NCBI RefSeq assembly: GCF_000315625.1
Contig: NW_005434650.1
Span: 400,005-464,004 of the forward strand
Source of the DNA: Guillardia theta CCMP2712
Lineage: Eukaryota; Protista; Cryptophyta
Direction: 5' to 3'
Length of the DNA: 64,000 nt
Part shown: positions 1 to 64,000 of the stretch, piece by piece
Numbering within the stretch: the first letter of the stretch is position 1
Layout: every line of letters begins with the position of its first letter
The notes under the pieces: generated by a model
Databases searched by the model: none
Told to the model about the DNA's origin: nothing
What the model saw: the letters and a program-made list of their open reading frames with translations, nothing else
Made by a program: the position numbers and the translations under genes

Positions 1-1236
1 GAGAAAGAAGTTATTCGTGAAATTCCAGTTGAAAAAGTCGTCGTCAAGGAGGTAAGGCTGGCGACTTGATCTTGATTTCCTTTGCACATTCTTGTCTTCA
101 TCACCCCCGCTCCCTCTCGCTGGCTTGTAGAGCTGAAGCTATTTGCAATGTCAGGTTCCCTTCGAAGTGGAGAAGATTGTCACCCGAGATGTGGAGGTCC
201 TGATCGACAAGATAGTGATCAAAGAAATCATCCAAGAGATTCCAGTCGAAAAAGTCGTACAGAGGGAGGTGCGCAACCCACGACTTTAGGTTTGAAAGCG
301 CTGAATGAATTGAAGGTGCCGGTTGAAAAGTTCTTTGAGAAAGTGTATGAGAAGCATATCGAAGTCCCAGTGGAGAAGGTGGTAAATGTGGAAGTTCCCG
401 TCGACAGAATTGTATACAAGGAAAGGGAGTCTCCCCCTCCAGAACGTGAGCATTGAATCTCATCCTTGCTTTGATAGAGCTGACTTATATCACAAGGTCG
501 AATGGTTGGTATCGGACTGATGCTCGAGCGACTCTCAAACGTTGTTTCTTGTTTAATGCTCCGCAACTCTCTAAGGGTTTCGGCGTCACAGGAATACTAC
601 ACCTACGTAGAAGAGATCGTCCCTGGCTTTGCGGCAGACCTGAGCGGCCAGATACAAGTGACTGGGATGTTCAGGATGTTGCAGCCCCTCACTCTCCTTG
701 TCTCAGGTCGGTGACATCGTCTTGTACGTCAACGACATCTCCCTGGAGGGGATGCCCCTCGACGACATCAAGCAGGCAAGCAGAATGATGTCTAGACCTC
801 CTCAATAACGCCTGGTAACTCCCAGCTCACCGTCGGACCTGAGGGGACGGTGTGCTCCTTGAAGTTAATGCGCGGCGAGGAGTAAGGAGTAGGGCTGGTT
901 GCCGAAGACTGACTCATGTTTCATTCAGACTGTTTGCTGTCAATCTATTCCGAAGGAGTGCTATGTCGTTGAACCCAAACAACTACGATGCTGCACTAAG
1001 GGTGAGAGAGACGAAGAAGAAAGTATCTGCTTGTGTTGGTTGACCCTAGACACATAGATCACGAGCTTTGAATCGTTTCAAGAGTCTGAGAACAACAGCT
1101 ATCAAGAGAGGGACCATGACCGCAGCAGGTCATCTTCGAATAATACGAACTACAACGGACAAAAAGGTTTTTCTTTGAATGATCCGAGATTTACGTTAAC
1201 CGTGCAGATGATCGCAGAGTACGCATTTCGTTTTGA
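1..1236 (+). CDS. 3' part of a multi-exon gene: articulin/alveolin-like VPV-repeat protein with C-terminal PDZ domain (5' truncated by window)
   Basis: Exons give EKEVIREIPVEKVVVKE / KHIEVPVEKVVNVEVPVDRIVYKE repeats, then GIGLMLER..YVEEIVPGFAADLSGQIQ-VGDIVLYVNDISLEGMPLDDIKQ-LTVGPEGTVCSLKLMRG (PDZ); inferred last exon DDRRVRISF* with TGA at 1234-1236. Confidence 0.8.
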
Positions 1237-1362
1237 ACCACGTTATGACTTGAACATCTAGTGCCAACCATTAGCTGCTGCATTTATTGAGTACTGAGAT
1301 AGACTGTATTCATTCTTGTTCACTTTTCATTACAAGTTTGGGGTCGGAAGAACGAAACAAGA

Positions 1363-3520
1363 CTAGCAACTATTGCTAGTCTTGAAACCACGATGATTGC
1401 GCCGACTGATATTTGACTCGTCAAAGTATAGCCCAACCATGACACACTTACTTGTACAACTCCCATCAATGCAGGACCAGAGTAGGAGAAGTTGGTCCGG
1501 ACAAACTCGCATCTGGTATGGATATCAGATTTCAAATTTAAAGGCAAGAGGCTCGCTCACGGAGGAATGTACATGATTCGCTGATCTCCGTCGACTCCCA
1601 GCCCAACCCGGTCCCTTTCCAACAAATACTCGATGAAACCGTCTGTGGCACGAAATGAAACACTGCAACAGTCCCTCTTCTCGGTTTACCATAACCTGCT
1701 TGATCGTTCGGAGTGCAAGGCTGGAAGTATAAGATGGAAGCAGTTTCAAGAGTTACAAAGTTGCTCAGCTTCAGGTCACTGTCAGGACAGCTAACGCGCA
1801 AGGAACAGGCTTACATGTGCTATGGGAAATCGTCGCTCAACCACCAAATGAGCAGATATCTCATGACATTGCTGCCCCCCCACGTTGTAGATGTTCAAGT
1901 CACACACGACTTTTCCGCTCTTAAAGAGTGTTGACTGCCATGATGGAATCGACGTTATGATCGGGTAGATACTGCAACAAGCATGTCATGGAACAACTTG
2001 AAGAGACAGAGATCAGGGATCAACCTTTTCCAACAGTCGTCATCATGCAAGCGGAGTGTGGGATGCAGGAATTTCCAGGCCTGCTCATCGTGCTTGAGGT
2101 ATGGCCAGACCTGGTCACGAGCAATCAAAACTGAAATTCACACGTGGGCAACCTTGAGACAGAGTCTCTTCCACAGCGATTCATCAGATCCGAGCTCCTT
2201 GAGCCTCTCGTTCATTCCCGTGATCTGGCACCACTGAGCTTGCAAGACCATCGCCCCCTCGACTCACTTTCATGAGGGTGTGGCCATCAAGTTTGGCCAA
2301 GATCGTCGACACCATGAAGTCCGGAAGGTCGCCCAGAAGCTTTTCACCATTGAAATCCTTAGCAGCAGGAATGTCTTCCAGCGATCCCGTAAAAGGAGGA
2401 GGCTCCCATGCCATGTCGTCGTCTGAACTGCTGTAATCCTGCTTAGAAAATCAGCACATTACCGTTGCGCCGCCTCATGGCCACCTCGGAGATATCGAAA
2501 TCTGGGGGCAGGACGGAAGGGATGTCGTACGAGCTCTGGTAGCAACTCGTCAGGAGGAAGAGGAGAGTTAGCTAGAGTGCCTTTTGCAGCTCCAAAAGAA
2601 TTCTATCTCGCAAGAGGCCAGCGGATTCTGCGGAGAACAAATCAAGGGCTGGGGAGCAACCAAGCAAACAGAGCGATTCAACTTGTTTTCAACTCAGGGT
2701 TGTCTTCGAATGATTGCACTATGTCCTTCAGACTTGACGGCACTCCACGTCAGGATGTATTCTGCGATCGAAACTTGTGCAGGCTCACCTGTTGAGAAGG
2801 TAGGGAACCGTGTCCCGCTCGTGAAACGGAGCATCGCTCTCCCTGCCGTCACCTGTCGTGCACGCGTCACGCTCTCACAGTCGCCCTTCACGCTGCATTC
2901 CTGCTGGCAACAGCTCTTGGCAGAGCATGGGAGCCTCGTGGGGGATTGCGCTGCTTGACGACGCAGGAGCTACGGGGAGATCGAGCGAGCGCTGCGGAGA
3001 CTCACGAGAACGCGTGAATCGTGAGGCGCGATGGTGGGACCGCGAGGTCCCGCCGAGCAAGCCCCTCGCCTCTCCTCCCCTCTCTTGCATGCTGCCCGTC
3101 ACGTTTGGCTGCCCTGGGCCCATTGAGAGGTTCGCCATCATGGATTCGTCGGCCCCGAGCTCGGAGGAGAAGTCATGCGAGCGGTTCTCGTGGACGGTGT
3201 CACTGCACACCCAGCACAAAAGCGGGAACATCAGAGGCAGGTGATCTCTGCCACAAGATTCACCTGCATACTGAATGCTCCAGGTTCTGAACTTCGTCTC
3301 TCGCCTCCTCTCTCAGTCGAAGGTGTGAGGAATTATCCCATGTGCTGTTTCTACCCGATCCGAGATGAATCGTCCTTGGCTTCAGCAAGCCATTCACCAA
3401 CTCATTCAGCTGAGACCCTCGACCGTTTCCAAACGAGTTCGGCGAGTTTGAGTTGTCACCAGCAAGAGAAAGCTCGCAAGCGAGGACCAAGAACATTGCC
3501 AGGGACAGCGTGGGGCGCAT
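1363..3520 (-). CDS. F-box protein with N-terminal signal peptide (multi-exon; 3' end and exon continuity uncertain)
   Basis: [21 protein letters not shown] at ATG 3520; spliced [51 protein letters not shown] fits F-box pattern (L..LP....IL..L....LW..LC). Confidence 0.6.
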
Positions 3521-4091
3521 GCTGCTATCGATTACTCTCACGATCCCTCCTCTTCCATCTCTACCGGACCTTCTCACCTACATCCTCGTCGCCATAGCCA
3601 CAGCTCATGTCCATTTCTCCTGCTCCTCTCCTGCTCCTCTCCTCTCCTCCCCGTCTCCGACCTGTCATCACTTTGCCATGGATAAAGACTCTGAGGTGAG
3701 CCCAGTACAGAGACTGTCGGGGAACAAACAGTCTTTGGAGCAAAGCAGAAACAGTCTAGACAACTGGAGGAAATCGATCATGAGAGAGAAACTTTGTCCA
3801 CTGCTGTTGATGGGCTGAGCAGGCTGGACTGAGACGGGAATGGTTGCCTTCTAAACAAACCGATATAGCGACATTCTAGTCCCAATCCTACGAGTCAGTT
3901 TGCCACGCATGGTATCAGATTTATTACACCAGTAAGAAACTTGGCAAGTTTCAATTCCTGGCCTTGGTCGACCTCCCTCCGACCGCTGAGATGCCGCGCA
4001 ATCGAACTCAATCTGCTGCCGTCAGCCAGTGCCGTGCGAGCCCCAGGGCTCGTCCAGGGTCCTCAGGGCACTTGTGATTTCCAAATGGGTT

Positions 4092-5150
4092 TTACTTCTT
4101 GTACACGAGGTAGCAGGCCGTCGATATGGTAGCAAGGATGGCGCCGATGCCATTGGGTCCCCACACGTAGATGTCACTGATTGCCCGTCCGTACATGAAC
4201 CAGAACAGACCGTTAAGAATGCCTGCGTCACAACATGAATCAGCAACAGTGATTGAGCATGCCGCATGCCTTACCAGCCACGGTCAGCAAGGGATCGATG
4301 GATTGAGCGTTCTTAGTCTTGATCACCGTAGAGATAGTTGCGAGAGGTGAGCAGTAGTAGATCATCAACAGCGCAATCCCAACTCTGCCGATCACTTCCT
4401 TGGCAGGGATGCTAAAAACTCCCGAGAAGGCAGCGATGATGGCCAAGCCGATGGCAGAGGCATAACTAACAAACGACTTCATGATGGATGACTTCTGCTG
4501 GACGCTGCCCATGGCATGGCCGGTGTAGGTGAAGAAAAGTCCAAGTGACAAGCCCACGATGTTAGGGATGACAATCCAGACGTTCTGTTGTGCCAGTGAG
4601 AGACCCAGTGGAAGATTAGATAAAATGCAAGTGAACCTTCACAAGAAGTGCATAGGTGAGCCAGGCAGCACAGTTTCCGCACTGCGCTGGATAGGGCTGG
4701 AGATTCAACTCGCCCAGGGCCCCATCCTTCTGAGCCTTGAGAACAGCTGGGAGGGGTGAAGAGAACATTGCAATGGAGACGAGAAGCCCACAAAGAGGAG
4801 CCAACGTCTTAAGAACAAGATCGCTGGACAAAACTGAAGCTTTCGTTGCTGTAGCTCCTCCTCTGTATCCAAAAACACATTTCAGCACAAAGGAACATGA
4901 GAAGCAGGTCAAACCGGAGGTTGCTTCGAGAGAGTACGAATTGCTTTTGCTTGAGGGAAATACCAAATGGTCTTGAAAAACTTGGCTTCCAGGTAGTAGC
5001 CTTTGAACCAGAAAGTCCGATGGAAGTTGAGACCAATGCATTTGCACTGAGAGGAAGAAGCAAGGTGCAGAGAAGCAGAAACGACCTGCAAGTGGGAACG
5101 TGAGAGCAGTCATAGGTCATTGCCGCCCAGATTTGACAGCCAGGCATCAT
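4092..5150 (-). CDS. SWEET: SWEET (MtN3/saliva) sugar transporter with signal+transit-like N-terminal extension
   Basis: Two MtN3 repeats: MFSSPLPAVLKAQKDGALGELNLQPYPAQCGNCAAWLTYALL and YYCSPLATISTVIKTKNAQSIDPLLTVAG-ILNGLFWFMYG..DIYVWGPNGIG; stop at 4092-4094; start codon uncertain. Confidence 0.9.
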
Positions 5151-5561
5151 TCTTCTCTCTAAAAACAATTACACAGACAATGAGAGGATCTTAAGTGGCT
5201 GTAGATCTCAACGGCAAAGAGCAAGGTTTCAATCGCGCTGCCAACTTGTGTGCCTCTGTAAGGAGAAACTTCTAGTTTCCCTCGAGGTAACATGCTCAAT
5301 CTTCAACAAGTCGCTGCCATGAAATTTCCCTAGTCATCTCAGATTTTCCGCTCTTGTCTCCCTATCCACCCCTCCTCTCCGCTTCCCTCCCCTCCCCTCC
5401 ATCTTTTACCTTCCTGCCATGGTAACGGGGAATAATCGATGGGTTTCAACCGTGGGGTAGGGTGAATCTGCCACCGGTATTTATTCCTACAAAGAGATCT
5501 TGATATGGGGGGTGAGACAGCTTGGTAGGCCCTCATTTTTGGGGCAACTTGAACAGTAAAA

Positions 5562-5990
5562 AGGCCGTCGCTTGCGTGGTTGTAGCAACGGTTTTCGCTG
5601 CCTCCTTCGTTTCCTAGTATTTTATTGAGGCGGGTTTGTAGGCTTTATCCTCGTCCTCCTTTGCATCTGAAGCTGTCGATGGAGGTAAGTGGAAGCACAG
5701 GCGCCTGTTATCTCAAGATACCGCAGGATCATTTTTCAAGGATTGACGAGCAATGCACAAAGATTGAGAAACGACTTGCAGAAGACAAGCAAAGTATGTG
5801 CCGCCGCGGATCGATCGAGCGATCGCCGACAAATGTGATGATTTCTAGACGAATGGTGATGATTTGTACAGGTCTAGAGGGGAAAATTGTGGGTCTTGCA
5901 ACAGAAATCGTCGAAAATAATCAGAGTATACCGCAACGACTCGAGTGGTCTTCGAACAGAAATCGTCGAGAATAATCAGAGTATACCGCA
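5562..5990 (+). pseudogene. Internally deleted direct copy of the 10282-11810 region (putative nuclease locus)
   Basis: 5562-5663 matches 10282-10383, then jumps to match 11561-11810 (LKLSMEVSGSTGACYLKIPQDHFSRID...); ~1.18 kb missing. Confidence 0.85.
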
Positions 5991-6057
5991 ACGATAGATC
6001 GAGCGAGATACGAAAGCCCGCGACGCGAAAAGGATGGCTGATCTCGCCATCTCCACA

Positions 6058-7085
6058 TCGATGACCTGCATATCGCTAGCCCCGCACGACCTGCACGCGT
6101 CTCGCAGGACGCGGGCGAGGGTCGTCGTACTCGAGCTTGACGATGCAGTCTCCCTCCTGCACGCCCTTGGCATGAGCCTCGGAGTCAGCCTTGACACGGC
6201 TGACGCGGATGGGGACGGCGAAGGCGTCTCGCTCTCGAAGGCGAGCACAGATGCCCCAGCTCTCTGACTCGAAGTCGACAACCAGCTGCCTTGTCTTGTG
6301 CATGCTGGTCACAGCAAGGAGTCAAGAGCAGAGCAGCAAGGAGACGACACGGGAAGATGACAGCTCAGATATCGCCACAAAGACCTCGCTGAGACCCACA
6401 CGTACAGACAAGCGCTCAAGCGAGGCTAGAGCGCAGGGACGAGCGGAGGAGGAGGAGGATGTGTCAGGCGAGAGCGAAGGGGTGTGGGATGACGAGATGA
6501 GTGCAGAGTCACGCCCACACACGCAGGCAGCGGCCCGGACACATCATCGGACAGGTCAGCCAGCAGCTCGGGCGAGAGCAAGATAGCACATCAAGGTACT
6601 CTCTAACAACTACGTGCGGGCAAGAGCTGGCCGAGGGTGAGCTAGAAGGGCGTCAAGAGTCCAAGGGAGCAAGCCGGCCGTGCCAGCACTCTCGGGTCAG
6701 GGAAGCGCAGGCGAGTAGAGGACGGGAGGACGGGAGCGTGGCAAGGGGGGAGGTGGGTGGGGGCAGGTTTGTGGGTGAGGACAGGAAGGGACTGAGGTTG
6801 ATGATGGAAGGCTGTGGGTTTCGCCGTACCCGTGGGTTTGACGGGAATGGAAGGGAAGGAAGGGGGTGTGGTGGGGTGACCCTTCTTATCTAGTGCACTC
6901 TGTTCGAAAACAAGGCGGAGAGACAGGGGTGGGTGGGGGCAGGTTTGTGGGTGAGGACAGGAAGGGACTGAGGTTGATGATGGAAGGCGGGGAGTGACGA
7001 TGACGGGGAGGAATGGGCGACATAGATCACGCCATGGTGTAGGGCGACCTTGATACGCAATAGAGGAGAGCAAGATGTAGCAATT
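6058..7085 (-). pseudogene. Truncated, frameshifted third copy of the PDZ-TFIIB unit (upstream region + 5' ORF)
   Basis: Reverse complement of ~12159-13275; ~68-bp deletion at 6120, ~19-bp deletion at 6480, replaced segment ~6752-6812; ends within the zinc ribbon. Confidence 0.9.
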
Positions 7086-7121
7086 GCTTGCGGTGTGTAT
7101 GATCCATGTACAATATGTACA

Positions 7122-7127
7122 TTTATT
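7122..7127 (-). terminator. Putative polyadenylation signal AATAAA of the intact PDZ-TFIIB gene
   Basis: tttatt on + strand, ~57 nt downstream of the stop at 7184. Confidence 0.4.
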
Positions 7128-7183
7128 CAATCAAAATCATCTCTCACCCCTGCCATGGAGATGCCTGACAGGAGGCGCTGCGC

Positions 7184-8263
7184 TCATCTTCTCCCTCCCA
7201 CCGTCACCGCTGGCTTGGACTCTCGCTGACAGTCCCTCGCCTTGATCCTCCCCTGCAGATACGACGCCCCGACCCCGCACGCCTCTGCCACCTTCCTCAA
7301 GTCCGCCTTCCCCCCCGCTCTCCCTGCCCACACCTTGTAGATCAGCTCGGCGGCTACAGTAGCGGGAGCGCCCTGGATGTGGCTGCCTGACTGCAGCCTG
7401 ACGGCGTCTGCAGCATAGCTCTGCGGGAGGTCGAGCCTCCCTAGGAAGCGATCGAGCAGCTGGTCGTAGGCCTGCGGCCTCGTGCCCTGGTTCCGCTTCA
7501 TGGCGCATCTCGAGACTTTGTAGAAGGCCGCCCCCGTCGCCTGACAGACCTCCCGCATCGTGCGAGACTGGCCGAGCTCCTTGCAGGCCAGAAACAGAGC
7601 TGCAGACACGTACACAACCAGCCTGCTCTTGTTGCGAGGCATGCGGGCTGCGATCCCCAAGGCCTCCTGCCGGACCTGCTGGGTGACCTCGAGCTTCTCG
7701 CCGAGCTCGCTGATCAGGCCTCTGAGCTCGGCCATGTAGGGGTCTGGGACGTCAGCGGCGCCGAGCTTAGCCCTCTTACTGCAGCCGGCGCGGGCGTCGT
7801 CGCCATCGACGGGTCTCTTGGAGCCAGCAGCTGGGCCGCTGCTGCCCCCGGCGCACGTCGGGCTCTTGGGCCCCTCTACCAAGACGAACTGGTAGGGAGA
7901 CGAGCGATGGACGACGCCGCAATGCGTGCAGACGACGATCGCGTCTCGCTCGATGACCTGCATGTCGCTAGCCCCGCACGACCTGCACGCGTCTCGCAGG
8001 ACGCGGGCGAGGGTGACCCTACAGCTGCCCCCCGCGAGCAGCTTGGGGTGTCTGCCGTCGTGACGGACGTACTCTACGGTGTCGTCGTACTCGAGCTTGA
8101 CGATGCAGTCTCCCTCCTGCACGCCCTTGGCATGAGCCTCGGAGTCAGCCTTGACGCGGCTGACGCGGATGGGGACGGCGAAGGCGTCTCGCTCTCGAAG
8201 GCGAGCACAGATGCCCCAGCTCTCTGACTCGAAGTCGACAACCAGCTGCCTTGTCTTGTGCAT
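7184..8263 (-). CDS. Intronless TFIIB-related factor with N-terminal PDZ-like domain (complete copy)
   Basis: Zn ribbon CRSCGASDMQVIERDAIVVCTHCG; cyclin repeat 1 (SAALFLACKELGQSRTMREVCQATG); repeat 2 (LDRFLGRLDLP..PATVAAELIY..DLRKVAEACGVGASYLQGRIK); N-terminal VSRVKADSEAHAKGVQEGDCIVKL is PDZ-like; first ATG 8263. Confidence 0.85.
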   Translation of the reverse strand: MHKTRQLVVDFESESWGICARLRERDAFAVPIRVSRVKADSEAHAKGVQEGDCIVKLEYDDTVEYVRHDGRHPKLLAGGSCRVTLARVLRDACRSCGASDMQVIERDAIVVCTHCGVVHRSSPYQFVLVEGPKSPTCAGGSSGPAAGSKRPVDGDDARAGCSKRAKLGAADVPDPYMAELRGLISELGEKLEVTQQVRQEALGIAARMPRNKSRLVVYVSAALFLACKELGQSRTMREVCQATGAAFYKVSRCAMKRNQGTRPQAYDQLLDRFLGRLDLPQSYAADAVRLQSGSHIQGAPATVAAELIYKVWAGRAGGKADLRKVAEACGVGASYLQGRIKARDCQRESKPAVTVGGRR

Positions 8264-8876
8264 GCTGGTCACAGCAAGGAGTCAAGAGCAGAGCAGCAAG
8301 GAGACGACACGGGCAGATGACAGCTCAGATATCGCCACAAAGACCTCGCTGAGACCCACACGTACAGACAAGCGCTCAAGCGAGGCTAGAGCGCAGGGAC
8401 GAGCGGAGGAGGAGGAGGATGTGTCAGGCGAGAGCGAAGGGTCAGGTCAGTAGTCTAGGGGTGTGGGATGACGAGATGAGTGCAGAGTCACGCCCACACA
8501 CGCAGGCAGCGGCCCGGACACATCATCGGACAGGTCAGCCAGCAGCTCGGGCGAGAGCAAGATAGCACATCAAGGTACTCTCTAACAACTACGTGCGGGC
8601 AAGAGCTGGCCGAGGGTGAGCTAGAAGGGCGTCAAGAGTCCAAGGGAGCAAGCCGGCCGTGCCAGCACTCTCGGGTCAGGGAAGCGCAGGCGAGTAGAGG
8701 ACGGGAGGACGGGAGCGTGGCAAGGGGGGAAGGGAACGAGCGTTGCCATAGAGAGTCCCCTTCCCTAGGTAATTATAGCCTGCCTTGACTGCGTTTGTGG
8801 GTTTCGCCGTACCCGTGGGTTTGAGCGGAATGGAAGGGAAGGAAGGGGGTGTGGTGGGGTGACCCTTCTTATCTAG
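7243..8876 (-). repeat. Left arm of 1634-bp inverted repeat (partner 12350-13983)
   Basis: Reverse-complement match from tgatcctcccc.. (7243) to ..cttatctag (8876); only a handful of substitutions seen. Confidence 0.95.
8770..8777 (-). promoter_or_regulatory. TATA-like TATAATTA upstream of PDZ-TFIIB (mirrored at 12449-12456 on +)
   Basis: Isolated AT-rich octamer in a GC-rich upstream region, ~500 nt before the ATG; replaced in the broken third copy. Confidence 0.3.
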
Positions 8877-9209
8877 CTAGTGCACGCTATCGAGAACAAA
8901 GGGGTCCTTGGACTTGAGCCTGGTTTTGATTTTGGGTTTAGTTCAGCACGTGCGACAGGGCATGGTTGAATGGAGATTGGGGCACGGTCGACAAAGGAGA
9001 TAGACAGCACGACAGAGTGGCATGAATGGATTGATTTATGATTACTATCAAAGGATATAGATTAGTAATGATTCAAAGACACAAATGTCCGTTTTGATTG
9101 TTGAGATGCAATGTTTCAGCAGTTGTACATATTAATCAAGAAAAACATAGATCCCATGTTTTAAGACCTTCAAGTAGTTACATGCGATTTATGAATGACG
9201 TTTTTACAG

Positions 9210-9521
9210 GCTCAAGAAGGTTTCTGCATAAGGCATCCAAAGTAGAATGCTGCCTAAAGAGACGACAGGAGAAGTAATTGACAGTGCATGTTTGAAGGCC
9301 CTCGGCTCTCAACAATCCACCGTGATCGATGAGGAATACATCCCTGCGAAGAAGGCAGGGAAGGTTCTCAACAAGTTCCTAGAGGAAGATGATCAACAAA
9401 CGTACATAGACTCTGACAGGTGAGCAAATGTGCATCTGATCATGCTCCTTGTCTGCCGTTTTGACACCATTTCAGAAAAACGATTCTCTCCACTCTCCAT
9501 GCATCAATCATGAAACAATAA
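9210..9521 (+). pseudogene. 3' fragment of an unidentified spliced gene with an in-frame stop
   Basis: Acceptor tttttacag; LKKVSA*GIQSRMLPKETTGEVIDSACLKALGSQQSTVIDEEYIPAKKAGKVLNKFLEEDDQQTYIDSDR; gtgagc..ttcag intron; KTILSTLHASIMKQ*. Confidence 0.4.
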
Positions 9522-10512
9522 TTTGTAAATTATCAAGAACATCAGAATGATGAATGACCTTTATCTCTTGATGTATTTTACTCTTTCGATCCCTCCTGCC
9601 TATCCCACGCACAGAAATACTTGTGCTAAGCTCACGGTTTCTTTAAGGGTGACGAATATCAGCAAAAGTTGTAAAACTATTCGAAATTCTGGAACACATG
9701 ACATCTCCGGGGGCACTGTGACACAATTCAAGGTCTGTTGTTGCATATCATAACTGTCGTTGGACTTCACTGCTGTGAACAAGCAATCTTACTCATCTGT
9801 GGCCCTCATCGTATGTTCGAGCAAACTTTCCTTCACATGAACCGACAAAATTTTCCAGATCTACAGACATCACAACGAGTGCCATGATCCCTCAACAGGG
9901 ACAGCACAACTGCCGCAACTCGAATGAATTTTCAAGTCTCATAAGAATTCCATCAGACTCTAATCAGAATGAAGATGGGATCAAATGAGGATGAGATTGA
10001 TTGAAGGATTATGACGATTGATGGTAGGGTTATGACGAGATACAGGCATTTTTATGAGTTAATTGATGATGACACCGACAGTAGAAAAGAGAGAGGGAAG
10101 GACGCGAGGTCTCCACAGGATGCTTTCAGTCGCAGTACTGTCCGTTTGTTGCAGCACTTTCATCACATATCCTGGAACCTGTACTTGAGTCATTGTCTCG
10201 TCTCCGATGATTGTAAAACATCCTTTCACTCTCTTCTCCATTTGCTAATACCTTCTTGGTCCATTACTGACTTTAGCGTACAGGCCGTCGCTTGCGTGGT
10301 TGGAGTGCCGGTTTTCGCTGCCTCCTTCGTTTCCTAGTATTTTATTGAGGCGGGTTTGTTGGCTCTATCCTCCCCCTCCTTTGTTTGCTTCGGTTTGTCC
10401 TTCTTTTTCAGTCAATAAAGTACGGACTTTAGCGTCGTGAGTTGGCGCCAAATCTGAGGCCACAGACTTTCCTTGAACAGTGGGGAGGACCCCCCATCTG
10501 TTACTACCATAG

Positions 10513-11736
10513 CTTTATTCAACTAATACCTTTCTGGTACTGATAAGTTTACTTCTGTTTGTTCAAGTTGCCCCTAATCCTACCAAGTTCCCGGAAAGCG
10601 CCAGGGAAAGCGCAAAACTGACTCAGGTGATGTTGGTGAAGGACGTGTCGAACAACATGAGCGGCCTCGGAGAAGGAGATGAAGGGAGCCTCGGAGAGAA
10701 GGGAGAGGGAGAGAGGAGAGAAGGAGAGGGAGAGGGAGACGGAGAGAGAAAGAGCGGCCTCGGAGAAGGAGAGGAAGGGAGCCTCGGAGAGAAGATGAGA
10801 GAGGGAGAGGGAGAGGGAGATTCTGTGAGACTCGACAGCATACGAGAAGTGTATTCCGACGACGATTTTGAGAACATGGTGTATTCTGGCGCTCCTGCAG
10901 ATCTGCCTGCAGTGAGGAGAGAGATGCTGAAACAGAGCACCATGGCTGCTGACCGAATGAAAGCAAACGGATGGTCCAACACTTTGCCGCTGGAGCACTT
11001 GAATCGCGTCGGGCAGAAGGTAGGCCTGCCACAGGTTTCAATCAAAAATAAGAATCATAATGACATAGCGCCGAACGAGGGTGGGCCCAAGGCTGGGGAT
11101 AGCTTTCAGGCAGATCTATGCGTCAAGTTCGAGCAAGACGTCGCTCTGCACTATTTCTTCAGAGGGTTGATCGAAAATTTTGAAACTGACGTAAAACCTG
11201 TCGCCGCAACTTATCCGAACCATCCGAATTTCAACGATGTTCGCATCAGACAAGGACAATACATGTGTTTCGAGATTACCCTGTCGTTGAAAAAAATTTT
11301 GAGCAAAATTCATCAGCTTGTACGGCTCTACTCTGCTAATGGTCTCAAAGACGACTTTATTGGAAAAAGAGCAGAAATTGCAGTCATTGGTCTTATCGTT
11401 AGCGGGGATAGGAAGAAGTTTGAAGATACAGCCGAGAAGCTCAGATCTTTCTTCCAAAGAGCTAGCGAAGACGAAGTTCTGTCCAAGTACATGATCGATA
11501 AAACGATTCCGATTTTCCTTTGTCGTGTAAATCGCAAGAATCTACACACCCGGGTGATGGATCTGAAACTGTCGATGGAGGTAAGTGGAAGCACAGGCGC
11601 CTGTTATCTCAAGATACCGCAGGATCATTTTTCAAGGATTGACGTGCAATTCACAAAGATTGAGGAACGACTTGCAGAAGACAAGCAAAGTATGTGCGAC
11701 AAATGTGATGATTTCTTGACGAATGGTGATCAGTGA
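10513..11736 (+). CDS. Hypothetical protein, putative PD-(D/E)xK restriction-endonuclease fold + C-terminal coiled coil; hydrophobic N-terminal segment and G/E-rich repeat
   Basis: Frame open from 10513 (FLVLISLLLFVQVAP); FQADLCV..CFEITLSLKKILSKIHQLVRL..IAVIGLIV resembles a D..ExT/K..QL nuclease core; probable 42-nt in-frame intron 11581-11622 (gtaagt..ccgcag). Confidence 0.5.
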   Translation, partial: LYSTNTFLVLISLLLFVQVAPNPTKFPESARESAKLTQVMLVKDVSNNMSGLGEGDEGSLGEKGEGERREGEGEGDGERKSGLGEGEEGSLGEKMREGEGEGDSVRLDSIREVYSDDDFENMVYSGAPADLPAVRREMLKQSTMAADRMKANGWSNTLPLEHLNRVGQKVGLPQVSIKNKNHNDIAPNEGGPKAGDSFQADLCVKFEQDVALHYFFRGLIENFETDVKPVAATYPNHPNFNDVRIRQGQYMCFEITLSLKKILSKIHQLVRLYSANGLKDDFIGKRAEIAVIGLIVSGDRKKFEDTAEKLRSFFQRASEDEVLSKYMIDKTIPIFLCRVNRKNLHTRVMDLKLSMEVSGSTGACYLKIPQDHFSRIDVQFTKIEERLAEDKQSMCDKCDDFLTNGDQ

Positions 11737-12349
11737 TTTGTACAGGTCTAGAGGAGAAACTCGTGGGTCTTCGAACAGAAATCGTCGAGAATAATCAGAG
11801 TATACCGCAAGGAAAGATGGAGCTACGAATGGTGATCAGTGATTTGTACAGGTCTAGAGGAGAAACTCGTGGGTCTTCGAACAGAAATTATCGAGGCGAT
11901 GAAGAGCCAGCGGCAGGCGATCACGACAGAAAGGATTATGTCACCTGAAGCTGCGGTCGGATTCTTTGCCGCCTCGGTGATTGGAAGCTTGCTCTTTTCT
12001 CGTTTTCGTTCCAACTAGCCAGCGATTGGTCTTCCATAGTATTCTTTTCTCTTTTTGTAAACCATATCTGGCGATAGATGTTGTGCCATAGGCAGCTTAT
12101 TTGGTCCATTCGTTACTGGAACTTACTTGGCGGATCGGAGCGAAATACGAATAGTAATAATTGCTACATCTTGCTCTCCTCTATTGCGTATCAAGGTCGC
12201 CCTACACCATGGCGTGATCTAGGTCGCCCATTCCTCCCCGTCATCGTCACTCCCGCCTTCCATCATCAACCTCAGTCCCTTCCTGTCCTCACCCACAAAC
12301 CTGCCCCCACCCACCCCTGTCTCTCCGCCTTGTTTTCGAACAGAGTGCA

Positions 12350-13983
12350 CTAGATAAGAAGGGTCACCCCACCACACCCCCTTCCTTCCCTTCCATTCCC
12401 GTCAAACCCACGGGTACGGCGAAACCCACAAACGCAGTCAAGGCAGGCTATAATTACCTAGGGAAGGGGACACTCTATGGCAACGCTCGTTCCCTTCCCC
12501 CCTTGCCACGCTCCCGTCCTCCCGTCCTCTACTCGCCTGCGCTTCCCTGACCCGAGAGTGCTGGCACGGCCGGCTTGCTCCCTTGGACTCTTGACGCCCT
12601 TCTAGCTCACCCTCGGCCAGCTCTTGCCCGCACGTAGTTGTTAGAGAGTACCTTGATGTGCTATCTTGCTCTCGCCCGAGCTGCTGGCTGACCTGTCCGA
12701 TGATGTGTCCGGGCCGCTGCCTGCGTGTGTGGGCGTGACTCTGCACTCATCTCGTCATCCCGCACCCCTAGACTACTGACCTGACCCTTCGCTCTCGCCT
12801 GACACATCCTCCTCCTCCTCCGCTCGTCCCTGCGCTCTAGCCTCGCTTGAGCGCTTGTCTGTACGTGTGGGTCTCAGCGAGGTCTTTGTGGCGATATCTG
12901 AGCTGTCATCTGCCCGTGTCGTCTCCTTGCTGCTCTGCTCTTGACTCCTTGCTGTGACCAGCATGCACAAGACAAGGCAGCTGGTTGTCGACTTCGAGTC
13001 AGAGAGCTGGGGCATCTGTGCTCGCCTTCGAGAGCGAGACGCCTTCGCCGTCCCCATCCGCGTCAGCCGCGTCAAGGCTGACTCCGAGGCTCATGCCAAG
13101 GGCGTGCAGGAGGGAGACTGCATCGTCAAGCTCGAGTACGACGACACCGTAGAGTACGTCCGTCACGACGGCAGACACCCCAAGCTGCTCGCGGGGGGCA
13201 GCTGTAGGGTCACCCTCGCCCGCGTCCTGCGAGACGCGTGCAGGTCGTGCGGGGCTAGCGACATGCAGGTCATCGAGCGAGACGCGATCGTCGTCTGCAC
13301 GCATTGCGGCATCGTCCATCGCTCGTCTCCCTACCAGTTCGTCTTGGTAGAGGGGCCCAAGAGCCCGACGTGCGCCGGGGGCAGCAGCGGCCCAGCTGCT
13401 GGCTCCAAGAGACCCGTCGATGGCGACGACGCCCGCGCCGGCTGCAGTAAGAGGGCTAAGCTCGGCGCCGCTGACGTCCCAGACCCCTACATGGCCGAGC
13501 TCAGAGGCCTGATCAGCGAGCTCGGCGAGAAGCTCGAGGTCACCCAGCAGGTCCGGCAGGAGGCCTTGGGGATCGCAGCCCGCATGCCTCGCAACAAGAG
13601 CAGGCTGGTTGTGTACGTGTCTGCAGCTCTGTTTCTGGCCTGCAAGGAGCTCGGCCAGTCTCGCACGATGCGGGAGGTCTGTCAGGCGACGGGGGCGGCC
13701 TTCTACAAAGTCTCGAGATGCGCCATGAAGCGGAACCAGGGCACGAGGCCGCAGGCCTACGACCAGCTGCTCGATCGCTTCCTAGGGAGGCTCGACCTCC
13801 CGCAGAGCTATGCTGCAGACGCCGTCAGGCTGCAGTCAGGCAGCCACATCCAGGGCGCTCCCGCTACTGTAGCCGCCGAGCTGATCTACAAGGTGTGGGC
13901 AGGGAGAGCGGGGGGGAAGGCGGACTTGAGGAAGGTGGCAGAGGCGTGCGGGGTCGGGGCGTCGTATCTGCAGGGGAGGATCA
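12350..13983 (+). repeat. Right arm of 1634-bp inverted repeat (partner 7243-8876)
   Basis: Reverse-complement identity with left arm; similarity to the third copy extends to 12159. Confidence 0.95.
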
Positions 13984-14021
13984 GAATTTGCAAGGTTGTG
14001 AAGGAGGGGGTAGGGGCTTAG
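12963..14021 (+). CDS. Second PDZ-TFIIB copy; 3' tail replaced by read-through into flank
   Basis: Protein identical to 7184-8263 except CGVV>CGIV and the tail after YLQGRI (RICKVVKEGVGA vs KARDCQRESKPAVTVGGRR). Confidence 0.8.
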   Translation: MHKTRQLVVDFESESWGICARLRERDAFAVPIRVSRVKADSEAHAKGVQEGDCIVKLEYDDTVEYVRHDGRHPKLLAGGSCRVTLARVLRDACRSCGASDMQVIERDAIVVCTHCGIVHRSSPYQFVLVEGPKSPTCAGGSSGPAAGSKRPVDGDDARAGCSKRAKLGAADVPDPYMAELRGLISELGEKLEVTQQVRQEALGIAARMPRNKSRLVVYVSAALFLACKELGQSRTMREVCQATGAAFYKVSRCAMKRNQGTRPQAYDQLLDRFLGRLDLPQSYAADAVRLQSGSHIQGAPATVAAELIYKVWAGRAGGKADLRKVAEACGVGASYLQGRIRICKVVKEGVGA

Positions 14022-14706
14022 GGATGGTCAGATGGGGCTTAGCTATGGCCAGAATCATGACATTAGTGGTAGGTTTTCAATGATAAATGACAACTTGCCT
14101 TCTTTTTAATTTCCATCTGCTTCTTATCCTCTGTGAAGGGCGAGGGGGAGCTGCTGGACGATGATGATGGGGAGGAAGGAAAGTTAGAAAAAGGGAGGGA
14201 GGAGTTTAAAGTAGGGAAAGAGAGGGAGGAGAGGAGCAGGAGCAGGAGCAGGAAGAGGAGGAGGAGGAAGAGGAGTGTGCTGGGTCTCTTATCAGTGTGG
14301 ATTGCTGTTTCAACGTCAAATTGTTTACTTTGAGGCAGATTGATGTACATCCACTGACTTCTTGCGGTCCTTAGCAGTCATCGAAGGTACCATTACCCCT
14401 TTGACCTGCCTCACAGACAGGCGGCTGTCCCTTGACCTAGCGATCCCACGTGATCACTACGGGACGCGTGCTCCTCCTACCAGCTCCCACCAGCACTCCT
14501 TCACCCTCCCCATGTCAGACTCCCGCAGTCCCTGTCTGCTGCTTCCTCTTCCTCGCTTGCTGATCTTGTGGAGGTGGAGACAACCTTCCTGCTCCACCCC
14601 TCTCCAGCTCCAGCCCGCCTCGAGCATCTACATCTTCGAGCGGCTCCTACGAGGACAGCAGTGGATCGCGTCCAAAAGGTTCGTTCTTCGTTCTCTCTCC
14701 CGACGC

Positions 14707-17273
14707 TCAGAAGCCAAACTTGTGCGCCAGGTTGCGAACTTGCTCCCAGAAGACCAAGCACAGGACCTGGAGGAGAGGATGAGCTCAAGGGCGGGAGAAA
14801 AGGCGGAGCAGGAGGAAAAGGTGCAGAAGCAGAAACAGGAACAGGAGCAGGAGCAGAAGGTGCAGGGCAGGAGCAGGAGCAAGAGCGGGAGCAGGAGGCT
14901 CACAGTGTGGGGTCCAAGACGAGCATAGTGTGCTGTCCATCCCTTAAAGAATCCTCCTGCAAACAGGTACGTTATTCTTAGATCTGTAGTCTCCTCTTCC
15001 TGCTCGTGCTCGTGCTCGTCCTCCTCCTTTCTCACCAAGCCCCTCAGCTCTCGCAGTCTTGATGAAACAATCCACAGGACCCGAGTAAATTCTCTTGGCG
15101 CCCTGAGGCTGCGTGTAGAGCCTCGTGCTCACCTGAAGAAAAGGGGAGGAGAGGACGAGGGTGAGGGGAAGATAACGGAAGGCGAGGAGAGGAGGAAGAG
15201 AAGGGAAAAAAAAAGTAGGAACAGTTGGCGGCGAAGGAGATAAAAGAAGGCCGAAGTCGCATGAAGTTAGCAGAGCGAGGGAGCCGGAAGGAGGTGGGAA
15301 ATGGTTGTAGGGAGATTGGAAGGAGAAGAGGCGGAGAAGGTCTTACGACATCGAAGGGGTTCATGATGGTAGTAACCACAATTCCCGACACCTTGTACAT
15401 CAGTCAAGCAGCCTCGGATCCCTCCTGCCTCCTCAACCATCGATGAACTGAAGTGACACAAAATTCCATCATGAAGATAACCCAGCGCAAGGATTCGCTG
15501 CTTCACCTGCATGCTGCCGTGTCAGCTCTCGTCTCAGTTCCCTCCTCCTCCTTCTCCTCCCTCCCACCCCCACATCTTTCTCCTCCTCCTCCTCCTCCTC
15601 CTCCTCCTCCTCCTCCTCCTCCTCCTCCTCCTCCCACATCTTTCTCCTCCTCTTCCTCCTGGCCTTCCCTCCCTTCGTCTCCATGACCTCATCCTCGTCC
15701 TCGCTTTGCCCTTGCTCTCGGTCGTACCGTCTCATAGGTGGCCAGCTGCGAGGCGGATCCTACCATGACGCGAGGAACGGCTCCATCGATTCCCCTGAAC
15801 CAGCCAGACATTCCCTCCTCTTTGTAGACCTGAACGACATATAAGGGAATGATTGCTGTCGAGGTGGGTCCAGGGGCAAAAGAGAAAGAGAGAGAACGAG
15901 GGAAGCTCGTGAGTAAGAGGTCTAGGTAGAGATCGAGCAACAGCAGTAGCCTTGTAAAGGTGGTGGAGGAGAAGAAGCAGGTTGAGCAGGAGCAGGAGCA
16001 GGAGGGGCAGGAGCAGGTGGGAAGAGAGGGAGGAAGTAGAACGAATCTCACCTTCACGAGACCATCGACCATTCCCTTGTAGTCGTATTGGTTAGCATGG
16101 AGAGTCTGAATTCAAAGAGGAAATTTTCAGACACAGATAAGGAAAAATGAAAAGGTTTGAGAAGATGATTTCAAGAGAGTCAACAGACCCCGCTGTTCTT
16201 GGCGATCTTTGACATGGCTTGCAGCCTGGGAAGGGAAGCTGAGAGACGCGAGGGCAGGAGACGAGTCGAGTCACCTGCATTTGACCATGAAGAACGGCGA
16301 ACCGATGACCTGCCGACGGGATGAGTTGAAGGGGCAGGAGGAGGAGGAGCAGGAGCAGGAGGAGGAGCAACAGTCCGCAGAAGCTTCATACTCACCGCTC
16401 CGATGGCACCAGAAGTAGCTCCCGCCCCGATCTGCCTGAGAACGTTCATGGGGCTGTGGCTGCCGTCATCGTTGAGGAGCCTGAGAGAGCATGAGGGAGA
16501 GATCACAGGGTAACCCTGGAGAGCAGACAGCAACTTCATCTGTACCATCGGAGTACTTTCGTCTGCTCTTTCACTCCCTCCCCCACCAAGAACAAGGAGC
16601 ATGCCTCATCCTCTTACCCCATCCTTCCCCCCAACTCGCGTCTCCTCCATTCCACATCTCCTCGTCCGTTGCTCCTCACCGCTTCAGGGTTGGGTATATC
16701 CCCAATCGTGCGCCGTTCATGAAGAACTGATACACCATCCCTGCTCCCAACCGTCATCCTCCCCCGCACGATCTCCAGCACCTCAGCAGGATCGTCTACC
16801 TGGCACCAACCCCTTCTGGATAGCAAGGACCCCCTCCTCCCTGCGCCAGCCACAGCACGTAAGCTCCTCCTCAGCCACAGCACGTCAGCTCCTCCTCAGC
16901 CACAGCACGTCAGCTCCTCGAACTTCCTCATCCTACCTGGGAATCTTCATGAAGGCATCGATGAGTCCCTTGTACACGCGCCCTTGAGCTGCGCTGTTGG
17001 CCATCTCGCCCTGCAGCTGTAGCCTGGTCTTCACGACCTGCACCTCTCGTCAGCCGGAGCTTGAGGTCAGCAGGTCCACGAGTCACCTCGAAGGGGTTGC
17101 TGAAGACGCAAGCAAGGGATGCCGCCGTTCCTCCCGTGATCTGCGTTGAGGGTCATGCCAGCTCGATGCACTTCAACAACGCGCACAATGTCCGTCATCA
17201 ACTTCCTCTGGGTTGACTTCACAGGAGGAGGCTCCAAATCTTCGTCGAAGGTGATCTCGTCGTTGTTCGCCAT
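14707..17273 (-). CDS. Mitochondrial carrier (SLC25), OAC1/SLC25A34-35-like oxaloacetate carrier
   Basis: Three signature repeats after splicing: NPFE-VVKTRLQLQGE, SPFFMVKC-RLQA, NPFDVV-STRLYTQP; FFKGWTAHYARLGPHT-VLCLVFWEQVR..F*. Confidence 0.9.
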
Positions 17274-17522
17274 CTGATGCGGAGCACGTTAGCAAGATGG
17301 AAAAATTCATGTTTCCTCCTCATTCTGGGAGACTATGTGTAGACGAGGAAGACACACTAGCTCTCTCCCTCCCTCCCTCCCTCCCTCCCTAGGTCAGGAA
17401 GCTTGACGAGACTACTGCTCGGCGTGGATCACGGAAGAAAGACTGGAGTCTCAATGTTTCAAGAAGATTAAAATCCCAAGCTTCTTGGTTTCTCTAAACC
17501 ATTCCTCTTGCAGACTCCCTTC

Positions 17523-17622
17523 NNNNNNNNNNNNNNNNNNNNNNNNNNNNNNNNNNNNNNNNNNNNNNNNNNNNNNNNNNNNNNNNNNNNNNNNNNNNNN
17601 NNNNNNNNNNNNNNNNNNNNNN
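17523..17622. other. Assembly gap (100 N)
   Basis: Run of N. Confidence 1.
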
Positions 17623-17854
17623 TCCTTATCCCCTTCGTGTCAATCCTCGATGTCATCCTTATCCTCGCTCTGTTCCTCCTCGTCTCCTCATGGTCGCCCT
17701 CCTCCACGCCCTCCTCCTCCTCCTCCTCCTCCACCACCACCAACACCACCACCACAGTTTCATCCCCAACTCCATCTTTCCCCTAAGCATTTAAAGGCTC
17801 CCTCCACTCCTCATTCCCCTCTTGTATTTCATCTCCCTCATACCCAGCATACCA

Positions 17855-18310
17855 GGACGCCGGCCCCAGCGCCGGCCCAGCCTGGCAGGCCCAGACGCCG
17901 GCCGCCCCAGGTCCAGGCCCCGGCCACCTCCGGCCGCCGCCGCTCAGTGATCAAACCGGAGGTCCTATCGAGTCTCTCTGGCCAACGTCCAACCAGCACT
18001 GCCTGGCACTGATTCGGCAGCCGCTGAGCCGCTGCAGCGTCACTAGTACCCGGGGACGGCGACAATCGGCTGACTCTCAGTGAACGGCCGCGCCCGAGTC
18101 ACGTTGCCCAGGCTCAGGCTGGCCGGGCAGCACTCCGCCGGGCCGGCCGGCGGCGCCGGGCCTGGGGCTGGGCATGCCGTACTAGTACTGCGGCAGTGCC
18201 GGCCCGGGCCGGCCCGGGCCGCCCGGGCCCGTGACGGTCGGGGATCAAAAGGGGGTGATTTGCACTATTCCAGAATGGGGTAGTAGTGCCAGTGGGTTGA
18301 GGGGGTCACC
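17855..18310. other. GC-rich palindromic intergenic island 1 with G-tract flank
   Basis: Dense CCGG/GGCC; 22-bp perfect palindrome 18200-18221; GTACTAGTAC 18179-18188; between divergent genes. Confidence 0.7.
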
Positions 18311-18474
18311 CTGCAAAAAGCGTTTCGTAGGGATTTCAAAATGGCGTGTGAGGGGAGGAGAGAAGGAGAAAAAAGTGGAAGAAGAGGGACAGAGATGGAC
18401 GAGAAAGCGAGTGAAAGCAGAAGTGAGATGAAGCAGAATCATGTAGCGTCCTAGATACAACAATCAATGAAGGA

Positions 18475-19570
18475 ATGAAAGACGACTGTTTGAAGGGTAT
18501 GTGTAGCAGGCAAAGAAAATCAGGAGAGTCGAGGAGGCTTGACCGTGCATGGCATGGAGATGATCTTTCTTTCAGGATGAAAATGCCATCTCTATCGGCC
18601 GAGGAAAATCAAGAAGAGGTCTGCTTGCACACATATGAACACATCTTCTGCTTGCACACATATGAACACATCTTCTAATGTTACTGCAGGATTTGAAGAG
18701 TATCGACAAGATCTTGGAGAGCATTCAAGCGCCCAGGTATCTTGATTTCTCTGAGATCATGAAAGAGAGGTCAATCGACCACAAGTCCGGTGAAGATGTA
18801 CTTCTTGCATGTATGTTTCTTGATGAATGTACAATTTCAGATTTGGTGCCTAGCATGGACAGATGGGAAGAAAACCAAGACCAGAGAAATCTGACGTGCG
18901 ATACAAACTTTGTTAGCCATGATGGAGGAGACGAATTCGGTCCGCACTCTTGTCTCCTTCGTCGTTGTGTGATGACTTGCCTTTCTCTGATTGCTGACTT
19001 CACAGAGCACTTGGACGAGCTTGAGATTCAGCTTGAGCTGGGAGGGGATCAGGTTAGCAGGGTCTGGGGGAATTCCGTGTCCTTTGATCCTCCGCTTCCA
19101 GATCGTCGAGGTCAACGAGTGGATGGGAGGAGAAGAGAAGTCGATGGAGGTGAGCAGCTTGTGTAAGTGCAGGTAGGCGCGAAGCTGACGAGCGAAGGTG
19201 TTCGGGGCCGGAGATTTTCATGCTTCACAAGTGTCTGACATTCCGAGATGGATGGAGTCCAACAGGTGAAGACTTTTCTTGTGGCATTGTGAACGTGTCG
19301 AGCATGTACTCTAGCTCTTCTCTCTTACACTTCATCGTCCTTGATTTCTTGCCTGACTACTGTTGCCAGTCACTTCGAAACGGACTCCCAGTGTACCTCG
19401 GACGTGGTTTTGACTCCGCCATGGTAACGCTAGTGCTGTTGCGGGAGTTGTCTCTGCAACGTTAGATGAGTTTGTACTGTCTCAGCTACCTCACAAGTCA
19501 AGATCTCAGCAGATCAGCCGTTGAAGAACGAGGAAAGCAGGTGAGAGACACAAGTTTTGACACCTTTGCC

Positions 19571-19631
<61 letters not shown>

Positions 19632-20264
19632 GGATAATGATAGTTGTACTGTATCACTAACGAAGATCATGATCAGGGCGATTATGGAGAGGGAAAGAGT
19701 CAGAGGAGTCCTGTAAGTGGTGGTGGTGGAGGAGGAGGAGGAGGAGGAGGAGGACCTTCAACCTTAACATAGATGACAGAATCTTCAAGAAGTGTTGAAT
19801 GACATCGATGTTCTGCTTGCCACATCTCCTGAAGTTTCTTCCAAGGTTGCAACCTGCAACTCATCCTTAAAATTTACCTTGTTACAACTTACTCACTCTT
19901 CCCTTCCTTGTTCCTTACCTCCCTGCCTCCTTCCTGCTTTTCTTCTCTTCTTAATCCTTTCTCTTTCTCCTCCAGCAAGCATTGTCTCCGATCTCATCGA
20001 TCGCCTCCTCAAGCTACTTCTCAACTTACTTGTCCGGTTGGTTTCTGAGACAAGATGTCATCTCCTTGAGTTTTCTATCAGGCACAATCTTGAGCGCATG
20101 CCCACAAGTGCAGAACTTCAGCCGTTCAGATTTTGCTCGCATGTTTGACGTGCGTGGAATCAGGTGAAGGCTGGACATGACGCGCGGAAGATACAGAGAG
20201 TGGCCGGCTTCTGCTGTTACAGGTTGGTAGATGAAGGCATAGATATCGCTGCTGCTGCTGCTCC

Positions 20265-20323
<59 letters not shown>

Positions 20324-20540
20324 ACGATAATGATGATAACGATGATTGCAGTCGTGATGTTTGTATTCCTGACATCTTTTCACAGGGTGTATGACGATGA
20401 GACTGTGAACGAGATCGACGGCGAGCAAGACTGGAATCAGACGTTTGAGGTCTCTCCTCTGCTTTTTGTTTCAAGCTTGACGCGCATGGCAGACTATAAA
20501 AGAACGGCGAGATGAGGAGAATGAAGGAAGGGAGAAGTGA
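18475..20540 (+). CDS. Hypothetical acidic multi-exon protein
   Basis: GT-AG-bounded coding-like exons (DLKSIDKILESIQAPRYLDFSEIMKE.., DFTEHLDELEIQLELGGDQ, NLQEVLNDIDVLLATSPE, VYDDETVNEIDGEQDWNQTFE); no family recognised. Confidence 0.5.
19574..19630. repeat. (CTG)n microsatellite, intronic
   Basis: Visible tandem. Confidence 0.95.
20266..20321. repeat. (GAT)n microsatellite, intronic
   Basis: Visible tandem. Confidence 0.95.
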
Positions 20541-20599
20541 GAAGAACTGTTTCTGATCGTCACCTGTTGACTTGTTGATCAATCAGTGAAGATTGCAAC

Positions 20600-20753
20600 T
20601 CATCTGTTGAGTTGAGATTCCAAAAGATGTACCTGACACCCATGGCTCTTCGTCAAGGTAACGAAGTGCTTCATGTACCTACGAAGATCAACAAACTTGT
20701 TGCAGGCAGAGCTCAAGAAGCAAACAGCTCCACAGGTCAGACATAAGTGACTA

Positions 20754-20844
<91 letters not shown>

Positions 20845-21353
20845 TTCTGCTGCCTTTATTGATATCGAATTCATTCATATTCCTTCTGCTGCTGTTTCTG
20901 CTTCTGTTACGGGGATTTGCAACTTTTGTTGTATTTCTTGTCTCATTGCTTTTGACTGTCAAATGCCAGACTCTTTCGACCGATGATATTTCATTCTTTT
21001 CTGCCAGTGGCAGATGATCAAACAATCCCAAAATTTTGGGAGTAATAAATGACGAATTGAAAGTTGGGGAGATATTTTTTGAGAGTTTAGATGTAGAATG
21101 TTGTTGATGAGAGAAGAATGACGATTCCATCTTTGTTCTTTCTCACATGTTCATTCAGCTGGTTCTCACTTGTTTGTTCATATGTACAAATCTCATCACA
21201 TTAATTATCATCGTCGTCGTAACATCTGAGAAAGTTTGGTCAAGGAGAGAATTCATCAAAAAAGTCACCTCGTGGATAGATGGAGGGTTGGCACTGTACT
21301 TGCTTGATCCCATCTTGAACTCTCTGCTGTTAGTAACTTTGTCAGACTTCTTA

Positions 21354-21387
<34 letters not shown>

Positions 21388-23300
21388 GGAGGAGGAGGAG
21401 GAGGAGGAGGAGGAGGAGGAGGATGGAGATGACGACGAGGACGAGGACGAGGAAGAGGACGAGGACGAGGACGACTTTGATAGTGATACAAACAAACGAG
21501 CAGGCAACCTGTCATCCACATGGTCTTGGAAGGACGTCAGCGCATTCGCCTTCATCTCCTGTATGATAACGGAGGAAGGGAGGGAGGAGAAAGAAAGCTA
21601 GTCACGAGACTGTCACATGCTGTAAAATCTCACCTCGACCCTCAAGTCGTGATCGATCATCTTGCGATGTTGACACAGGTTCTCACACTGGGACCTGTGC
21701 CTCACCATTACATCTCGCCTTCAGCTTCAACTTGGTTCACAGGAGGAACTCGCAAGTCTCGTCCACGTCATATCTCATTCTTCGCAACGCTTTCAAGATT
21801 GTCTGCTCGTGCTCCGTGACTCAGAGCGTTTTCGTCACAGATGTCAACCCAGTCGGTGAGTCCCCGCTGAGATGTCGCGACGAAGTTCATCAGCTCGACC
21901 TGATTCATCCTGACGGAAGGGAGAGGGAGATCGCGAGGGAGAAGAGAAAGAACAAGGAGGGAGGGAGGGAGGAAAAGTTTGATGAGGAAAGAGGGAGGGA
22001 GGAAAATTTTGATGAGGAAGGGGGAAGGAAGAATAAGGAGAGGAGGGGGAGGGGAGCGGCAGAGAAGAGCCAAGAACGAGGTAAGGAAGGAGAAGAGAGT
22101 AAGAGAGAAGAGAGGAAGAGAGGGGGGAGGATAGAAGGAGGAGAGAGGAGGAGAACGAACGATCGACAAGTCAGTCATCTCATCGATTCTCTCGTTGCAC
22201 TTACGCGTCGTACAAGTTCTCGAGGTTCTTGCGAACCTCATCGATGATCTTCTGGTCTCTCGCTGACCAGAAACCCTTGAGCCGCACCTGCAAGATTCAG
22301 AGAGGGAGGGAGGGAGGGGAGGATAGAGGAGGAGGAGGAGGAGGAGGACGAAGGAAGGAAGCATGGAGTAGACATGGGGAGGAGGAGGAGGAGGAGGAGG
22401 AGGAGGAGGAGGAGGAGGAGACGTCCCACTTTGTCGCCCTTGTTCGTCAAACAGACGGCAGGAACAACCTGACAAAAACCTTGTCAATCCTCAGCTCTCC
22501 GCCGCCGCCGCCGCCTCCTCCTCCTCCTCCGCCGCCGCCGCCGCCTCACATCTGACGGCACTCCGCGGATAACTCCGGCGTAGGCATCATTCAACTTGAA
22601 CGTGACTTGACCCGTGAGCTGGAACAAACCAAGCTTCCTTCCTGGAGCTGTTCACCCCAGTCAGCTCCTATCCTGTCCTTCCTCCTTCTCTTCTTACCTT
22701 TCCCTCCAGCTGTAACCAGAAAGTGTTTTCCTTCTTGTTGAATCCTTGCGGACGCAAGATCTGCACAACCGTTACATCTGCTCGACCTAGTCATCCTCGT
22801 CCTCGTCCTCGTCCTTGTCTTCGTCCTCTTATGGACGACCTCCCCATCTTCTCCTCACCTTCCCGTCGAGGTACAAGTCGGGCAGAGCCTGAAGATACAT
22901 TAGGATCCAAAGAATCGAAGAGGAAAGAATCGGGATGGAGGAGGAGGAGGAGGAGAAGACAGAGAGAAGGGAGAAGAGGGAGAGGAGAAGGGAGAGAGGA
23001 GGAGCGAGGGAGGAGGGAAGGAGGAGGGAAGGAGGAGGAAGTAACAGGATATGAGAGAGGAGATTAGAGCTAAAGATGACCTCGAGGTCCTTCAACATCA
23101 TCTCGAACTCTTTGGCGACTTTGAAGACGCACTTGAAGTTTTTCTTCTTCTCAGATCCCCTCCTCCCTTCTCCTTCCTCCTCACTACACCTTGTTCTCCC
23201 CCGGAAACGTGCTTCCTTCACTCGTCACTCGCATCACCACCGCCCCCAGCTCTCGGTCGTCCAGCTGCGCTCAAAGATTGAAAGTAAATTCTTCATAAAG

Positions 23301-23371
<71 letters not shown>

Positions 23372-25331
23372 GCACAACTAGAACACAAAATCAAAAAATG
23401 AGCAAGAGCAAGAGCATCATCAGCGTCGCCTTCACTCAGACCTTGAGGTCAACGGTGACAACATCCCCCATGTTGAAGCGCGAGAAAGGAACTTTGTCCG
23501 TCGGAAGAGTTTTGATGACATGCGGACCGTTCATCAGGAGCCCGGAGGGAGAAGACCAGAAGAAGGCGTGATCGAAGAAGCACTTGGTATCCCACCTACA
23601 CCAACATGTCACGCGCACAAGTGGACGGGATGTGGTTGTGAAGTGAGGGAGATGGGAAAGTTCGGCACTTTCTCATGTCTATAGCGAGAGGTGACTTTTT
23701 GTGTTCTGCTAGATGGAGGTATGATTGTGGATGGAGATATCAGGGTTGATAGAAGCATCATTGCTGCTGAAAGTCTTCACTGGCTTTCTTCTGGCCATCC
23801 TACCTTCGATCGAGCTCGTCTGCCAGTCTCTCTGCAAGAATCAAACTTGCAAGCAACAAGTCAACATCGCATGTCTCATCATCAGTCTGCGAGGTACCCG
23901 ATGTACATGTTGCCGTCCCTGTGAATGACTTCAAACTGCCACTGACAATGACCTGAAATACTTGGTCCGATGTTCTGTGTAGGGGAAAGAAAGGAAAGCG
24001 CATCAAAAACCAAGTCAGCGTTCGTAAGTCATTCAGGAAACAACAAGAATCATGTTGAAATCAACTCACCATGCCGAACCCGGAAGCGAACACAGGGATG
24101 TCAGACGTTTTCATGATCACGTCGCCGCCACGATGATTGGTACGGAACTGTGTGCGCATGAGGGAGGAAGAGGAGAGAGGATGAAAGACAAAGAGCAACG
24201 ATGGAAGGAGGGGAAAGGGAAGATGGCGAGGAGAGAGGCAATGACGATGACGATTCCATCTTAGGGAAGAAAAGAGTAGAGTTGGGAAGGGAGGGATGGA
24301 AGGAGACGGGATGGAAGGAGACGGGATGGGATGGGAGGAGATGGGATGGGAGGGATGGCCGTTTAATAAAGCTTGCTCACTCCTGCATTCTTGTCAATTC
24401 GCATGTGACCTGACCCGGCAAGACTTACTCGGGGGTCGTCCGTAAAGGATGCCAACGTCCAACGAGATGTCACCTTGCCAGAAGCTTTCAAAGAGAGCAA
24501 GTGGCAGCAGAGGAGGAGGGAGGAGGGAGGAGGGAGGAGGGAGGAGGGAGGAGGGAGGAGGGAGGAGGGAGGAGGGGAGGAGGGAGATAGCTACCGCTCG
24601 CATCCTTGTCTCCTTCCATCTCGTCCCATCCCTGCCGTCATGGTCACCCCACTCCCCTCCTTTCCTCCCCTCAGCTCTTCTCATCGTGCTCACCACCCAG
24701 ACTGACTGATCGAACTTGGGCCCTTCACTTTCCTTCTCCTCGATGCTCAGCTGTGAGACTCTCCTCTCTGCTGCTTTGGGCTTCTTCTGGGTTTGCATAT
24801 CCTCCTCCCCCAAGTTGACATGATGCTGGCCCTGCCAGTAGCTCAGGATTTCGCGAAGTCCGCACGCAATTCCCGTCATCGTCCAACCATCCCATCCCAC
24901 GCATCGTCAAGGTTGTCTACATGCTCTCCCATCTTCATGCTGTGCCCCTTGTCCCCTTCACAGATTTTAGCCCACTACTTCTTCCTCTCCTCTTCTGCCT
25001 CTTGTAACCTCCTGCTCCCTGCTCCCTGCTCCCTGCTCCCTGCTCCCTGCTCCCTGCTCCCTGCTCCCTGCTCCCTGCTCCCTGCTCCCTGCTCCCTGCT
25101 CCCTGCTCCCTGCTCCCTGCTCCCTGCTCCCTGCTCCCTGCTCCCTCCTCCCTCCTCTCATATCCTCTCCTCTCTTCATACCTCGATCGTCTTCTCCCCC
25201 CCTCCTGCCATCCGGCCGGCAGCAAGTCCCCATTGCTTCCTGCTCATGTCGCTGGTGTCGGAGCAACTGCTAGGTGGGAATGTGTGGGGATGAGGGAGTT
25301 GGGGCTGTATGAGGGACGTCCCTGTGGCCAT
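20600..25331 (-). CDS. Multi-exon protein with SPRY/B30.2-like domain (could be more than one gene)
   Basis: Spliced GPSISGHCQWQFEVIHRDGNMYIGYL..HAFFWSSPSGLLMNG..FSRFNMGDVVTVDLK fits SPRY; later ILKALRRMRYDVDETCEFL is UBA/CUE-like. Confidence 0.5.
20756..20842. repeat. (CCTGCT)n hexamer microsatellite
   Basis: Visible tandem. Confidence 0.95.
23301..23371. repeat. (ATC)n microsatellite
   Basis: Visible tandem. Confidence 0.95.
25011..25145. repeat. (CCTGCTC)n heptamer tandem (also 26165-26205)
   Basis: Visible tandem of about 19 units. Confidence 0.95.
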
Positions 25332-25357
25332 GGATGCTCTAGGAGGATACGACAGGT

Positions 25358-25427
25358 AGAGGAGGAGGAGGAGGAGGAGGAGGAGGAGGAGGAGGAGGAG
25401 GAGGAGGAGGAGGAGGAGGAGGAGGAG
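25358..25427. repeat. (GAG)n microsatellite in intergenic purine tract
   Basis: Visible tandem. Confidence 0.95.
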
Positions 25428-25726
25428 ATGGAGGAGGAGGAGGAGATGGAGGATATGGAGGAGGAGGAGGACATGGAGGAGGACGAGGAGGACAGGTGGG
25501 GGAAGGAGAGGGCAAACCAGATGAGTTGGGAAGTATGGGAATAGGCGGGCAAAGAGAGGGAGGGAGGGATGAGAGGATGAGCGAGAGGAGGAGGAGGAGG
25601 AGGAGGAGGAGGAGGATGAGGATGAGGAGAGGAGAGGAGAGGAGAGGAGAGGAGAGGAGGAGAGAGGAGGAGGAGGAGGAGAGAAGAGGAGAGAGCTGTC
25701 AGTCATTGTTCAGCACTCATGTAAAG

Positions 25727-26905
25727 ATGCTCGCAGCGGAGATTCGGACGAACAGGACCAGCAAGGACATGGCGAGGGAGAAGGCTCAGCGAAAGTAGAT
25801 TTCAAGCCAGCATGGCAGGTCTGCCGAGTCATGCTCGATCATCGAGGCGTTGACCTGTTATCCTGCTCCCAGATGGATGATGATGGCAGTGACAAGAGCG
25901 AAGACGAAGACGGGGAGGAGGGAGGAGAGGGAGGAACGACGAGCTCGAATGCTCCCGAGCAACCAGAACCTCCTGTATCACCTGCATGTGTGCCTGCCAT
26001 GCCTGATGGGTGAGAAGGTGAAGAAGAAGAAGCTGCCGAACCCTCTCGAAGCTCTTGAGGTCGCTGCACCTACGTTCCTGACCTCCAACGACAACGAGGA
26101 TGAGATCGTTGAGATCAAGCAGGCAAGTGACCTCCCCCCCCACCTGCTCCCCGCCCCGCCCCCCCTGCTCCCTGCTCCCTGCTCCCTGCTCCCTGCTCCC
26201 TGCTCCTTTCATCCCCTCCTCGTCTCGTTTTCTCCCTGTTTTCCTCTCCTTTCCTCCTTTCCTCTCCTTTCCTCTCCTTGCTCTCTCCTCTCCTCATCTC
26301 ATATCAATCCCTGTCCCCTCCTTGCCCTCTCCAGACTTTCTCGTCTAAGTCAACCCGCACAGGCTGAGCCAGAGCAAGCTCGCAAGGAAGAAGCCGTGAA
26401 GGTCTTGTGACCCTCGTTCTACCCAGCTGACCTCCAGCAGCCTGAGGGACCTCCAAGGTTGGACGGCGTATCACTCCCTCCCCATCCCAAGGTGAAAGGG
26501 GAGGCGTGAGATATTAGGGGAGGACAGGAGGAGTAAGCGAGAGGGGAAGGGGAGGACAGGAGGAGGGATGAGGAGAAGGACATTGAAGAAGGCAGGAGAG
26601 GAGGGAGGGGAATCTGACGCAGAAAGGCAGAGCGGAGGACACGGGCCGATAAGTTCGAAGAATCAGACGGTGAGGAGCTGGAGGAGGAGGAGGAGGAGGA
26701 AGAGCTGACGAGGGGAGCAGAGCGAGGACAAGAAGAAGCAGATAAGCTTCAACGCGCGAGAGAAGAGGAAGCGAGAGCTGGGCCAGGTCCTCCCCCTCCT
26801 CTCCATCCTCGTGCTCGGGAGCACTAAAGGGTGATGTAGGCGAGCAAGGACAAGAACTGGGTGGAGGAGGAGAAGCGAATCTTGCGGCAGTCAGGATGCG
26901 ATTGA
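25727..26905 (+). CDS. C1orf52/UPF0690-like small protein (start uncertain)
   Basis: Acidic N-terminus, KKKLPNPLEALEVAAPTFL, C-terminal FNAREKRKRELGQ-ASKDKNWVEEEKRILRQSGCD*. Confidence 0.65.
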
Positions 26906-26923
26906 GGAGGAGGCAGCCACTTG

Positions 26924-29900
26924 TTAGAGCTGACGAGGAACTAAGAAGTTGCTGCTGTATCCGTCTGCGTCCTGATCGCGACGCCTCCTGCTCGCCCACC
27001 TCGCTCGTAGAACAACGGTCTCCTCCTGTGAGGAAAGTCACGGGGCGTGCGAATGATGATGATGATGATGATGATGATGAAGGAGGAGAAGGAGGAGGAG
27101 GAAGAGGAGAGGAGGTGATGTGTCGCTCTCACCGTCTGCTTCGAATCTTGCTGGTAGTTGTTGTCTACAGCCTGAAGGGGATAAAATTCATGAGGGGCAG
27201 CAAGAGGAGAGAAGAGGAGACAGAGGAGACAGGGAGGATGGAGGAGGAGAGAGAGGAAGAGGGAGGAGAGAGGAGCTCTTACCTTAGACAAGGCATCCTC
27301 CGAGTCGATGCGCTTGCTGATCTGTGCGACGATCCTCCTCTGATAGACTTCCTTGGCTTCCTCGCTCCCCTCCCCGTAGACTCTCTTGACGAAAGCTTGC
27401 AGACCCTGAGAAGCTATGAGCGAGAGGAGAGAGGGAGAGAGACGAGAGGGGAGGGAGGGTTGAGGGTAGAAGGAAAGAAAAGGGGGGGGGAGGGGGGATA
27501 CCTGAGGGGAGGGGAGAGGGAAGAGGGGGAGAGGGGAGGAGAGAGAATTCTAGTGAAAGCAAGGAGCAGTGAGAATAGAAGGAGAGGAGGTAAGAGAAAG
27601 AAGAGGAAAGAGGAACGATGAGAATGAGGAGCGATTGACTTACATCCCATGCATACTCGTTACTCGGTTCGATCGCCAAAGCCTTCTCAAGCAGCTCTCT
27701 GTAAGAAAACGTGAGGGGACCGGCAGCGACGAGAGGAGGAGGTGGTGGTGGTGGTGGTGGACACAAGCAAGTGCAAGCAAAGAAGAGGAGGAATGGAGGG
27801 CAAGACAGGAAGAAGACTCGCTCTCGCACCTGCTCTCGATCAAGTTTCCTGCTTCTTCTTCTACTTTAGCCCAAGCGGCCAGTGAAGGTGATGGTCGGTC
27901 GGCCACATCGACAGCCCTGGCGAAGTACTTGCGAGCCTCGTCCAGGTTCCCCTCAGACGCCTCCATGAGACCCCAGGCCTGAGGTGATGGTGAGCAGCCG
28001 AAAGGAGAGGAGGAGGGAGAGGAGGGAGGGAGGGGATAAGGGAGAGGAGGGAGAGGAGGGAGGGAGAGGGAGGAGTAGGCTGGAATTGAATGCAAGAGAA
28101 GAGGAGGAAAGGAGAGGGGATGGGAGGGGAAGTGAGGAATTTACCTGCCAGAGGACAAAGATCTTCTTGTCTGACCCTGCTTCCCACACGCCCTGCTGGA
28201 AGATGGAGCGAGCTTCCTTCACGTTCTTCCTCTCCAGCTATCGCCAGTGTCAAGATCCCTCCCCTTCACCGCCTGTCTCCTCCCTCCTCCCTCTTCTCTT
28301 GCATTTCCTTTCCAGCCCTTGTCTTCCTCTCTGATCCCTCTCCTCTCTCTTCCTCTCACCTCGTGAACGGCCCATGCCTGCCAAAGAGCCGCATGCTTCT
28401 TGGCTTCGGAGCAGCCGCGCTTGAACATCTCGCGAGCCTGCAACAGAGTGAGTGGGAGGAGGAGGAGACAAGCGGGTTAGCATGACGGACCTGCATCCTC
28501 TTTCCAGAACGGGCCAGCAGCATAGCGTAGGCTTGATACACGCCTCCATCCTTGGGGTTAATTTCAATCGCCCGCTCGAGCAGTTCTATCGCCTTCTCAG
28601 TGTTCCCTCGCTCGCACTGAATCATTTGTCAGCCACTTCTCCTCCTCCTCCCCCCCCTCCTCCTCCCTCCCATCCCACGACTTCTTTTCCTCGTCCTCTT
28701 TCCCACCTCAATATTTGCTAAAGCTTGCAGAACGAACGTGTTCTTCGGGCTCGCCTTGAGACCCTTCTGCAGCAATTCTGCTGCTTTATCGAGGTTTCCT
28801 GCTCTCCTCTCCATCGTACCCCACGCCTGCAACAAGTTCAGAACCTCTTCACTCTCTCCTCCCAACACGCTTTACTATCTCCTCCCTCCCTTCCGTTCCC
28901 TGCCCTTTTCCCCTCCCCTCCCTTCCCTTTCTCCTTGCTGTTCACCTGCCAAGAGGCCGCATTCATCGGATTCACGTCTGTACATTTCTGGAACAGCGAC
29001 CGGGCAGCCCTCAAGTTCCCCTCCCTCGCCTCCAGCACCGCCAGGCACTGCATCCGCTCGTCATCATCCTCCTCCTCCTCCCCACATCCAGCAGCAGCAC
29101 CTGCCATGCGTAGAAGCTGTTGGGCTCCACTGAAGCAGCCTGAAGGAACAGACGTCAACGACTGGGAAAGGAAGGAGAGGAGCAAGTACCTTGGCATAGC
29201 ACTGCCTTGCCCTCCAGCTCCTCTTCATTCTCTCCTCCAACTTCCCCAGCGACACCCACGAGGCAGCATGCGTCTCATCCTCCTCCACAGCTCGCTGAAA
29301 GAGCTTGAGCGCCTCCACCACCTGACCCTGCGCCACGAAAGTAAGCTCCTCCTCCTCCTCCTCCTCCTCCTCCTCCTCCTCCTCCTCCTCCTCCTCCCAT
29401 CTACACCTGCTTCTGCTCGATACAGCCAAGGGCCTGGAGAAGGAAGGGACTGCGCGGGAGCTTCTGGAGCCCAGACTGCAGAATTTCTTTCGCCTAAAGA
29501 TGAGGACGAGTGAGATTGAGAGCGAGCAAGGGAATGAAAGGGGAGTGAGACAGAGCAGAGGAGAAGGGAGGCAGGAGGAGGCATGAGATATAAAGGATCT
29601 CAACATCACCAACCTTGAACATCTGATTCTTCTCCTCGTAAAGTTTGGCGAGACCCACCCAGGCCCTACCGTCATACGCATCCATCTGGAGGCACTTGCG
29701 GTACAGATCCTCACTCTTGTCGAACTCTTTCCTCTGCATCCATGTCAGGACAGCAGAGCGATCGGGTGGAGAAGAGAACGAGGAGGTCGAGGGCGACGAT
29801 GAGGGCGACGAGGACTAAGGTGGTCAAGGGGGCAGGACGAGGAGGAGGAAGAGGAAGAGGAGGAGGAGGAGGATCACCTGCAGCGCTCTTCGGGCGGCAT

Positions 29901-32085
29901 AGCTCATGAGGTCGAGGTTGATCTTGAGGACCTTGCTAGGGGCAACGGAATCTCTCTCCGACCCGTCGATGAAGGGGGCCAGGCTGTCCAGCAGCGTCCC
30001 CTTGACCTTCTCCGACAGTCTCGTATCCACGTTGCCGATCCTCTTCTGCGCCCGAAACTTCTCCATGATCTTCTGACCCTCCTGGCTCCTCACCACTGAG
30101 ATCTTCACAGACCCGAGAGGCGCGGAGGAGTCCGACATCAGCTCAACCAGCTCCTCCAGCTCATTGGGGTTGGCCACATTGTTCAACTGCCACCATCTCT
30201 ACGTCAGCGCACGGGCGGCTCGTCCAATTTTCACACACTCCAACCCCAAACCTCCTTCCTCCATGCTTCCCCACTCCCGACACCCTCGCTATCATCGTCT
30301 GCTCTGCTCAAGTCCACTAGGCCCTCATCCTCATCCTTCCTCTCTCCCCTGCCCTCCCCTCCCTTCCCCTCCCCCCTCACCGCATCCGAATATGAGGATC
30401 CTCGATCGAACTTGACCCCGGCCTCATAGCGCAGCTCGGACGCAACTTTGATCCTGTCGCCCACCACTAGCCCTGCTCGCATGGCGTTCCCATTGGGCGT
30501 GACGTCTTCCACGAAGATCCCCTTCCCCTCTACCAGCGTCACCGTCATGCCCGCTGGCTTCTTGATCGTGACCTCAAACTCCCTTCCCGTGCTCGAGTTG
30601 GTTGCCGTCAGCTTGCTGCTCATCAAGTTCCCCGCCAGCGAGGCCTCCCCTCTCCCCCGCTCCTCGAGCATCGACGTCGTCCTGCTGTATCGCAGGCGTA
30701 TCTGTGGGTTCTCCGAGGAGATGGCGCTCATGATCGACGACAAGTCGTCCAACCAGTTCATGAGAGGATGGGAGCCAGGGACTGAGATGCGGTCCCCCAC
30801 CCGGATGCCTGCTAGCTTCGCGTTGCTCTTCTCCCCCAGACTGCTCACGAAGACTCCCTCCCCTTGTACCTCCTTGACCTCCATCCCCATCGGCTTTCTC
30901 AACAGCACCTCGAACGTCTCCACTCCTCCTGTCTCGTCCTTCCACCACCCGTCGAGCTCGCCCCAGTAACCGCGTCCTTCCTCGGTAGCAGCGTCCTGTG
31001 CTGAGGAACTCCTGCTGTCCGGCTCGGACCTCCGCGATAGGATCGGCTGGAAAGGCAGCGAATCTCGAGGTGCCTGCCAACGAATCTTCAGAATCTGCAC
31101 TCCACCATGCGGAAAGGAGGACGAGGGCAGGACGTCGAGGACGAAAGTTAGGGTCAAGGATACGGAGGAAGACAGGACCAGAGGAGGGGGGGAGCGAGAA
31201 GGTCAGAATAGAGCAAAAGTGACCACCAGACGGGGAGGAGGAGGAGGGAAGTGGGAGGAGGGGGGAAGTGGGAAGGAAAGGAGGAGGGAGGAGATAGGAG
31301 GAGGAGTAGAAAGCACATGAGAAGATAAACTCGACCTGCTTCTCGACGTCCATGATGGAACGAAGCAATGAGAAGATACTCGGTTGCCCTTTCACCTTGT
31401 TATTGTTGGATTGCAGGAAGATGGCCCCGAGCCGTTGGATCTCCGGCAGGCTCAGCGGGAGAATCTTTCCGAGCTTCGAGGGAGCCAGCACTTGATTCTT
31501 GGGGCCAAACGGCTTGGCTGGTCCTTCCACCACATATCTAACCTCACCCGTTGCATCCCAAGCTCCGGACGGCTCCGAGACTGAGACGACTTTGACAAAG
31601 CAGAGGTTCCCGTCGTTGAGCTCGAGCACAGCGATCTCTCCTATGGTGAACTCGTACCCGTCAGAGAAGGCAAACTGATCTCCCGGCATCCAGTCGTCGG
31701 GGATACGCTGGCCTGGCTTTATGAGCCCTCCAAGAGCAGCGTCCTGATATTCCTGTCTCTTGGAGAAGCGAGAGCTTGCTACCTTGTCTTGCTTCGGTTC
31801 TGACTGAGCATCAGCACTGCCGTCACTGTCAGATCGCATGCTCATCCATGTCGCCTGCTTCCTAGTGCCGTAGCTACAGATCGCGACCTTCCGCTCACAT
31901 GACCTCACGCCTGATCGGCACTGGGAGTCTGCTGGTGCCTGCTGGCTCCTCAAGAGCCCTCTTGCCACGTTCAAGAAGCCCAAGGAACCGTCGATGCTAG
32001 TCCCTCCAACACAGACCAAGGCACAGATAAGGAAGATGAAGGCCCTGGCGGGGTGACCCCCTGCTCTCAGCAGCAAGGAGAGCAT
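26924..32085 (-). CDS. Plastid-targeted HAT/TPR RNA-binding protein, HCF107/Mbb1-like, with tandem N-terminal PDZ domains
   Basis: Signal AFIFLICALVCVGG..SLG-FLNV; PDZ repeats KPMGMEVKEVQGEGVFVSSLGEKSNAKLAGIRVGDRI and KPAGMTVTLVEGKGIFVEDVTPNGNAMRAGLVVGDRI; INLDLMSYAARRALQ-RKEFDKSEDLYRKCLQMDAYDGRAWVGLAK; many WQAWG.ME..GN...AR..F HAT repeats. Confidence 0.8.
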
Positions 32086-32767
32086 AACTTCAGCCAGACT
32101 CAGGTCATAAGACGACACGTTCCTCGCTCATGCACATTTCACTCCTCTCCTCCTATGAGCAGCAACCCTGTGAAGAGAAGCGAGGAGTCAGAACGAGCAA
32201 GATCTTAGGTGAGGACGTGGTTTGTTGGAGGGTGGAACAGTAAAATCGGTCAAACGACCTCATCGGTGTTTCATGAGCTGCTGCGTGCAGTTTACTGCTG
32301 ACTCCTCCTAACTCTTCCCCTGCAGCTTTTACTGTTCTCTTGTCTAAATTTCTCAGAGAGGTGCTCGCATCATCGCCAAAAAAAAATTCTGATTTGACGC
32401 TAGCACCTCTCCCGAACGACGATTTCTTGACTCTCTGTTCCTTCTCATCATTTCTCATATCACGCTATCGTATTGCAAAGTGATATCATGAACCCAATAT
32501 CCTCTGCTTCTCTTCCACGCTCCTCCTCAGCTGCTCCTCATCGCATTTTTTCTTCAACCTAATTTCCACTCACTTCACTGGCTCGAGTGTTCTAGCGCTC
32601 ATTCCTCTCCTCATCTGTACCATGCATTCGATCTCCTCTTCCACTACTACGTCATGCTCCTCCTCCTCTACCTCCTACTTCACTCTTCCCCCGCCTTCCC
32701 TCCCATGACGTCGGCTCCTCATCCTGTGGCACCATCAACATGCCTCATTCGCCACTTATATCCACCA

Positions 32768-33610
32768 TGGGGTAGGGTGGGGGCAAACGGCGGGGTGGTG
32801 ATACCAGACCAGCCCGTTTTGCATTTTGGTAGGCAAATAGGGGGTAGGGGTATATTGTGCCCCAGACGCAGAGGCGAATTGGGGGTACTTTGTTGTAAAA
32901 AGAGGGGTGATTGCTGTAAGGGGTTTGTAAATCTGTGTGTCGAATTGACCTGGTAGTAAGTTCTGGGAATCTGAGGGGGTGGTTGGAGGTGACGGTGTTG
33001 CACACCGACCTGGGTAGGGGTACTGATCTCGGGTAGGGTGGGGTGATGTCGGTCTTACAAGTTTCGGTGCAACGTGCATGACAGAGAGTAGGTGGGGTAC
33101 TCCATTATACTTGGAGTATCCAGGGGGTGGGTAGACACCCCTACCCCTAAATTCCCGGGCGCCGGGCCCGGCGCTCGCCGCACCGTCACGATGATCAGTG
33201 CCACAGTGCCAGTGCCAGCCCTAAGCCTGCGGCCCGCCCCGGGCCCGGCCCTCCGACGACTCAGGCCCGGGCGGCCTCGGAGGAAGGCGGTTCCAGACGG
33301 TCGGAACCTCCAGCCGTCCGATCCGACAGCCCGGCGTGTACACTCAGTGACTGCTGATCGGACTGCGGGCACTGCTGCGGCAGTGATCGGTTGTACGGTA
33401 CTAGTTTTTTGAGTTAGTACGGTACTAGTCAGTGCATGATGGTACAGTACTTTCAGTAAAGAAGTACAGTACGGTACCGTACCGTACCGTACGGTACCGT
33501 ACCCGCCGCCGGTCACCGGTTACTAAAGTTAGCCGCCCGGCCCGGCCGGCGCCGCGCCTCACTCCCGGGTCACCTCAGTGACAGCCTCCGTGGTTCGCCG
33601 TAGGCGCCGC
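32768..33610. other. GC-rich palindromic intergenic island 2 with GGGGTAGGG-type flank
   Basis: G-tracts 32768-33132; GCGCCGGGCCCGGCGC palindrome 33159-33174; GTAC/ACCGT array 33395-33503. Confidence 0.7.
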
Positions 33611-33843
33611 GCTGATTTTTGACTTTGAAGGCTTTTTGAATGCCTTTTACTCAAAGTTAAGTGAAATGCTAGTGGACTATACTCGAAAGGTGGCAGAATA
33701 CCGACATTTGCGAAATCAGGCTCCAATTTTTGAAATTTCAAGGATTTGGTTGGAAAGGACTCGATCAACGGATACAAATGACAAGAAATCTCCGCAATCA
33801 GGAGATAAGCAGTTTCTTACTACCTGTCAGTCACGCGGATACC

Positions 33844-34799
33844 ATGGCCTCCGCACGGACCGTGGCTCGGACCGGTCCTCCGAGTGTCGTAAACTGGAGC
33901 AGAGGCCGCGCAATGATGCTCGATGCTGTCAGCTTTTAGCTCACGGATACCATGGGAACGAAAGTTATTGTTTTCGCGCTTTACAGGGATAAGCAAGAAC
34001 CGGTGACACCTTACAGAAGCTGCTTGTCGGAGGTGGACTCCGTGGGGGTCGCAGGATGTCAGGTGGTGGGTCACGAGGGCAGTAAGAAGTCACGATACCG
34101 CGACTGAGATCTGAAGAGGAAGGAGGCGAGGCCAAGGATTCCAGCTGCACGTCCACAGCCACGATGAGGACGATGGAAGCGCACATGCCGTGCCATGGGA
34201 CAAGAGGGGAGGTGGAGGAAAGAATCCGAAGTTTGCCCATGGATCTGCTGAGCCAACGAGGGAGGATAGGACTTGAAACGACGTTCCCTTATCTCATCAC
34301 CAATGCCAATGGAACGGTGTGCAACTTCTTTGGCAGAAACTCAACCGAACTGATCGGCAGAAGCTTGCGCTTGCTCTCCGATGGCACTGACTGCTCTCAC
34401 CATGCTTTGTTTGAAGCCGCATCCGTGGCAGCCAAGGACGGCAGAGTAAGGACATACCTGACAATTACTGGAGCACAAAACTGCAAGCACGAGCGAATGA
34501 TCATTGCTTTCTCGCTGGGCAAGGCTTCCAATGGATGCCCATTGATCGAAATGTTGATTTTCCCGATGGACAGCCAAAACCCATTTGAGATCAGAACTCC
34601 AATGATGCAGATCATTTCCAAAGATGACGAAGTCGAGCAATGTCAGCACAAGCGAATATGGAAGGCCGCTACTACAGACCTGCGAAGAAACTGCCCGGAT
34701 AGAGAAGTGGTGATTACGTCGTCGAATAACCAGGAAGTGGGTCTCTCACTTGCTCTGACAAACGGGATAGAAACCTCACCCGTGCCCAAACAATGTTAG
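33844..34799 (+). CDS. PAS-like domain protein (5' exons uncertain; main exon covers 34164-34799)
   Basis: PYLITNANGTVCNFFGRNSTELIGRSLRLL fits the PAS N....FG....ELIG.S...L pattern. Confidence 0.55.
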
Positions 34800-34980
34800 T
34801 AGATGTGTGTGGGTACTTTCCCTGTGTTGTCCTTGTATTTTATGTAAATAAATAGTTCAAAGTTCCACATCTGTTTACGTGAACACACATCTAGAAATGC
34901 GTGATGATTGGAATAATTCATATGTGATTGGAACAATTGCTACTACAAAGACACTGCTTGAAATTCCATTCCAAATTCAA

Positions 34981-36711
34981 CTACGAGTTGAGGTTCAGCA
35001 TGTACGGCATGGTCTCAATGGCGATGGTTGGGTTTTGACAGTCCGAGTGCACCTGTGGAGCAAGGATGAGACATTCCATCACCTTCGTTGATCTCAACAT
35101 CGTCACCTCGTCGATCTGCTTCAACACCTGAAGCAACATCAGTCTACACAGTAGCGTGCTAGCACATCCTTCACCTCTTCTGGCAGCTGGGCAGAGGCCT
35201 CCTCGAATGCATCCATGTTCTACCAGGATGATATCAGCCATGCACATCATTCCGATGTCTTCACGAATGAATTCTACCTCCTTCAACTGCTCCACCGTTG
35301 TAGCCCCAATGATGGTCGACGCCACGAACCTACGTGACAAGGATGTTCAGGACGATCAATATGAGGTCTCAAGTAGAACTCTTTGAAACTCACCAACGGC
35401 TCACACAGAATTTAAGTGCAAGCGTCGCCATAGACATTCCTGGTGAACGATGAGAAAATACTTGATTAACCTCCTGCCGGAAGCTCTTCCACCTGCGTTT
35501 TTGGCGATTACAGCATACCTCTCGCACGCCTTGGTTGCGTTTGGCTGCGAGGAAGCATAGTCATTAACATTAACAACAACGTGCTGAACACACAATCATT
35601 AGTGCTTCCTCACCGTCAAGAAGCGAACCATCCAATTCTGGTACATGGTGTGTCGGCACTTCTCAGGAAAGCTGCTCTGCGTGGGAATATCAACGATCTA
35701 TCGTCCAAATATCAAATCAGCATACTTTATCTTTCAGCCGGCCATCCTCATTGAAGTACTTGTTGGTCAGCATGCCTCCAGCGAGAGGAGTCCAGGCCAA
35801 GAGGCCGATGTTGTAGTTCGAGGGTGCACAGGCCTCGGCAAGCTCTCCTTCAAACGGGCGGTACAGAAGCGAAAACTGATTCTGAATCGAGATAGGTCTC
35901 GGGCAGCCGATCTTGTCCGCTGCCTGCACCCACTGACAAACGCCAAAGGTGGTTTCATTGGACAGGCCATAGTATCGAATCTTTCCTGAGTCGATCAGTT
36001 GCTTCACGGCAGCCACCTGCTCTGCGATTGGAATGCTATCAGGCCTCTCTTTCTGTGGATTGTAACACAAGCTCCCAAACAAAGGAGCATAACGATCAGG
36101 CCAGTGGATCTGGTAGAGGTCGATGTAATCTGTCTGCAATCGCTTCAGCGAAGCATTGCAAGCCTCGATGATCGAAGCAGCATCGAGCCTTGCAGGGGCT
36201 GGCGTGGGCTTCCCGTTCTCCCCGATCCCCCCACCCGTGCCCAGAGTCACCTTCCTGTTCCCGGCAGTTTCAGAGCTTGGACTGAAGCCTGCTACCTTGG
36301 TGGCGATGAAAACTTTGGATCTCATCTCAGGTTTCTTGGCCAGCCAACGTCCAATGATCTCCTCTGAAGCGCCTGGTTTCCAGCGAGGATCAGAGGCAGG
36401 AGCTGGATACATCTCAGCTGTGTCGATGAAGTTCCCTCCCCTTCCCACGTAGTAGTCGAGAATTGCGTGCGACTCCTCCTGTGTTCCGGTCGTAAGCGGG
36501 CACATCACTCAAGGTAACCAGGTCACATCAGGAAAGGAATAGATAGAAGCGCAAAGGGGAGCAGGATGATAGAAGAGACAGGAGACGACAGGAGAGCAGG
36601 TATCGAGGGAGTGAGCATGTCTACCTCGCTGTTCTGCACGCCGAAGGTCATTGTTCCGAGGCAGATTCTGCTTACGCGCTCTTCGCTCCATCCCAGCTTG
36701 CACTTGAACAT
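34981..36711 (-). CDS. Aldo-keto reductase, Tas-like
   Basis: VSRICLGTMTFG, GGNFIDTAEMY, ATKV, SLKRLQTDYIDLYQIHWPDRY, GKIRYYGLSNETTFG, STIIGATTVEQLKE. Confidence 0.95.
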
Positions 36712-37066
36712 GGCGGCGGCTCTTCTGGAATCTTTTGCAGGTTTATTACTCTTCGGACCGGACCGGCGGGCCCGGTGCCGATCACTGAAAAGCCTTGTAG
36801 TAATATTTCTTCTGTCGCTCCTCCGGGTCTGCCTCAGAGGAGCACTGGACCGGCATGCAGGCGGTATGCACGAGCATGGGAGGGTGGGGTGGGGAGAGGA
36901 GAGGAGGGAGGCGGAGGACAGGAGCAGGTCTTCAGGGAAAGCCGTGCTCCTCACATTGGGTACGAGAGAGCAGGAGGTGTATCAGAAAGTTGGGTGGGAG
37001 GAGGAGGTCCAGCATGCTTGTGGGCGCTGGGAGTGAAAAGGGACAAAGAAAATTACAAGAGTTGGG

Positions 37067-37528
37067 ATGGAGGGGCTGGCGGAGAGGAGAAATTTACTCA
37101 CTCTCGTGATGTTCAGGCAAATATTGATAAGCTCGACAAGCAGAGTGCGAAAGAAGTGCAGTCATTCATAGAACAACAACATCAGATTCAGCAGGTACGC
37201 CCCATTCCAGACATGCACAACCGCTGACCTTGCGCGTGGAAGATTCAAGCGATTGTAGGAAAGATCACAGACATCTGCTGGGACAAGTGCGTATCGAAGC
37301 CGGGCAAGGAGCTCACCGATGCCGAGAAGAATGTGATCCCATTTTATTGGCACATCACGAGGATGTAACTCTGATCAACAGTGCATTGCGAACTGTTCGG
37401 AACGATTTTTGGATACGAGCATGTTTGTCGTGAATCGCATACAGGTTTTGTTTTAAGATCAAACTGCCGGCTGGATTTTTCTCCTGACTTTGATGCAGCA
37501 AAAGACGAATCCCAAGAAAGAGAAGTAA
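37067..37528 (+). CDS. TIM8: Small Tim intermembrane-space chaperone, Tim8-like (start uncertain)
   Basis: Spliced twin CX3C: KITDICWDKCVSKPGKELTDAEKN-CIANCSERFLDTSMFVVNRIQ. Confidence 0.85.
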
Positions 37529-37619
37529 ATCACATCCGACATGTGAAGAATTGAGAGATTGTTGTGTTATTGGACTTAGAATACATTCCTACGCCTGATC
37601 GTGACATTATCAATGTCCC

Positions 37620-39945
37620 TCACTCTCCCGAGCCCTTCAGATCGTTCTGCATCTTCTCCAAGTCCCGCAGACATTCGTCTGCCACAAGCTCTCAGTCCGA
37701 CGCAATGCGGCTTGAGCAAGGGTGTCACCGTGCGGACGGTACAAGAAGTCGATGGGACGCCAAACCTGCATGGTGCCTCCACCCATGGCCTATCCTTACG
37801 CTAAGAGGAACGAGAGGAGGAACGGCAGACGGGAGTTGACGAGGATAAGGGAGGGAAAGGTTCAGAGAGAATTACCCATGCTGCGTCTTCCGAGACAGAA
37901 GCAAGTGTCCAGGGGATGACAGGGTTCCAGTGAAGGTCCTGTACGCTCCCTCTGTGTCTGCAAGACGGTCTGCTCACTCTCACCCTCTGGCTGTTCCACA
38001 TGCTCACCCGCAGTGCTTGAAGATAACCTCCTTCGATTCCTGGGCCTCCCCCATGCTCTCGCTCTGCGCGCCCAGTTGGCTGATGTCCCAGATGCAGACG
38101 AAGCAGTCATCGCCCCCGCTTGCATAGTGAACAGTCGAGTCTGGTCGCCATCCCTGCAGCCTTGTGACCGAGAAAGTGAGCCGTCTACTGTCCTCACCAC
38201 ACGGAAAACAGGTTCTTGGTGCTGATGCAACTTGTGCAAAGGTTCTATACCTTCGCCGCCGCCGATCTGATGGGAATCAGGTGAGCACAAAGATCAAGGC
38301 AGTCAAGAATCACTTTGCGTCGGTCAACAACGAAAGTTGCTCCGCTTGCAGTCCCTACGACTAAGAGATTGAGATCCGATGGATTCCAATCTAGTTTGAC
38401 GTAAATTTCTATACTAGTTCCTTGAGAATCTGAAATTACCAACACAGTGCAGGTCAACACATTCTCTCTGCAACGCCTCCGAAATCTATGTTCACAGCGA
38501 AATGAATCCAAAGAGCTTTCAACCGCATTTCAAACCTTCGAATTCGAGGCCCTCGCATCCCAAAATAACAATTTCTGGTCGTCTCCAACCTGTCAGAGCT
38601 CTTCACCGCCGAATTCATTTGAACATGAGCGAAGTACAGAACAAAACTCGGAGGATGACGAGGGATTGAAACAGACGTCCTCGACCGTAGCTTGGTGCCC
38701 TTCAAACCTGCCACGGGACTTCAACGCCTGCAAAAGCGCATCTTCTCATATCAAAGAGCTACTTTGAAAGGGGAGGAATCATCCCGTTGGCGTCTCTTCC
38801 TGGGCTGCAAAGAATTTCAACGAGACCATTGAATCAGAATCTTTGACTAGAATACGTGCTCTTTGGGTTGTTGTCCAACGACCACATAAGGATGATCCCA
38901 TCACGATCTCCACTAAGGACCTGTACCGGATGAGGGAGAGGCGGCACACATGGCAGAACACCCGCGGCTCGATGACTGAAGAATCTAGAGCAAAGTTTGA
39001 GTCGCAGCTTCCTTCGCTATGGCCCGTTAAGGTCGCAACAGGGATGAAACTGAGAGAACGAATCAGATCGACATGTTCAACATCTCTTTCCACTTGCCTT
39101 TCAGGCGATGACAGATCCCATACATGAAGCTCATTCAGATCCGATTTGGTGAACAAAATGTTCAAATTCTGCAAATTGCAATGAGGTTGTCCAAGAGGAA
39201 ACGAGCTAAATTGCCAAGTGTTGTACCTGCTCGCAAGTGTAAATCTTGTTCACTTCCGTACCATTAGGAGTTGGTATTCTTGTCAACACCTGCATACAGT
39301 CATCGGAAGGAAGTATGGTTGTGAGGAATCTGGTGAGACCGTCACAGAAGGTGAAGACAAAGTCTCTTCAAACTTGTCCTGTCACAGTTCTTGTTTCTCA
39401 GCAAATGACGAACGTGATTTGGGTTGTCTTGCCATTTTCATTGGATCTGTTGTCCTTGGCTTTGCAATCTTGACATTGGCGGATATGATTGTGTTGGGAG
39501 CAGCACCGCGCTCACAGTAGTACACACTGCAGCAAGTTCAAGCCTGTAGTGAAGAAAAAATTCACGGCTTTTTTCACCGCTGAATGATATGGTTCTGTTC
39601 TTCGCCCAAGCGATGCCCCCAGCGGATGCAAGAGGAAGGATGAGTCAGGTGATGATTGATGAGTCTACAACAAGATGTTATCGACGTGCTCGAGGAGAGA
39701 CCAGCAGGATCACGTGTCATAGAGAAGTGGGGTGTGCTTCTTCCATTGCTGGTAGTTGTTTGACTGAACCTGGGCACTCACAAGTCAGCTCGGCATCCAC
39801 CTGATCATCAGTCTCATACCGTGTCCTTGGATTCATCATTTTGGTCGTTGTCTTTAGACCCCATGATCAACCTCGTCCTGCATGCAGCCCATCGTCACCC
39901 TCAGTCCAACAGCGTGTACCACTTCCTTGCTCCTGCGCTGACCAT
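37620..39945 (-). CDS. Histone-binding WD40 protein, RBBP4/MSI family (MSI4/FVE-like)
   Basis: NYQQWKKHTPLLYDT-LINHHLTHPSSCIRWG (CAF1C H4-binding), TLTGHSEG, C-terminal VWRPIDFLYRPH-DECLRDLEK; alternative start 39864. Confidence 0.85.
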
Positions 39946-40580
39946 GCTACCGCCCCGTCATCTTCAGAATATCTCCAAGTTTTCAACAAAGTCGATCTTC
40001 TATCCATCCTCTGAATCCTGTAGAGATCTTCCTAGTCAACCTAACTATCGTTCGCTCGCCAACCCAACGGATCCCCTTCCGTCCTGTGTCTCCTACACGC
40101 GTCACATCTCCCAATCCGCCCCCCTTCCCTGATCCACCCCTGCGTCTCTCTTGCTGCTCGGCTATCAACTTCGTTTCTTACTCTCCTCCTCTCACTTCAT
40201 CCTCCCTCCCTTCCCCCCCCTTCCTCCTCTGCCTCGGATCCTCCACTTTCCACAAAAAATTCCCGCCATGCCGTCTCCTCGTGGGGATGAGGGCCATGTA
40301 ATTTTCAGTCAATTGTGGACATTTTAGTCAAATTTGTGGGAGACATACAAGCGATGCAGGCAGGGGAGGAGGGCGCGAGAGGAGCGGGAGCGGGAGCGGG
40401 AGCGCGACAGTTGGAAGATGGCCGAGGAGGAGGAGTGGGAGAAGGAGATGATCATGGGATGAAGATGTGCAGGTAGAAATGGCTGGGTGGAACTGGAAGA
40501 CATCCAAGAGAAGAGAAGGAATGTCAGTCTGTTGCGGCTCGTGATCGCCCCAGTGCATAAGGATCGCCCAAAGCAAGGCC

Positions 40581-43069
40581 ATGAGGGGTCATCTACTTGC
40601 TATGATGCTGATGAGCGTCGCAACTTTGACCGACTCCTTCACTATGATGAGCTTCAAGCAGCATGTACACGAGGAGGTGAAGGTAGTTTCGTCGGGTTTG
40701 AGCTTCAGGCGATTGTGTCTGCGGACCATGAAGTCTGTTCGTTGCCCCATGAGAGGCATGCACATGAGCGTGAGCAATGACTTCAAAGGCGAGGGCGACA
40801 GAAAATCTAACACCGACATCAACCAAGTTGTGTCAGGAACAGACAAGATCCCACAAGGAGTGGAGCATAACCAGCAAGACAAGGGAAAAGCTGAGGGTCA
40901 ATCATGGAAGCAATGGTCGGTCTTTGACAGAAAGTACGACCGTGAGATCATCAGCATGGCTATACCCAGCTACACAGCCGTTCTGCTGGATCCTATCACC
41001 ACCCTCATCGACGTTTCCTTCATCGGGCGGCTTCCGGAAGCAGCGCTCAGCCTGGCGGGTGTCGGGATGTCAAACACGATCCTCAACTACTTTGGGTTCA
41101 CTTTCTTCTTCATGGTCGTGACCACCACCACAACTCTCGCTCAAGTCCTGGCCAAGTCCTACAGTGCAGCTGACGCGCACGAACTCTCTAGTCAAGAGCC
41201 TCGCGCAAGCCTCGAGGAGGTTTCAGCTGAAGGCTCCAGAGTCATCGCCGGTTCGATCATCTTCGCGTCCATCCTCGGCCTCGCGTCTTCGAGCCTGGCA
41301 TGGTACTTCGCTCCCAACCTCGTCGCGCTGGTGGGAGGAAGCAACAGTGCCGAGGCGTTTCCGTATGCAGTAGCATACATGAGGAGCAAGGTGAGAGAGG
41401 TGTGGATGTGCTACTTTCAGTGACGGTAAGGAAAGAGTTTGGGGATCCCAGCGACTATCATCTTCTTCTCCATCATCGGAGCTTATCGGGGATACAAAGA
41501 TCTCACTACTCCTCTCGTCGGAAACGTCCTGAGCAGGTAGGACAACTCCAGCTGCCCTCATCTCACCTCTGACCGCACCAGCTTGTGTAAGGTGTGCATG
41601 GGATACATCTTCCTCTTCAAGATCGGGCTGGTATGCACCATCGCAAGGGCTCCTGTCTGTCTCTTATGCTTCTGCCTAGGGTGTGGCGGGTGCTGGGCTC
41701 GCGGACGCTCTCTCTCGATACTGCAGGCAAGCTGACGATGGAGGGAGACAACGACGTGACGAGTCTGGGCAGCTGTATAGCGTTGACGTTCCTCCTTGTC
41801 AAGCACGAGAGGCTGCGACTCAAAGACTTCTGCCGGTCAGATCGTCTCCTCACTTCCAACGTCAGACGCGCTCACGCATCGCAGGCTGCCTGAGAGAAGC
41901 TTGTTCCTCGACCTCTGCGCTCCCGGAGGGGCCTTGACGTTCAGGAAGGTCTGACCTCCTCGTTTCGCCTTCATCTCCTCCTCATTCACCAACCTCTCAG
42001 CTCGTCGAGCAATTCTCCTTCACCGCCACCACACGGATGGCCTCATCCTTCGGCTCTGCCGCTGTCGCAAGCTCGGAGATCGTTCGTCAGGTTCCCCTAC
42101 TGGCTCGTTGGACCCTCTGAGCTACTGGGCAGTGTTGGTCCCTCCTTTCCGTGCTCTGGTGGCCCATGTCGGTCGCAGGCCAGGTGAGGATGCAGTGCAG
42201 GGAGGGAGGGGAGGCCTGACTAGAGCAGACGCTCGTGGCGACGTTGCTGGCTGAGTGGAATGCGACCAAGAAGATGTCGAAACTCGATCAGGTGCGATGA
42301 GGAGTGGGGGGGAGTCGAGAGTGCTCAGGGCAAACAGGCTCGGAAGGTCTCCATGAGGGTTATGGGCATCAGGTAAAGCCATCCCCTTCCACCTCCTCAA
42401 TGTCACTCTACTCATCATTACCACTTGTTTGTTGCAAACTGACTTTCGCCCTCTCCTTCCCCTCCTTCTCCTCATGCAGCACGTCGCTCGGCATGACAGG
42501 AGCTGCTATCGTCATCCTAGGAAGCTCGTGGATTCCATCGGTGATGACAAGCAGCGAGATCGTTCAGGTGGAGCAATCGCACCAGCATCTCGCTAGTCTC
42601 ACTCCACACCAGTCGTTCGCGTCACAGCAGCTTCCCTTGGTGGCCTGCATCATGCCCCTGTCGGCCTTGTGCGACGTCGTGGAGTCGATCTTCATCGCCG
42701 GTGAGGGACCGACAACTCGTGCGCAGGACTGACGCGCTTGCAGCCAAGTTCTATCAAATCGTGGTGAGGGGGATGATGTTCGGGGCGTGTGGACTTGCAC
42801 TGGTCCTGCTGGCGGGCAAGGTGGGCGACCTGGAGCCGGATGCACTTTGATTGACCTGTTTGCGGGCAGAACTTGCAGCTGGGAATGACCACCGTGTGGC
42901 TGGGCATATTCACCCTCTACCTCGTACGCTCATTCCTCCCTTCGTCCGCACATGCGCGTGTGACGTCTGGTCGCAGGTTCGAACCCTCTGGTCGATTCAC
43001 AACTTTAATCAACGAGACTCACCCATTCCGCCTGTCCAGCCCTGGACAAGTGCCAAGTACGGGAGTTAG
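40581..43069 (+). CDS. MATE (DinF-like) transporter with bipartite plastid-targeting peptide
   Basis: MRGHLLAMMLMSVATLTDS-F; DREIISMAIPSYTAVLLDPITTLIDVSFIGRL..LAGVG..F.FMVVTTTT; GAYRGYKDLTTPL. Confidence 0.9.
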
Positions 43070-43162
43070 CAGTATCAGGCACTTGTTCTTCAACAAACAT
43101 ACACTAGCGCTAGTGTACGTGAGCCAGATGCATCTGGCTCGATCTAAGACTGTGACTTGTGC

Positions 43163-46100
43163 TTAGTCTATCTGCAACAGGATCCCAACTCCTGCCAGCA
43201 CCCACTTGTAACAGTAGATGCCGTAGAGGGTCACCACAGTAGGCTCGGAGGTCTTGAGCTGAGAGAAGAACACGTAGGAACCGGGCGGGTTGCCTCCGCC
43301 TCGTTGCGAGACGTAGTACACCGGGCAGTCGTAGTACCCCGTCATTCTCCTCTCCTTGGTCGGGATGGCCTTGAGGTGGATGACTGGCATTGGGGGGGCG
43401 AGCTCTCGTAGAATAGAGTCTCGCAGCTCGTCGGCCTGCACAAGGATAAGTCAGGAAAGTCATCTCCCTCGCAGCATGCTCCAGCTCTACCTCACGATCC
43501 CATCTAGCGCCCTCGATGAAGAGGCCATGGATGTAGGCGCCCTCCTCCGGCTGCCCCTCCGGCTGCTCCCACTCCATCTTAGTGATGTCCGTGAACGTTT
43601 CCACGTCATCAAGAGGCCACTGGTGCGCTCTCGCTGTCGTCTGCATGACGGCAGTCACGAACGCCATCGGGTTGAACGTCCCCGACAGCCAGACGGAGGG
43701 AGGCATCTTCAGCGAGTCAGCCCAGTCTGCGAACTGCTTGATCCTATCCAGCACGTCCTGGAACCAGACAGGCAGCGACTTCAAGGTCCTCCATGCATCC
43801 TTCTCCCACGTCTGCAGAGCGAGTCAGAGGTCAAACAAGAGTGTTCACAGGCCTCACCGATGGGATCTGATCCATGAACATCGACGTCATCTGCTTGTCC
43901 ATCATGTCGGAGATGTTCAGGGCTCCCTGCAGCCCCAGCTGCAGGTCGATCAGCGACTTGCGCATGGTGCCGAGTAGGATGTTCATTCGCTCGCATTCCT
44001 GGAGCAGCAGCACAAGGTAAGGGGTGAGATTCTCGGGGGGTCCGATCCTGGTCTTGATGTCGAAGATGTTGAAGTCCTCAGGAAGTCTCCCGAGGAAGTC
44101 TGTCACCTGCTTTGCAATGACATCTTCTTTCGAGGCCCCTCCTCCTCCCCCTCCTCCTCCTCCAAGCTCCATTAACTGCTTGAACAAGTTGAAGCACTCG
44201 TTGTTCAGGTACGAGATGTCCGCGTTGGGGTGCAGCCCGAAGGCGACGGGGGTCTCAGGTGGAAGGTTCCAGTCGATGTGATTCAGGTACTCCTCGTAGT
44301 TGCCCTTCAGCTTGGACTTGAACCCTGGGAAGAGCTCGTGCCCCTCCTGGTAGATCTGAGGGATCACGAGGGTCTCGAGGTAGGTCACGTTGGTACGTCG
44401 GTCCCACTTGTCAGTGATGTGTCCTCCGTACATGATTTCTCCGAAGATGTACTTCAGGTCCGCGTACGGGACCTCTTCGTTCGCTCGTGACCCTGTCCTT
44501 GCATTCAACATATTCACCGCAACCTGAGCACATTGCGCCAGGTCGCCCATGGTGAAACCGTAGATGTTGCTGCAGCTCCAACCGATGAAGCCGAACTTTC
44601 GACGGCCGTTGATGAGGGCATGGAAGCAACAGAGGGCTAGCAGCACAGGCTTGAAGTCCTCCTTCCTGTGACACGTGTCTATAAAGTTCTGGTCGAATGC
44701 CTGCCAGGCCCTTAGCAGGTTTGCGCGGAGGGACTGAGCTGGCTGGTTCGACACCTTGATGGAGTTCTGCAGGATCGCTTCAGGAATGGTCTGCTGCCAG
44801 GGCAGAGGAGGAGGTTCCGACGACAAGAAGCATCGGAAGTCAGGGTGAGTCCCCTCTTGTGAGGCCTCGAGCTTTCTCTCGAGGACCTTGACCCACAAGG
44901 ACATGAGGTGGATGTTCTGAAGGAACACCCATCCTCCCTCCTTCATGCACCTGTCCAGCGCTTGCTCTGCCACTGGCTCCTGGCCCTGACCCATGGAGAT
45001 GTTGATGAACATTCCATTCTCCACGGAGAAGCCCTTCTTCTTCAGCAGAGGGTCAAGATCCGCCACTACGTCCGCTCCTGGAAAGAGGTAAAAGAAGGCT
45101 GCGGTCTGCGGGGCCGTCTCGCGGTAGATTGAGAAAATGTTGAATGCCTCCTCATCAATGAACATCTTCCCGAACCTCTGAATGATGAGAGTCCGCAGGG
45201 AAGCCGTCAGACGATCCGGACGCAGAGCTCGCAATATGCAGAGCTTCTGGAATTCTGCGTAGTTGCCGTACTCCCCAGGAGGTGGCTTCAACTCTGGCTG
45301 CTCCAGCTTCACCCACTCTTCCCACTGCTTGGCACCGGACTCGATGTCCTGTGTGATCTTTTGGAAGGCTGGTATCTCTGCAAGCCCACAGACCGATTGC
45401 CAGGCATTCTCGTTGATGAAAGCAGAGACCTCGGCACTCATTAGAGGTGCGTTCATGTTCTTCGTCCCTTTCAACATGTACTGCACTTCATCCGGATTGA
45501 GCTCGCCCTTGTGCTCATTGGAGACATGAATTTCAGGGTTTCTCTGCAAGATCTTCAAGAAGATGCTGGTAACGAACAAGAGCTTGTGCTCGTCAAATAG
45601 CCCTCTCCTTGTGAAATTGTAAATACCATACGAGATCGAATACGTCAACTCTCTCAATCTGTTGGAGAGGTCGATGTTTTCATTTGTTTGTATCTCCCCA
45701 TTCTCCAATTTTCCTTTCAGCCCAGCTTTGATCATCATTGCAGCAACACGGAACCTCTTGAACCTGAAGTCAAGTGTCAATGACAACCACACCAGGGGAA
45801 GTCTCCAACACTCACGGGTTGTTTCCTTTGGTGCATTGTATCAACTTTTGGACGTGCATGGAATCGCCCACGTACTTCTTGCCTGCCGAGTCGATGGATT
45901 TGAGGAACACAGCAGTAAAGGCTGCAAGGGAGTAGTGATAGAAGCTGTGCACTTTGAACATTTCTCCCAGAGCGAAGAAGAGCAGAGCTCCTCTGTTCGC
46001 CACACCTCTGTAATCCTCACGAGCTTGATTAATGGTAATCTCTGTCTCCTTGGCGATTGCAACCTATCACATGAAGCATCAGCGCTCTTCGTGCAACAAC

Positions 46101-49100
46101 TTCTCATGGCAATTTACCTTCTCGTTGATCTCGATCGAAGTCTTCTTCGCGTCCTCCAGGGACTCGATCAGGGCGACATCTTCAGTGATGTCTCCTTGAG
46201 CTTCGGCCAGCTTTCTCAACAGATCGTCTTCAAGCTGCTTCAGCCTCACGGTGAATTCATTCTGCTGTTTTATCAAGGTCGTTTTCTCTTCTTCAAGATC
46301 TGGCCTTTCTTTGGTAACAACTTTCGCCAGCAGCTGATCCTCCAAACCATCCTAAAGAAACAAGTCAAGCGGGTATTGTAACAGGATCACTGAAGAAAAC
46401 GGCGGTTGACTCACCTCGGTGACCATAAAATTAATCAGAGTGCACTCCGCCTGAACTTCAGGGGGGTAATGCGGGTTGGCAAGTTTGGTATGTAGAATGA
46501 GCTTGAAGTTGTCGTTATATTCGACGTCCTTGTCCCCGAGCTTCACAAAAAAGTTTCTTCCCTTCTTGGTCTTCTGACGTCCAATGACTGGGCCAATCAC
46601 CGCATCGAGCGATTCTTGAAGGTTTTCAATCATCACTGACCAACCAGACTCCAAGGCTCTTTCCATCGTCTCCAGGAGTTTCTTTGTACCCAGCCTGGTG
46701 ACCTGCAAGTTGTTCTTGCTCTCCTTCTCTCGCACCCATACAATCCCTTGCAGCTGGGGGTCGATCATGAGCGGCCAGCGTTCGGCGTAGGTGGTGATTG
46801 CGCCATTTTCAATCGAAACTCGATCGGACGGCAGGCCCTCACTGTTCCAGCGCGCTACTTGAGCAGGGTCTGTAAGGATCGACATGGGATCGGGGTTGCC
46901 GGACAGCGGGACGTTGTTCTGCTTGAGGTAGGGAAGCATAACGTCGTTGATCAGTTTGTTCCTGAACAGCTTGTTGAAGCATCCTACGTACGAGACGAAA
47001 GCAGACGCTATCAAGACATCACCAGGTAGCAGCTCAGCATCAGCCTTCATCTGTTGGACATTGATTGCCCATCGCTCCTGCTCTGAGCCGAGGGCAGCCA
47101 TCAGGCGCTGAGCCAGACCGAGCTTGTTCTGGAGGCGCTCGCCCTCTGCAACCACAGCGTTCTTCTCGGCTACAACCTTGTCATACTCTTGGATCAAGAC
47201 CGCGAGCTTGGCCTCGAGATCAGCCACATGCGCGTTGACCTCAGCCAGCTTCGTGTTTGCTGCCTCCAGCTCGTCTTGTGCTTGTTTCAAAGCTTGACGC
47301 TTCGGTTCGACAGTCACAACAATGTCGTAATAAACGACAATGTTGAGAAGAAACTCGCAAAGACCTGCTGCAGCATTTGACTTTTTCTTCATGATTTCAG
47401 TGTCCTTCACATGCTCGTAAGCCAAATATGGCCTTGCTGCTTCAACAAACTTTGCCTGCATCTGGGAATTGTCGATGACTTGCTTCAATCCTTTCAAGTC
47501 TTCGATAAACTTGTTGACATCCTTCATCATATTCTTTGCTGCGTTCCAATCTCTGTTCTTGGGCCCCTCTCCTCGAATAGCCAAGATTGCAGCAGTGACA
47601 TCGTCTACACCTGGAGGTGGTTTTCCCATACTCTTCAACTCTCCGAGATCCTTTTTGTTGAGGGTATCGAGCGCAGCTTCAGCCTTCTCGACTGCGGGAA
47701 TAGCAGCAGCGAGGTCTCTCTCACAATCTTCTTGCATGATCGATGCGTTGTTTGCAATCACAGCAGTCTTGGCTGCCTCCTCTTGCGCCGCAGCCGCAGC
47801 TTCTTCAACCTTGGCTTTCTCTCCTCCGACTACTTCCGCAACTTCGTCAGCTTTCACCTTAGCTGCTTCTACTTCAACAGACTTCACTTTCACTTGCTCA
47901 ACGAGAATGGCAACATCAGAGGCAGTATGTTCCAATTTGTCGAGACCATTGCTTAAACGCAATATGTTTGCTTCCAAATCTGATCTTTTCTTGGCCAACA
48001 TGTTCTTGTATAGATATATCAGCTCTAGGAATGACTTTGGTGTGGTGTAGTTGTATCGTTTCTCCTGCGCTAGATACTCTTCTGAGGCTTCATTGACTCG
48101 ACCGAAGGAGAATGGCATAAATTTGGTGATGACTTCTTTGGTTTCTGGTTTTCCGAGGTCGTTGTCATGAAGGAATCTCTTGGCGACATCGAACAAGGCA
48201 GTCTCGGGCCATGGCTGGAACCAATCGATGACAGTCGAGTTGATCAGAGAAGGGAAGCGCGAAGCTCGCCTTCTGAAAGCGTCTCCAACAGGAGAGAAGC
48301 AGAGGCACACGTGCAAGTTCTTCTTCACTTTGGCGATGAAGAACTCAAACATAGGATCCTTCGCATCGGGGACACCCTCTCCTTTCCCTTCATTTCGAAT
48401 CGTGTTGTAAATGGTGTCAACCTCGTCGGGTGCGAACAAACCAGGAATCTTTCCAGATGACAACATCTCGTTCAAATACACAAGGAATCTCTCATCAGCA
48501 ATCTGTGAATCCAAGAACATGAAGACTATCTGCTCTCCTTTCAGTCCTGCCTTGAAGTACATCTGCTTGATATCTTCCTTCAAATCACCCATTCCATACG
48601 TCCCAGAGATGGCGATTTGAACCACAGAGCAGTTGCAAATGAACGCAGAAAGCCTGCAAAGAGATTGCTTACCCGACCCTCCAACTCCGACCATCAATCC
48701 ATGTCCGTTCTGAAGGATTCTGCATATTCTGCACACATGCTTCATTGCATCTTCGAACAGAACGAGATTCATGGCGGCATTCGTCTCATTGTAAGAGTTC
48801 AAAGCCATGTTGAGGATGTGGCTGAGTGAATCCATGCTTTCAGCTTTGTTGTAGCTCTTCTCATCAAGATCCTTCCAACAGTGACAGAAGATCAGAGGGG
48901 TTGGGAATACGATGCTTTGATCCAAATCCTTAAAGTATTTCTTGCCGACATCCTTGGCAATCTTTTGAAAGTCGTCCAAATGCTTGGTGGATACAAGCCT
49001 GTCCCCGTAAGTCCTTTCACACTCGTGTATGAACAAAGAAGCGAATTTCGCTTGCTCAGAGAAGTATGCAGGCTCGGACATGAGCATGCCTTTGAAGATC

Positions 49101-52100
49101 GAGGCAAGATGCCTGATCGAGAACTCATAGTGAAAGTTAATGGCAGTCTTGCGAAAGGTGTTGGCGACTTTGTTATGCAATTCAAGTGCTGCCTGGATAA
49201 GTTTATGTGCAAATTGTTCATCATTGAGAGCGTCCCCGAAGTTCTTCAAGTGTCCCTTCAAAAAGGTTGAGAAGATAGTCATCAGGGCTTCTGAGCCGGG
49301 GAACCCTATCGCGAAGATCATGAAATGACGCTGCAGTCGAGGGTTCACCACGAAGGATCCACACGTTGGATTCATAGCACACAAGAATTGAACATTCTGA
49401 ATGACTCTCAGCTGCAGCTTCGCCATATCATACCAGTGCTGGTAATCCATGTACTGACGGAGCAGCGAGATGGGATACTGAGTTTCATATGGATCAAGCT
49501 GGGGCATATTCAAATCATCCACAAAGTAGACCAAGCGCATGCTTCCCGGGGGACCATAGTTTCTTCCAGCCTTCTTCTCGAGCGGGGCTTCAAGCATAGA
49601 CCGGAAGCCACTACCATCAGTGTAGTAGTTGAAGTTCATAGTGAGAGACATGAAGTCTTCGCTGAGGCTTCTCAGTTTGCCGTTGATCATGGCGGTCTTG
49701 CCAGCACCAGCAAGCCCGATCAACAGAGCAGGATATCTGAGCTCAACATGCAGATCGAGGAAGAAGGTTATCGACTGAGTCTCGCCAGTGGGTACAGTCA
49801 CAGAGTCCATCGGTACGCTCGATTCGTACACGATTTGTGGCACTACCTGCGCCCATGGGGTGAACTTACTGGTGGCCTTGTCCACAAAAAAGTCATAGAT
49901 CATCCCCTTTGTTGGCAGTTTCACTCGAGTCCATTTCGATTTCCACCAGTTGCTGAAATTTTTTCGCATGTCTATTCCGTCTGTGATTGTGAAACCAGCC
50001 CCGAAGGCCCATATTGCAGCGAAGACAAAGTATGTTTCAATGACGGTAGCCTCGTTCGCCATGTCTTTGGGAACATTCTCACTGGTCAGCAGACCGTCCA
50101 AGACCCTTGTCAATGACTGAACCATATTAAAATCTAAACAGTTGAAATCGGGAAGCATATGACGAAACTCTTTCTTGATTGCAAAGAGAGTGTCAGGAAC
50201 ATAAGTAGAAAATAGCTCCAACAAGAGGCTTTTCCTTTCAGGAGAGTCGTCTTCTCGTTTCATCACCCATGTTTGTATAAAATTGTACCACTGCTTCGTT
50301 TCTGTGATATATAGAACCCCGGCTCTTGATGATGTTGCTGGAGTAGCATATTTGAGATCCCTCAATTCAAAAATCAATCGCATATGAGGCTTCATGACTA
50401 TTCTTTCATTAGATGCAAGTGTCAACAGCTTGTTGTCATCCATCACAGAATTCATCGATTCGATCCAGTTGGCATCCAAATCTCCATCCAAGATAATCCA
50501 TTTTGGATCAGTTCCGGGAGCGTTGGCAGCTTCTCTCAAGAGCATGGAAAATATTCCATCCTTCCATTCTCGAGTCGTCAAATTAATATATCCATAGAAC
50601 TCGGTCGTTTGGATAGCCTTTGGATCTAAATCTTTGATTGTTGTCTTCAATCCGCGTTTACCATTCGCAGCACCCAATATTTTCCAACAGGTTGATTTTC
50701 CTGTTCCTGAAGTTCCCATGATGAATACGCAATGTCGCACAGCCAACAACTCAGACAGTTGAACAGTCTTCAAAACGGCATTTTCCTCTGGCTGATATCC
50801 AACATCTACAAAGCATTCTTCGATCTTCTTTTCGAGATCCCAATCGCGCTGCCGAGGAACATCTTCTCCTGGGAACAAGTCCCCCAACAATCCCATGAAA
50901 ATGATCAAATCGTCACCAACAATCTTGGGAAGATTGAAGTCTCTCAGAGATCGGAACAACAAAGTGATTTCTGACTTCTCTGGCTCATTACGTTTGAAGT
51001 CGCCGGCCACTCTCAAAACACTCTTGATAGCACGTAGACCCCAATCATAATGCATAGCCTTAGACAAGAGATCCTTGCAAAGGGTGTAAAGATTTATGAA
51101 TTTCACCGCAAGAAGCTTTGCTTGCGTGAACCCCTCTGCCATTAGCATGTTTTCGGCGATCAAAGCAAAATCTGGGACAACAACAGTAACTGGACGAAAC
51201 AAAGCCTTCAGCGACTCTGGTAAAGGTGTCCTTCCAAGATACCCAGGATTCATCGTGATGTAGGCACCACACGTGGGGTCAAGTTTCAGTTCAGCTCCTT
51301 CAAGCACAAAGGTCTTTCTTTGGGCTACGATTGCATCCAGGACACTCTTATATTGTGTAGAACAGACCGATAAAACTTCTGCAATGAGGCGGTTGAATTC
51401 ATCGAAGCAACCCCAGGCACCTGATGCACCAAGACCTTTCCAGATGTCTCCCATTGATTTGTAGTCCATCTCTGGAGCGCAATTGAACACATAAATACAC
51501 TTTGCAAGCATTGCACCCAGATCTTTCGTTGTTTCCGTCTTTCCTGTTCCTGCGGGTCCAGCGGGAGCACATCCCATGCAAAGTTTCAAAGCTTGAGTAG
51601 CAGTGACGTAAATTCTATCAGTCAGTGGCGTAATTACCAGCCTGGCTCCATTCCCGATATATTCATATCCGTACTTGAATTCTGCATCAACGATTAAAAC
51701 GAAACAATCCCCTTCACTTTCTCTCCATTCAAAGCGAAGCTGGGACTGCCATTCAAAATGATTTATATCTGTCACATTGAAGTTGACAAGCTTCAAGATA
51801 ATATCTCTTGAATGTGCGTCTAGCGTAATCAGACACATGGTTTTCATTCGGTCCGCTTTGCTCAAGTCCGTTCGAACCAAATCGATCAACGAAGTAAGGC
51901 CCTCAATTTTGGAATCTGCCATTTCTTTCATTGCATTTGGGTTTGTGGAAAGATTATGGAAAGTTTCTCTCATTTTAGTCGTGAAATCTAAAAGACTCAC
52001 TGTCAAAATGATTTGATTGGGAACAGACTTCAACCATTCTCCAACAGAAGATTTAGTGGCAAATGATTGCAAGCTCTGGAACATAATGTCACGCAAGCTT

Positions 52101-55100
52101 TCGGTGAGTCTGTTCTGAATGTCCTGTAGGTAATACTCAACCCTTCCTTCGACTTTCAGAGGTTTTGTGAACTCGATATGCTCTATTCCAACACAAGACT
52201 CCAACCCTGTGGCTGATGGTCTATCTTGCGGACTGGGACCTGGGTTGAGGTCGAGGTGATCCACAGCAGCGATGATCTTCGGCATGTGAAAATTCACTTT
52301 GTCCGGTTGATTTCCTGTGCAGAATCAGTCAGTTCAAACAATCAGTTGCCCTTCAAAGATATACCATTTGACAAAATATCAAGCAAATCAGAGGTTGACA
52401 CAAAGTAAAATCTTGGAAATATTCTCCTCTTCTGTTCAAGATAATTTGCAAGGGATTTCTCGCAAAGCTCTAGTTTGTATTGCGTCTCCTCCAACAACTT
52501 CAGCACTCCATCAACCGTGCATGCTTTAGCAGCAAGCTTGATTTGAGAAAAATCCGCGAGAACCTTCCTTACATCTTTATCAATTCCAGCAAACCTTTCC
52601 GTGTCCTCAGGAAGTTCCTTTTTGACTTCATCTGACCCAATGAAAAGCGTTTCGAGATAAGCCCAGGTCCTTTGAATTTCATTCATGATAGAAACCACAT
52701 CTGAGACTGCTGACAGTGTCTTCTGCCAGCTTGACACAGTCTGTACTTGAGCACCCTGGCAGATTTCTTCATCTTCGAAAGTAGAGAGATAGCGAGACCC
52801 CATCATATTTTGAATTTGCAGTTGATGATCTTCGAGGGTCTCAAAATCTTCCTCTGACAACTTTATCAGCTGCACATCAGTGTCCTTGTGCTGGATGAAA
52901 TTGAACTCAAGCCCAATCCATGTACTACCGATTTTCTTCAGAGCCTGCTCCATCTTTTCCTCCTTTTGAGCTCTGTTTACAATCTCTCCTACATCATCTT
53001 CAAACTTATGCAATTCAAGTCGTAACAAATCATCCAGCTTGAATGCATCGTCAATGACAAATTTGACGCCTGTCAAATCCATGAGCATTTTCCAATGTCT
53101 GTCCCGCATGCTAGGATGTCTCAAATCTGACACGAGGGGGATTGTAGAAAGAAAGTTCTTCACATTCTGTTCACAGACTACGAAACAATCAGTTTGCTTC
53201 ACAAATTTGTCTTGTGATCTCAGCTGTTTAAAAAGTCCTTTTGCTCGTTCTTCCATCGACTCACAATCGATGTCGTTCCAAAGGGTGGTCTTCCACTGGC
53301 CAACCTGATATTCAATCATATCCACCATATGCCACATTTGCACAATTTGCTGCAGCTCAGAATGACATTGGTCTTGCAGTGCTCTGGTTGGCTCCATCAA
53401 TTCAGGGAATTCGAAGATCCTCGCAAAGTTTGAAAGATCGGCAAATTCATCTTCGAGCTTCAACAACTCACTCCTTGTCCGAAAGATGTCTTGATATGCC
53501 TGTCCGACACCAGTCTTGAATTCAAACAATGGCTTCTTTCGGAATTCATATTGGTATGTTTTGACTTTGCTTTCGAAATTCTGAATGTTGTTCTTAATCT
53601 TCAAGGCCTCGCGTTCTTGAACTTTTTTGCCGAGTTCTTTTGCAATCGGAGCTTGCTTTTTCAGATGTCCCCAGTGTTCGACCACTTCAGTCATTTGAGC
53701 TTCACTCTTCTCAACATTGATTCCGTTCTTTGAAATTAGGCCGATTGCATCCTTCAGGACATCAAGCTGAAGCTCAATGTTGGGTTCTTCTTGTTTATAC
53801 TCAAAGATTCTCCCATTCACCTTCAAAAGCAGATCTCTCTGCTTATCTTCTGTTTCTCCAGCATTTGGATCGACATTCAAGTCTGCAAGAGCTGATCTTT
53901 CCCAGTTGAAAAGCCTTTCAAGTTCCTCAACAACTCTTGTCGACATCTTTGCGAAGAAGTTGGACTGCTCTGCGATTCTTCCAAATTCTAACACACGGAC
54001 ATCCTCCAGGTCCTTCTTGCCACTGACGGAAAACAATCGTTTTTGGACGAAGGTAGATATGGGCTTCAATGGTGCCATCGAACCATCTGACGAATAAATG
54101 CACGTCCACTCTTGCGTGTCAGGGTCGAACTGGTACATGTCATCCAGCATCTTGCCTTGTCTGTCGTAACCACCGTAGACAACGATCTTTCCATCGAGGA
54201 CACTAATGATAAAGTCTGATCTAGGCTTCGGGACATCTCCAGAAACTTCACAATTCTCCCACAATATTTGGTCTCCTTTTTCGAAATTCTTGGGATTGTT
54301 TCCTTTGATTGTACCGATAGACATGATGTTCGTGAACATGTTCGTACCATCATCGTGACTTGCGTCACCACCGAACAAGTAGACCTTTCCCTCGAGAAAA
54401 GCAATTCCACTTCCAAGACGTTTGCCTGGTGCTGTCAAAGGAAGATTCATATCCTCCTCAGTCGCTTCGGCTTCACCCTCTTCTGGCTCAGCTTCTTCAT
54501 TTTCTGATTTTGGTGGTTCTTGACCCGTAGGCTCATTCGCATCAGCTTCTGTCTTGGAGTCCTTTGCGTTCGTGTCGTGAGCGTTCTCTGCTCCCGTTTC
54601 CGACTGGTTGTTCGTTGTTGCATCTTCACTTGTTGGTTCTTGGGAGGAGCTGATCCTCTCAATTCCTGAGTTGGAAGATTTGCCAATATGAAGCCAATCC
54701 ATCTTGTTGATGTTCTGTGCTGATAAGATACGGAGGTCATCATTCCTGTTACCTTCTTTGTCAACACCGCCAAACACAAGCACTTTCTTCCCAAGAGGGA
54801 TTAAACATGCAGAATGCTTTGCAGTAATTCCTGGCTTGTCGCCGGCAATGTCTGTAGAAGGAGCCCATTTCCAAGTCCCTTTTTCACATACCAGGACATG
54901 GACTGAGTTGAAGTCAGCAGGAGGCTGAGTCTCAGGATCGGCGTCCTCGGGTGCAGGTTTTTGCCCTCCGAAAACAAGCATTTTCTCGTTGTCTAGAGTA
55001 GTGAAGGAATGAAACATACGGTCATCAGGAGCTTTCCCTTCGATTTCGGGAATTTCCCACTTGAGTTGCTCCGAATCAAAGATATTCACCGATGAGCTTC

Positions 55101-57276
55101 CGCCATAGTAAACAATCTTTTTCATCAGCGTGGTAGCTTGCATGCCCTGACTGTATCTTGGCGGTTGACCTTGCACTTTACACTTGACCCATGGATTCTC
55201 GAAATATGACTTCCAAGGAGATCCTCGGATAGGAATGATACTTCCTTGTACAGGATCATCGTAGGCTACTTCTATTTCGACTCCTCCCTGTCCTGGTGGG
55301 ATATAAGAGACGTCGTATGTGCCATCCTTGTTATCAACCAGCTTTGTCTTGAGTTTGATCTCTCCATATCTTACTTTGACCTTCCAATACTCCGCCTCTC
55401 CACCAGATGATCGATTTCGACCAGTGGTGTCCTTGGCTTGTATCTTGAAGACAGCAGGGAAGCCCCACATTCCTCCCTTATCAAAGATGCCAGGACCATA
55501 TGCAATACACTTCTGTGGTTTCGTGTTGACGTAGTATGTCCATTTCACGCGGTTGACAGTGAATCCTTCTCCACCAATTGAAACTCTGACGAAGACTTCT
55601 CCTGGTCCGAATTTGCTCCAGTCTGGCGATAAGCATCGAAGCTGTGTAGGAGATATGAATTCAGTCTTTTCAGAAATTTCTTCATTTCTCCCATCCGTGA
55701 ATTTGATCGTGATCTTTCCCTTGGAGAAATCAAGTCCATGTACGATCACCTCTGTTTTTCCTGTGATAGGACCTTCATCTGGTTCTAAACGTTGAACCGC
55801 GTATGGGGGGCCAACAATTCCGGAAACGTCAAGTGTAAAGAAGTCGTCAAGCCAATCATTGGACCACCCTCCGAACATAAGAATCTTAGCCGTCTTTGGG
55901 TCAAAGGCCCAAGCTGCATCCTCTCTAGCATTCGGACCAACTCCTTGCACCTGTGATTACGTGTATTAGCTGGGTCATGATCTTGTACCCGGTAACTTGA
56001 AATAAAGAGCTTACCACTCCTTGCGAGGACAACCATGTCATTGACTTGCAGTCTAAAACATCAACCTTCGATCGATAAGACCAATCAGTCCCTGAAACAA
56101 CATCATTCAGTCTGATTTTCGACATGTTTTGGGGCTCACGATTTTTTTCATGTGAAGTTTGACCTCCGAAAACGAACAGGTAGTAGCTTGGTACTGATTG
56201 CACTCCTTCAGCAAGATGGCTGCATAAGCGTGTAGGAGCGGTCGGATTTGCGAGGTTTCCTGAAAAGATGTATTTGAGTTTACCTCACAAACAAAGTACA
56301 TGCATACGTATTTGAGTCCAAGTAAACGTTGCCGTGCAGAAAATGTGAGTATCATCAAAGTACTGATTCGAGTCTCTCCCTCCAGTGACAATCAGGAATG
56401 TCTTTTCAATCACATTCGTGGTATGATTGCATCTTGGTGAGGGCAGACTGCCTTCAGTTTTGATGCCACCTGCAGGTGGTTTAGAATCAATCTTGGTTTG
56501 ATACGATGAAAACCTTCTCGTTCTACAGAGATTCCATTCTCCTCTCCTAGCCAAGTCCTTGTCTCGATATCAAAAATGTGCATATCGTTGAAATGCTGTC
56601 TCCTCTCTCCATGACCACCATACCCCCCAAACACCTATCGAAGGATTTAGGAATATATTTTCATGAACAAAGCAAAACTTCACGTATATTCGTTTGTTGC
56701 AAAGGGATGCAGTATGGTACGACCTTGGGCTTGGAGGAATTCCATTCGATGAGACATCAGACCAAATTGGTGTTTCAGGTTCCAGATCAAGTATGAAGCT
56801 ATCATTCAATCTACATTTTTCTCCAATTCCACCGAAAACGAAGAGTTCGGTATCACTTGGTTTGGAAATCATGAGTTCCATTACACAGCGATGGTAAAAG
56901 GTACCTGATGGTGTTACCCGTATGTCTCCATCGTGGTGGAGGGATGCTTCGATCCTCAGGGTCTAACTTCAACCACTTGTACTCATTCGATGACAATTCA
57001 ATGCAATAAGCTTCATTGAGTATCGTTGGCTTATCATCCTGCTCTGTGCAGCCTCCAAAAACGATTGCTCGCCGACCAACGATATTCAGAGAGTGGCCGC
57101 TGATCAGCACATCTCAGTATTCTCTGGTGGGATCGCACTCAACTTACCTCCTCCCTGTGGGTCGTTCGCCTGACTGTTCAGGGGCCTCCCACAGACAGGT
57201 TCCTTGCTCCTGTGGAAGAGATACAGCAGGTCAAGATTAGGTTCAATGCGGAATAGAATGAACTCACGCAAACCAT
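43163..57276 (-). CDS. Axonemal outer-arm dynein heavy chain, alpha (kelch-tail) type
   Basis: Kelch repeats (IVFGG, LFVFGG, PRSYHT), IPT/TIG (LEPDEGPITGKTEVIVHG), filamin-like (VDNKDGTYDVSYIP), AAA P-loops GPAGTGKT, GTSGTGKS, GLAGAGKT, GVGGSGKQS; C-terminus WVLAGVGILLQID*. Confidence 0.97.
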
Positions 57277-57707
57277 GGAAGCTTGTTAATCAGTCGAGAT
57301 GAACCAGATCATATCTGTACAGAGAAATTTCATTCACCCTACTTCGCCAACAATGGACAAAATGTTGAAGTACTTGTGCTATCTAAGCTCTACAGCTCGC
57401 CTTCTACAGAGATTCAAGGCATTTCCCTCATTTGCAATTAGGGTTACACCGGCACAGTTACTTTTCCATCTTGTCTGCTAACAGCAACCCACCTGTTTTT
57501 CATCTTACCCATTACCATGGTTTCAAACCTACAGCTTGAAGGGCAATCTGATCTCTATGCATCACAATCGCTTGCAAGACATCAGCAAATTCTGTCTAAC
57601 CTCAATCCTGTGCATTGTTGACATCTATCTCTTGCTCGCATCTCCCTTTTTCATCTTCCCGCGCATGTCTCGTTTGCATTGCGGACTCCTTCTGCCTCGG
57701 CGGTTGG

Positions 57708-58830
57708 GCACTACCCCTACCCTATTTCAAAACAAGTGCTCATAACCTACCCTCGAGCGGGTTCCACCACTCCGACACTCCACCCACCCTCTGCTTTGCT
57801 CAGAAAGGCTGACGATCGGACCACCAGCATTCATTCACCCCCACCCCTCTGAAACTTTGCAACTCATACCCTACCCCCTTCGGGTCCCTCAACGGGACAA
57901 GTAGGCCCGGGACTACATTCATTAGGCTGCCCCCGGCGGCGGCCCGGCGGCGAGTCCCGGCTGAGTCCTGGGCCGCATGCCAGGGCCGGCCGGGCCGGTT
58001 TAGTCTGTTTACCGGGAGTCGACTATCAAATAAAAAGAAGTTGAAAGTGACACCGTCGGATTCAGCACGATTGCCATCATACTCTCACTGAGGCTCCTGG
58101 CACACGGCCGGGCCCATAACACTTGCCCCGGGGCTGCCTTTGACGCCGGGAGGCACAAGTTTGAAAGTTTGTTCAACTTGTTAGAGTTGTACTATGCCAA
58201 AGTCACGCAGATATCACATCGACCCGGCTTAGTTGTAACAACACAGTTTTTGCTCAAGACCGAGTTTAATGCACACAAAACCAGAATTGAGGAGCACATG
58301 AGAGATCAGAGACTGTATGCTAGGATGTAAAACCCAAGCATCCAGACATGAGAGGACCTTACTGAGAAAGACGGCTAGGAAAGCGTTTTTGTCACTCGGC
58401 GCTATCTGACTGGCACTGCTGGCATACGATCCATCAGCCTTCGGGAGTCCGGGCTCTGTGCCGCCGCCATACGGAGCCTAGTATACCGTACACTCCGACT
58501 CAGTGACTCGCTGCCACCGTCACCGCCGATCGGATCATGTCACTGAGTCATGAACTTCATCCGCTGATCGCCCGCCGGGCCGCGGGCCCGCCGGGACAGG
58601 TGCTTGAAGTCCTGACCTTATATCCCCCCACCCCACCCATCTATTCCAGTAAGGAAAATTTCGTATTTCAGTACCCCCCCTTTCTAATACTTTATTTGGA
58701 ATTCCTGGGGTGGGTATTGATTTCCCTTCACCCTTTGTTTCGGATGCCTGGCTTACACTACCCCCTCAAATTCTATCACGTACCCCACCCCACCCATCGT
58801 AGCTTGTTGTACACCCCAACCTTACACCTC
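57708..58830. other. GC-rich palindromic intergenic island 3 with CCCTACCCC-type flanks on both sides
   Basis: C-tracts 57708-57890 and 58620-58830; CCGG/GGCC, GAGTC/GACTC and GATCGG words between. Confidence 0.65.
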
Positions 58831-58841
58831 ACGTCGCCGTC

Positions 58842-63800
<4,959 letters not shown>

Positions 63801-64000
63801 AGTCCTTGATGCCATGACGCGCTGTATGAGATGAAGAGACGAGAATTACTCGGCTTGACTTGTCAGAGTCCCTACCACTTTCTCCTTCACTCTTTCATTC
63901 ACGTAAATCTCAAACAACACGAAGACCTGATTGCCGTTGCGCTTCCAAACTCCTCCCATCTCCTCCCCTGTCCAATCTCTCTCACTTCACACACATGTTC

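What the first reader, a model, noticed from the sequence alone, without database searches (positions are those of the whole stretch)
7243..13983. 1634-bp near-perfect inverted repeats carrying outward-facing TFIIB genes around a nuclease-like cargo
Seen: arms 7243-8876 and 12350-13983 differ at only a few positions and enclose 3.47 kb holding a putative nuclease gene and gene debris; both TFIIB ORFs read outward. Inference: either a foldback/TIR-like selfish cassette that encodes its own initiation factor plus an endonuclease, or a recent inverted segmental duplication. The left gene continues past the repeat boundary (intact 3' end, AATAAA) while the right is clipped at 13983, which favours duplication over clean TIRs.
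Basis: partly seen in the sequence, partly recalled or inferred. Interest (0 to 1): 0.8.

Follow-up and report, generated by a model that had tools for sequence, protein, structure and literature searches.

The report
Recent inverted duplication of TFIIB-like gene
In the nuclear genome of the alga Guillardia theta, a 1.6-kb piece carrying a lineage-specific TFIIB-like gene has been copied in reverse a few kilobases away (with a third, broken copy beside it); this is an ordinary local duplication, not a mobile element with a nuclease.

Summary
The repeat is real. Arms 7243-8876 and 12350-13983 are 1634 bp with 5 mismatches and 3473 bp between them, inside one gap-free contig of Guillardia theta CCMP2712 scaffold JH992988.1. 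Each arm holds about 613 bp of upstream DNA and all but the last 13-20 codons of an intronless gene. That gene has a PDZ-like N-terminus, a zinc ribbon and a two-cyclin TFIIB core. Its only detected relatives are one G. theta paralog and one Hanusia protein.

The "nuclease" (GUITHDRAFT_151982) belongs to a multi-copy family found almost only in G. theta, with at least 12 genes on about 10 scaffolds. It has an uncharacterised globular domain, a coiled coil and a C-terminal hydrophobic tail. No profile or fold search supports a nuclease.

At four paralog loci the two genes never co-occur. There are no target-site duplications and no transposase, and both breakpoints are sharp and lie inside the coding sequence.

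The best reading is a recent, complex local segmental duplication. One caveat: independent short-read assemblies recover only the right copy's junctions and carry a different sequence left of 10219.

The parts
7243..8876 (-). Left arm of the inverted repeat. It holds 1021 bp of the TFIIB-like coding sequence plus 613 bp upstream.
   Evidence: 1634 nt with 5 mismatches to the right arm
12350..13983 (+). Right arm of the inverted repeat.
   Evidence: Both junctions are also present in independent contigs L001, L006, L004 and L007.
7184..8263 (-). Left TFIIB-like gene (359 aa, P0005), intronless. Its last 19 codons and its stop codon (7184-7242) lie outside the arm; the 3' region with AATAAA (7122-7127) lies further downstream.
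   Evidence: Pfam TFIIB repeat at 23 bits; profile and fold matches to TFIIB
12963..14021 (+). Right TFIIB-like gene (352 aa, P0001). It differs from the left copy by V117I inside the arm and by a different 12-residue tail outside it.
6058..7085 (-). Third, partial copy (P). It equals the reverse complement of 13276..12159, that is the right copy's upstream region (including 190 bp beyond the arm) plus the first ~314 bp of coding sequence. It has 19-bp and 68-bp deletions (the latter shifts the frame) and a 61-bp replacement, so it is a pseudogene fragment.
   Evidence: alignment A4
5562..6004 (+). Decayed partial copy of the spacer gene. It joins 10282-10383 to 11558-11823 at 84-92% identity, so it is older than the arm duplication.
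10630..12018 (+). Spacer gene GUITHDRAFT_151982 (412 aa in the NCBI model, with short introns). It has an acidic low-complexity N-terminus, an uncharacterised globular domain, coiled-coil repeats and a C-terminal hydrophobic tail. It is a member of a multi-copy family found almost only in G. theta.
8877..10219 (.). Left part of the spacer. It is AT-richer (42% GC) with no recognisable gene. Independent assemblies diverge from the window to the left of 10219/10220.
10282..10383 (+). Short dispersed repeat, also present at 5562-5663 and at L010:13428-13497 (91-97% identity).

Best explanation
The structure is a recent, local, complex segmental duplication in the nuclear genome of Guillardia theta CCMP2712.

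The parental unit is most likely the right-hand one: spacer-family gene, then the TFIIB-like gene, then the mitochondrial-carrier gene. It was copied twice in reverse orientation into the interval between the SWEET gene and the spacer gene.
- One copy (the left arm) took 1634 bp. This was 613 bp of upstream DNA and all conserved codons of the gene. It picked up a new 19-codon tail and a 3' end with AATAAA from the insertion site, so it is a complete second gene.
- The other copy (P) is truncated and frameshifted, so it is a pseudogene.

No element-encoded machinery is involved. The copies are by-products of break repair or of replication template switching; that mechanism is inferred, not shown.

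The consequence is two nearly identical, divergently transcribed copies of a Guillardia/Hanusia-restricted TFIIB paralog (PDZ-like domain + zinc ribbon + two cyclin folds). The spacer gene is a bystander from an unrelated, locally expanded gene family. As with any 1.6-kb inverted repeat at 99.7% identity, the arms can be expected to exchange sequence and occasionally to flip the spacer. This too is inferred.
For: - Geometry and identity of the arms.
- Homology ends abruptly at all four arm ends, with no degenerate extension above shuffled controls and no target-site duplication.
- The outer breakpoint lies inside the coding sequence, 13 or 20 codons before the stop.
- A third copy has different breakpoints and internal deletions.
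- An older (84-92%) fragment of the spacer gene shows repeated local duplication. Tandem and head-to-head arrays of that family occur at other loci.
- Neither partner gene travels with the other. The TFIIB paralog locus L003 has no spacer-family gene, and L008, L009 and L010 have no TFIIB-like gene within 10 kb.
- No transposase, integrase, capsid or nuclease domain was found in any ORF tested.
- No viral-contig relatives were found.
- The right copy's junctions and tail are recovered in three other read sets.
- L-type and R-type bases at 12762 and 13311 both occur in independent contigs. With a haploid nucleus (PMC4007541), this fits two real paralogous copies.
Against: - No independent contig shows the left copy's junctions or its protein tail.
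- Independent de Bruijn contigs run unbroken through the right arm's ends, which is unexpected if a second copy with other flanks is present at equal depth.
- Those contigs carry a different sequence left of 10219/10220.
- The whole G. theta genome could not be searched at the DNA level here, so unannotated further copies are not excluded.
- The duplication mechanism itself is inferred.
Confidence: 0.72

Rival explanations
1. Assembly artefact. The left arm (and perhaps P and 8877-10219) is misplaced or falsely duplicated in the 2012 Sanger-era reference, and the true locus has a single TFIIB-like gene.
For: - Independent contigs (L001, L006, L007, L004) pass through both ends of the right arm without a break.
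- They have another sequence (X) left of 10219/10220.
- P0005, the left-copy protein, is on record only from the NCBI assembly.
Against: - The region 5000-17522 is one gap-free contig.
- The left arm has its own unique flanks (7086-7242 and 8877-10219) and five private differences.
- Two of those differences (12762, 13311) are seen as alternative bases in independent read sets. In a haploid nucleus that implies two copies.
- Assemblers do not normally create inverted copies with unique spacers.
Confidence: 0.1
2. Older duplication kept alike by gene conversion, like a palindrome. The arms are much older than 0.3% divergence suggests and are homogenised by frequent inter-arm conversion.
For: - All three reference copies share C at 12617 where every independent contig has G.
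- The arm coding sequence has GC3 of 0.82 against 0.57 in its single-copy paralog, as GC-biased conversion would produce.
- Independent contigs are mosaics of L-type and R-type bases.
Against: - There is no decayed homology beyond the arm ends.
- The pseudogene copy P is just as similar as the arms.
- GC3 values of 0.75-0.89 occur in other G. theta ORFs.
- The shared C at 12617 is equally explained by duplication after the strains split.
Confidence: 0.13
3. A foldback or TIR-type selfish cassette that carries its own initiation factor and an endonuclease and moves as a unit.
For: - Long near-perfect inverted arms surround a gene of unknown function.
- The spacer-gene family is multi-copy and dispersed.
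- Its domain has nearly invariant acidic, Lys and Gln residues (FQAD .. FEITE .. K..Q), which is not incompatible with a divergent nuclease.
Against: - No target-site duplication; the arm ends lie inside the coding sequence.
- The two genes are never neighbours at four other loci.
- Only one other TFIIB-like paralog exists in the proteome.
- No transposase, integrase or nuclease profile hit in Pfam, PDB, PHROGs, PADLOC or NCBIfam.
- The element is far smaller than, and lacks the hallmark genes of, the polinton-like viruses known from cryptophytes (PMC12220804).
Confidence: 0.03

Closest known systems
Inverted segmental duplications and small palindromes with a spacer, as produced by break repair or replication template switching (for example DUP-TRP/INV-DUP structures and sex-chromosome palindromes). 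This comparison rests on established knowledge, not on a test here.
   Same: Two arms above 99% identity in inverted orientation around a unique spacer. A gene is duplicated within the arms. The breakpoints are sharp with no target-site duplication. An extra partial copy lies nearby. Inter-arm conversion and spacer inversion are to be expected.
   Different: The scale is very small (1.6-kb arms). The copy order is minus, minus, plus rather than direct-inverted-direct. One breakpoint creates a new C-terminal tail and 3' end for the copied gene.
TFIIB family (TFIIB, Brf1/Brf2, plant pBrp, giant-virus TFIIB)
   Same: A CxxC..CxxC zinc ribbon followed by two cyclin folds. The family profile aligns over both repeats of human TFIIB (E 1e-7). 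The top fold matches are TFIIB chains in Pol II pre-initiation complexes.
   Different: Only about 15-20% identity to canonical TFIIB. The Pfam score is at or below the curated cut-off for the arm copies (23.0-23.1 against 23.6 bits). The ribbon-to-core linker is low-complexity and not conserved. There is an extra conserved PDZ-like N-terminal domain. Relatives were found only in Guillardia and Hanusia. Viral TFIIBs are no closer than cellular ones.
TIR/foldback DNA transposons and polinton-like viruses of cryptophytes (PMC12220804)
   Same: Inverted repeats bracket a few genes in a cryptophyte nuclear genome.
   Different: There are no target-site duplications and no transposase, integrase, polymerase or capsid gene. 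The size is 6.7 kb, not 14-40 kb. The repeats are themselves the gene, and their ends fall within its coding sequence. The gene pair does not recur elsewhere.

Membership tests
Inverted segmental duplication | Two long copies of high identity in inverted orientation on one chromosome | tested here: met
   1634 nt, 99.69% identity, 3473-nt spacer, one gap-free contig
Inverted segmental duplication | Breakpoints unrelated to gene or element boundaries, with no target-site duplication | tested here: met
   The outer breakpoint lies inside the coding sequence. The flanks CGCCT| and |GAATT are not a direct repeat. There is no extended homology beyond the arm ends.
Inverted segmental duplication | Both copies physically present in the organism (read depth, spanning reads) | not testable with these tools
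   No reads were available. Independent contigs support only the right copy's junctions, although both allele states occur.
TIR / foldback transposon | Target-site duplication flanking the terminal repeats | tested here: not met
TIR / foldback transposon | Transposase, or multiple dispersed copies with the same termini | tested here: not met
   No Pfam hit in the spacer or arm ORFs. No other copy in the 64-kb window or in four paralog loci. The whole genome was not searchable at the DNA level.
Polinton-like virus / Maverick | Capsid genes, packaging ATPase, polymerase or integrase; 14-40 kb | tested here: not met
   None of these was found and the unit is 6.7 kb; definition taken from PMC12220804
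TFIIB family (arm gene) | N-terminal zinc ribbon with four Cys | tested here: met
   C93, C96, C112 and C115 are invariant in all relatives. The Pfam Zn_Ribbon_TF hit itself is only weak (E 0.24, in the Hanusia protein P0002).
TFIIB family (arm gene) | Two cyclin-fold repeats forming the core domain | tested here: met
   The profile aligns to human TFIIB residues 92-287 (E 1e-7). Model core pLDDT is 70-89 and Foldseek's top hits are TFIIB. The Pfam TFIIB repeat scores 34-36 bits in the relatives and 23 bits (cut-off 23.6) in the arm copies.
TFIIB family (arm gene) | Conserved B-reader/B-linker and binding of TBP and polymerase | tested here: inconclusive
   The linker (residues ~123-173) is low-complexity, poorly conserved and modelled at pLDDT below 50. 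Binding cannot be tested here.
PD-(D/E)XK or other nuclease (spacer gene) | Significant profile or fold similarity to a nuclease family | tested here: not met
   Pfam, PDB sequence profile, PHROGs, PADLOC and NCBIfam give only coiled-coil noise. The single-sequence model has pLDDT 54 and no Foldseek match below E 0.04.
PD-(D/E)XK or other nuclease (spacer gene) | Catalytic acidic/Lys motif on a beta-sheet core | tested here: inconclusive
   Conserved FQAD .. FEITE ..

The most novel reading that the evidence does not exclude
The unit behaves as an invertible or self-homogenising module. The 1.6-kb arms recombine, flipping the spacer gene between two orientations and exchanging sequence. The pairing of a lineage-restricted PDZ-TFIIB paralog with a gene whose conserved D..E..K..Q domain is a new nuclease-like fold would then be functional, either selfish or regulatory, rather than accidental.
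Probability: 0.04. Interest if true: 0.6.

Novelty: new member of a known kind. Interest (0 to 1): 0.25.

Why it matters
As a structure, it is an ordinary young segmental duplication. It matters mainly as a caution for annotation and assembly of the G. theta reference, which lists three TFIIB-like gene models here where one is a fragment.

Two by-products have modest interest:
- A Guillardia/Hanusia-restricted TFIIB paralog with a conserved PDZ-like N-terminal domain, present as a single-copy gene (GUITHDRAFT_135112, whose model is truncated) and as this freshly amplified divergent copy.
- A dispersed gene family found almost only in G. theta, with at least 12 members and an uncharacterised conserved domain.

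If the left copy proves specific to CCMP2712, the locus would also be a dated example of how a new gene 3' end is acquired at a duplication breakpoint.

Tried and rejected
- **Rfam and tRNA scans of the window:** nothing found.
- **Bacterial promoter/terminator scan:** irrelevant for a eukaryote and empty.
- **Viral origin:**
  - The IMG/VR scan with the TFIIB-like alignment found no relative. The spacer-family alignment was too variable to scan.
  - The BFVD fold search gave giant-virus TFIIBs no better than cellular ones.
- **JGI metagenome scans:** the protein-pattern scan and a 34-nt arm-end pattern both came back empty.
- **Exact-protein look-ups of ORFs spanning reference-specific junctions or the P copy:** none on record. 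One coordinate slip was corrected.
- **Foreign composition:** arm GC3 of 0.82 is high but within the range of other G. theta ORFs, so it was rejected as evidence of transfer.
- **Splice-junction explanation for the alternative sequence X left of 10219/10220:** rejected. There is no AG acceptor and X is absent from the 10 kb upstream.
- **RNA origin of the independent contigs:** rejected. They keep the 42-bp intron, which the paralog alignment supports as a real intron.
- **Literature:** searches for the run and project accessions and for G. theta TFIIB or segmental duplication found nothing relevant.
Full report
**Source of the window.** Exact-protein look-ups place the window on Guillardia theta CCMP2712 nuclear scaffold JH992988.1 (assembly GCA_000315625.1, 809,438 bp). 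Locus L005 equals window 2963-24021 at 100% identity, so window position 1 is about record position 400,005. It is eukaryotic nuclear DNA of a cryptophyte alga. It is not human and not a listed agent.

**The observation.**
- The inverted repeat is exactly as described: 7243-8876 against 12350-13983, 1634 nt, 3473 nt apart.
- There are five mismatches. Four lie in the 613 bp upstream of the gene. One lies in the coding sequence and changes codon 117 (Val in the left copy, Ile in the right).
- The interval 5000-17522 has no N. The only gap in the window is 17523-17622.
- The two long ORFs read outward.
- NCBI annotates, from left to right:
  - a SWEET gene (4092-4768, minus strand);
  - a 95-aa fragment (5976-6303, minus);
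  - the 359-aa left gene (7184-8263, minus);
  - a 412-aa hypothetical protein (10630-12018, plus);
  - the 352-aa right gene (12963-14021, plus);
  - a mitochondrial carrier (14707-17273, minus).

- There is a third copy, P (6058-7085), in the same orientation as the left arm.
  - It equals the reverse complement of 13276..12159. So it carries the right copy's upstream region, including 190 bp that lie beyond the arm, and the first ~314 bp of coding sequence.
  - It has a 19-bp deletion, a 68-bp frameshifting deletion and a 61-bp replaced segment. It is a pseudogene fragment whose breakpoints differ from those of the arms.
- Immediately left of P, 5562-6004 is a decayed piece of the spacer gene. 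It joins 10282-10383 to 11558-11823 at 84-92% identity, so it is an older event.
- The locus has therefore been rearranged several times.

**The arm gene.**
- Pfam gives a TFIIB repeat just under threshold for the arm copies (23.0-23.1 bits against a 23.6 cut-off) and clearly above it for the relatives (34-36 bits).
- A four-sequence profile aligns over both cyclin repeats of human TFIIB (residues 92-287, E 1e-7).
- An AlphaFold model is poor overall (pLDDT 54) but good in the core (70-89 over residues ~174-345). Its best Foldseek matches are TFIIB chains in Pol II pre-initiation complexes. Giant-virus TFIIBs match no better.
- Four Cys of a zinc ribbon are invariant. Before the ribbon lies a conserved ~60-residue region with weak PDZ similarity.
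- Two word-index searches of 5.8 billion proteins found only three proteins: the window's own product, Hanusia phi (55% identity) and G. theta GUITHDRAFT_135112.
- GUITHDRAFT_135112 is annotated as 234 aa, but its locus L003 holds a full-length intronless 337-aa ORF that includes the PDZ-like part.
- Hanusia is closer to that paralog (65%) than to the arm gene (55%). The arm gene is therefore the more divergent member of a small, lineage-restricted TFIIB-like family.

**The spacer gene.**
- The word search found nothing for it. The exhaustive HMMER search found 20 relatives.
- Of the ten looked up, seven are G. theta hypothetical proteins. With their cluster mates and this gene they make at least 12 annotated genes on about 10 scaffolds. 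The other three are unnamed metagenome proteins (two ENA, one JGI/IMG).
- The family shares the motifs FQAD(L/M)C, Y-I-C-F-E-I-T-E, K-x(3)-K-I-x-Q-L, I-A-A-x-G-I-I-V-N-G and I-P-x-F-L, followed by a coiled coil. The NCBI model of this member ends in a hydrophobic tail.
- Pfam, a PDB sequence profile, PHROGs, PADLOC and NCBIfam return only coiled-coil noise.
- A single-sequence model was too poor to use (pLDDT 54; best Foldseek E 0.05).
- 'Nuclease' is therefore unsupported. It is not strictly excluded, because the conserved Asp, Glu, Lys and Gln residues could fit a divergent fold.

**Test of the cassette idea.**
- The TFIIB paralog locus L003 has no spacer-family gene within 10 kb. Spacer-family loci L008, L009 and L010 have no TFIIB-like gene within 10 kb.
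- Those loci show the family in a tandem pair (L009) and in a head-to-head multi-domain pair (L010). The family duplicates locally by itself.
- No ORF in the arms or spacer has a transposase, integrase or capsid domain.
- The bases flanking the arms are not a direct repeat.
- Homology stops abruptly at all four arm ends. The best local alignments beyond them are no better than shuffles. The one exception is a 4-bp CTAG duplication followed by a further 5-bp match (TGCAC) at the left inner junction.
- The outer ends fall inside the coding sequence, 13 codons (right) or 20 codons (left) before the stop.
- All of this fits a segmental duplication, not a transposon or a polinton-like virus. The latter are known from cryptophytes but are 14-40 kb with hallmark genes (PMC12220804).

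**Which copy is parental.**
- Both ORFs keep every conserved column. Only the non-conserved tails differ.
- The right copy's protein, with its tail, is on record from ENA and Logan assemblies of three other runs (ERR2281808, ERR2281809, SRR23967302). The left copy's protein is on record only from the reference.
- Contigs L001 and L006 (5.56 kb) match window 10219-15434 and 10219-15563 at 99.8-99.9%, through both ends of the right arm.
- I therefore take the right unit as parental. The left copy would be a derived copy that acquired a new tail and an AATAAA-bearing 3' end at its insertion site.

**An unresolved point.**
- Those independent contigs should break at the arm ends if a second copy with other flanks were present at equal depth. 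They do not.
- Left of 10219/10220 they carry 215-342 bp (X) that is absent from the window. X has a 109-codon open frame that is 61-77% identical to a stretch upstream of the closest spacer-gene paralog (L008:8864-9107).
- The contigs are DNA, not RNA. They keep the 42-bp intron that the paralog alignment supports.
- On the other hand, the contigs are mosaics of the left-type and right-type bases at 12762 and 13311, and the nucleus is reported to be haploid (PMC4007541). That argues for two copies in those samples too.
- At 12617 all three reference copies have C, while every independent contig has G. This fits either duplication after the strains split or concerted evolution.
- I cannot decide between a strain difference, a mixed population and a reference mis-join without reads. 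This is why my confidence is 0.72 rather than higher.

**Composition.**
- The arm coding sequence has GC3 of 0.82, against 0.57 for the paralog and 0.45-0.62 for most neighbouring genes.
- Other G. theta ORFs reach 0.75-0.89. So this is not evidence of foreign origin. It is at most a hint of GC-biased conversion.

**Verdict.** The repeat is real and far beyond chance. It is best explained as a young, complex, local inverted duplication of a lineage-specific TFIIB-like gene, with an unrelated family gene caught in the spacer. It is not a selfish cassette, and the nuclease label does not hold. As a structure it is an ordinary kind of event. The PDZ-TFIIB paralog and the uncharacterised gene family found almost only in G. 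theta are minor novelties noted in passing.

**Limits.**
- No tool held the G. theta genome as searchable DNA, so copy number outside the window rests on protein searches and four fetched loci.
- No reads were available.
- The duplication mechanism is inferred.

Noticed in passing
window 7184-8263 and 12963-14021; L003:9692-10705: The TFIIB-like proteins carry a conserved N-terminal PDZ-like region (residues ~25-90) ahead of the zinc ribbon. This PDZ + TFIIB architecture was found only in Guillardia and Hanusia. The NCBI model GUITHDRAFT_135112 (234 aa) is truncated; the locus holds a 337-aa ORF.
   Followed up: partly
L001:1-342 and L006:1-215, against window 10219/10220: Independent assemblies replace everything left of 10219 with a sequence (X) that is absent from the window. 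X has a 109-codon open frame related to L008:8864-9107, next to the closest spacer-gene paralog. This may be a strain difference or a reference mis-join.
   Followed up: partly
window 5562-5663, 10282-10383; L010:13428-13497: A 70-102-bp sequence recurs at 91-97% identity at two places in the window and on another scaffold. It is a short dispersed repeat of unknown nature.
   Followed up: no
L010:7331-11377; L009:7178-10780: The spacer-gene family forms a head-to-head pair of multi-domain genes (five domain copies) on one scaffold and a tandem pair on another. The family is found almost only in G. theta and has no known domain.
   Followed up: partly
window 43831-55950 (minus strand): A dynein heavy chain is encoded in three very long ORFs. 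Its N-terminal part has TIG, filamin and Kelch-propeller domains in front of DHC_N2.
   Followed up: no
window 12963-14021 and 7184-8263: The arm coding sequence has GC3 of 0.82 against 0.57 in its paralog. This is high but within the range seen in other G. theta ORFs.
   Followed up: yes
window 12252: The right copy in the reference lacks one C of a C-run that is present in copy P and in both independent MEGAHIT contigs. It is either a private 1-bp deletion or a reference base error in non-coding DNA.
   Followed up: no
window 14130-15680, 17640-17760, 20700-20850, 25300-25680 and others: Many GAG/CTC and GCA/TGC trinucleotide-type low-complexity tracts occur, in genes and between them.
   Followed up: no

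What the first reader, a model, noticed from the sequence alone, without database searches (positions are those of the whole stretch)
7184..8263. Intronless PDZ-like + TFIIB fusion factor lacking the B-reader
Seen: an ~85-aa N-terminal segment with a PDZ-like pattern (WGI..IRVSRVKADSEAHAKGVQEGDCIVKL..VTL), then a C4 zinc ribbon, a basic linker (KRPVDGDDARAGCSKRAKL, bipartite-NLS-like) and two cyclin folds ending in an HTH-like segment. No EWRxF B-reader follows the ribbon, and the gene has no introns although its neighbours are intron-rich. Established: canonical TFIIB/TFB carry the B-reader and no PDZ; large DNA viruses also encode divergent TFIIBs. Inference: a non-canonical basal factor that could bind TBP/promoter DNA and recruit partners by C-terminal peptide, or antagonise host TFIIB; possibly retro- or virus-derived.
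Basis: partly seen in the sequence, partly recalled or inferred. Interest (0 to 1): 0.85.

Follow-up and report, generated by a model that had tools for sequence, protein, structure and literature searches.

The report
Reader-less PDZ–TFIIB paralogue, cryptophyte alga
This is an intact, intronless, duplicated extra copy of the transcription factor TFIIB in the alga Guillardia theta that has lost the part used to open DNA; its PDZ-like front domain is not a one-off, because the ordinary TFIIB of every cryptophyte alga sampled here carries it too, which seems not to have been described.

Summary
Window 7184-8263 (-) is an uninterrupted 359-aa ORF. It has an N-terminal PDZ-like domain (aa 1-89), a C4 zinc ribbon, a ~50-aa disordered linker in place of the B-reader/B-linker, and two TFIIB cyclin folds.

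The window is Guillardia theta scaffold JH992988.1. The PDZ-like domain is not special to this gene. The canonical, B-reader-bearing TFIIBs of Guillardia, Hanusia, Cryptomonas and Hemiselmis (~450 aa) all carry it.

G. theta has its own canonical, multi-exon TFIIB on another scaffold, so this gene is not the sole orthologue. It belongs to a divergent, intronless subfamily with three intact copies:
- copy A, the finding;
- copy B, a 99.7%-identical inverted copy at 12963-14021 (+);
- paralogue C on another scaffold, whose Hanusia orthologue is transcribed.

A truncated copy lies at 6058-7085. pN is far below pS between A and C (dN/dS about 0.18).

The best reading is a retrogene-like variant TFIIB that keeps the ribbon and core but lacks the DNA-opening elements. 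A viral origin is not supported for this locus. However, a related PDZ–TFIIB sits beside a very divergent TBP in a giant-virus-like metagenomic contig. Expression of copies A and B was not tested.

The parts
7184..8263 (-). Copy A: intact single-exon CDS, 359 aa plus stop (the finding)
   Evidence: ORF list; annotated as a 359-aa one-exon gene
7997..8263 (-). PDZ-like N-domain (aa 1-89). W16-G17-I18 occupy the carboxylate-loop position. G78, G79, C81 and R87 are invariant in the family.
   Evidence: AF2 models; Foldseek top 50 all PDZ; family profile vs PDB all PDZ; alignments
7904..7996 (-). C4 zinc ribbon (aa 90-120; C93, C96, C112, C115)
   Evidence: Aligned with TFIIB/TFB ribbons; 4 of 5 conserved ribbon columns kept
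7748..7903 (-). Disordered charged linker in place of the B-reader and B-linker (aa 121-172)
   Evidence: pLDDT < 50 for 122-170; 1 of 7 canonical conserved columns kept; alignment
7484..7747 (-). First cyclin fold of the TFIIB core (aa 173-260)
   Evidence: Pfam TFIIB repeat at 187-249; AF2 helices; Foldseek TFIIB hits; 7 of 11 conserved columns kept
7220..7483 (-). Second cyclin fold (aa 261-348), more diverged
   Evidence: phmmer to human TFIIB core covers 221-335; AF2 helices; 6 of 15 conserved columns kept
8264..8876 (-). Upstream region of copy A, duplicated together with the CDS
   Evidence: 7243-8876 is 99.7% identical to 13983-12350
12963..14021 (+). Copy B: inverted near-identical intact copy, 352 aa (P0001). 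It differs from A by one residue and by the last 12-19 residues.
   Evidence: Independent assemblies cover this copy (L002-L004).
12159..12962 (+). Upstream region of copy B, shared with copy A and with the truncated copy
   Evidence: Self-comparison
6058..7085 (-). Truncated third copy: upstream region plus an N-terminal gene fragment with one internal deletion. The zinc ribbon beyond its first pair of cysteines and the whole cyclin core are absent. It is annotated as a 95-aa gene (P0004).

Best explanation
The gene is a lineage-specific, retrogene-like paralogue of the cryptophyte 'PDZ–TFIIB'.

Shown:
- The canonical TFIIBs of all four named cryptophyte genera recovered here carry an N-terminal PDZ-like domain joined directly to the zinc ribbon.
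- G. theta keeps such a canonical, multi-exon gene elsewhere.
- The gene in the window belongs to a divergent, intronless subfamily (copies A and B here, paralogue C on scaffold JH992978.1, and a transcribed Hanusia phi orthologue of C).
- This subfamily kept the PDZ-like domain, the ribbon and both cyclin folds, but replaced the B-reader/B-linker with a disordered charged linker.
- The subfamily is under purifying selection, and the PDZ-like domain is its most constrained part.

Inferred mechanism:
- The protein enters the nucleus.
- It can still dock on RNA polymerase II through the ribbon and on TBP and promoter DNA through the core.
- It therefore acts as a variant initiation factor that builds an altered or less active pre-initiation complex at a subset of promoters or under particular conditions.
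- The PDZ-like domain, held next to the polymerase dock, recruits a partner peptide as it presumably does in the canonical protein.

Copies A and B arose by a very recent inverted segmental duplication or are kept alike by gene conversion.
For: Identity of the window: 100% match to GCA_000315625.1 scaffold JH992988.1.

Domains.

The N-domain is shared with canonical cryptophyte TFIIBs:
- Cryptomonas curvata P0035, Hemiselmis andersenii P0036, Hanusia phi P0143 and G. theta P0160.
- An N-domain HMM hits them at E = 1e-19 to 1e-45. It hits no animal, plant, fungal, oomycete or archaeal TFIIB/TFB.

The window protein keeps 1 of 7 reader/linker columns.

The canonical G. theta gene spans 2486 bp for 449 aa, in many short exons. 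A, B and C are single ORFs.

Tree: (A,B) is sister to (C, Hanusia P0002) with 100% bootstrap, and C pairs with Hanusia at 99%.

Selection, A versus C:
- pN = 0.28 against pS = 0.69, dN/dS about 0.18.
- The N-domain has the lowest pN, 0.18.

The Hanusia orthologue comes from a transcriptome.

A versus B: 5 differences in 1634 nt, of which 1 is in the CDS.
Against: - No expression data for copies A and B could be obtained. The only other assemblies that carry copy B are genomic, not spliced.
- Copy A's junctions and its distinct C-terminal tail have no support outside the reference assembly.
- dS between A and C is saturated, so the ratio is rough.
- The second cyclin fold has lost 9 of 15 conserved columns. 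Binding to TBP or DNA may therefore be altered or lost.
- The Pfam TFIIB score of the window protein itself is just under the gathering score.
- Deep branches of the tree are unresolved (18-31% bootstrap). Descent from the cryptophyte canonical gene therefore rests on the shared N-domain, not on the tree.
- Nothing here shows what the PDZ-like domain binds.
Confidence: 0.6

Rival explanations
1. Competitive regulator. The paralogue occupies TBP and promoter DNA, and/or the polymerase dock and the PDZ ligand. Lacking the reader and linker, it forms dead-end complexes, so it damps transcription driven by the canonical PDZ–TFIIB.
For: Purifying selection shows that some function is kept.
Against: No data on binding or dosage. 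The diverged second cyclin fold may weaken the very contacts that a competitor needs. Sequence alone cannot separate this reading from the variant-factor reading.
Confidence: 0.2
2. Virus-derived gene. A giant virus of cryptophytes captured the host PDZ–TFIIB and lost the reader. A copy then re-entered the Guillardia/Hanusia lineage, giving the intronless A/B/C genes.
For: - The copies are intronless while the parent has many exons.
- Reader-less PDZ–TFIIB relatives occur in dense metagenomic contigs rich in genes without known relatives.
- P0111 lies in L016, which is about 85% coding and 40% GC. A very divergent TBP lies 1.2 kb upstream and scores only 85 bits to any solved TBP.
- P0030 lies in L005/L006, among genes that mostly lack known relatives, together with a PDDEXK_3 nuclease, a kinase and giant cysteine-rich proteins.
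- The tree puts P0012 and P0030 next to the G. theta clade, but only at 18-23% bootstrap.
Against: - No capsid, polymerase or other viral hallmark gene was seen in L005, L006, L016 or the window.
- The window's flanks are ordinary multi-exon cellular genes.
- Scans of IMG/VR with P0030, P0111 and the A/C/Hanusia alignment found nothing.
- The best viral structural match (Heterosigma akashiwo virus 01, 2.5e-7) is no better than human TFIIB (2.9e-8).
- The tree support is negligible.
Confidence: 0.1
3. Redundant or decaying duplicate. Copy A, and perhaps the whole A/B pair, is a recent duplicate without a function of its own, kept intact only because it is young.
For: A and B differ at 5 of 1634 positions, and the single CDS difference is non-synonymous. 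A truncated third copy lies beside them. The duplication boundary replaced the last 12-19 residues in one of the two copies. There is no expression evidence.
Against: The A/B lineage split from paralogue C before or around the Guillardia/Hanusia split, yet it is still an intact ORF with pN well below pS in every domain. The upstream 600-800 bp were duplicated with the CDS.
Confidence: 0.07
4. It is the cryptophyte TFIIB-like factor of another polymerase, an Rrn7/TAF1B-like Pol I factor or a Brf-like Pol III factor. In those factors the reader sequence is also not conserved.
For: The relative P0006 has a weak Zn_ribbon_RRN7 match (6.9e-5, below the cut-off).
Against: - The protein ends right after the second cyclin fold. 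It has no C-terminal extension such as Brf1, Brf2 and Rrn7/TAF1B carry (family architecture from established knowledge).
- Foldseek ranks Pol II TFIIB first, then archaeal TFB, with Brf2 and Brf1 far lower.
- In an exhaustive search, close relatives were found only in Guillardia and Hanusia. That is unexpected for an essential universal factor.
Confidence: 0.03

Closest known systems
Canonical cryptophyte TFIIB (G. theta GUITHDRAFT_115183 / L1IS31; Hanusia phi A0A7S0EZ77; Cryptomonas curvata A0A7S0QK00; Hemiselmis andersenii A0A6U4KEN1)
   Same: The same N-terminal PDZ-like domain abuts the zinc ribbon, followed by two TFIIB cyclin repeats.
   Different: The canonical proteins are about 450-470 aa, keep the B-reader and B-linker, and score 92-123 bits on the Pfam TFIIB repeat. 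The G. theta canonical gene has many introns.
Eukaryotic TFIIB (human/yeast, e.g. PDB 1VOL, 7NVU chain M)
   Same: Ribbon plus two cyclin folds. These are the best structural matches. Hallmark residues shared by all aligned TFIIB/TFB sequences are kept.
   Different: TFIIB outside the cryptophytes has no PDZ-like domain. It has a reader and linker, which the window protein lacks.
Archaeal TFB paralogues with a degenerate B-reader (for example Pyrococcus furiosus TFB2) and the multiple TFBs of haloarchaea; named from my own knowledge, not tested here
   Same: These are extra copies of the TFIIB/TFB factor in one genome. Some lack the conserved reader yet still support, less efficiently, or modulate initiation.
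   Different: They are archaeal, have no PDZ domain, and arose independently. The comparison is functional analogy only.
Plant-specific TFIIB-related protein pBrp; from my own knowledge, not tested here
   Same: A lineage-specific extra TFIIB-family member alongside canonical TFIIB.
   Different: A different lineage with no PDZ domain. No specific sequence affinity was seen in any search.
TFIIB-like proteins of giant viruses (Nucleocytoviricota)
   Same: Intronless, divergent ribbon-plus-cyclin proteins. Foldseek matches reach 2.5e-7.
   Different: Identity is only 10-20%, and they are no closer than cellular TFIIB. None of the listed viral matches was shown to carry the N-domain. IMG/VR scans were blank.
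PDZ domains (PDLIM, DLG, Scribble, HtrA/DegP, site-2 protease PDZs)
   Same: The fold and the sequence profile match. A hydrophobic-Gly-hydrophobic triplet occupies the carboxylate-loop position.
   Different: Similarity is weak: 10-24% identity and a Pfam score below the cut-off for this protein. The helix that lines the binding groove is short and of low confidence. No PDZ joined to a basal transcription factor turned up in the paper searches.

Membership tests
TFIIB family (TFIIB/TFB/Brf) | N-terminal C4 zinc ribbon | tested here: met
   C93, C96, C112 and C115 align with the ribbon cysteines of TFIIB/TFB. 4 of 5 conserved columns are kept. The Pfam ribbon model is not hit by this protein itself, but relatives P0005, P0014, P0035 and P0036 hit it above its cut-off.
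TFIIB family (TFIIB/TFB/Brf) | Two cyclin-fold repeats (B-core) | tested here: met
   AF2 helices span 175-348 with pLDDT mostly 83-94. The Foldseek top 26 PDB hits are all TFIIB or TFB. phmmer to the human core gives 2.6e-3. The Pfam TFIIB repeat scores 23.0 against 23.6 for this protein, and 36.1 and 34.2 for paralogue C and Hanusia.
TFIIB family (TFIIB/TFB/Brf) | B-reader and B-linker between the ribbon and the core | tested here: not met
   1 of 7 conserved columns is kept. Residues 122-170 are disordered. No reader motif follows the ribbon.
TFIIB family (TFIIB/TFB/Brf) | Binds TBP and promoter DNA, and the polymerase dock | not testable with these tools
   No complex prediction or binding assay was available. 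Only residue conservation was counted.
PDZ domain superfamily | PDZ fold (six strands and two helices) | tested here: met
   AF2 gives strands 3-11, 15-20, 32-37, 53-59 and 81-89 and a helix at 42-45. The second helix (73-77) appears only in the full-length model. All 50 best Foldseek PDB hits are PDZ, with TM 0.5-0.64 and E from 4e-3. The model confidence is moderate.
PDZ domain superfamily | Sequence-profile match to PDZ | tested here: met
   With the family profile A5, all 60 listed PDB hits are PDZ domains, best 3.8e-6. Relative P0012 passes the Pfam PDZ_6 cut-off (33.8 against 27). The window protein alone is below the cut-off (15.9 bits).
PDZ domain superfamily | Carboxylate-binding loop (hydrophobic-Gly-hydrophobic) before the second strand | tested here: met
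   W16 and G17 are invariant, and I/L/M follows, in all seven aligned N-domains. The triplet sits at the start of strand 2 in the models.
PDZ domain superfamily | Binds a C-terminal or internal peptide | not testable with these tools
   No ligand is known, and no assay or complex prediction was available.
Cryptophyte PDZ–TFIIB clade (grouping proposed here) | The specific N-domain joined directly to the ribbon | tested here: met
   An N-domain HMM hits the window proteins, the canonical cryptophyte TFIIBs and five metagenomic lineages (E = 1e-17 to 1e-45). It hits none of about 100 TFIIB/TFB sequences from other taxa.
Cryptophyte PDZ–TFIIB clade (grouping proposed here) | Phylogenetic grouping of the core with cryptophyte TFIIBs | tested here: inconclusive
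   The NJ tree puts all N-domain bearers together, but the deep nodes have only 18-31% bootstrap.
Giant-virus TFIIB / endogenous viral element | Closest relatives are viral, and viral hallmark genes lie nearby | tested here: not met
   BFVD matches are no better than cellular ones. IMG/VR scans were blank. The window's flanks are cellular.
Brf1/Brf2/Rrn7-TAF1B | C-terminal extension after the second cyclin fold | tested here: not met
   The protein ends about 11 residues after the last core helix. Brf2 and Brf1 rank well below TFIIB.
Retrogene (processed copy) | Intronless copy of a multi-exon parent | tested here: met
   A, B and C are single ORFs. The canonical gene spans 2486 bp for 449 aa, in many short exons.
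Retrogene (processed copy) | Poly(A) remnant and target-site duplication | tested here: not met
   No A-run is visible in the roughly 280 nt downstream of copy A's stop. At saturated dS such marks would be erased anyway, so the absence says little.

The most novel reading that the evidence does not exclude
The PDZ-like domain on TFIIB is a phylum-wide innovation of cryptophytes. It places a peptide-binding module at the RNA polymerase II dock.

This system has moved between cryptophytes and their viruses, and the G. theta copies are the cellular trace of that traffic.
Probability: 0.15. Interest if true: 0.8.

Novelty: new variant of a known kind. Interest (0 to 1): 0.55.

Why it matters
TFIIB is among the most conserved parts of the eukaryotic and archaeal transcription machinery, and its domain order is treated as fixed. 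Two departures from that order appear here.

- A whole algal lineage has a peptide-binding PDZ-like module bolted onto the ribbon of its canonical TFIIB.

It also lets one ask what can be recruited to the polymerase dock.

If the virus-like contigs prove to be viral, it would also be an example of basal transcription factors (TFIIB together with TBP) being exchanged between algae and giant viruses. I found no paper describing the architecture in the searchable library. Databases label the proteins only 'TFIIB' or 'hypothetical'.

Tried and rejected
Searches that added little or nothing:
- A word-indexed search with the fusion-family alignment found only one new member.
- The search for related loci with the eight-member alignment failed for lack of conserved stretches.
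- IMG/VR scans with P0030, P0111 and the A/C/Hanusia alignment were all blank.
- The JGI metagenome scan with the A/C/Hanusia alignment was blank.
- An exact-pattern scan meant to reach the unseen 12 kb of the L016 contig was blank. The viral status of L016 therefore stays open.
- Pfam scans of 18 neighbouring ORFs in L005, L006 and L016 gave almost nothing beyond TBP, PDDEXK_3, a kinase and MIP.
- hhalign of the N-domain profile against the PDZ protein next to the TFIIB gene in L018 was insignificant (probability 8%). There is thus no evidence that this neighbour donated the domain.
- A paper search for the project accession of the other assemblies found nothing.
- No tRNA or Rfam family lies in the window.

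Explanations rejected:
- Sole TFIIB orthologue: a canonical gene exists.
- Endogenous giant-virus island: the flanks are cellular.
- Brf or Rrn7: there is no C-terminal extension.
- Periplastid or nucleomorph targeting: the ORF starts directly with the PDZ-like domain, with no leader. This is inference from the sequence only.

Full report
**Where the window comes from.** Loci recovered through the encoded protein match the window at 100% over 21 kb. They come from Guillardia theta CCMP2712 scaffold JH992988.1, assembly GCA_000315625.1. The window is nuclear DNA of a cryptophyte alga. Its other genes are ordinary cellular ones:
- a SWEET-type transporter and a mitochondrial carrier with introns;
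- a dynein heavy chain, an aldo/keto reductase and a MatE fragment.

There are no tRNA genes and no Rfam matches.

**The observation.** The minus strand carries an uninterrupted ORF from 8263 (ATG; 8272 if the upstream GTG is counted) to 7184. It is 359 aa and is annotated as a single exon.

An AlphaFold2 model built on a 23-sequence alignment has a mean pLDDT of 76. It shows:
- a compact strand-rich domain at residues 1-89;
- a small ribbon around the cysteines C93, C96, C112 and C115;
- a disordered stretch at 122-170;
- ten helices at 175-348 that form two cyclin folds.

The best structural matches of the whole model in the PDB are TFIIB chains of Pol II initiation complexes (7nvu_M, E = 2.9e-8). 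Archaeal TFB follows, then Brf2 and Brf1 far behind. Sequence evidence for the core is weak but consistent:
- Pfam TFIIB repeat, E = 8e-5, at 23.0 bits against a gathering score of 23.6;
- phmmer to the human TFIIB core, 2.6e-3.

Its two nearest relatives pass the Pfam cut-off.

It keeps 4 of 5 in the ribbon, 7 of 11 in cyclin fold 1 and 6 of 15 in cyclin fold 2.

**Is the N-terminus a PDZ domain?**
- Alone, the protein gives only Pfam PDZ E = 0.018.
- A profile of the N-domain from seven family members returned PDZ domains as all 60 listed PDB hits. These were site-2 protease, DegP/DegQ/HtrA, PDLIM and harmonin PDZs, best E = 3.8e-6.
- A separate model of residues 1-92 (pLDDT 76.7, pTM 0.66) returned PDZ domains as all 50 best Foldseek hits (TM 0.5-0.64). 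The E-values were modest, from 4e-3.
- One relative, P0012, passes the Pfam PDZ_6 cut-off.
It sits where PDZ domains have their carboxylate-binding loop.

I accept the domain as PDZ-like. One reservation remains: the groove-lining helix is short and of low confidence.

The gene is not single.
- A block at 7243-8876 (minus strand) is 99.7% identical to 12350-13983 (plus strand). A second intact copy therefore lies head-to-head at 12963-14021 (copy B, 352 aa, P0001).
- The two blocks differ at 5 of 1634 positions, one of them in the CDS.
- The duplication boundary falls just before the stop codons, so the last 12-19 residues differ.
- A truncated third copy lies directly downstream of copy A at 6058-7085. 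It consists of the upstream region plus an N-terminal gene fragment with one internal deletion, and it is annotated as a 95-aa gene.
- A fourth, intact and more distant member is on scaffold JH992978.1 (GUITHDRAFT_135112). Its database model of 234 aa starts at the ribbon, but the uninterrupted ORF is 337 aa and includes the full N-domain (L007 9692-10705). I call it paralogue C.

An exhaustive HMMER search of 1.84 billion representative proteins found only 21 hits.
- Close relatives exist only in Guillardia and in Hanusia phi (P0002, 55% identity, from a transcriptome).
- Four weak hits (P0005, P0006, P0012, P0014) share the N-domain as well as the core.

Searching on from P0014 brought back a set of proteins of about 450-470 aa that cover it end to end:
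- Cryptomonas curvata A0A7S0QK00;
- Hemiselmis andersenii A0A6U4KEN1;
- Hanusia phi A0A7S0EZ77;
- Guillardia theta GUITHDRAFT_115183 (L1IS31).

All are named 'Transcription initiation factor IIB'. They have strong TFIIB repeats (92-123 bits), a reader motif and a linker. An HMM of the N-domain hits all of them at E = 1e-19 to 1e-45. It hits none of the roughly 100 animal, plant, fungal, oomycete and archaeal TFIIB/TFB sequences in the same set.

In the four named cryptophyte genera recovered here, the canonical TFIIB therefore itself carries the PDZ-like domain. The fusion is older than the gene in the finding.

**Relation between the copies.**
- A neighbour-joining tree with 100 bootstraps puts (A,B) as sister to (paralogue C, Hanusia P0002) at 100%, and C with Hanusia at 99%.
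- The canonical cryptophyte proteins form their own clade at 90%.
- Deeper nodes are unresolved at 18-31%.

The divergent subfamily therefore already had two branches around the Guillardia/Hanusia split.

Between A and C, pN is 0.28 against pS 0.69 (dN/dS about 0.18, with dS saturated). The N-domain is the most constrained part, with pN 0.18.

The canonical G. theta gene spans 2486 bp for 449 aa in many short exons, whereas A, B and C are single ORFs. That pattern is what a processed (retro) copy would give. No poly(A) trace is visible downstream of copy A, and none would be expected to survive at this divergence.

Copy A has GC3 of 0.82, against 0.57 in C and 0.45-0.72 in neighbouring exons. 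GC-biased gene conversion between the inverted copies is a possible cause. I did not test this.

**Viral origin.** At this locus the evidence is negative:
- the flanks are cellular;
- three scans of IMG/VR and one of JGI metagenomes were blank;
- viral TFIIBs in BFVD match no better (best 2.5e-7, Heterosigma akashiwo virus 01) than human TFIIB.

Two metagenomic relatives nevertheless sit in unusual contexts.
- P0111 (402 aa, reader-less) lies in L016. That stretch is about 85% coding, 40% GC and almost entirely made of genes without known relatives. A TBP gene lies 1.2 kb upstream and scores only 85 bits against every solved eukaryotic TBP, barely above its score to archaeal TBPs.
- P0030 (337 aa, reader-less) lies in L005/L006. 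These are dense 55-64% GC contigs with a PDDEXK_3 nuclease, a kinase and proteins of 1700-2000 aa rich in cysteine repeats.

Both contexts look like giant-virus DNA, but no hallmark gene was seen. I could not reach the rest of either contig.

Another relative, the P0038 cluster, lies in marine contigs with ordinary eukaryotic neighbours. One database entry labels it as an Asgard archaeal MAG protein, which I take for a binning error.

**How it most likely works.**

Shown: the protein keeps the PDZ-like domain, the ribbon and a recognisable though diverged TFIIB core. It is under purifying selection, and it coexists with a canonical factor.

From established knowledge of TFIIB:
- the ribbon binds the polymerase dock;
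- the core binds TBP and flanking DNA;

Inference: the paralogue can still bridge promoter-bound TBP and Pol II but builds an altered complex. It would act either as a variant initiation factor for some promoters or conditions (my preferred reading), or as a competitor of the canonical factor.

Only three residues separate the last PDZ strand from the first ribbon cysteine. The PDZ-like domain would therefore sit at the polymerase dock and could hold a partner peptide there. What that partner is remains unknown. The basic stretch in the linker may serve as a nuclear localisation signal, which is also inference.

**Comparison with what is known, and novelty.**
- Membership in the PDZ superfamily is met by fold and profile.
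- Brf/Rrn7 and giant-virus TFIIB memberships are not met.
- The nearest functional analogies are archaeal TFB paralogues with degenerate readers and plant pBrp. I name these from my own knowledge only.

Five full-text searches found no description of a PDZ–TFIIB. A search for the project accession of the other assemblies also found nothing. One 2026 preprint notes in passing an expanded 'TFIIB/D-type' orthogroup in G. theta (10.64898/2026.02.23.705090).

I rate the finding a new variant of a known kind. The gene itself is a lineage-restricted paralogue. The more interesting result is the lineage-wide PDZ–TFIIB architecture behind it.

**Limits.**
- There is no expression evidence for A or B.
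- Copy A's junctions are seen only in the reference assembly.
- The tree is distance-based, with weak deep support.
- The models are of moderate confidence.
- The taxa behind P0005, P0012, P0014, P0030 and P0111 are unknown.

I declare one slip.

Noticed in passing
window 10627-11736 (+) (annotated 412-aa gene, about 10630-12018): A gene of unknown function lies between the two inverted TFIIB copies. Its product has a Glu/Gly-rich repetitive N-terminus and no Pfam match. Degenerate pieces of it (84-92% identity) recur at 5562-6004, so it took part in the same round of segmental duplication.
   Followed up: partly
L007 9692-10705 (+) (G. theta scaffold JH992978.1): The database model of GUITHDRAFT_135112 (234 aa) starts at the zinc ribbon. 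The uninterrupted ORF is 337 aa and includes the complete PDZ-like domain, so the public model looks truncated at its 5' end.
   Followed up: yes
L020 3001-5486 (G. theta scaffold JH993046.1): The annotated canonical TFIIB (GUITHDRAFT_115183) lacks about 22 residues in the middle of the PDZ-like domain compared with its relatives. A short exon was probably missed in the gene model.
   Followed up: partly
L016 8046-8753 and 10001-11209: A very divergent TBP gene and a reader-less PDZ–TFIIB gene lie 1.2 kb apart in a metagenomic contig. The contig is dense, 40% GC and rich in genes without known relatives. It looks like giant-virus DNA, but no hallmark gene was seen in the 15.8 kb available.
   Followed up: partly
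L018 8283-9464 (-) and 10001-11239 (+); the same pair in L019: In a marine eukaryotic contig the PDZ–TFIIB gene has a 393-aa PDZ-domain protein as its divergently oriented neighbour. A profile comparison with the TFIIB N-domain was not significant.
   Followed up: yes
cluster of P0038 (member P0145, NCBI MGB1591701.1): A protein 51% identical to a cryptophyte-type PDZ–TFIIB is deposited as 'TFIIB-type zinc ribbon-containing protein [Promethearchaeia archaeon]'. It is probably a eukaryotic contig binned into an Asgard archaeal MAG.
   Followed up: no
window 43831-55950 (-): A dynein heavy chain is encoded in very long exons (ORFs of 653, 1981 and 1202 aa). The upstream-most ORF joins TIG, filamin and Kelch repeats to the dynein N-terminal region 2. 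That is an unusual N-terminal architecture for a dynein heavy chain.
   Followed up: no
window 7184-8263 and 12963-14021: The third-position GC content of the two inverted copies is 0.82. It is 0.57 in paralogue C and 0.45-0.72 in neighbouring exons. GC-biased gene conversion between the copies is a possible cause.
   Followed up: no
window 17523-17622: A run of 100 N marks an assembly gap in the scaffold.
   Followed up: no
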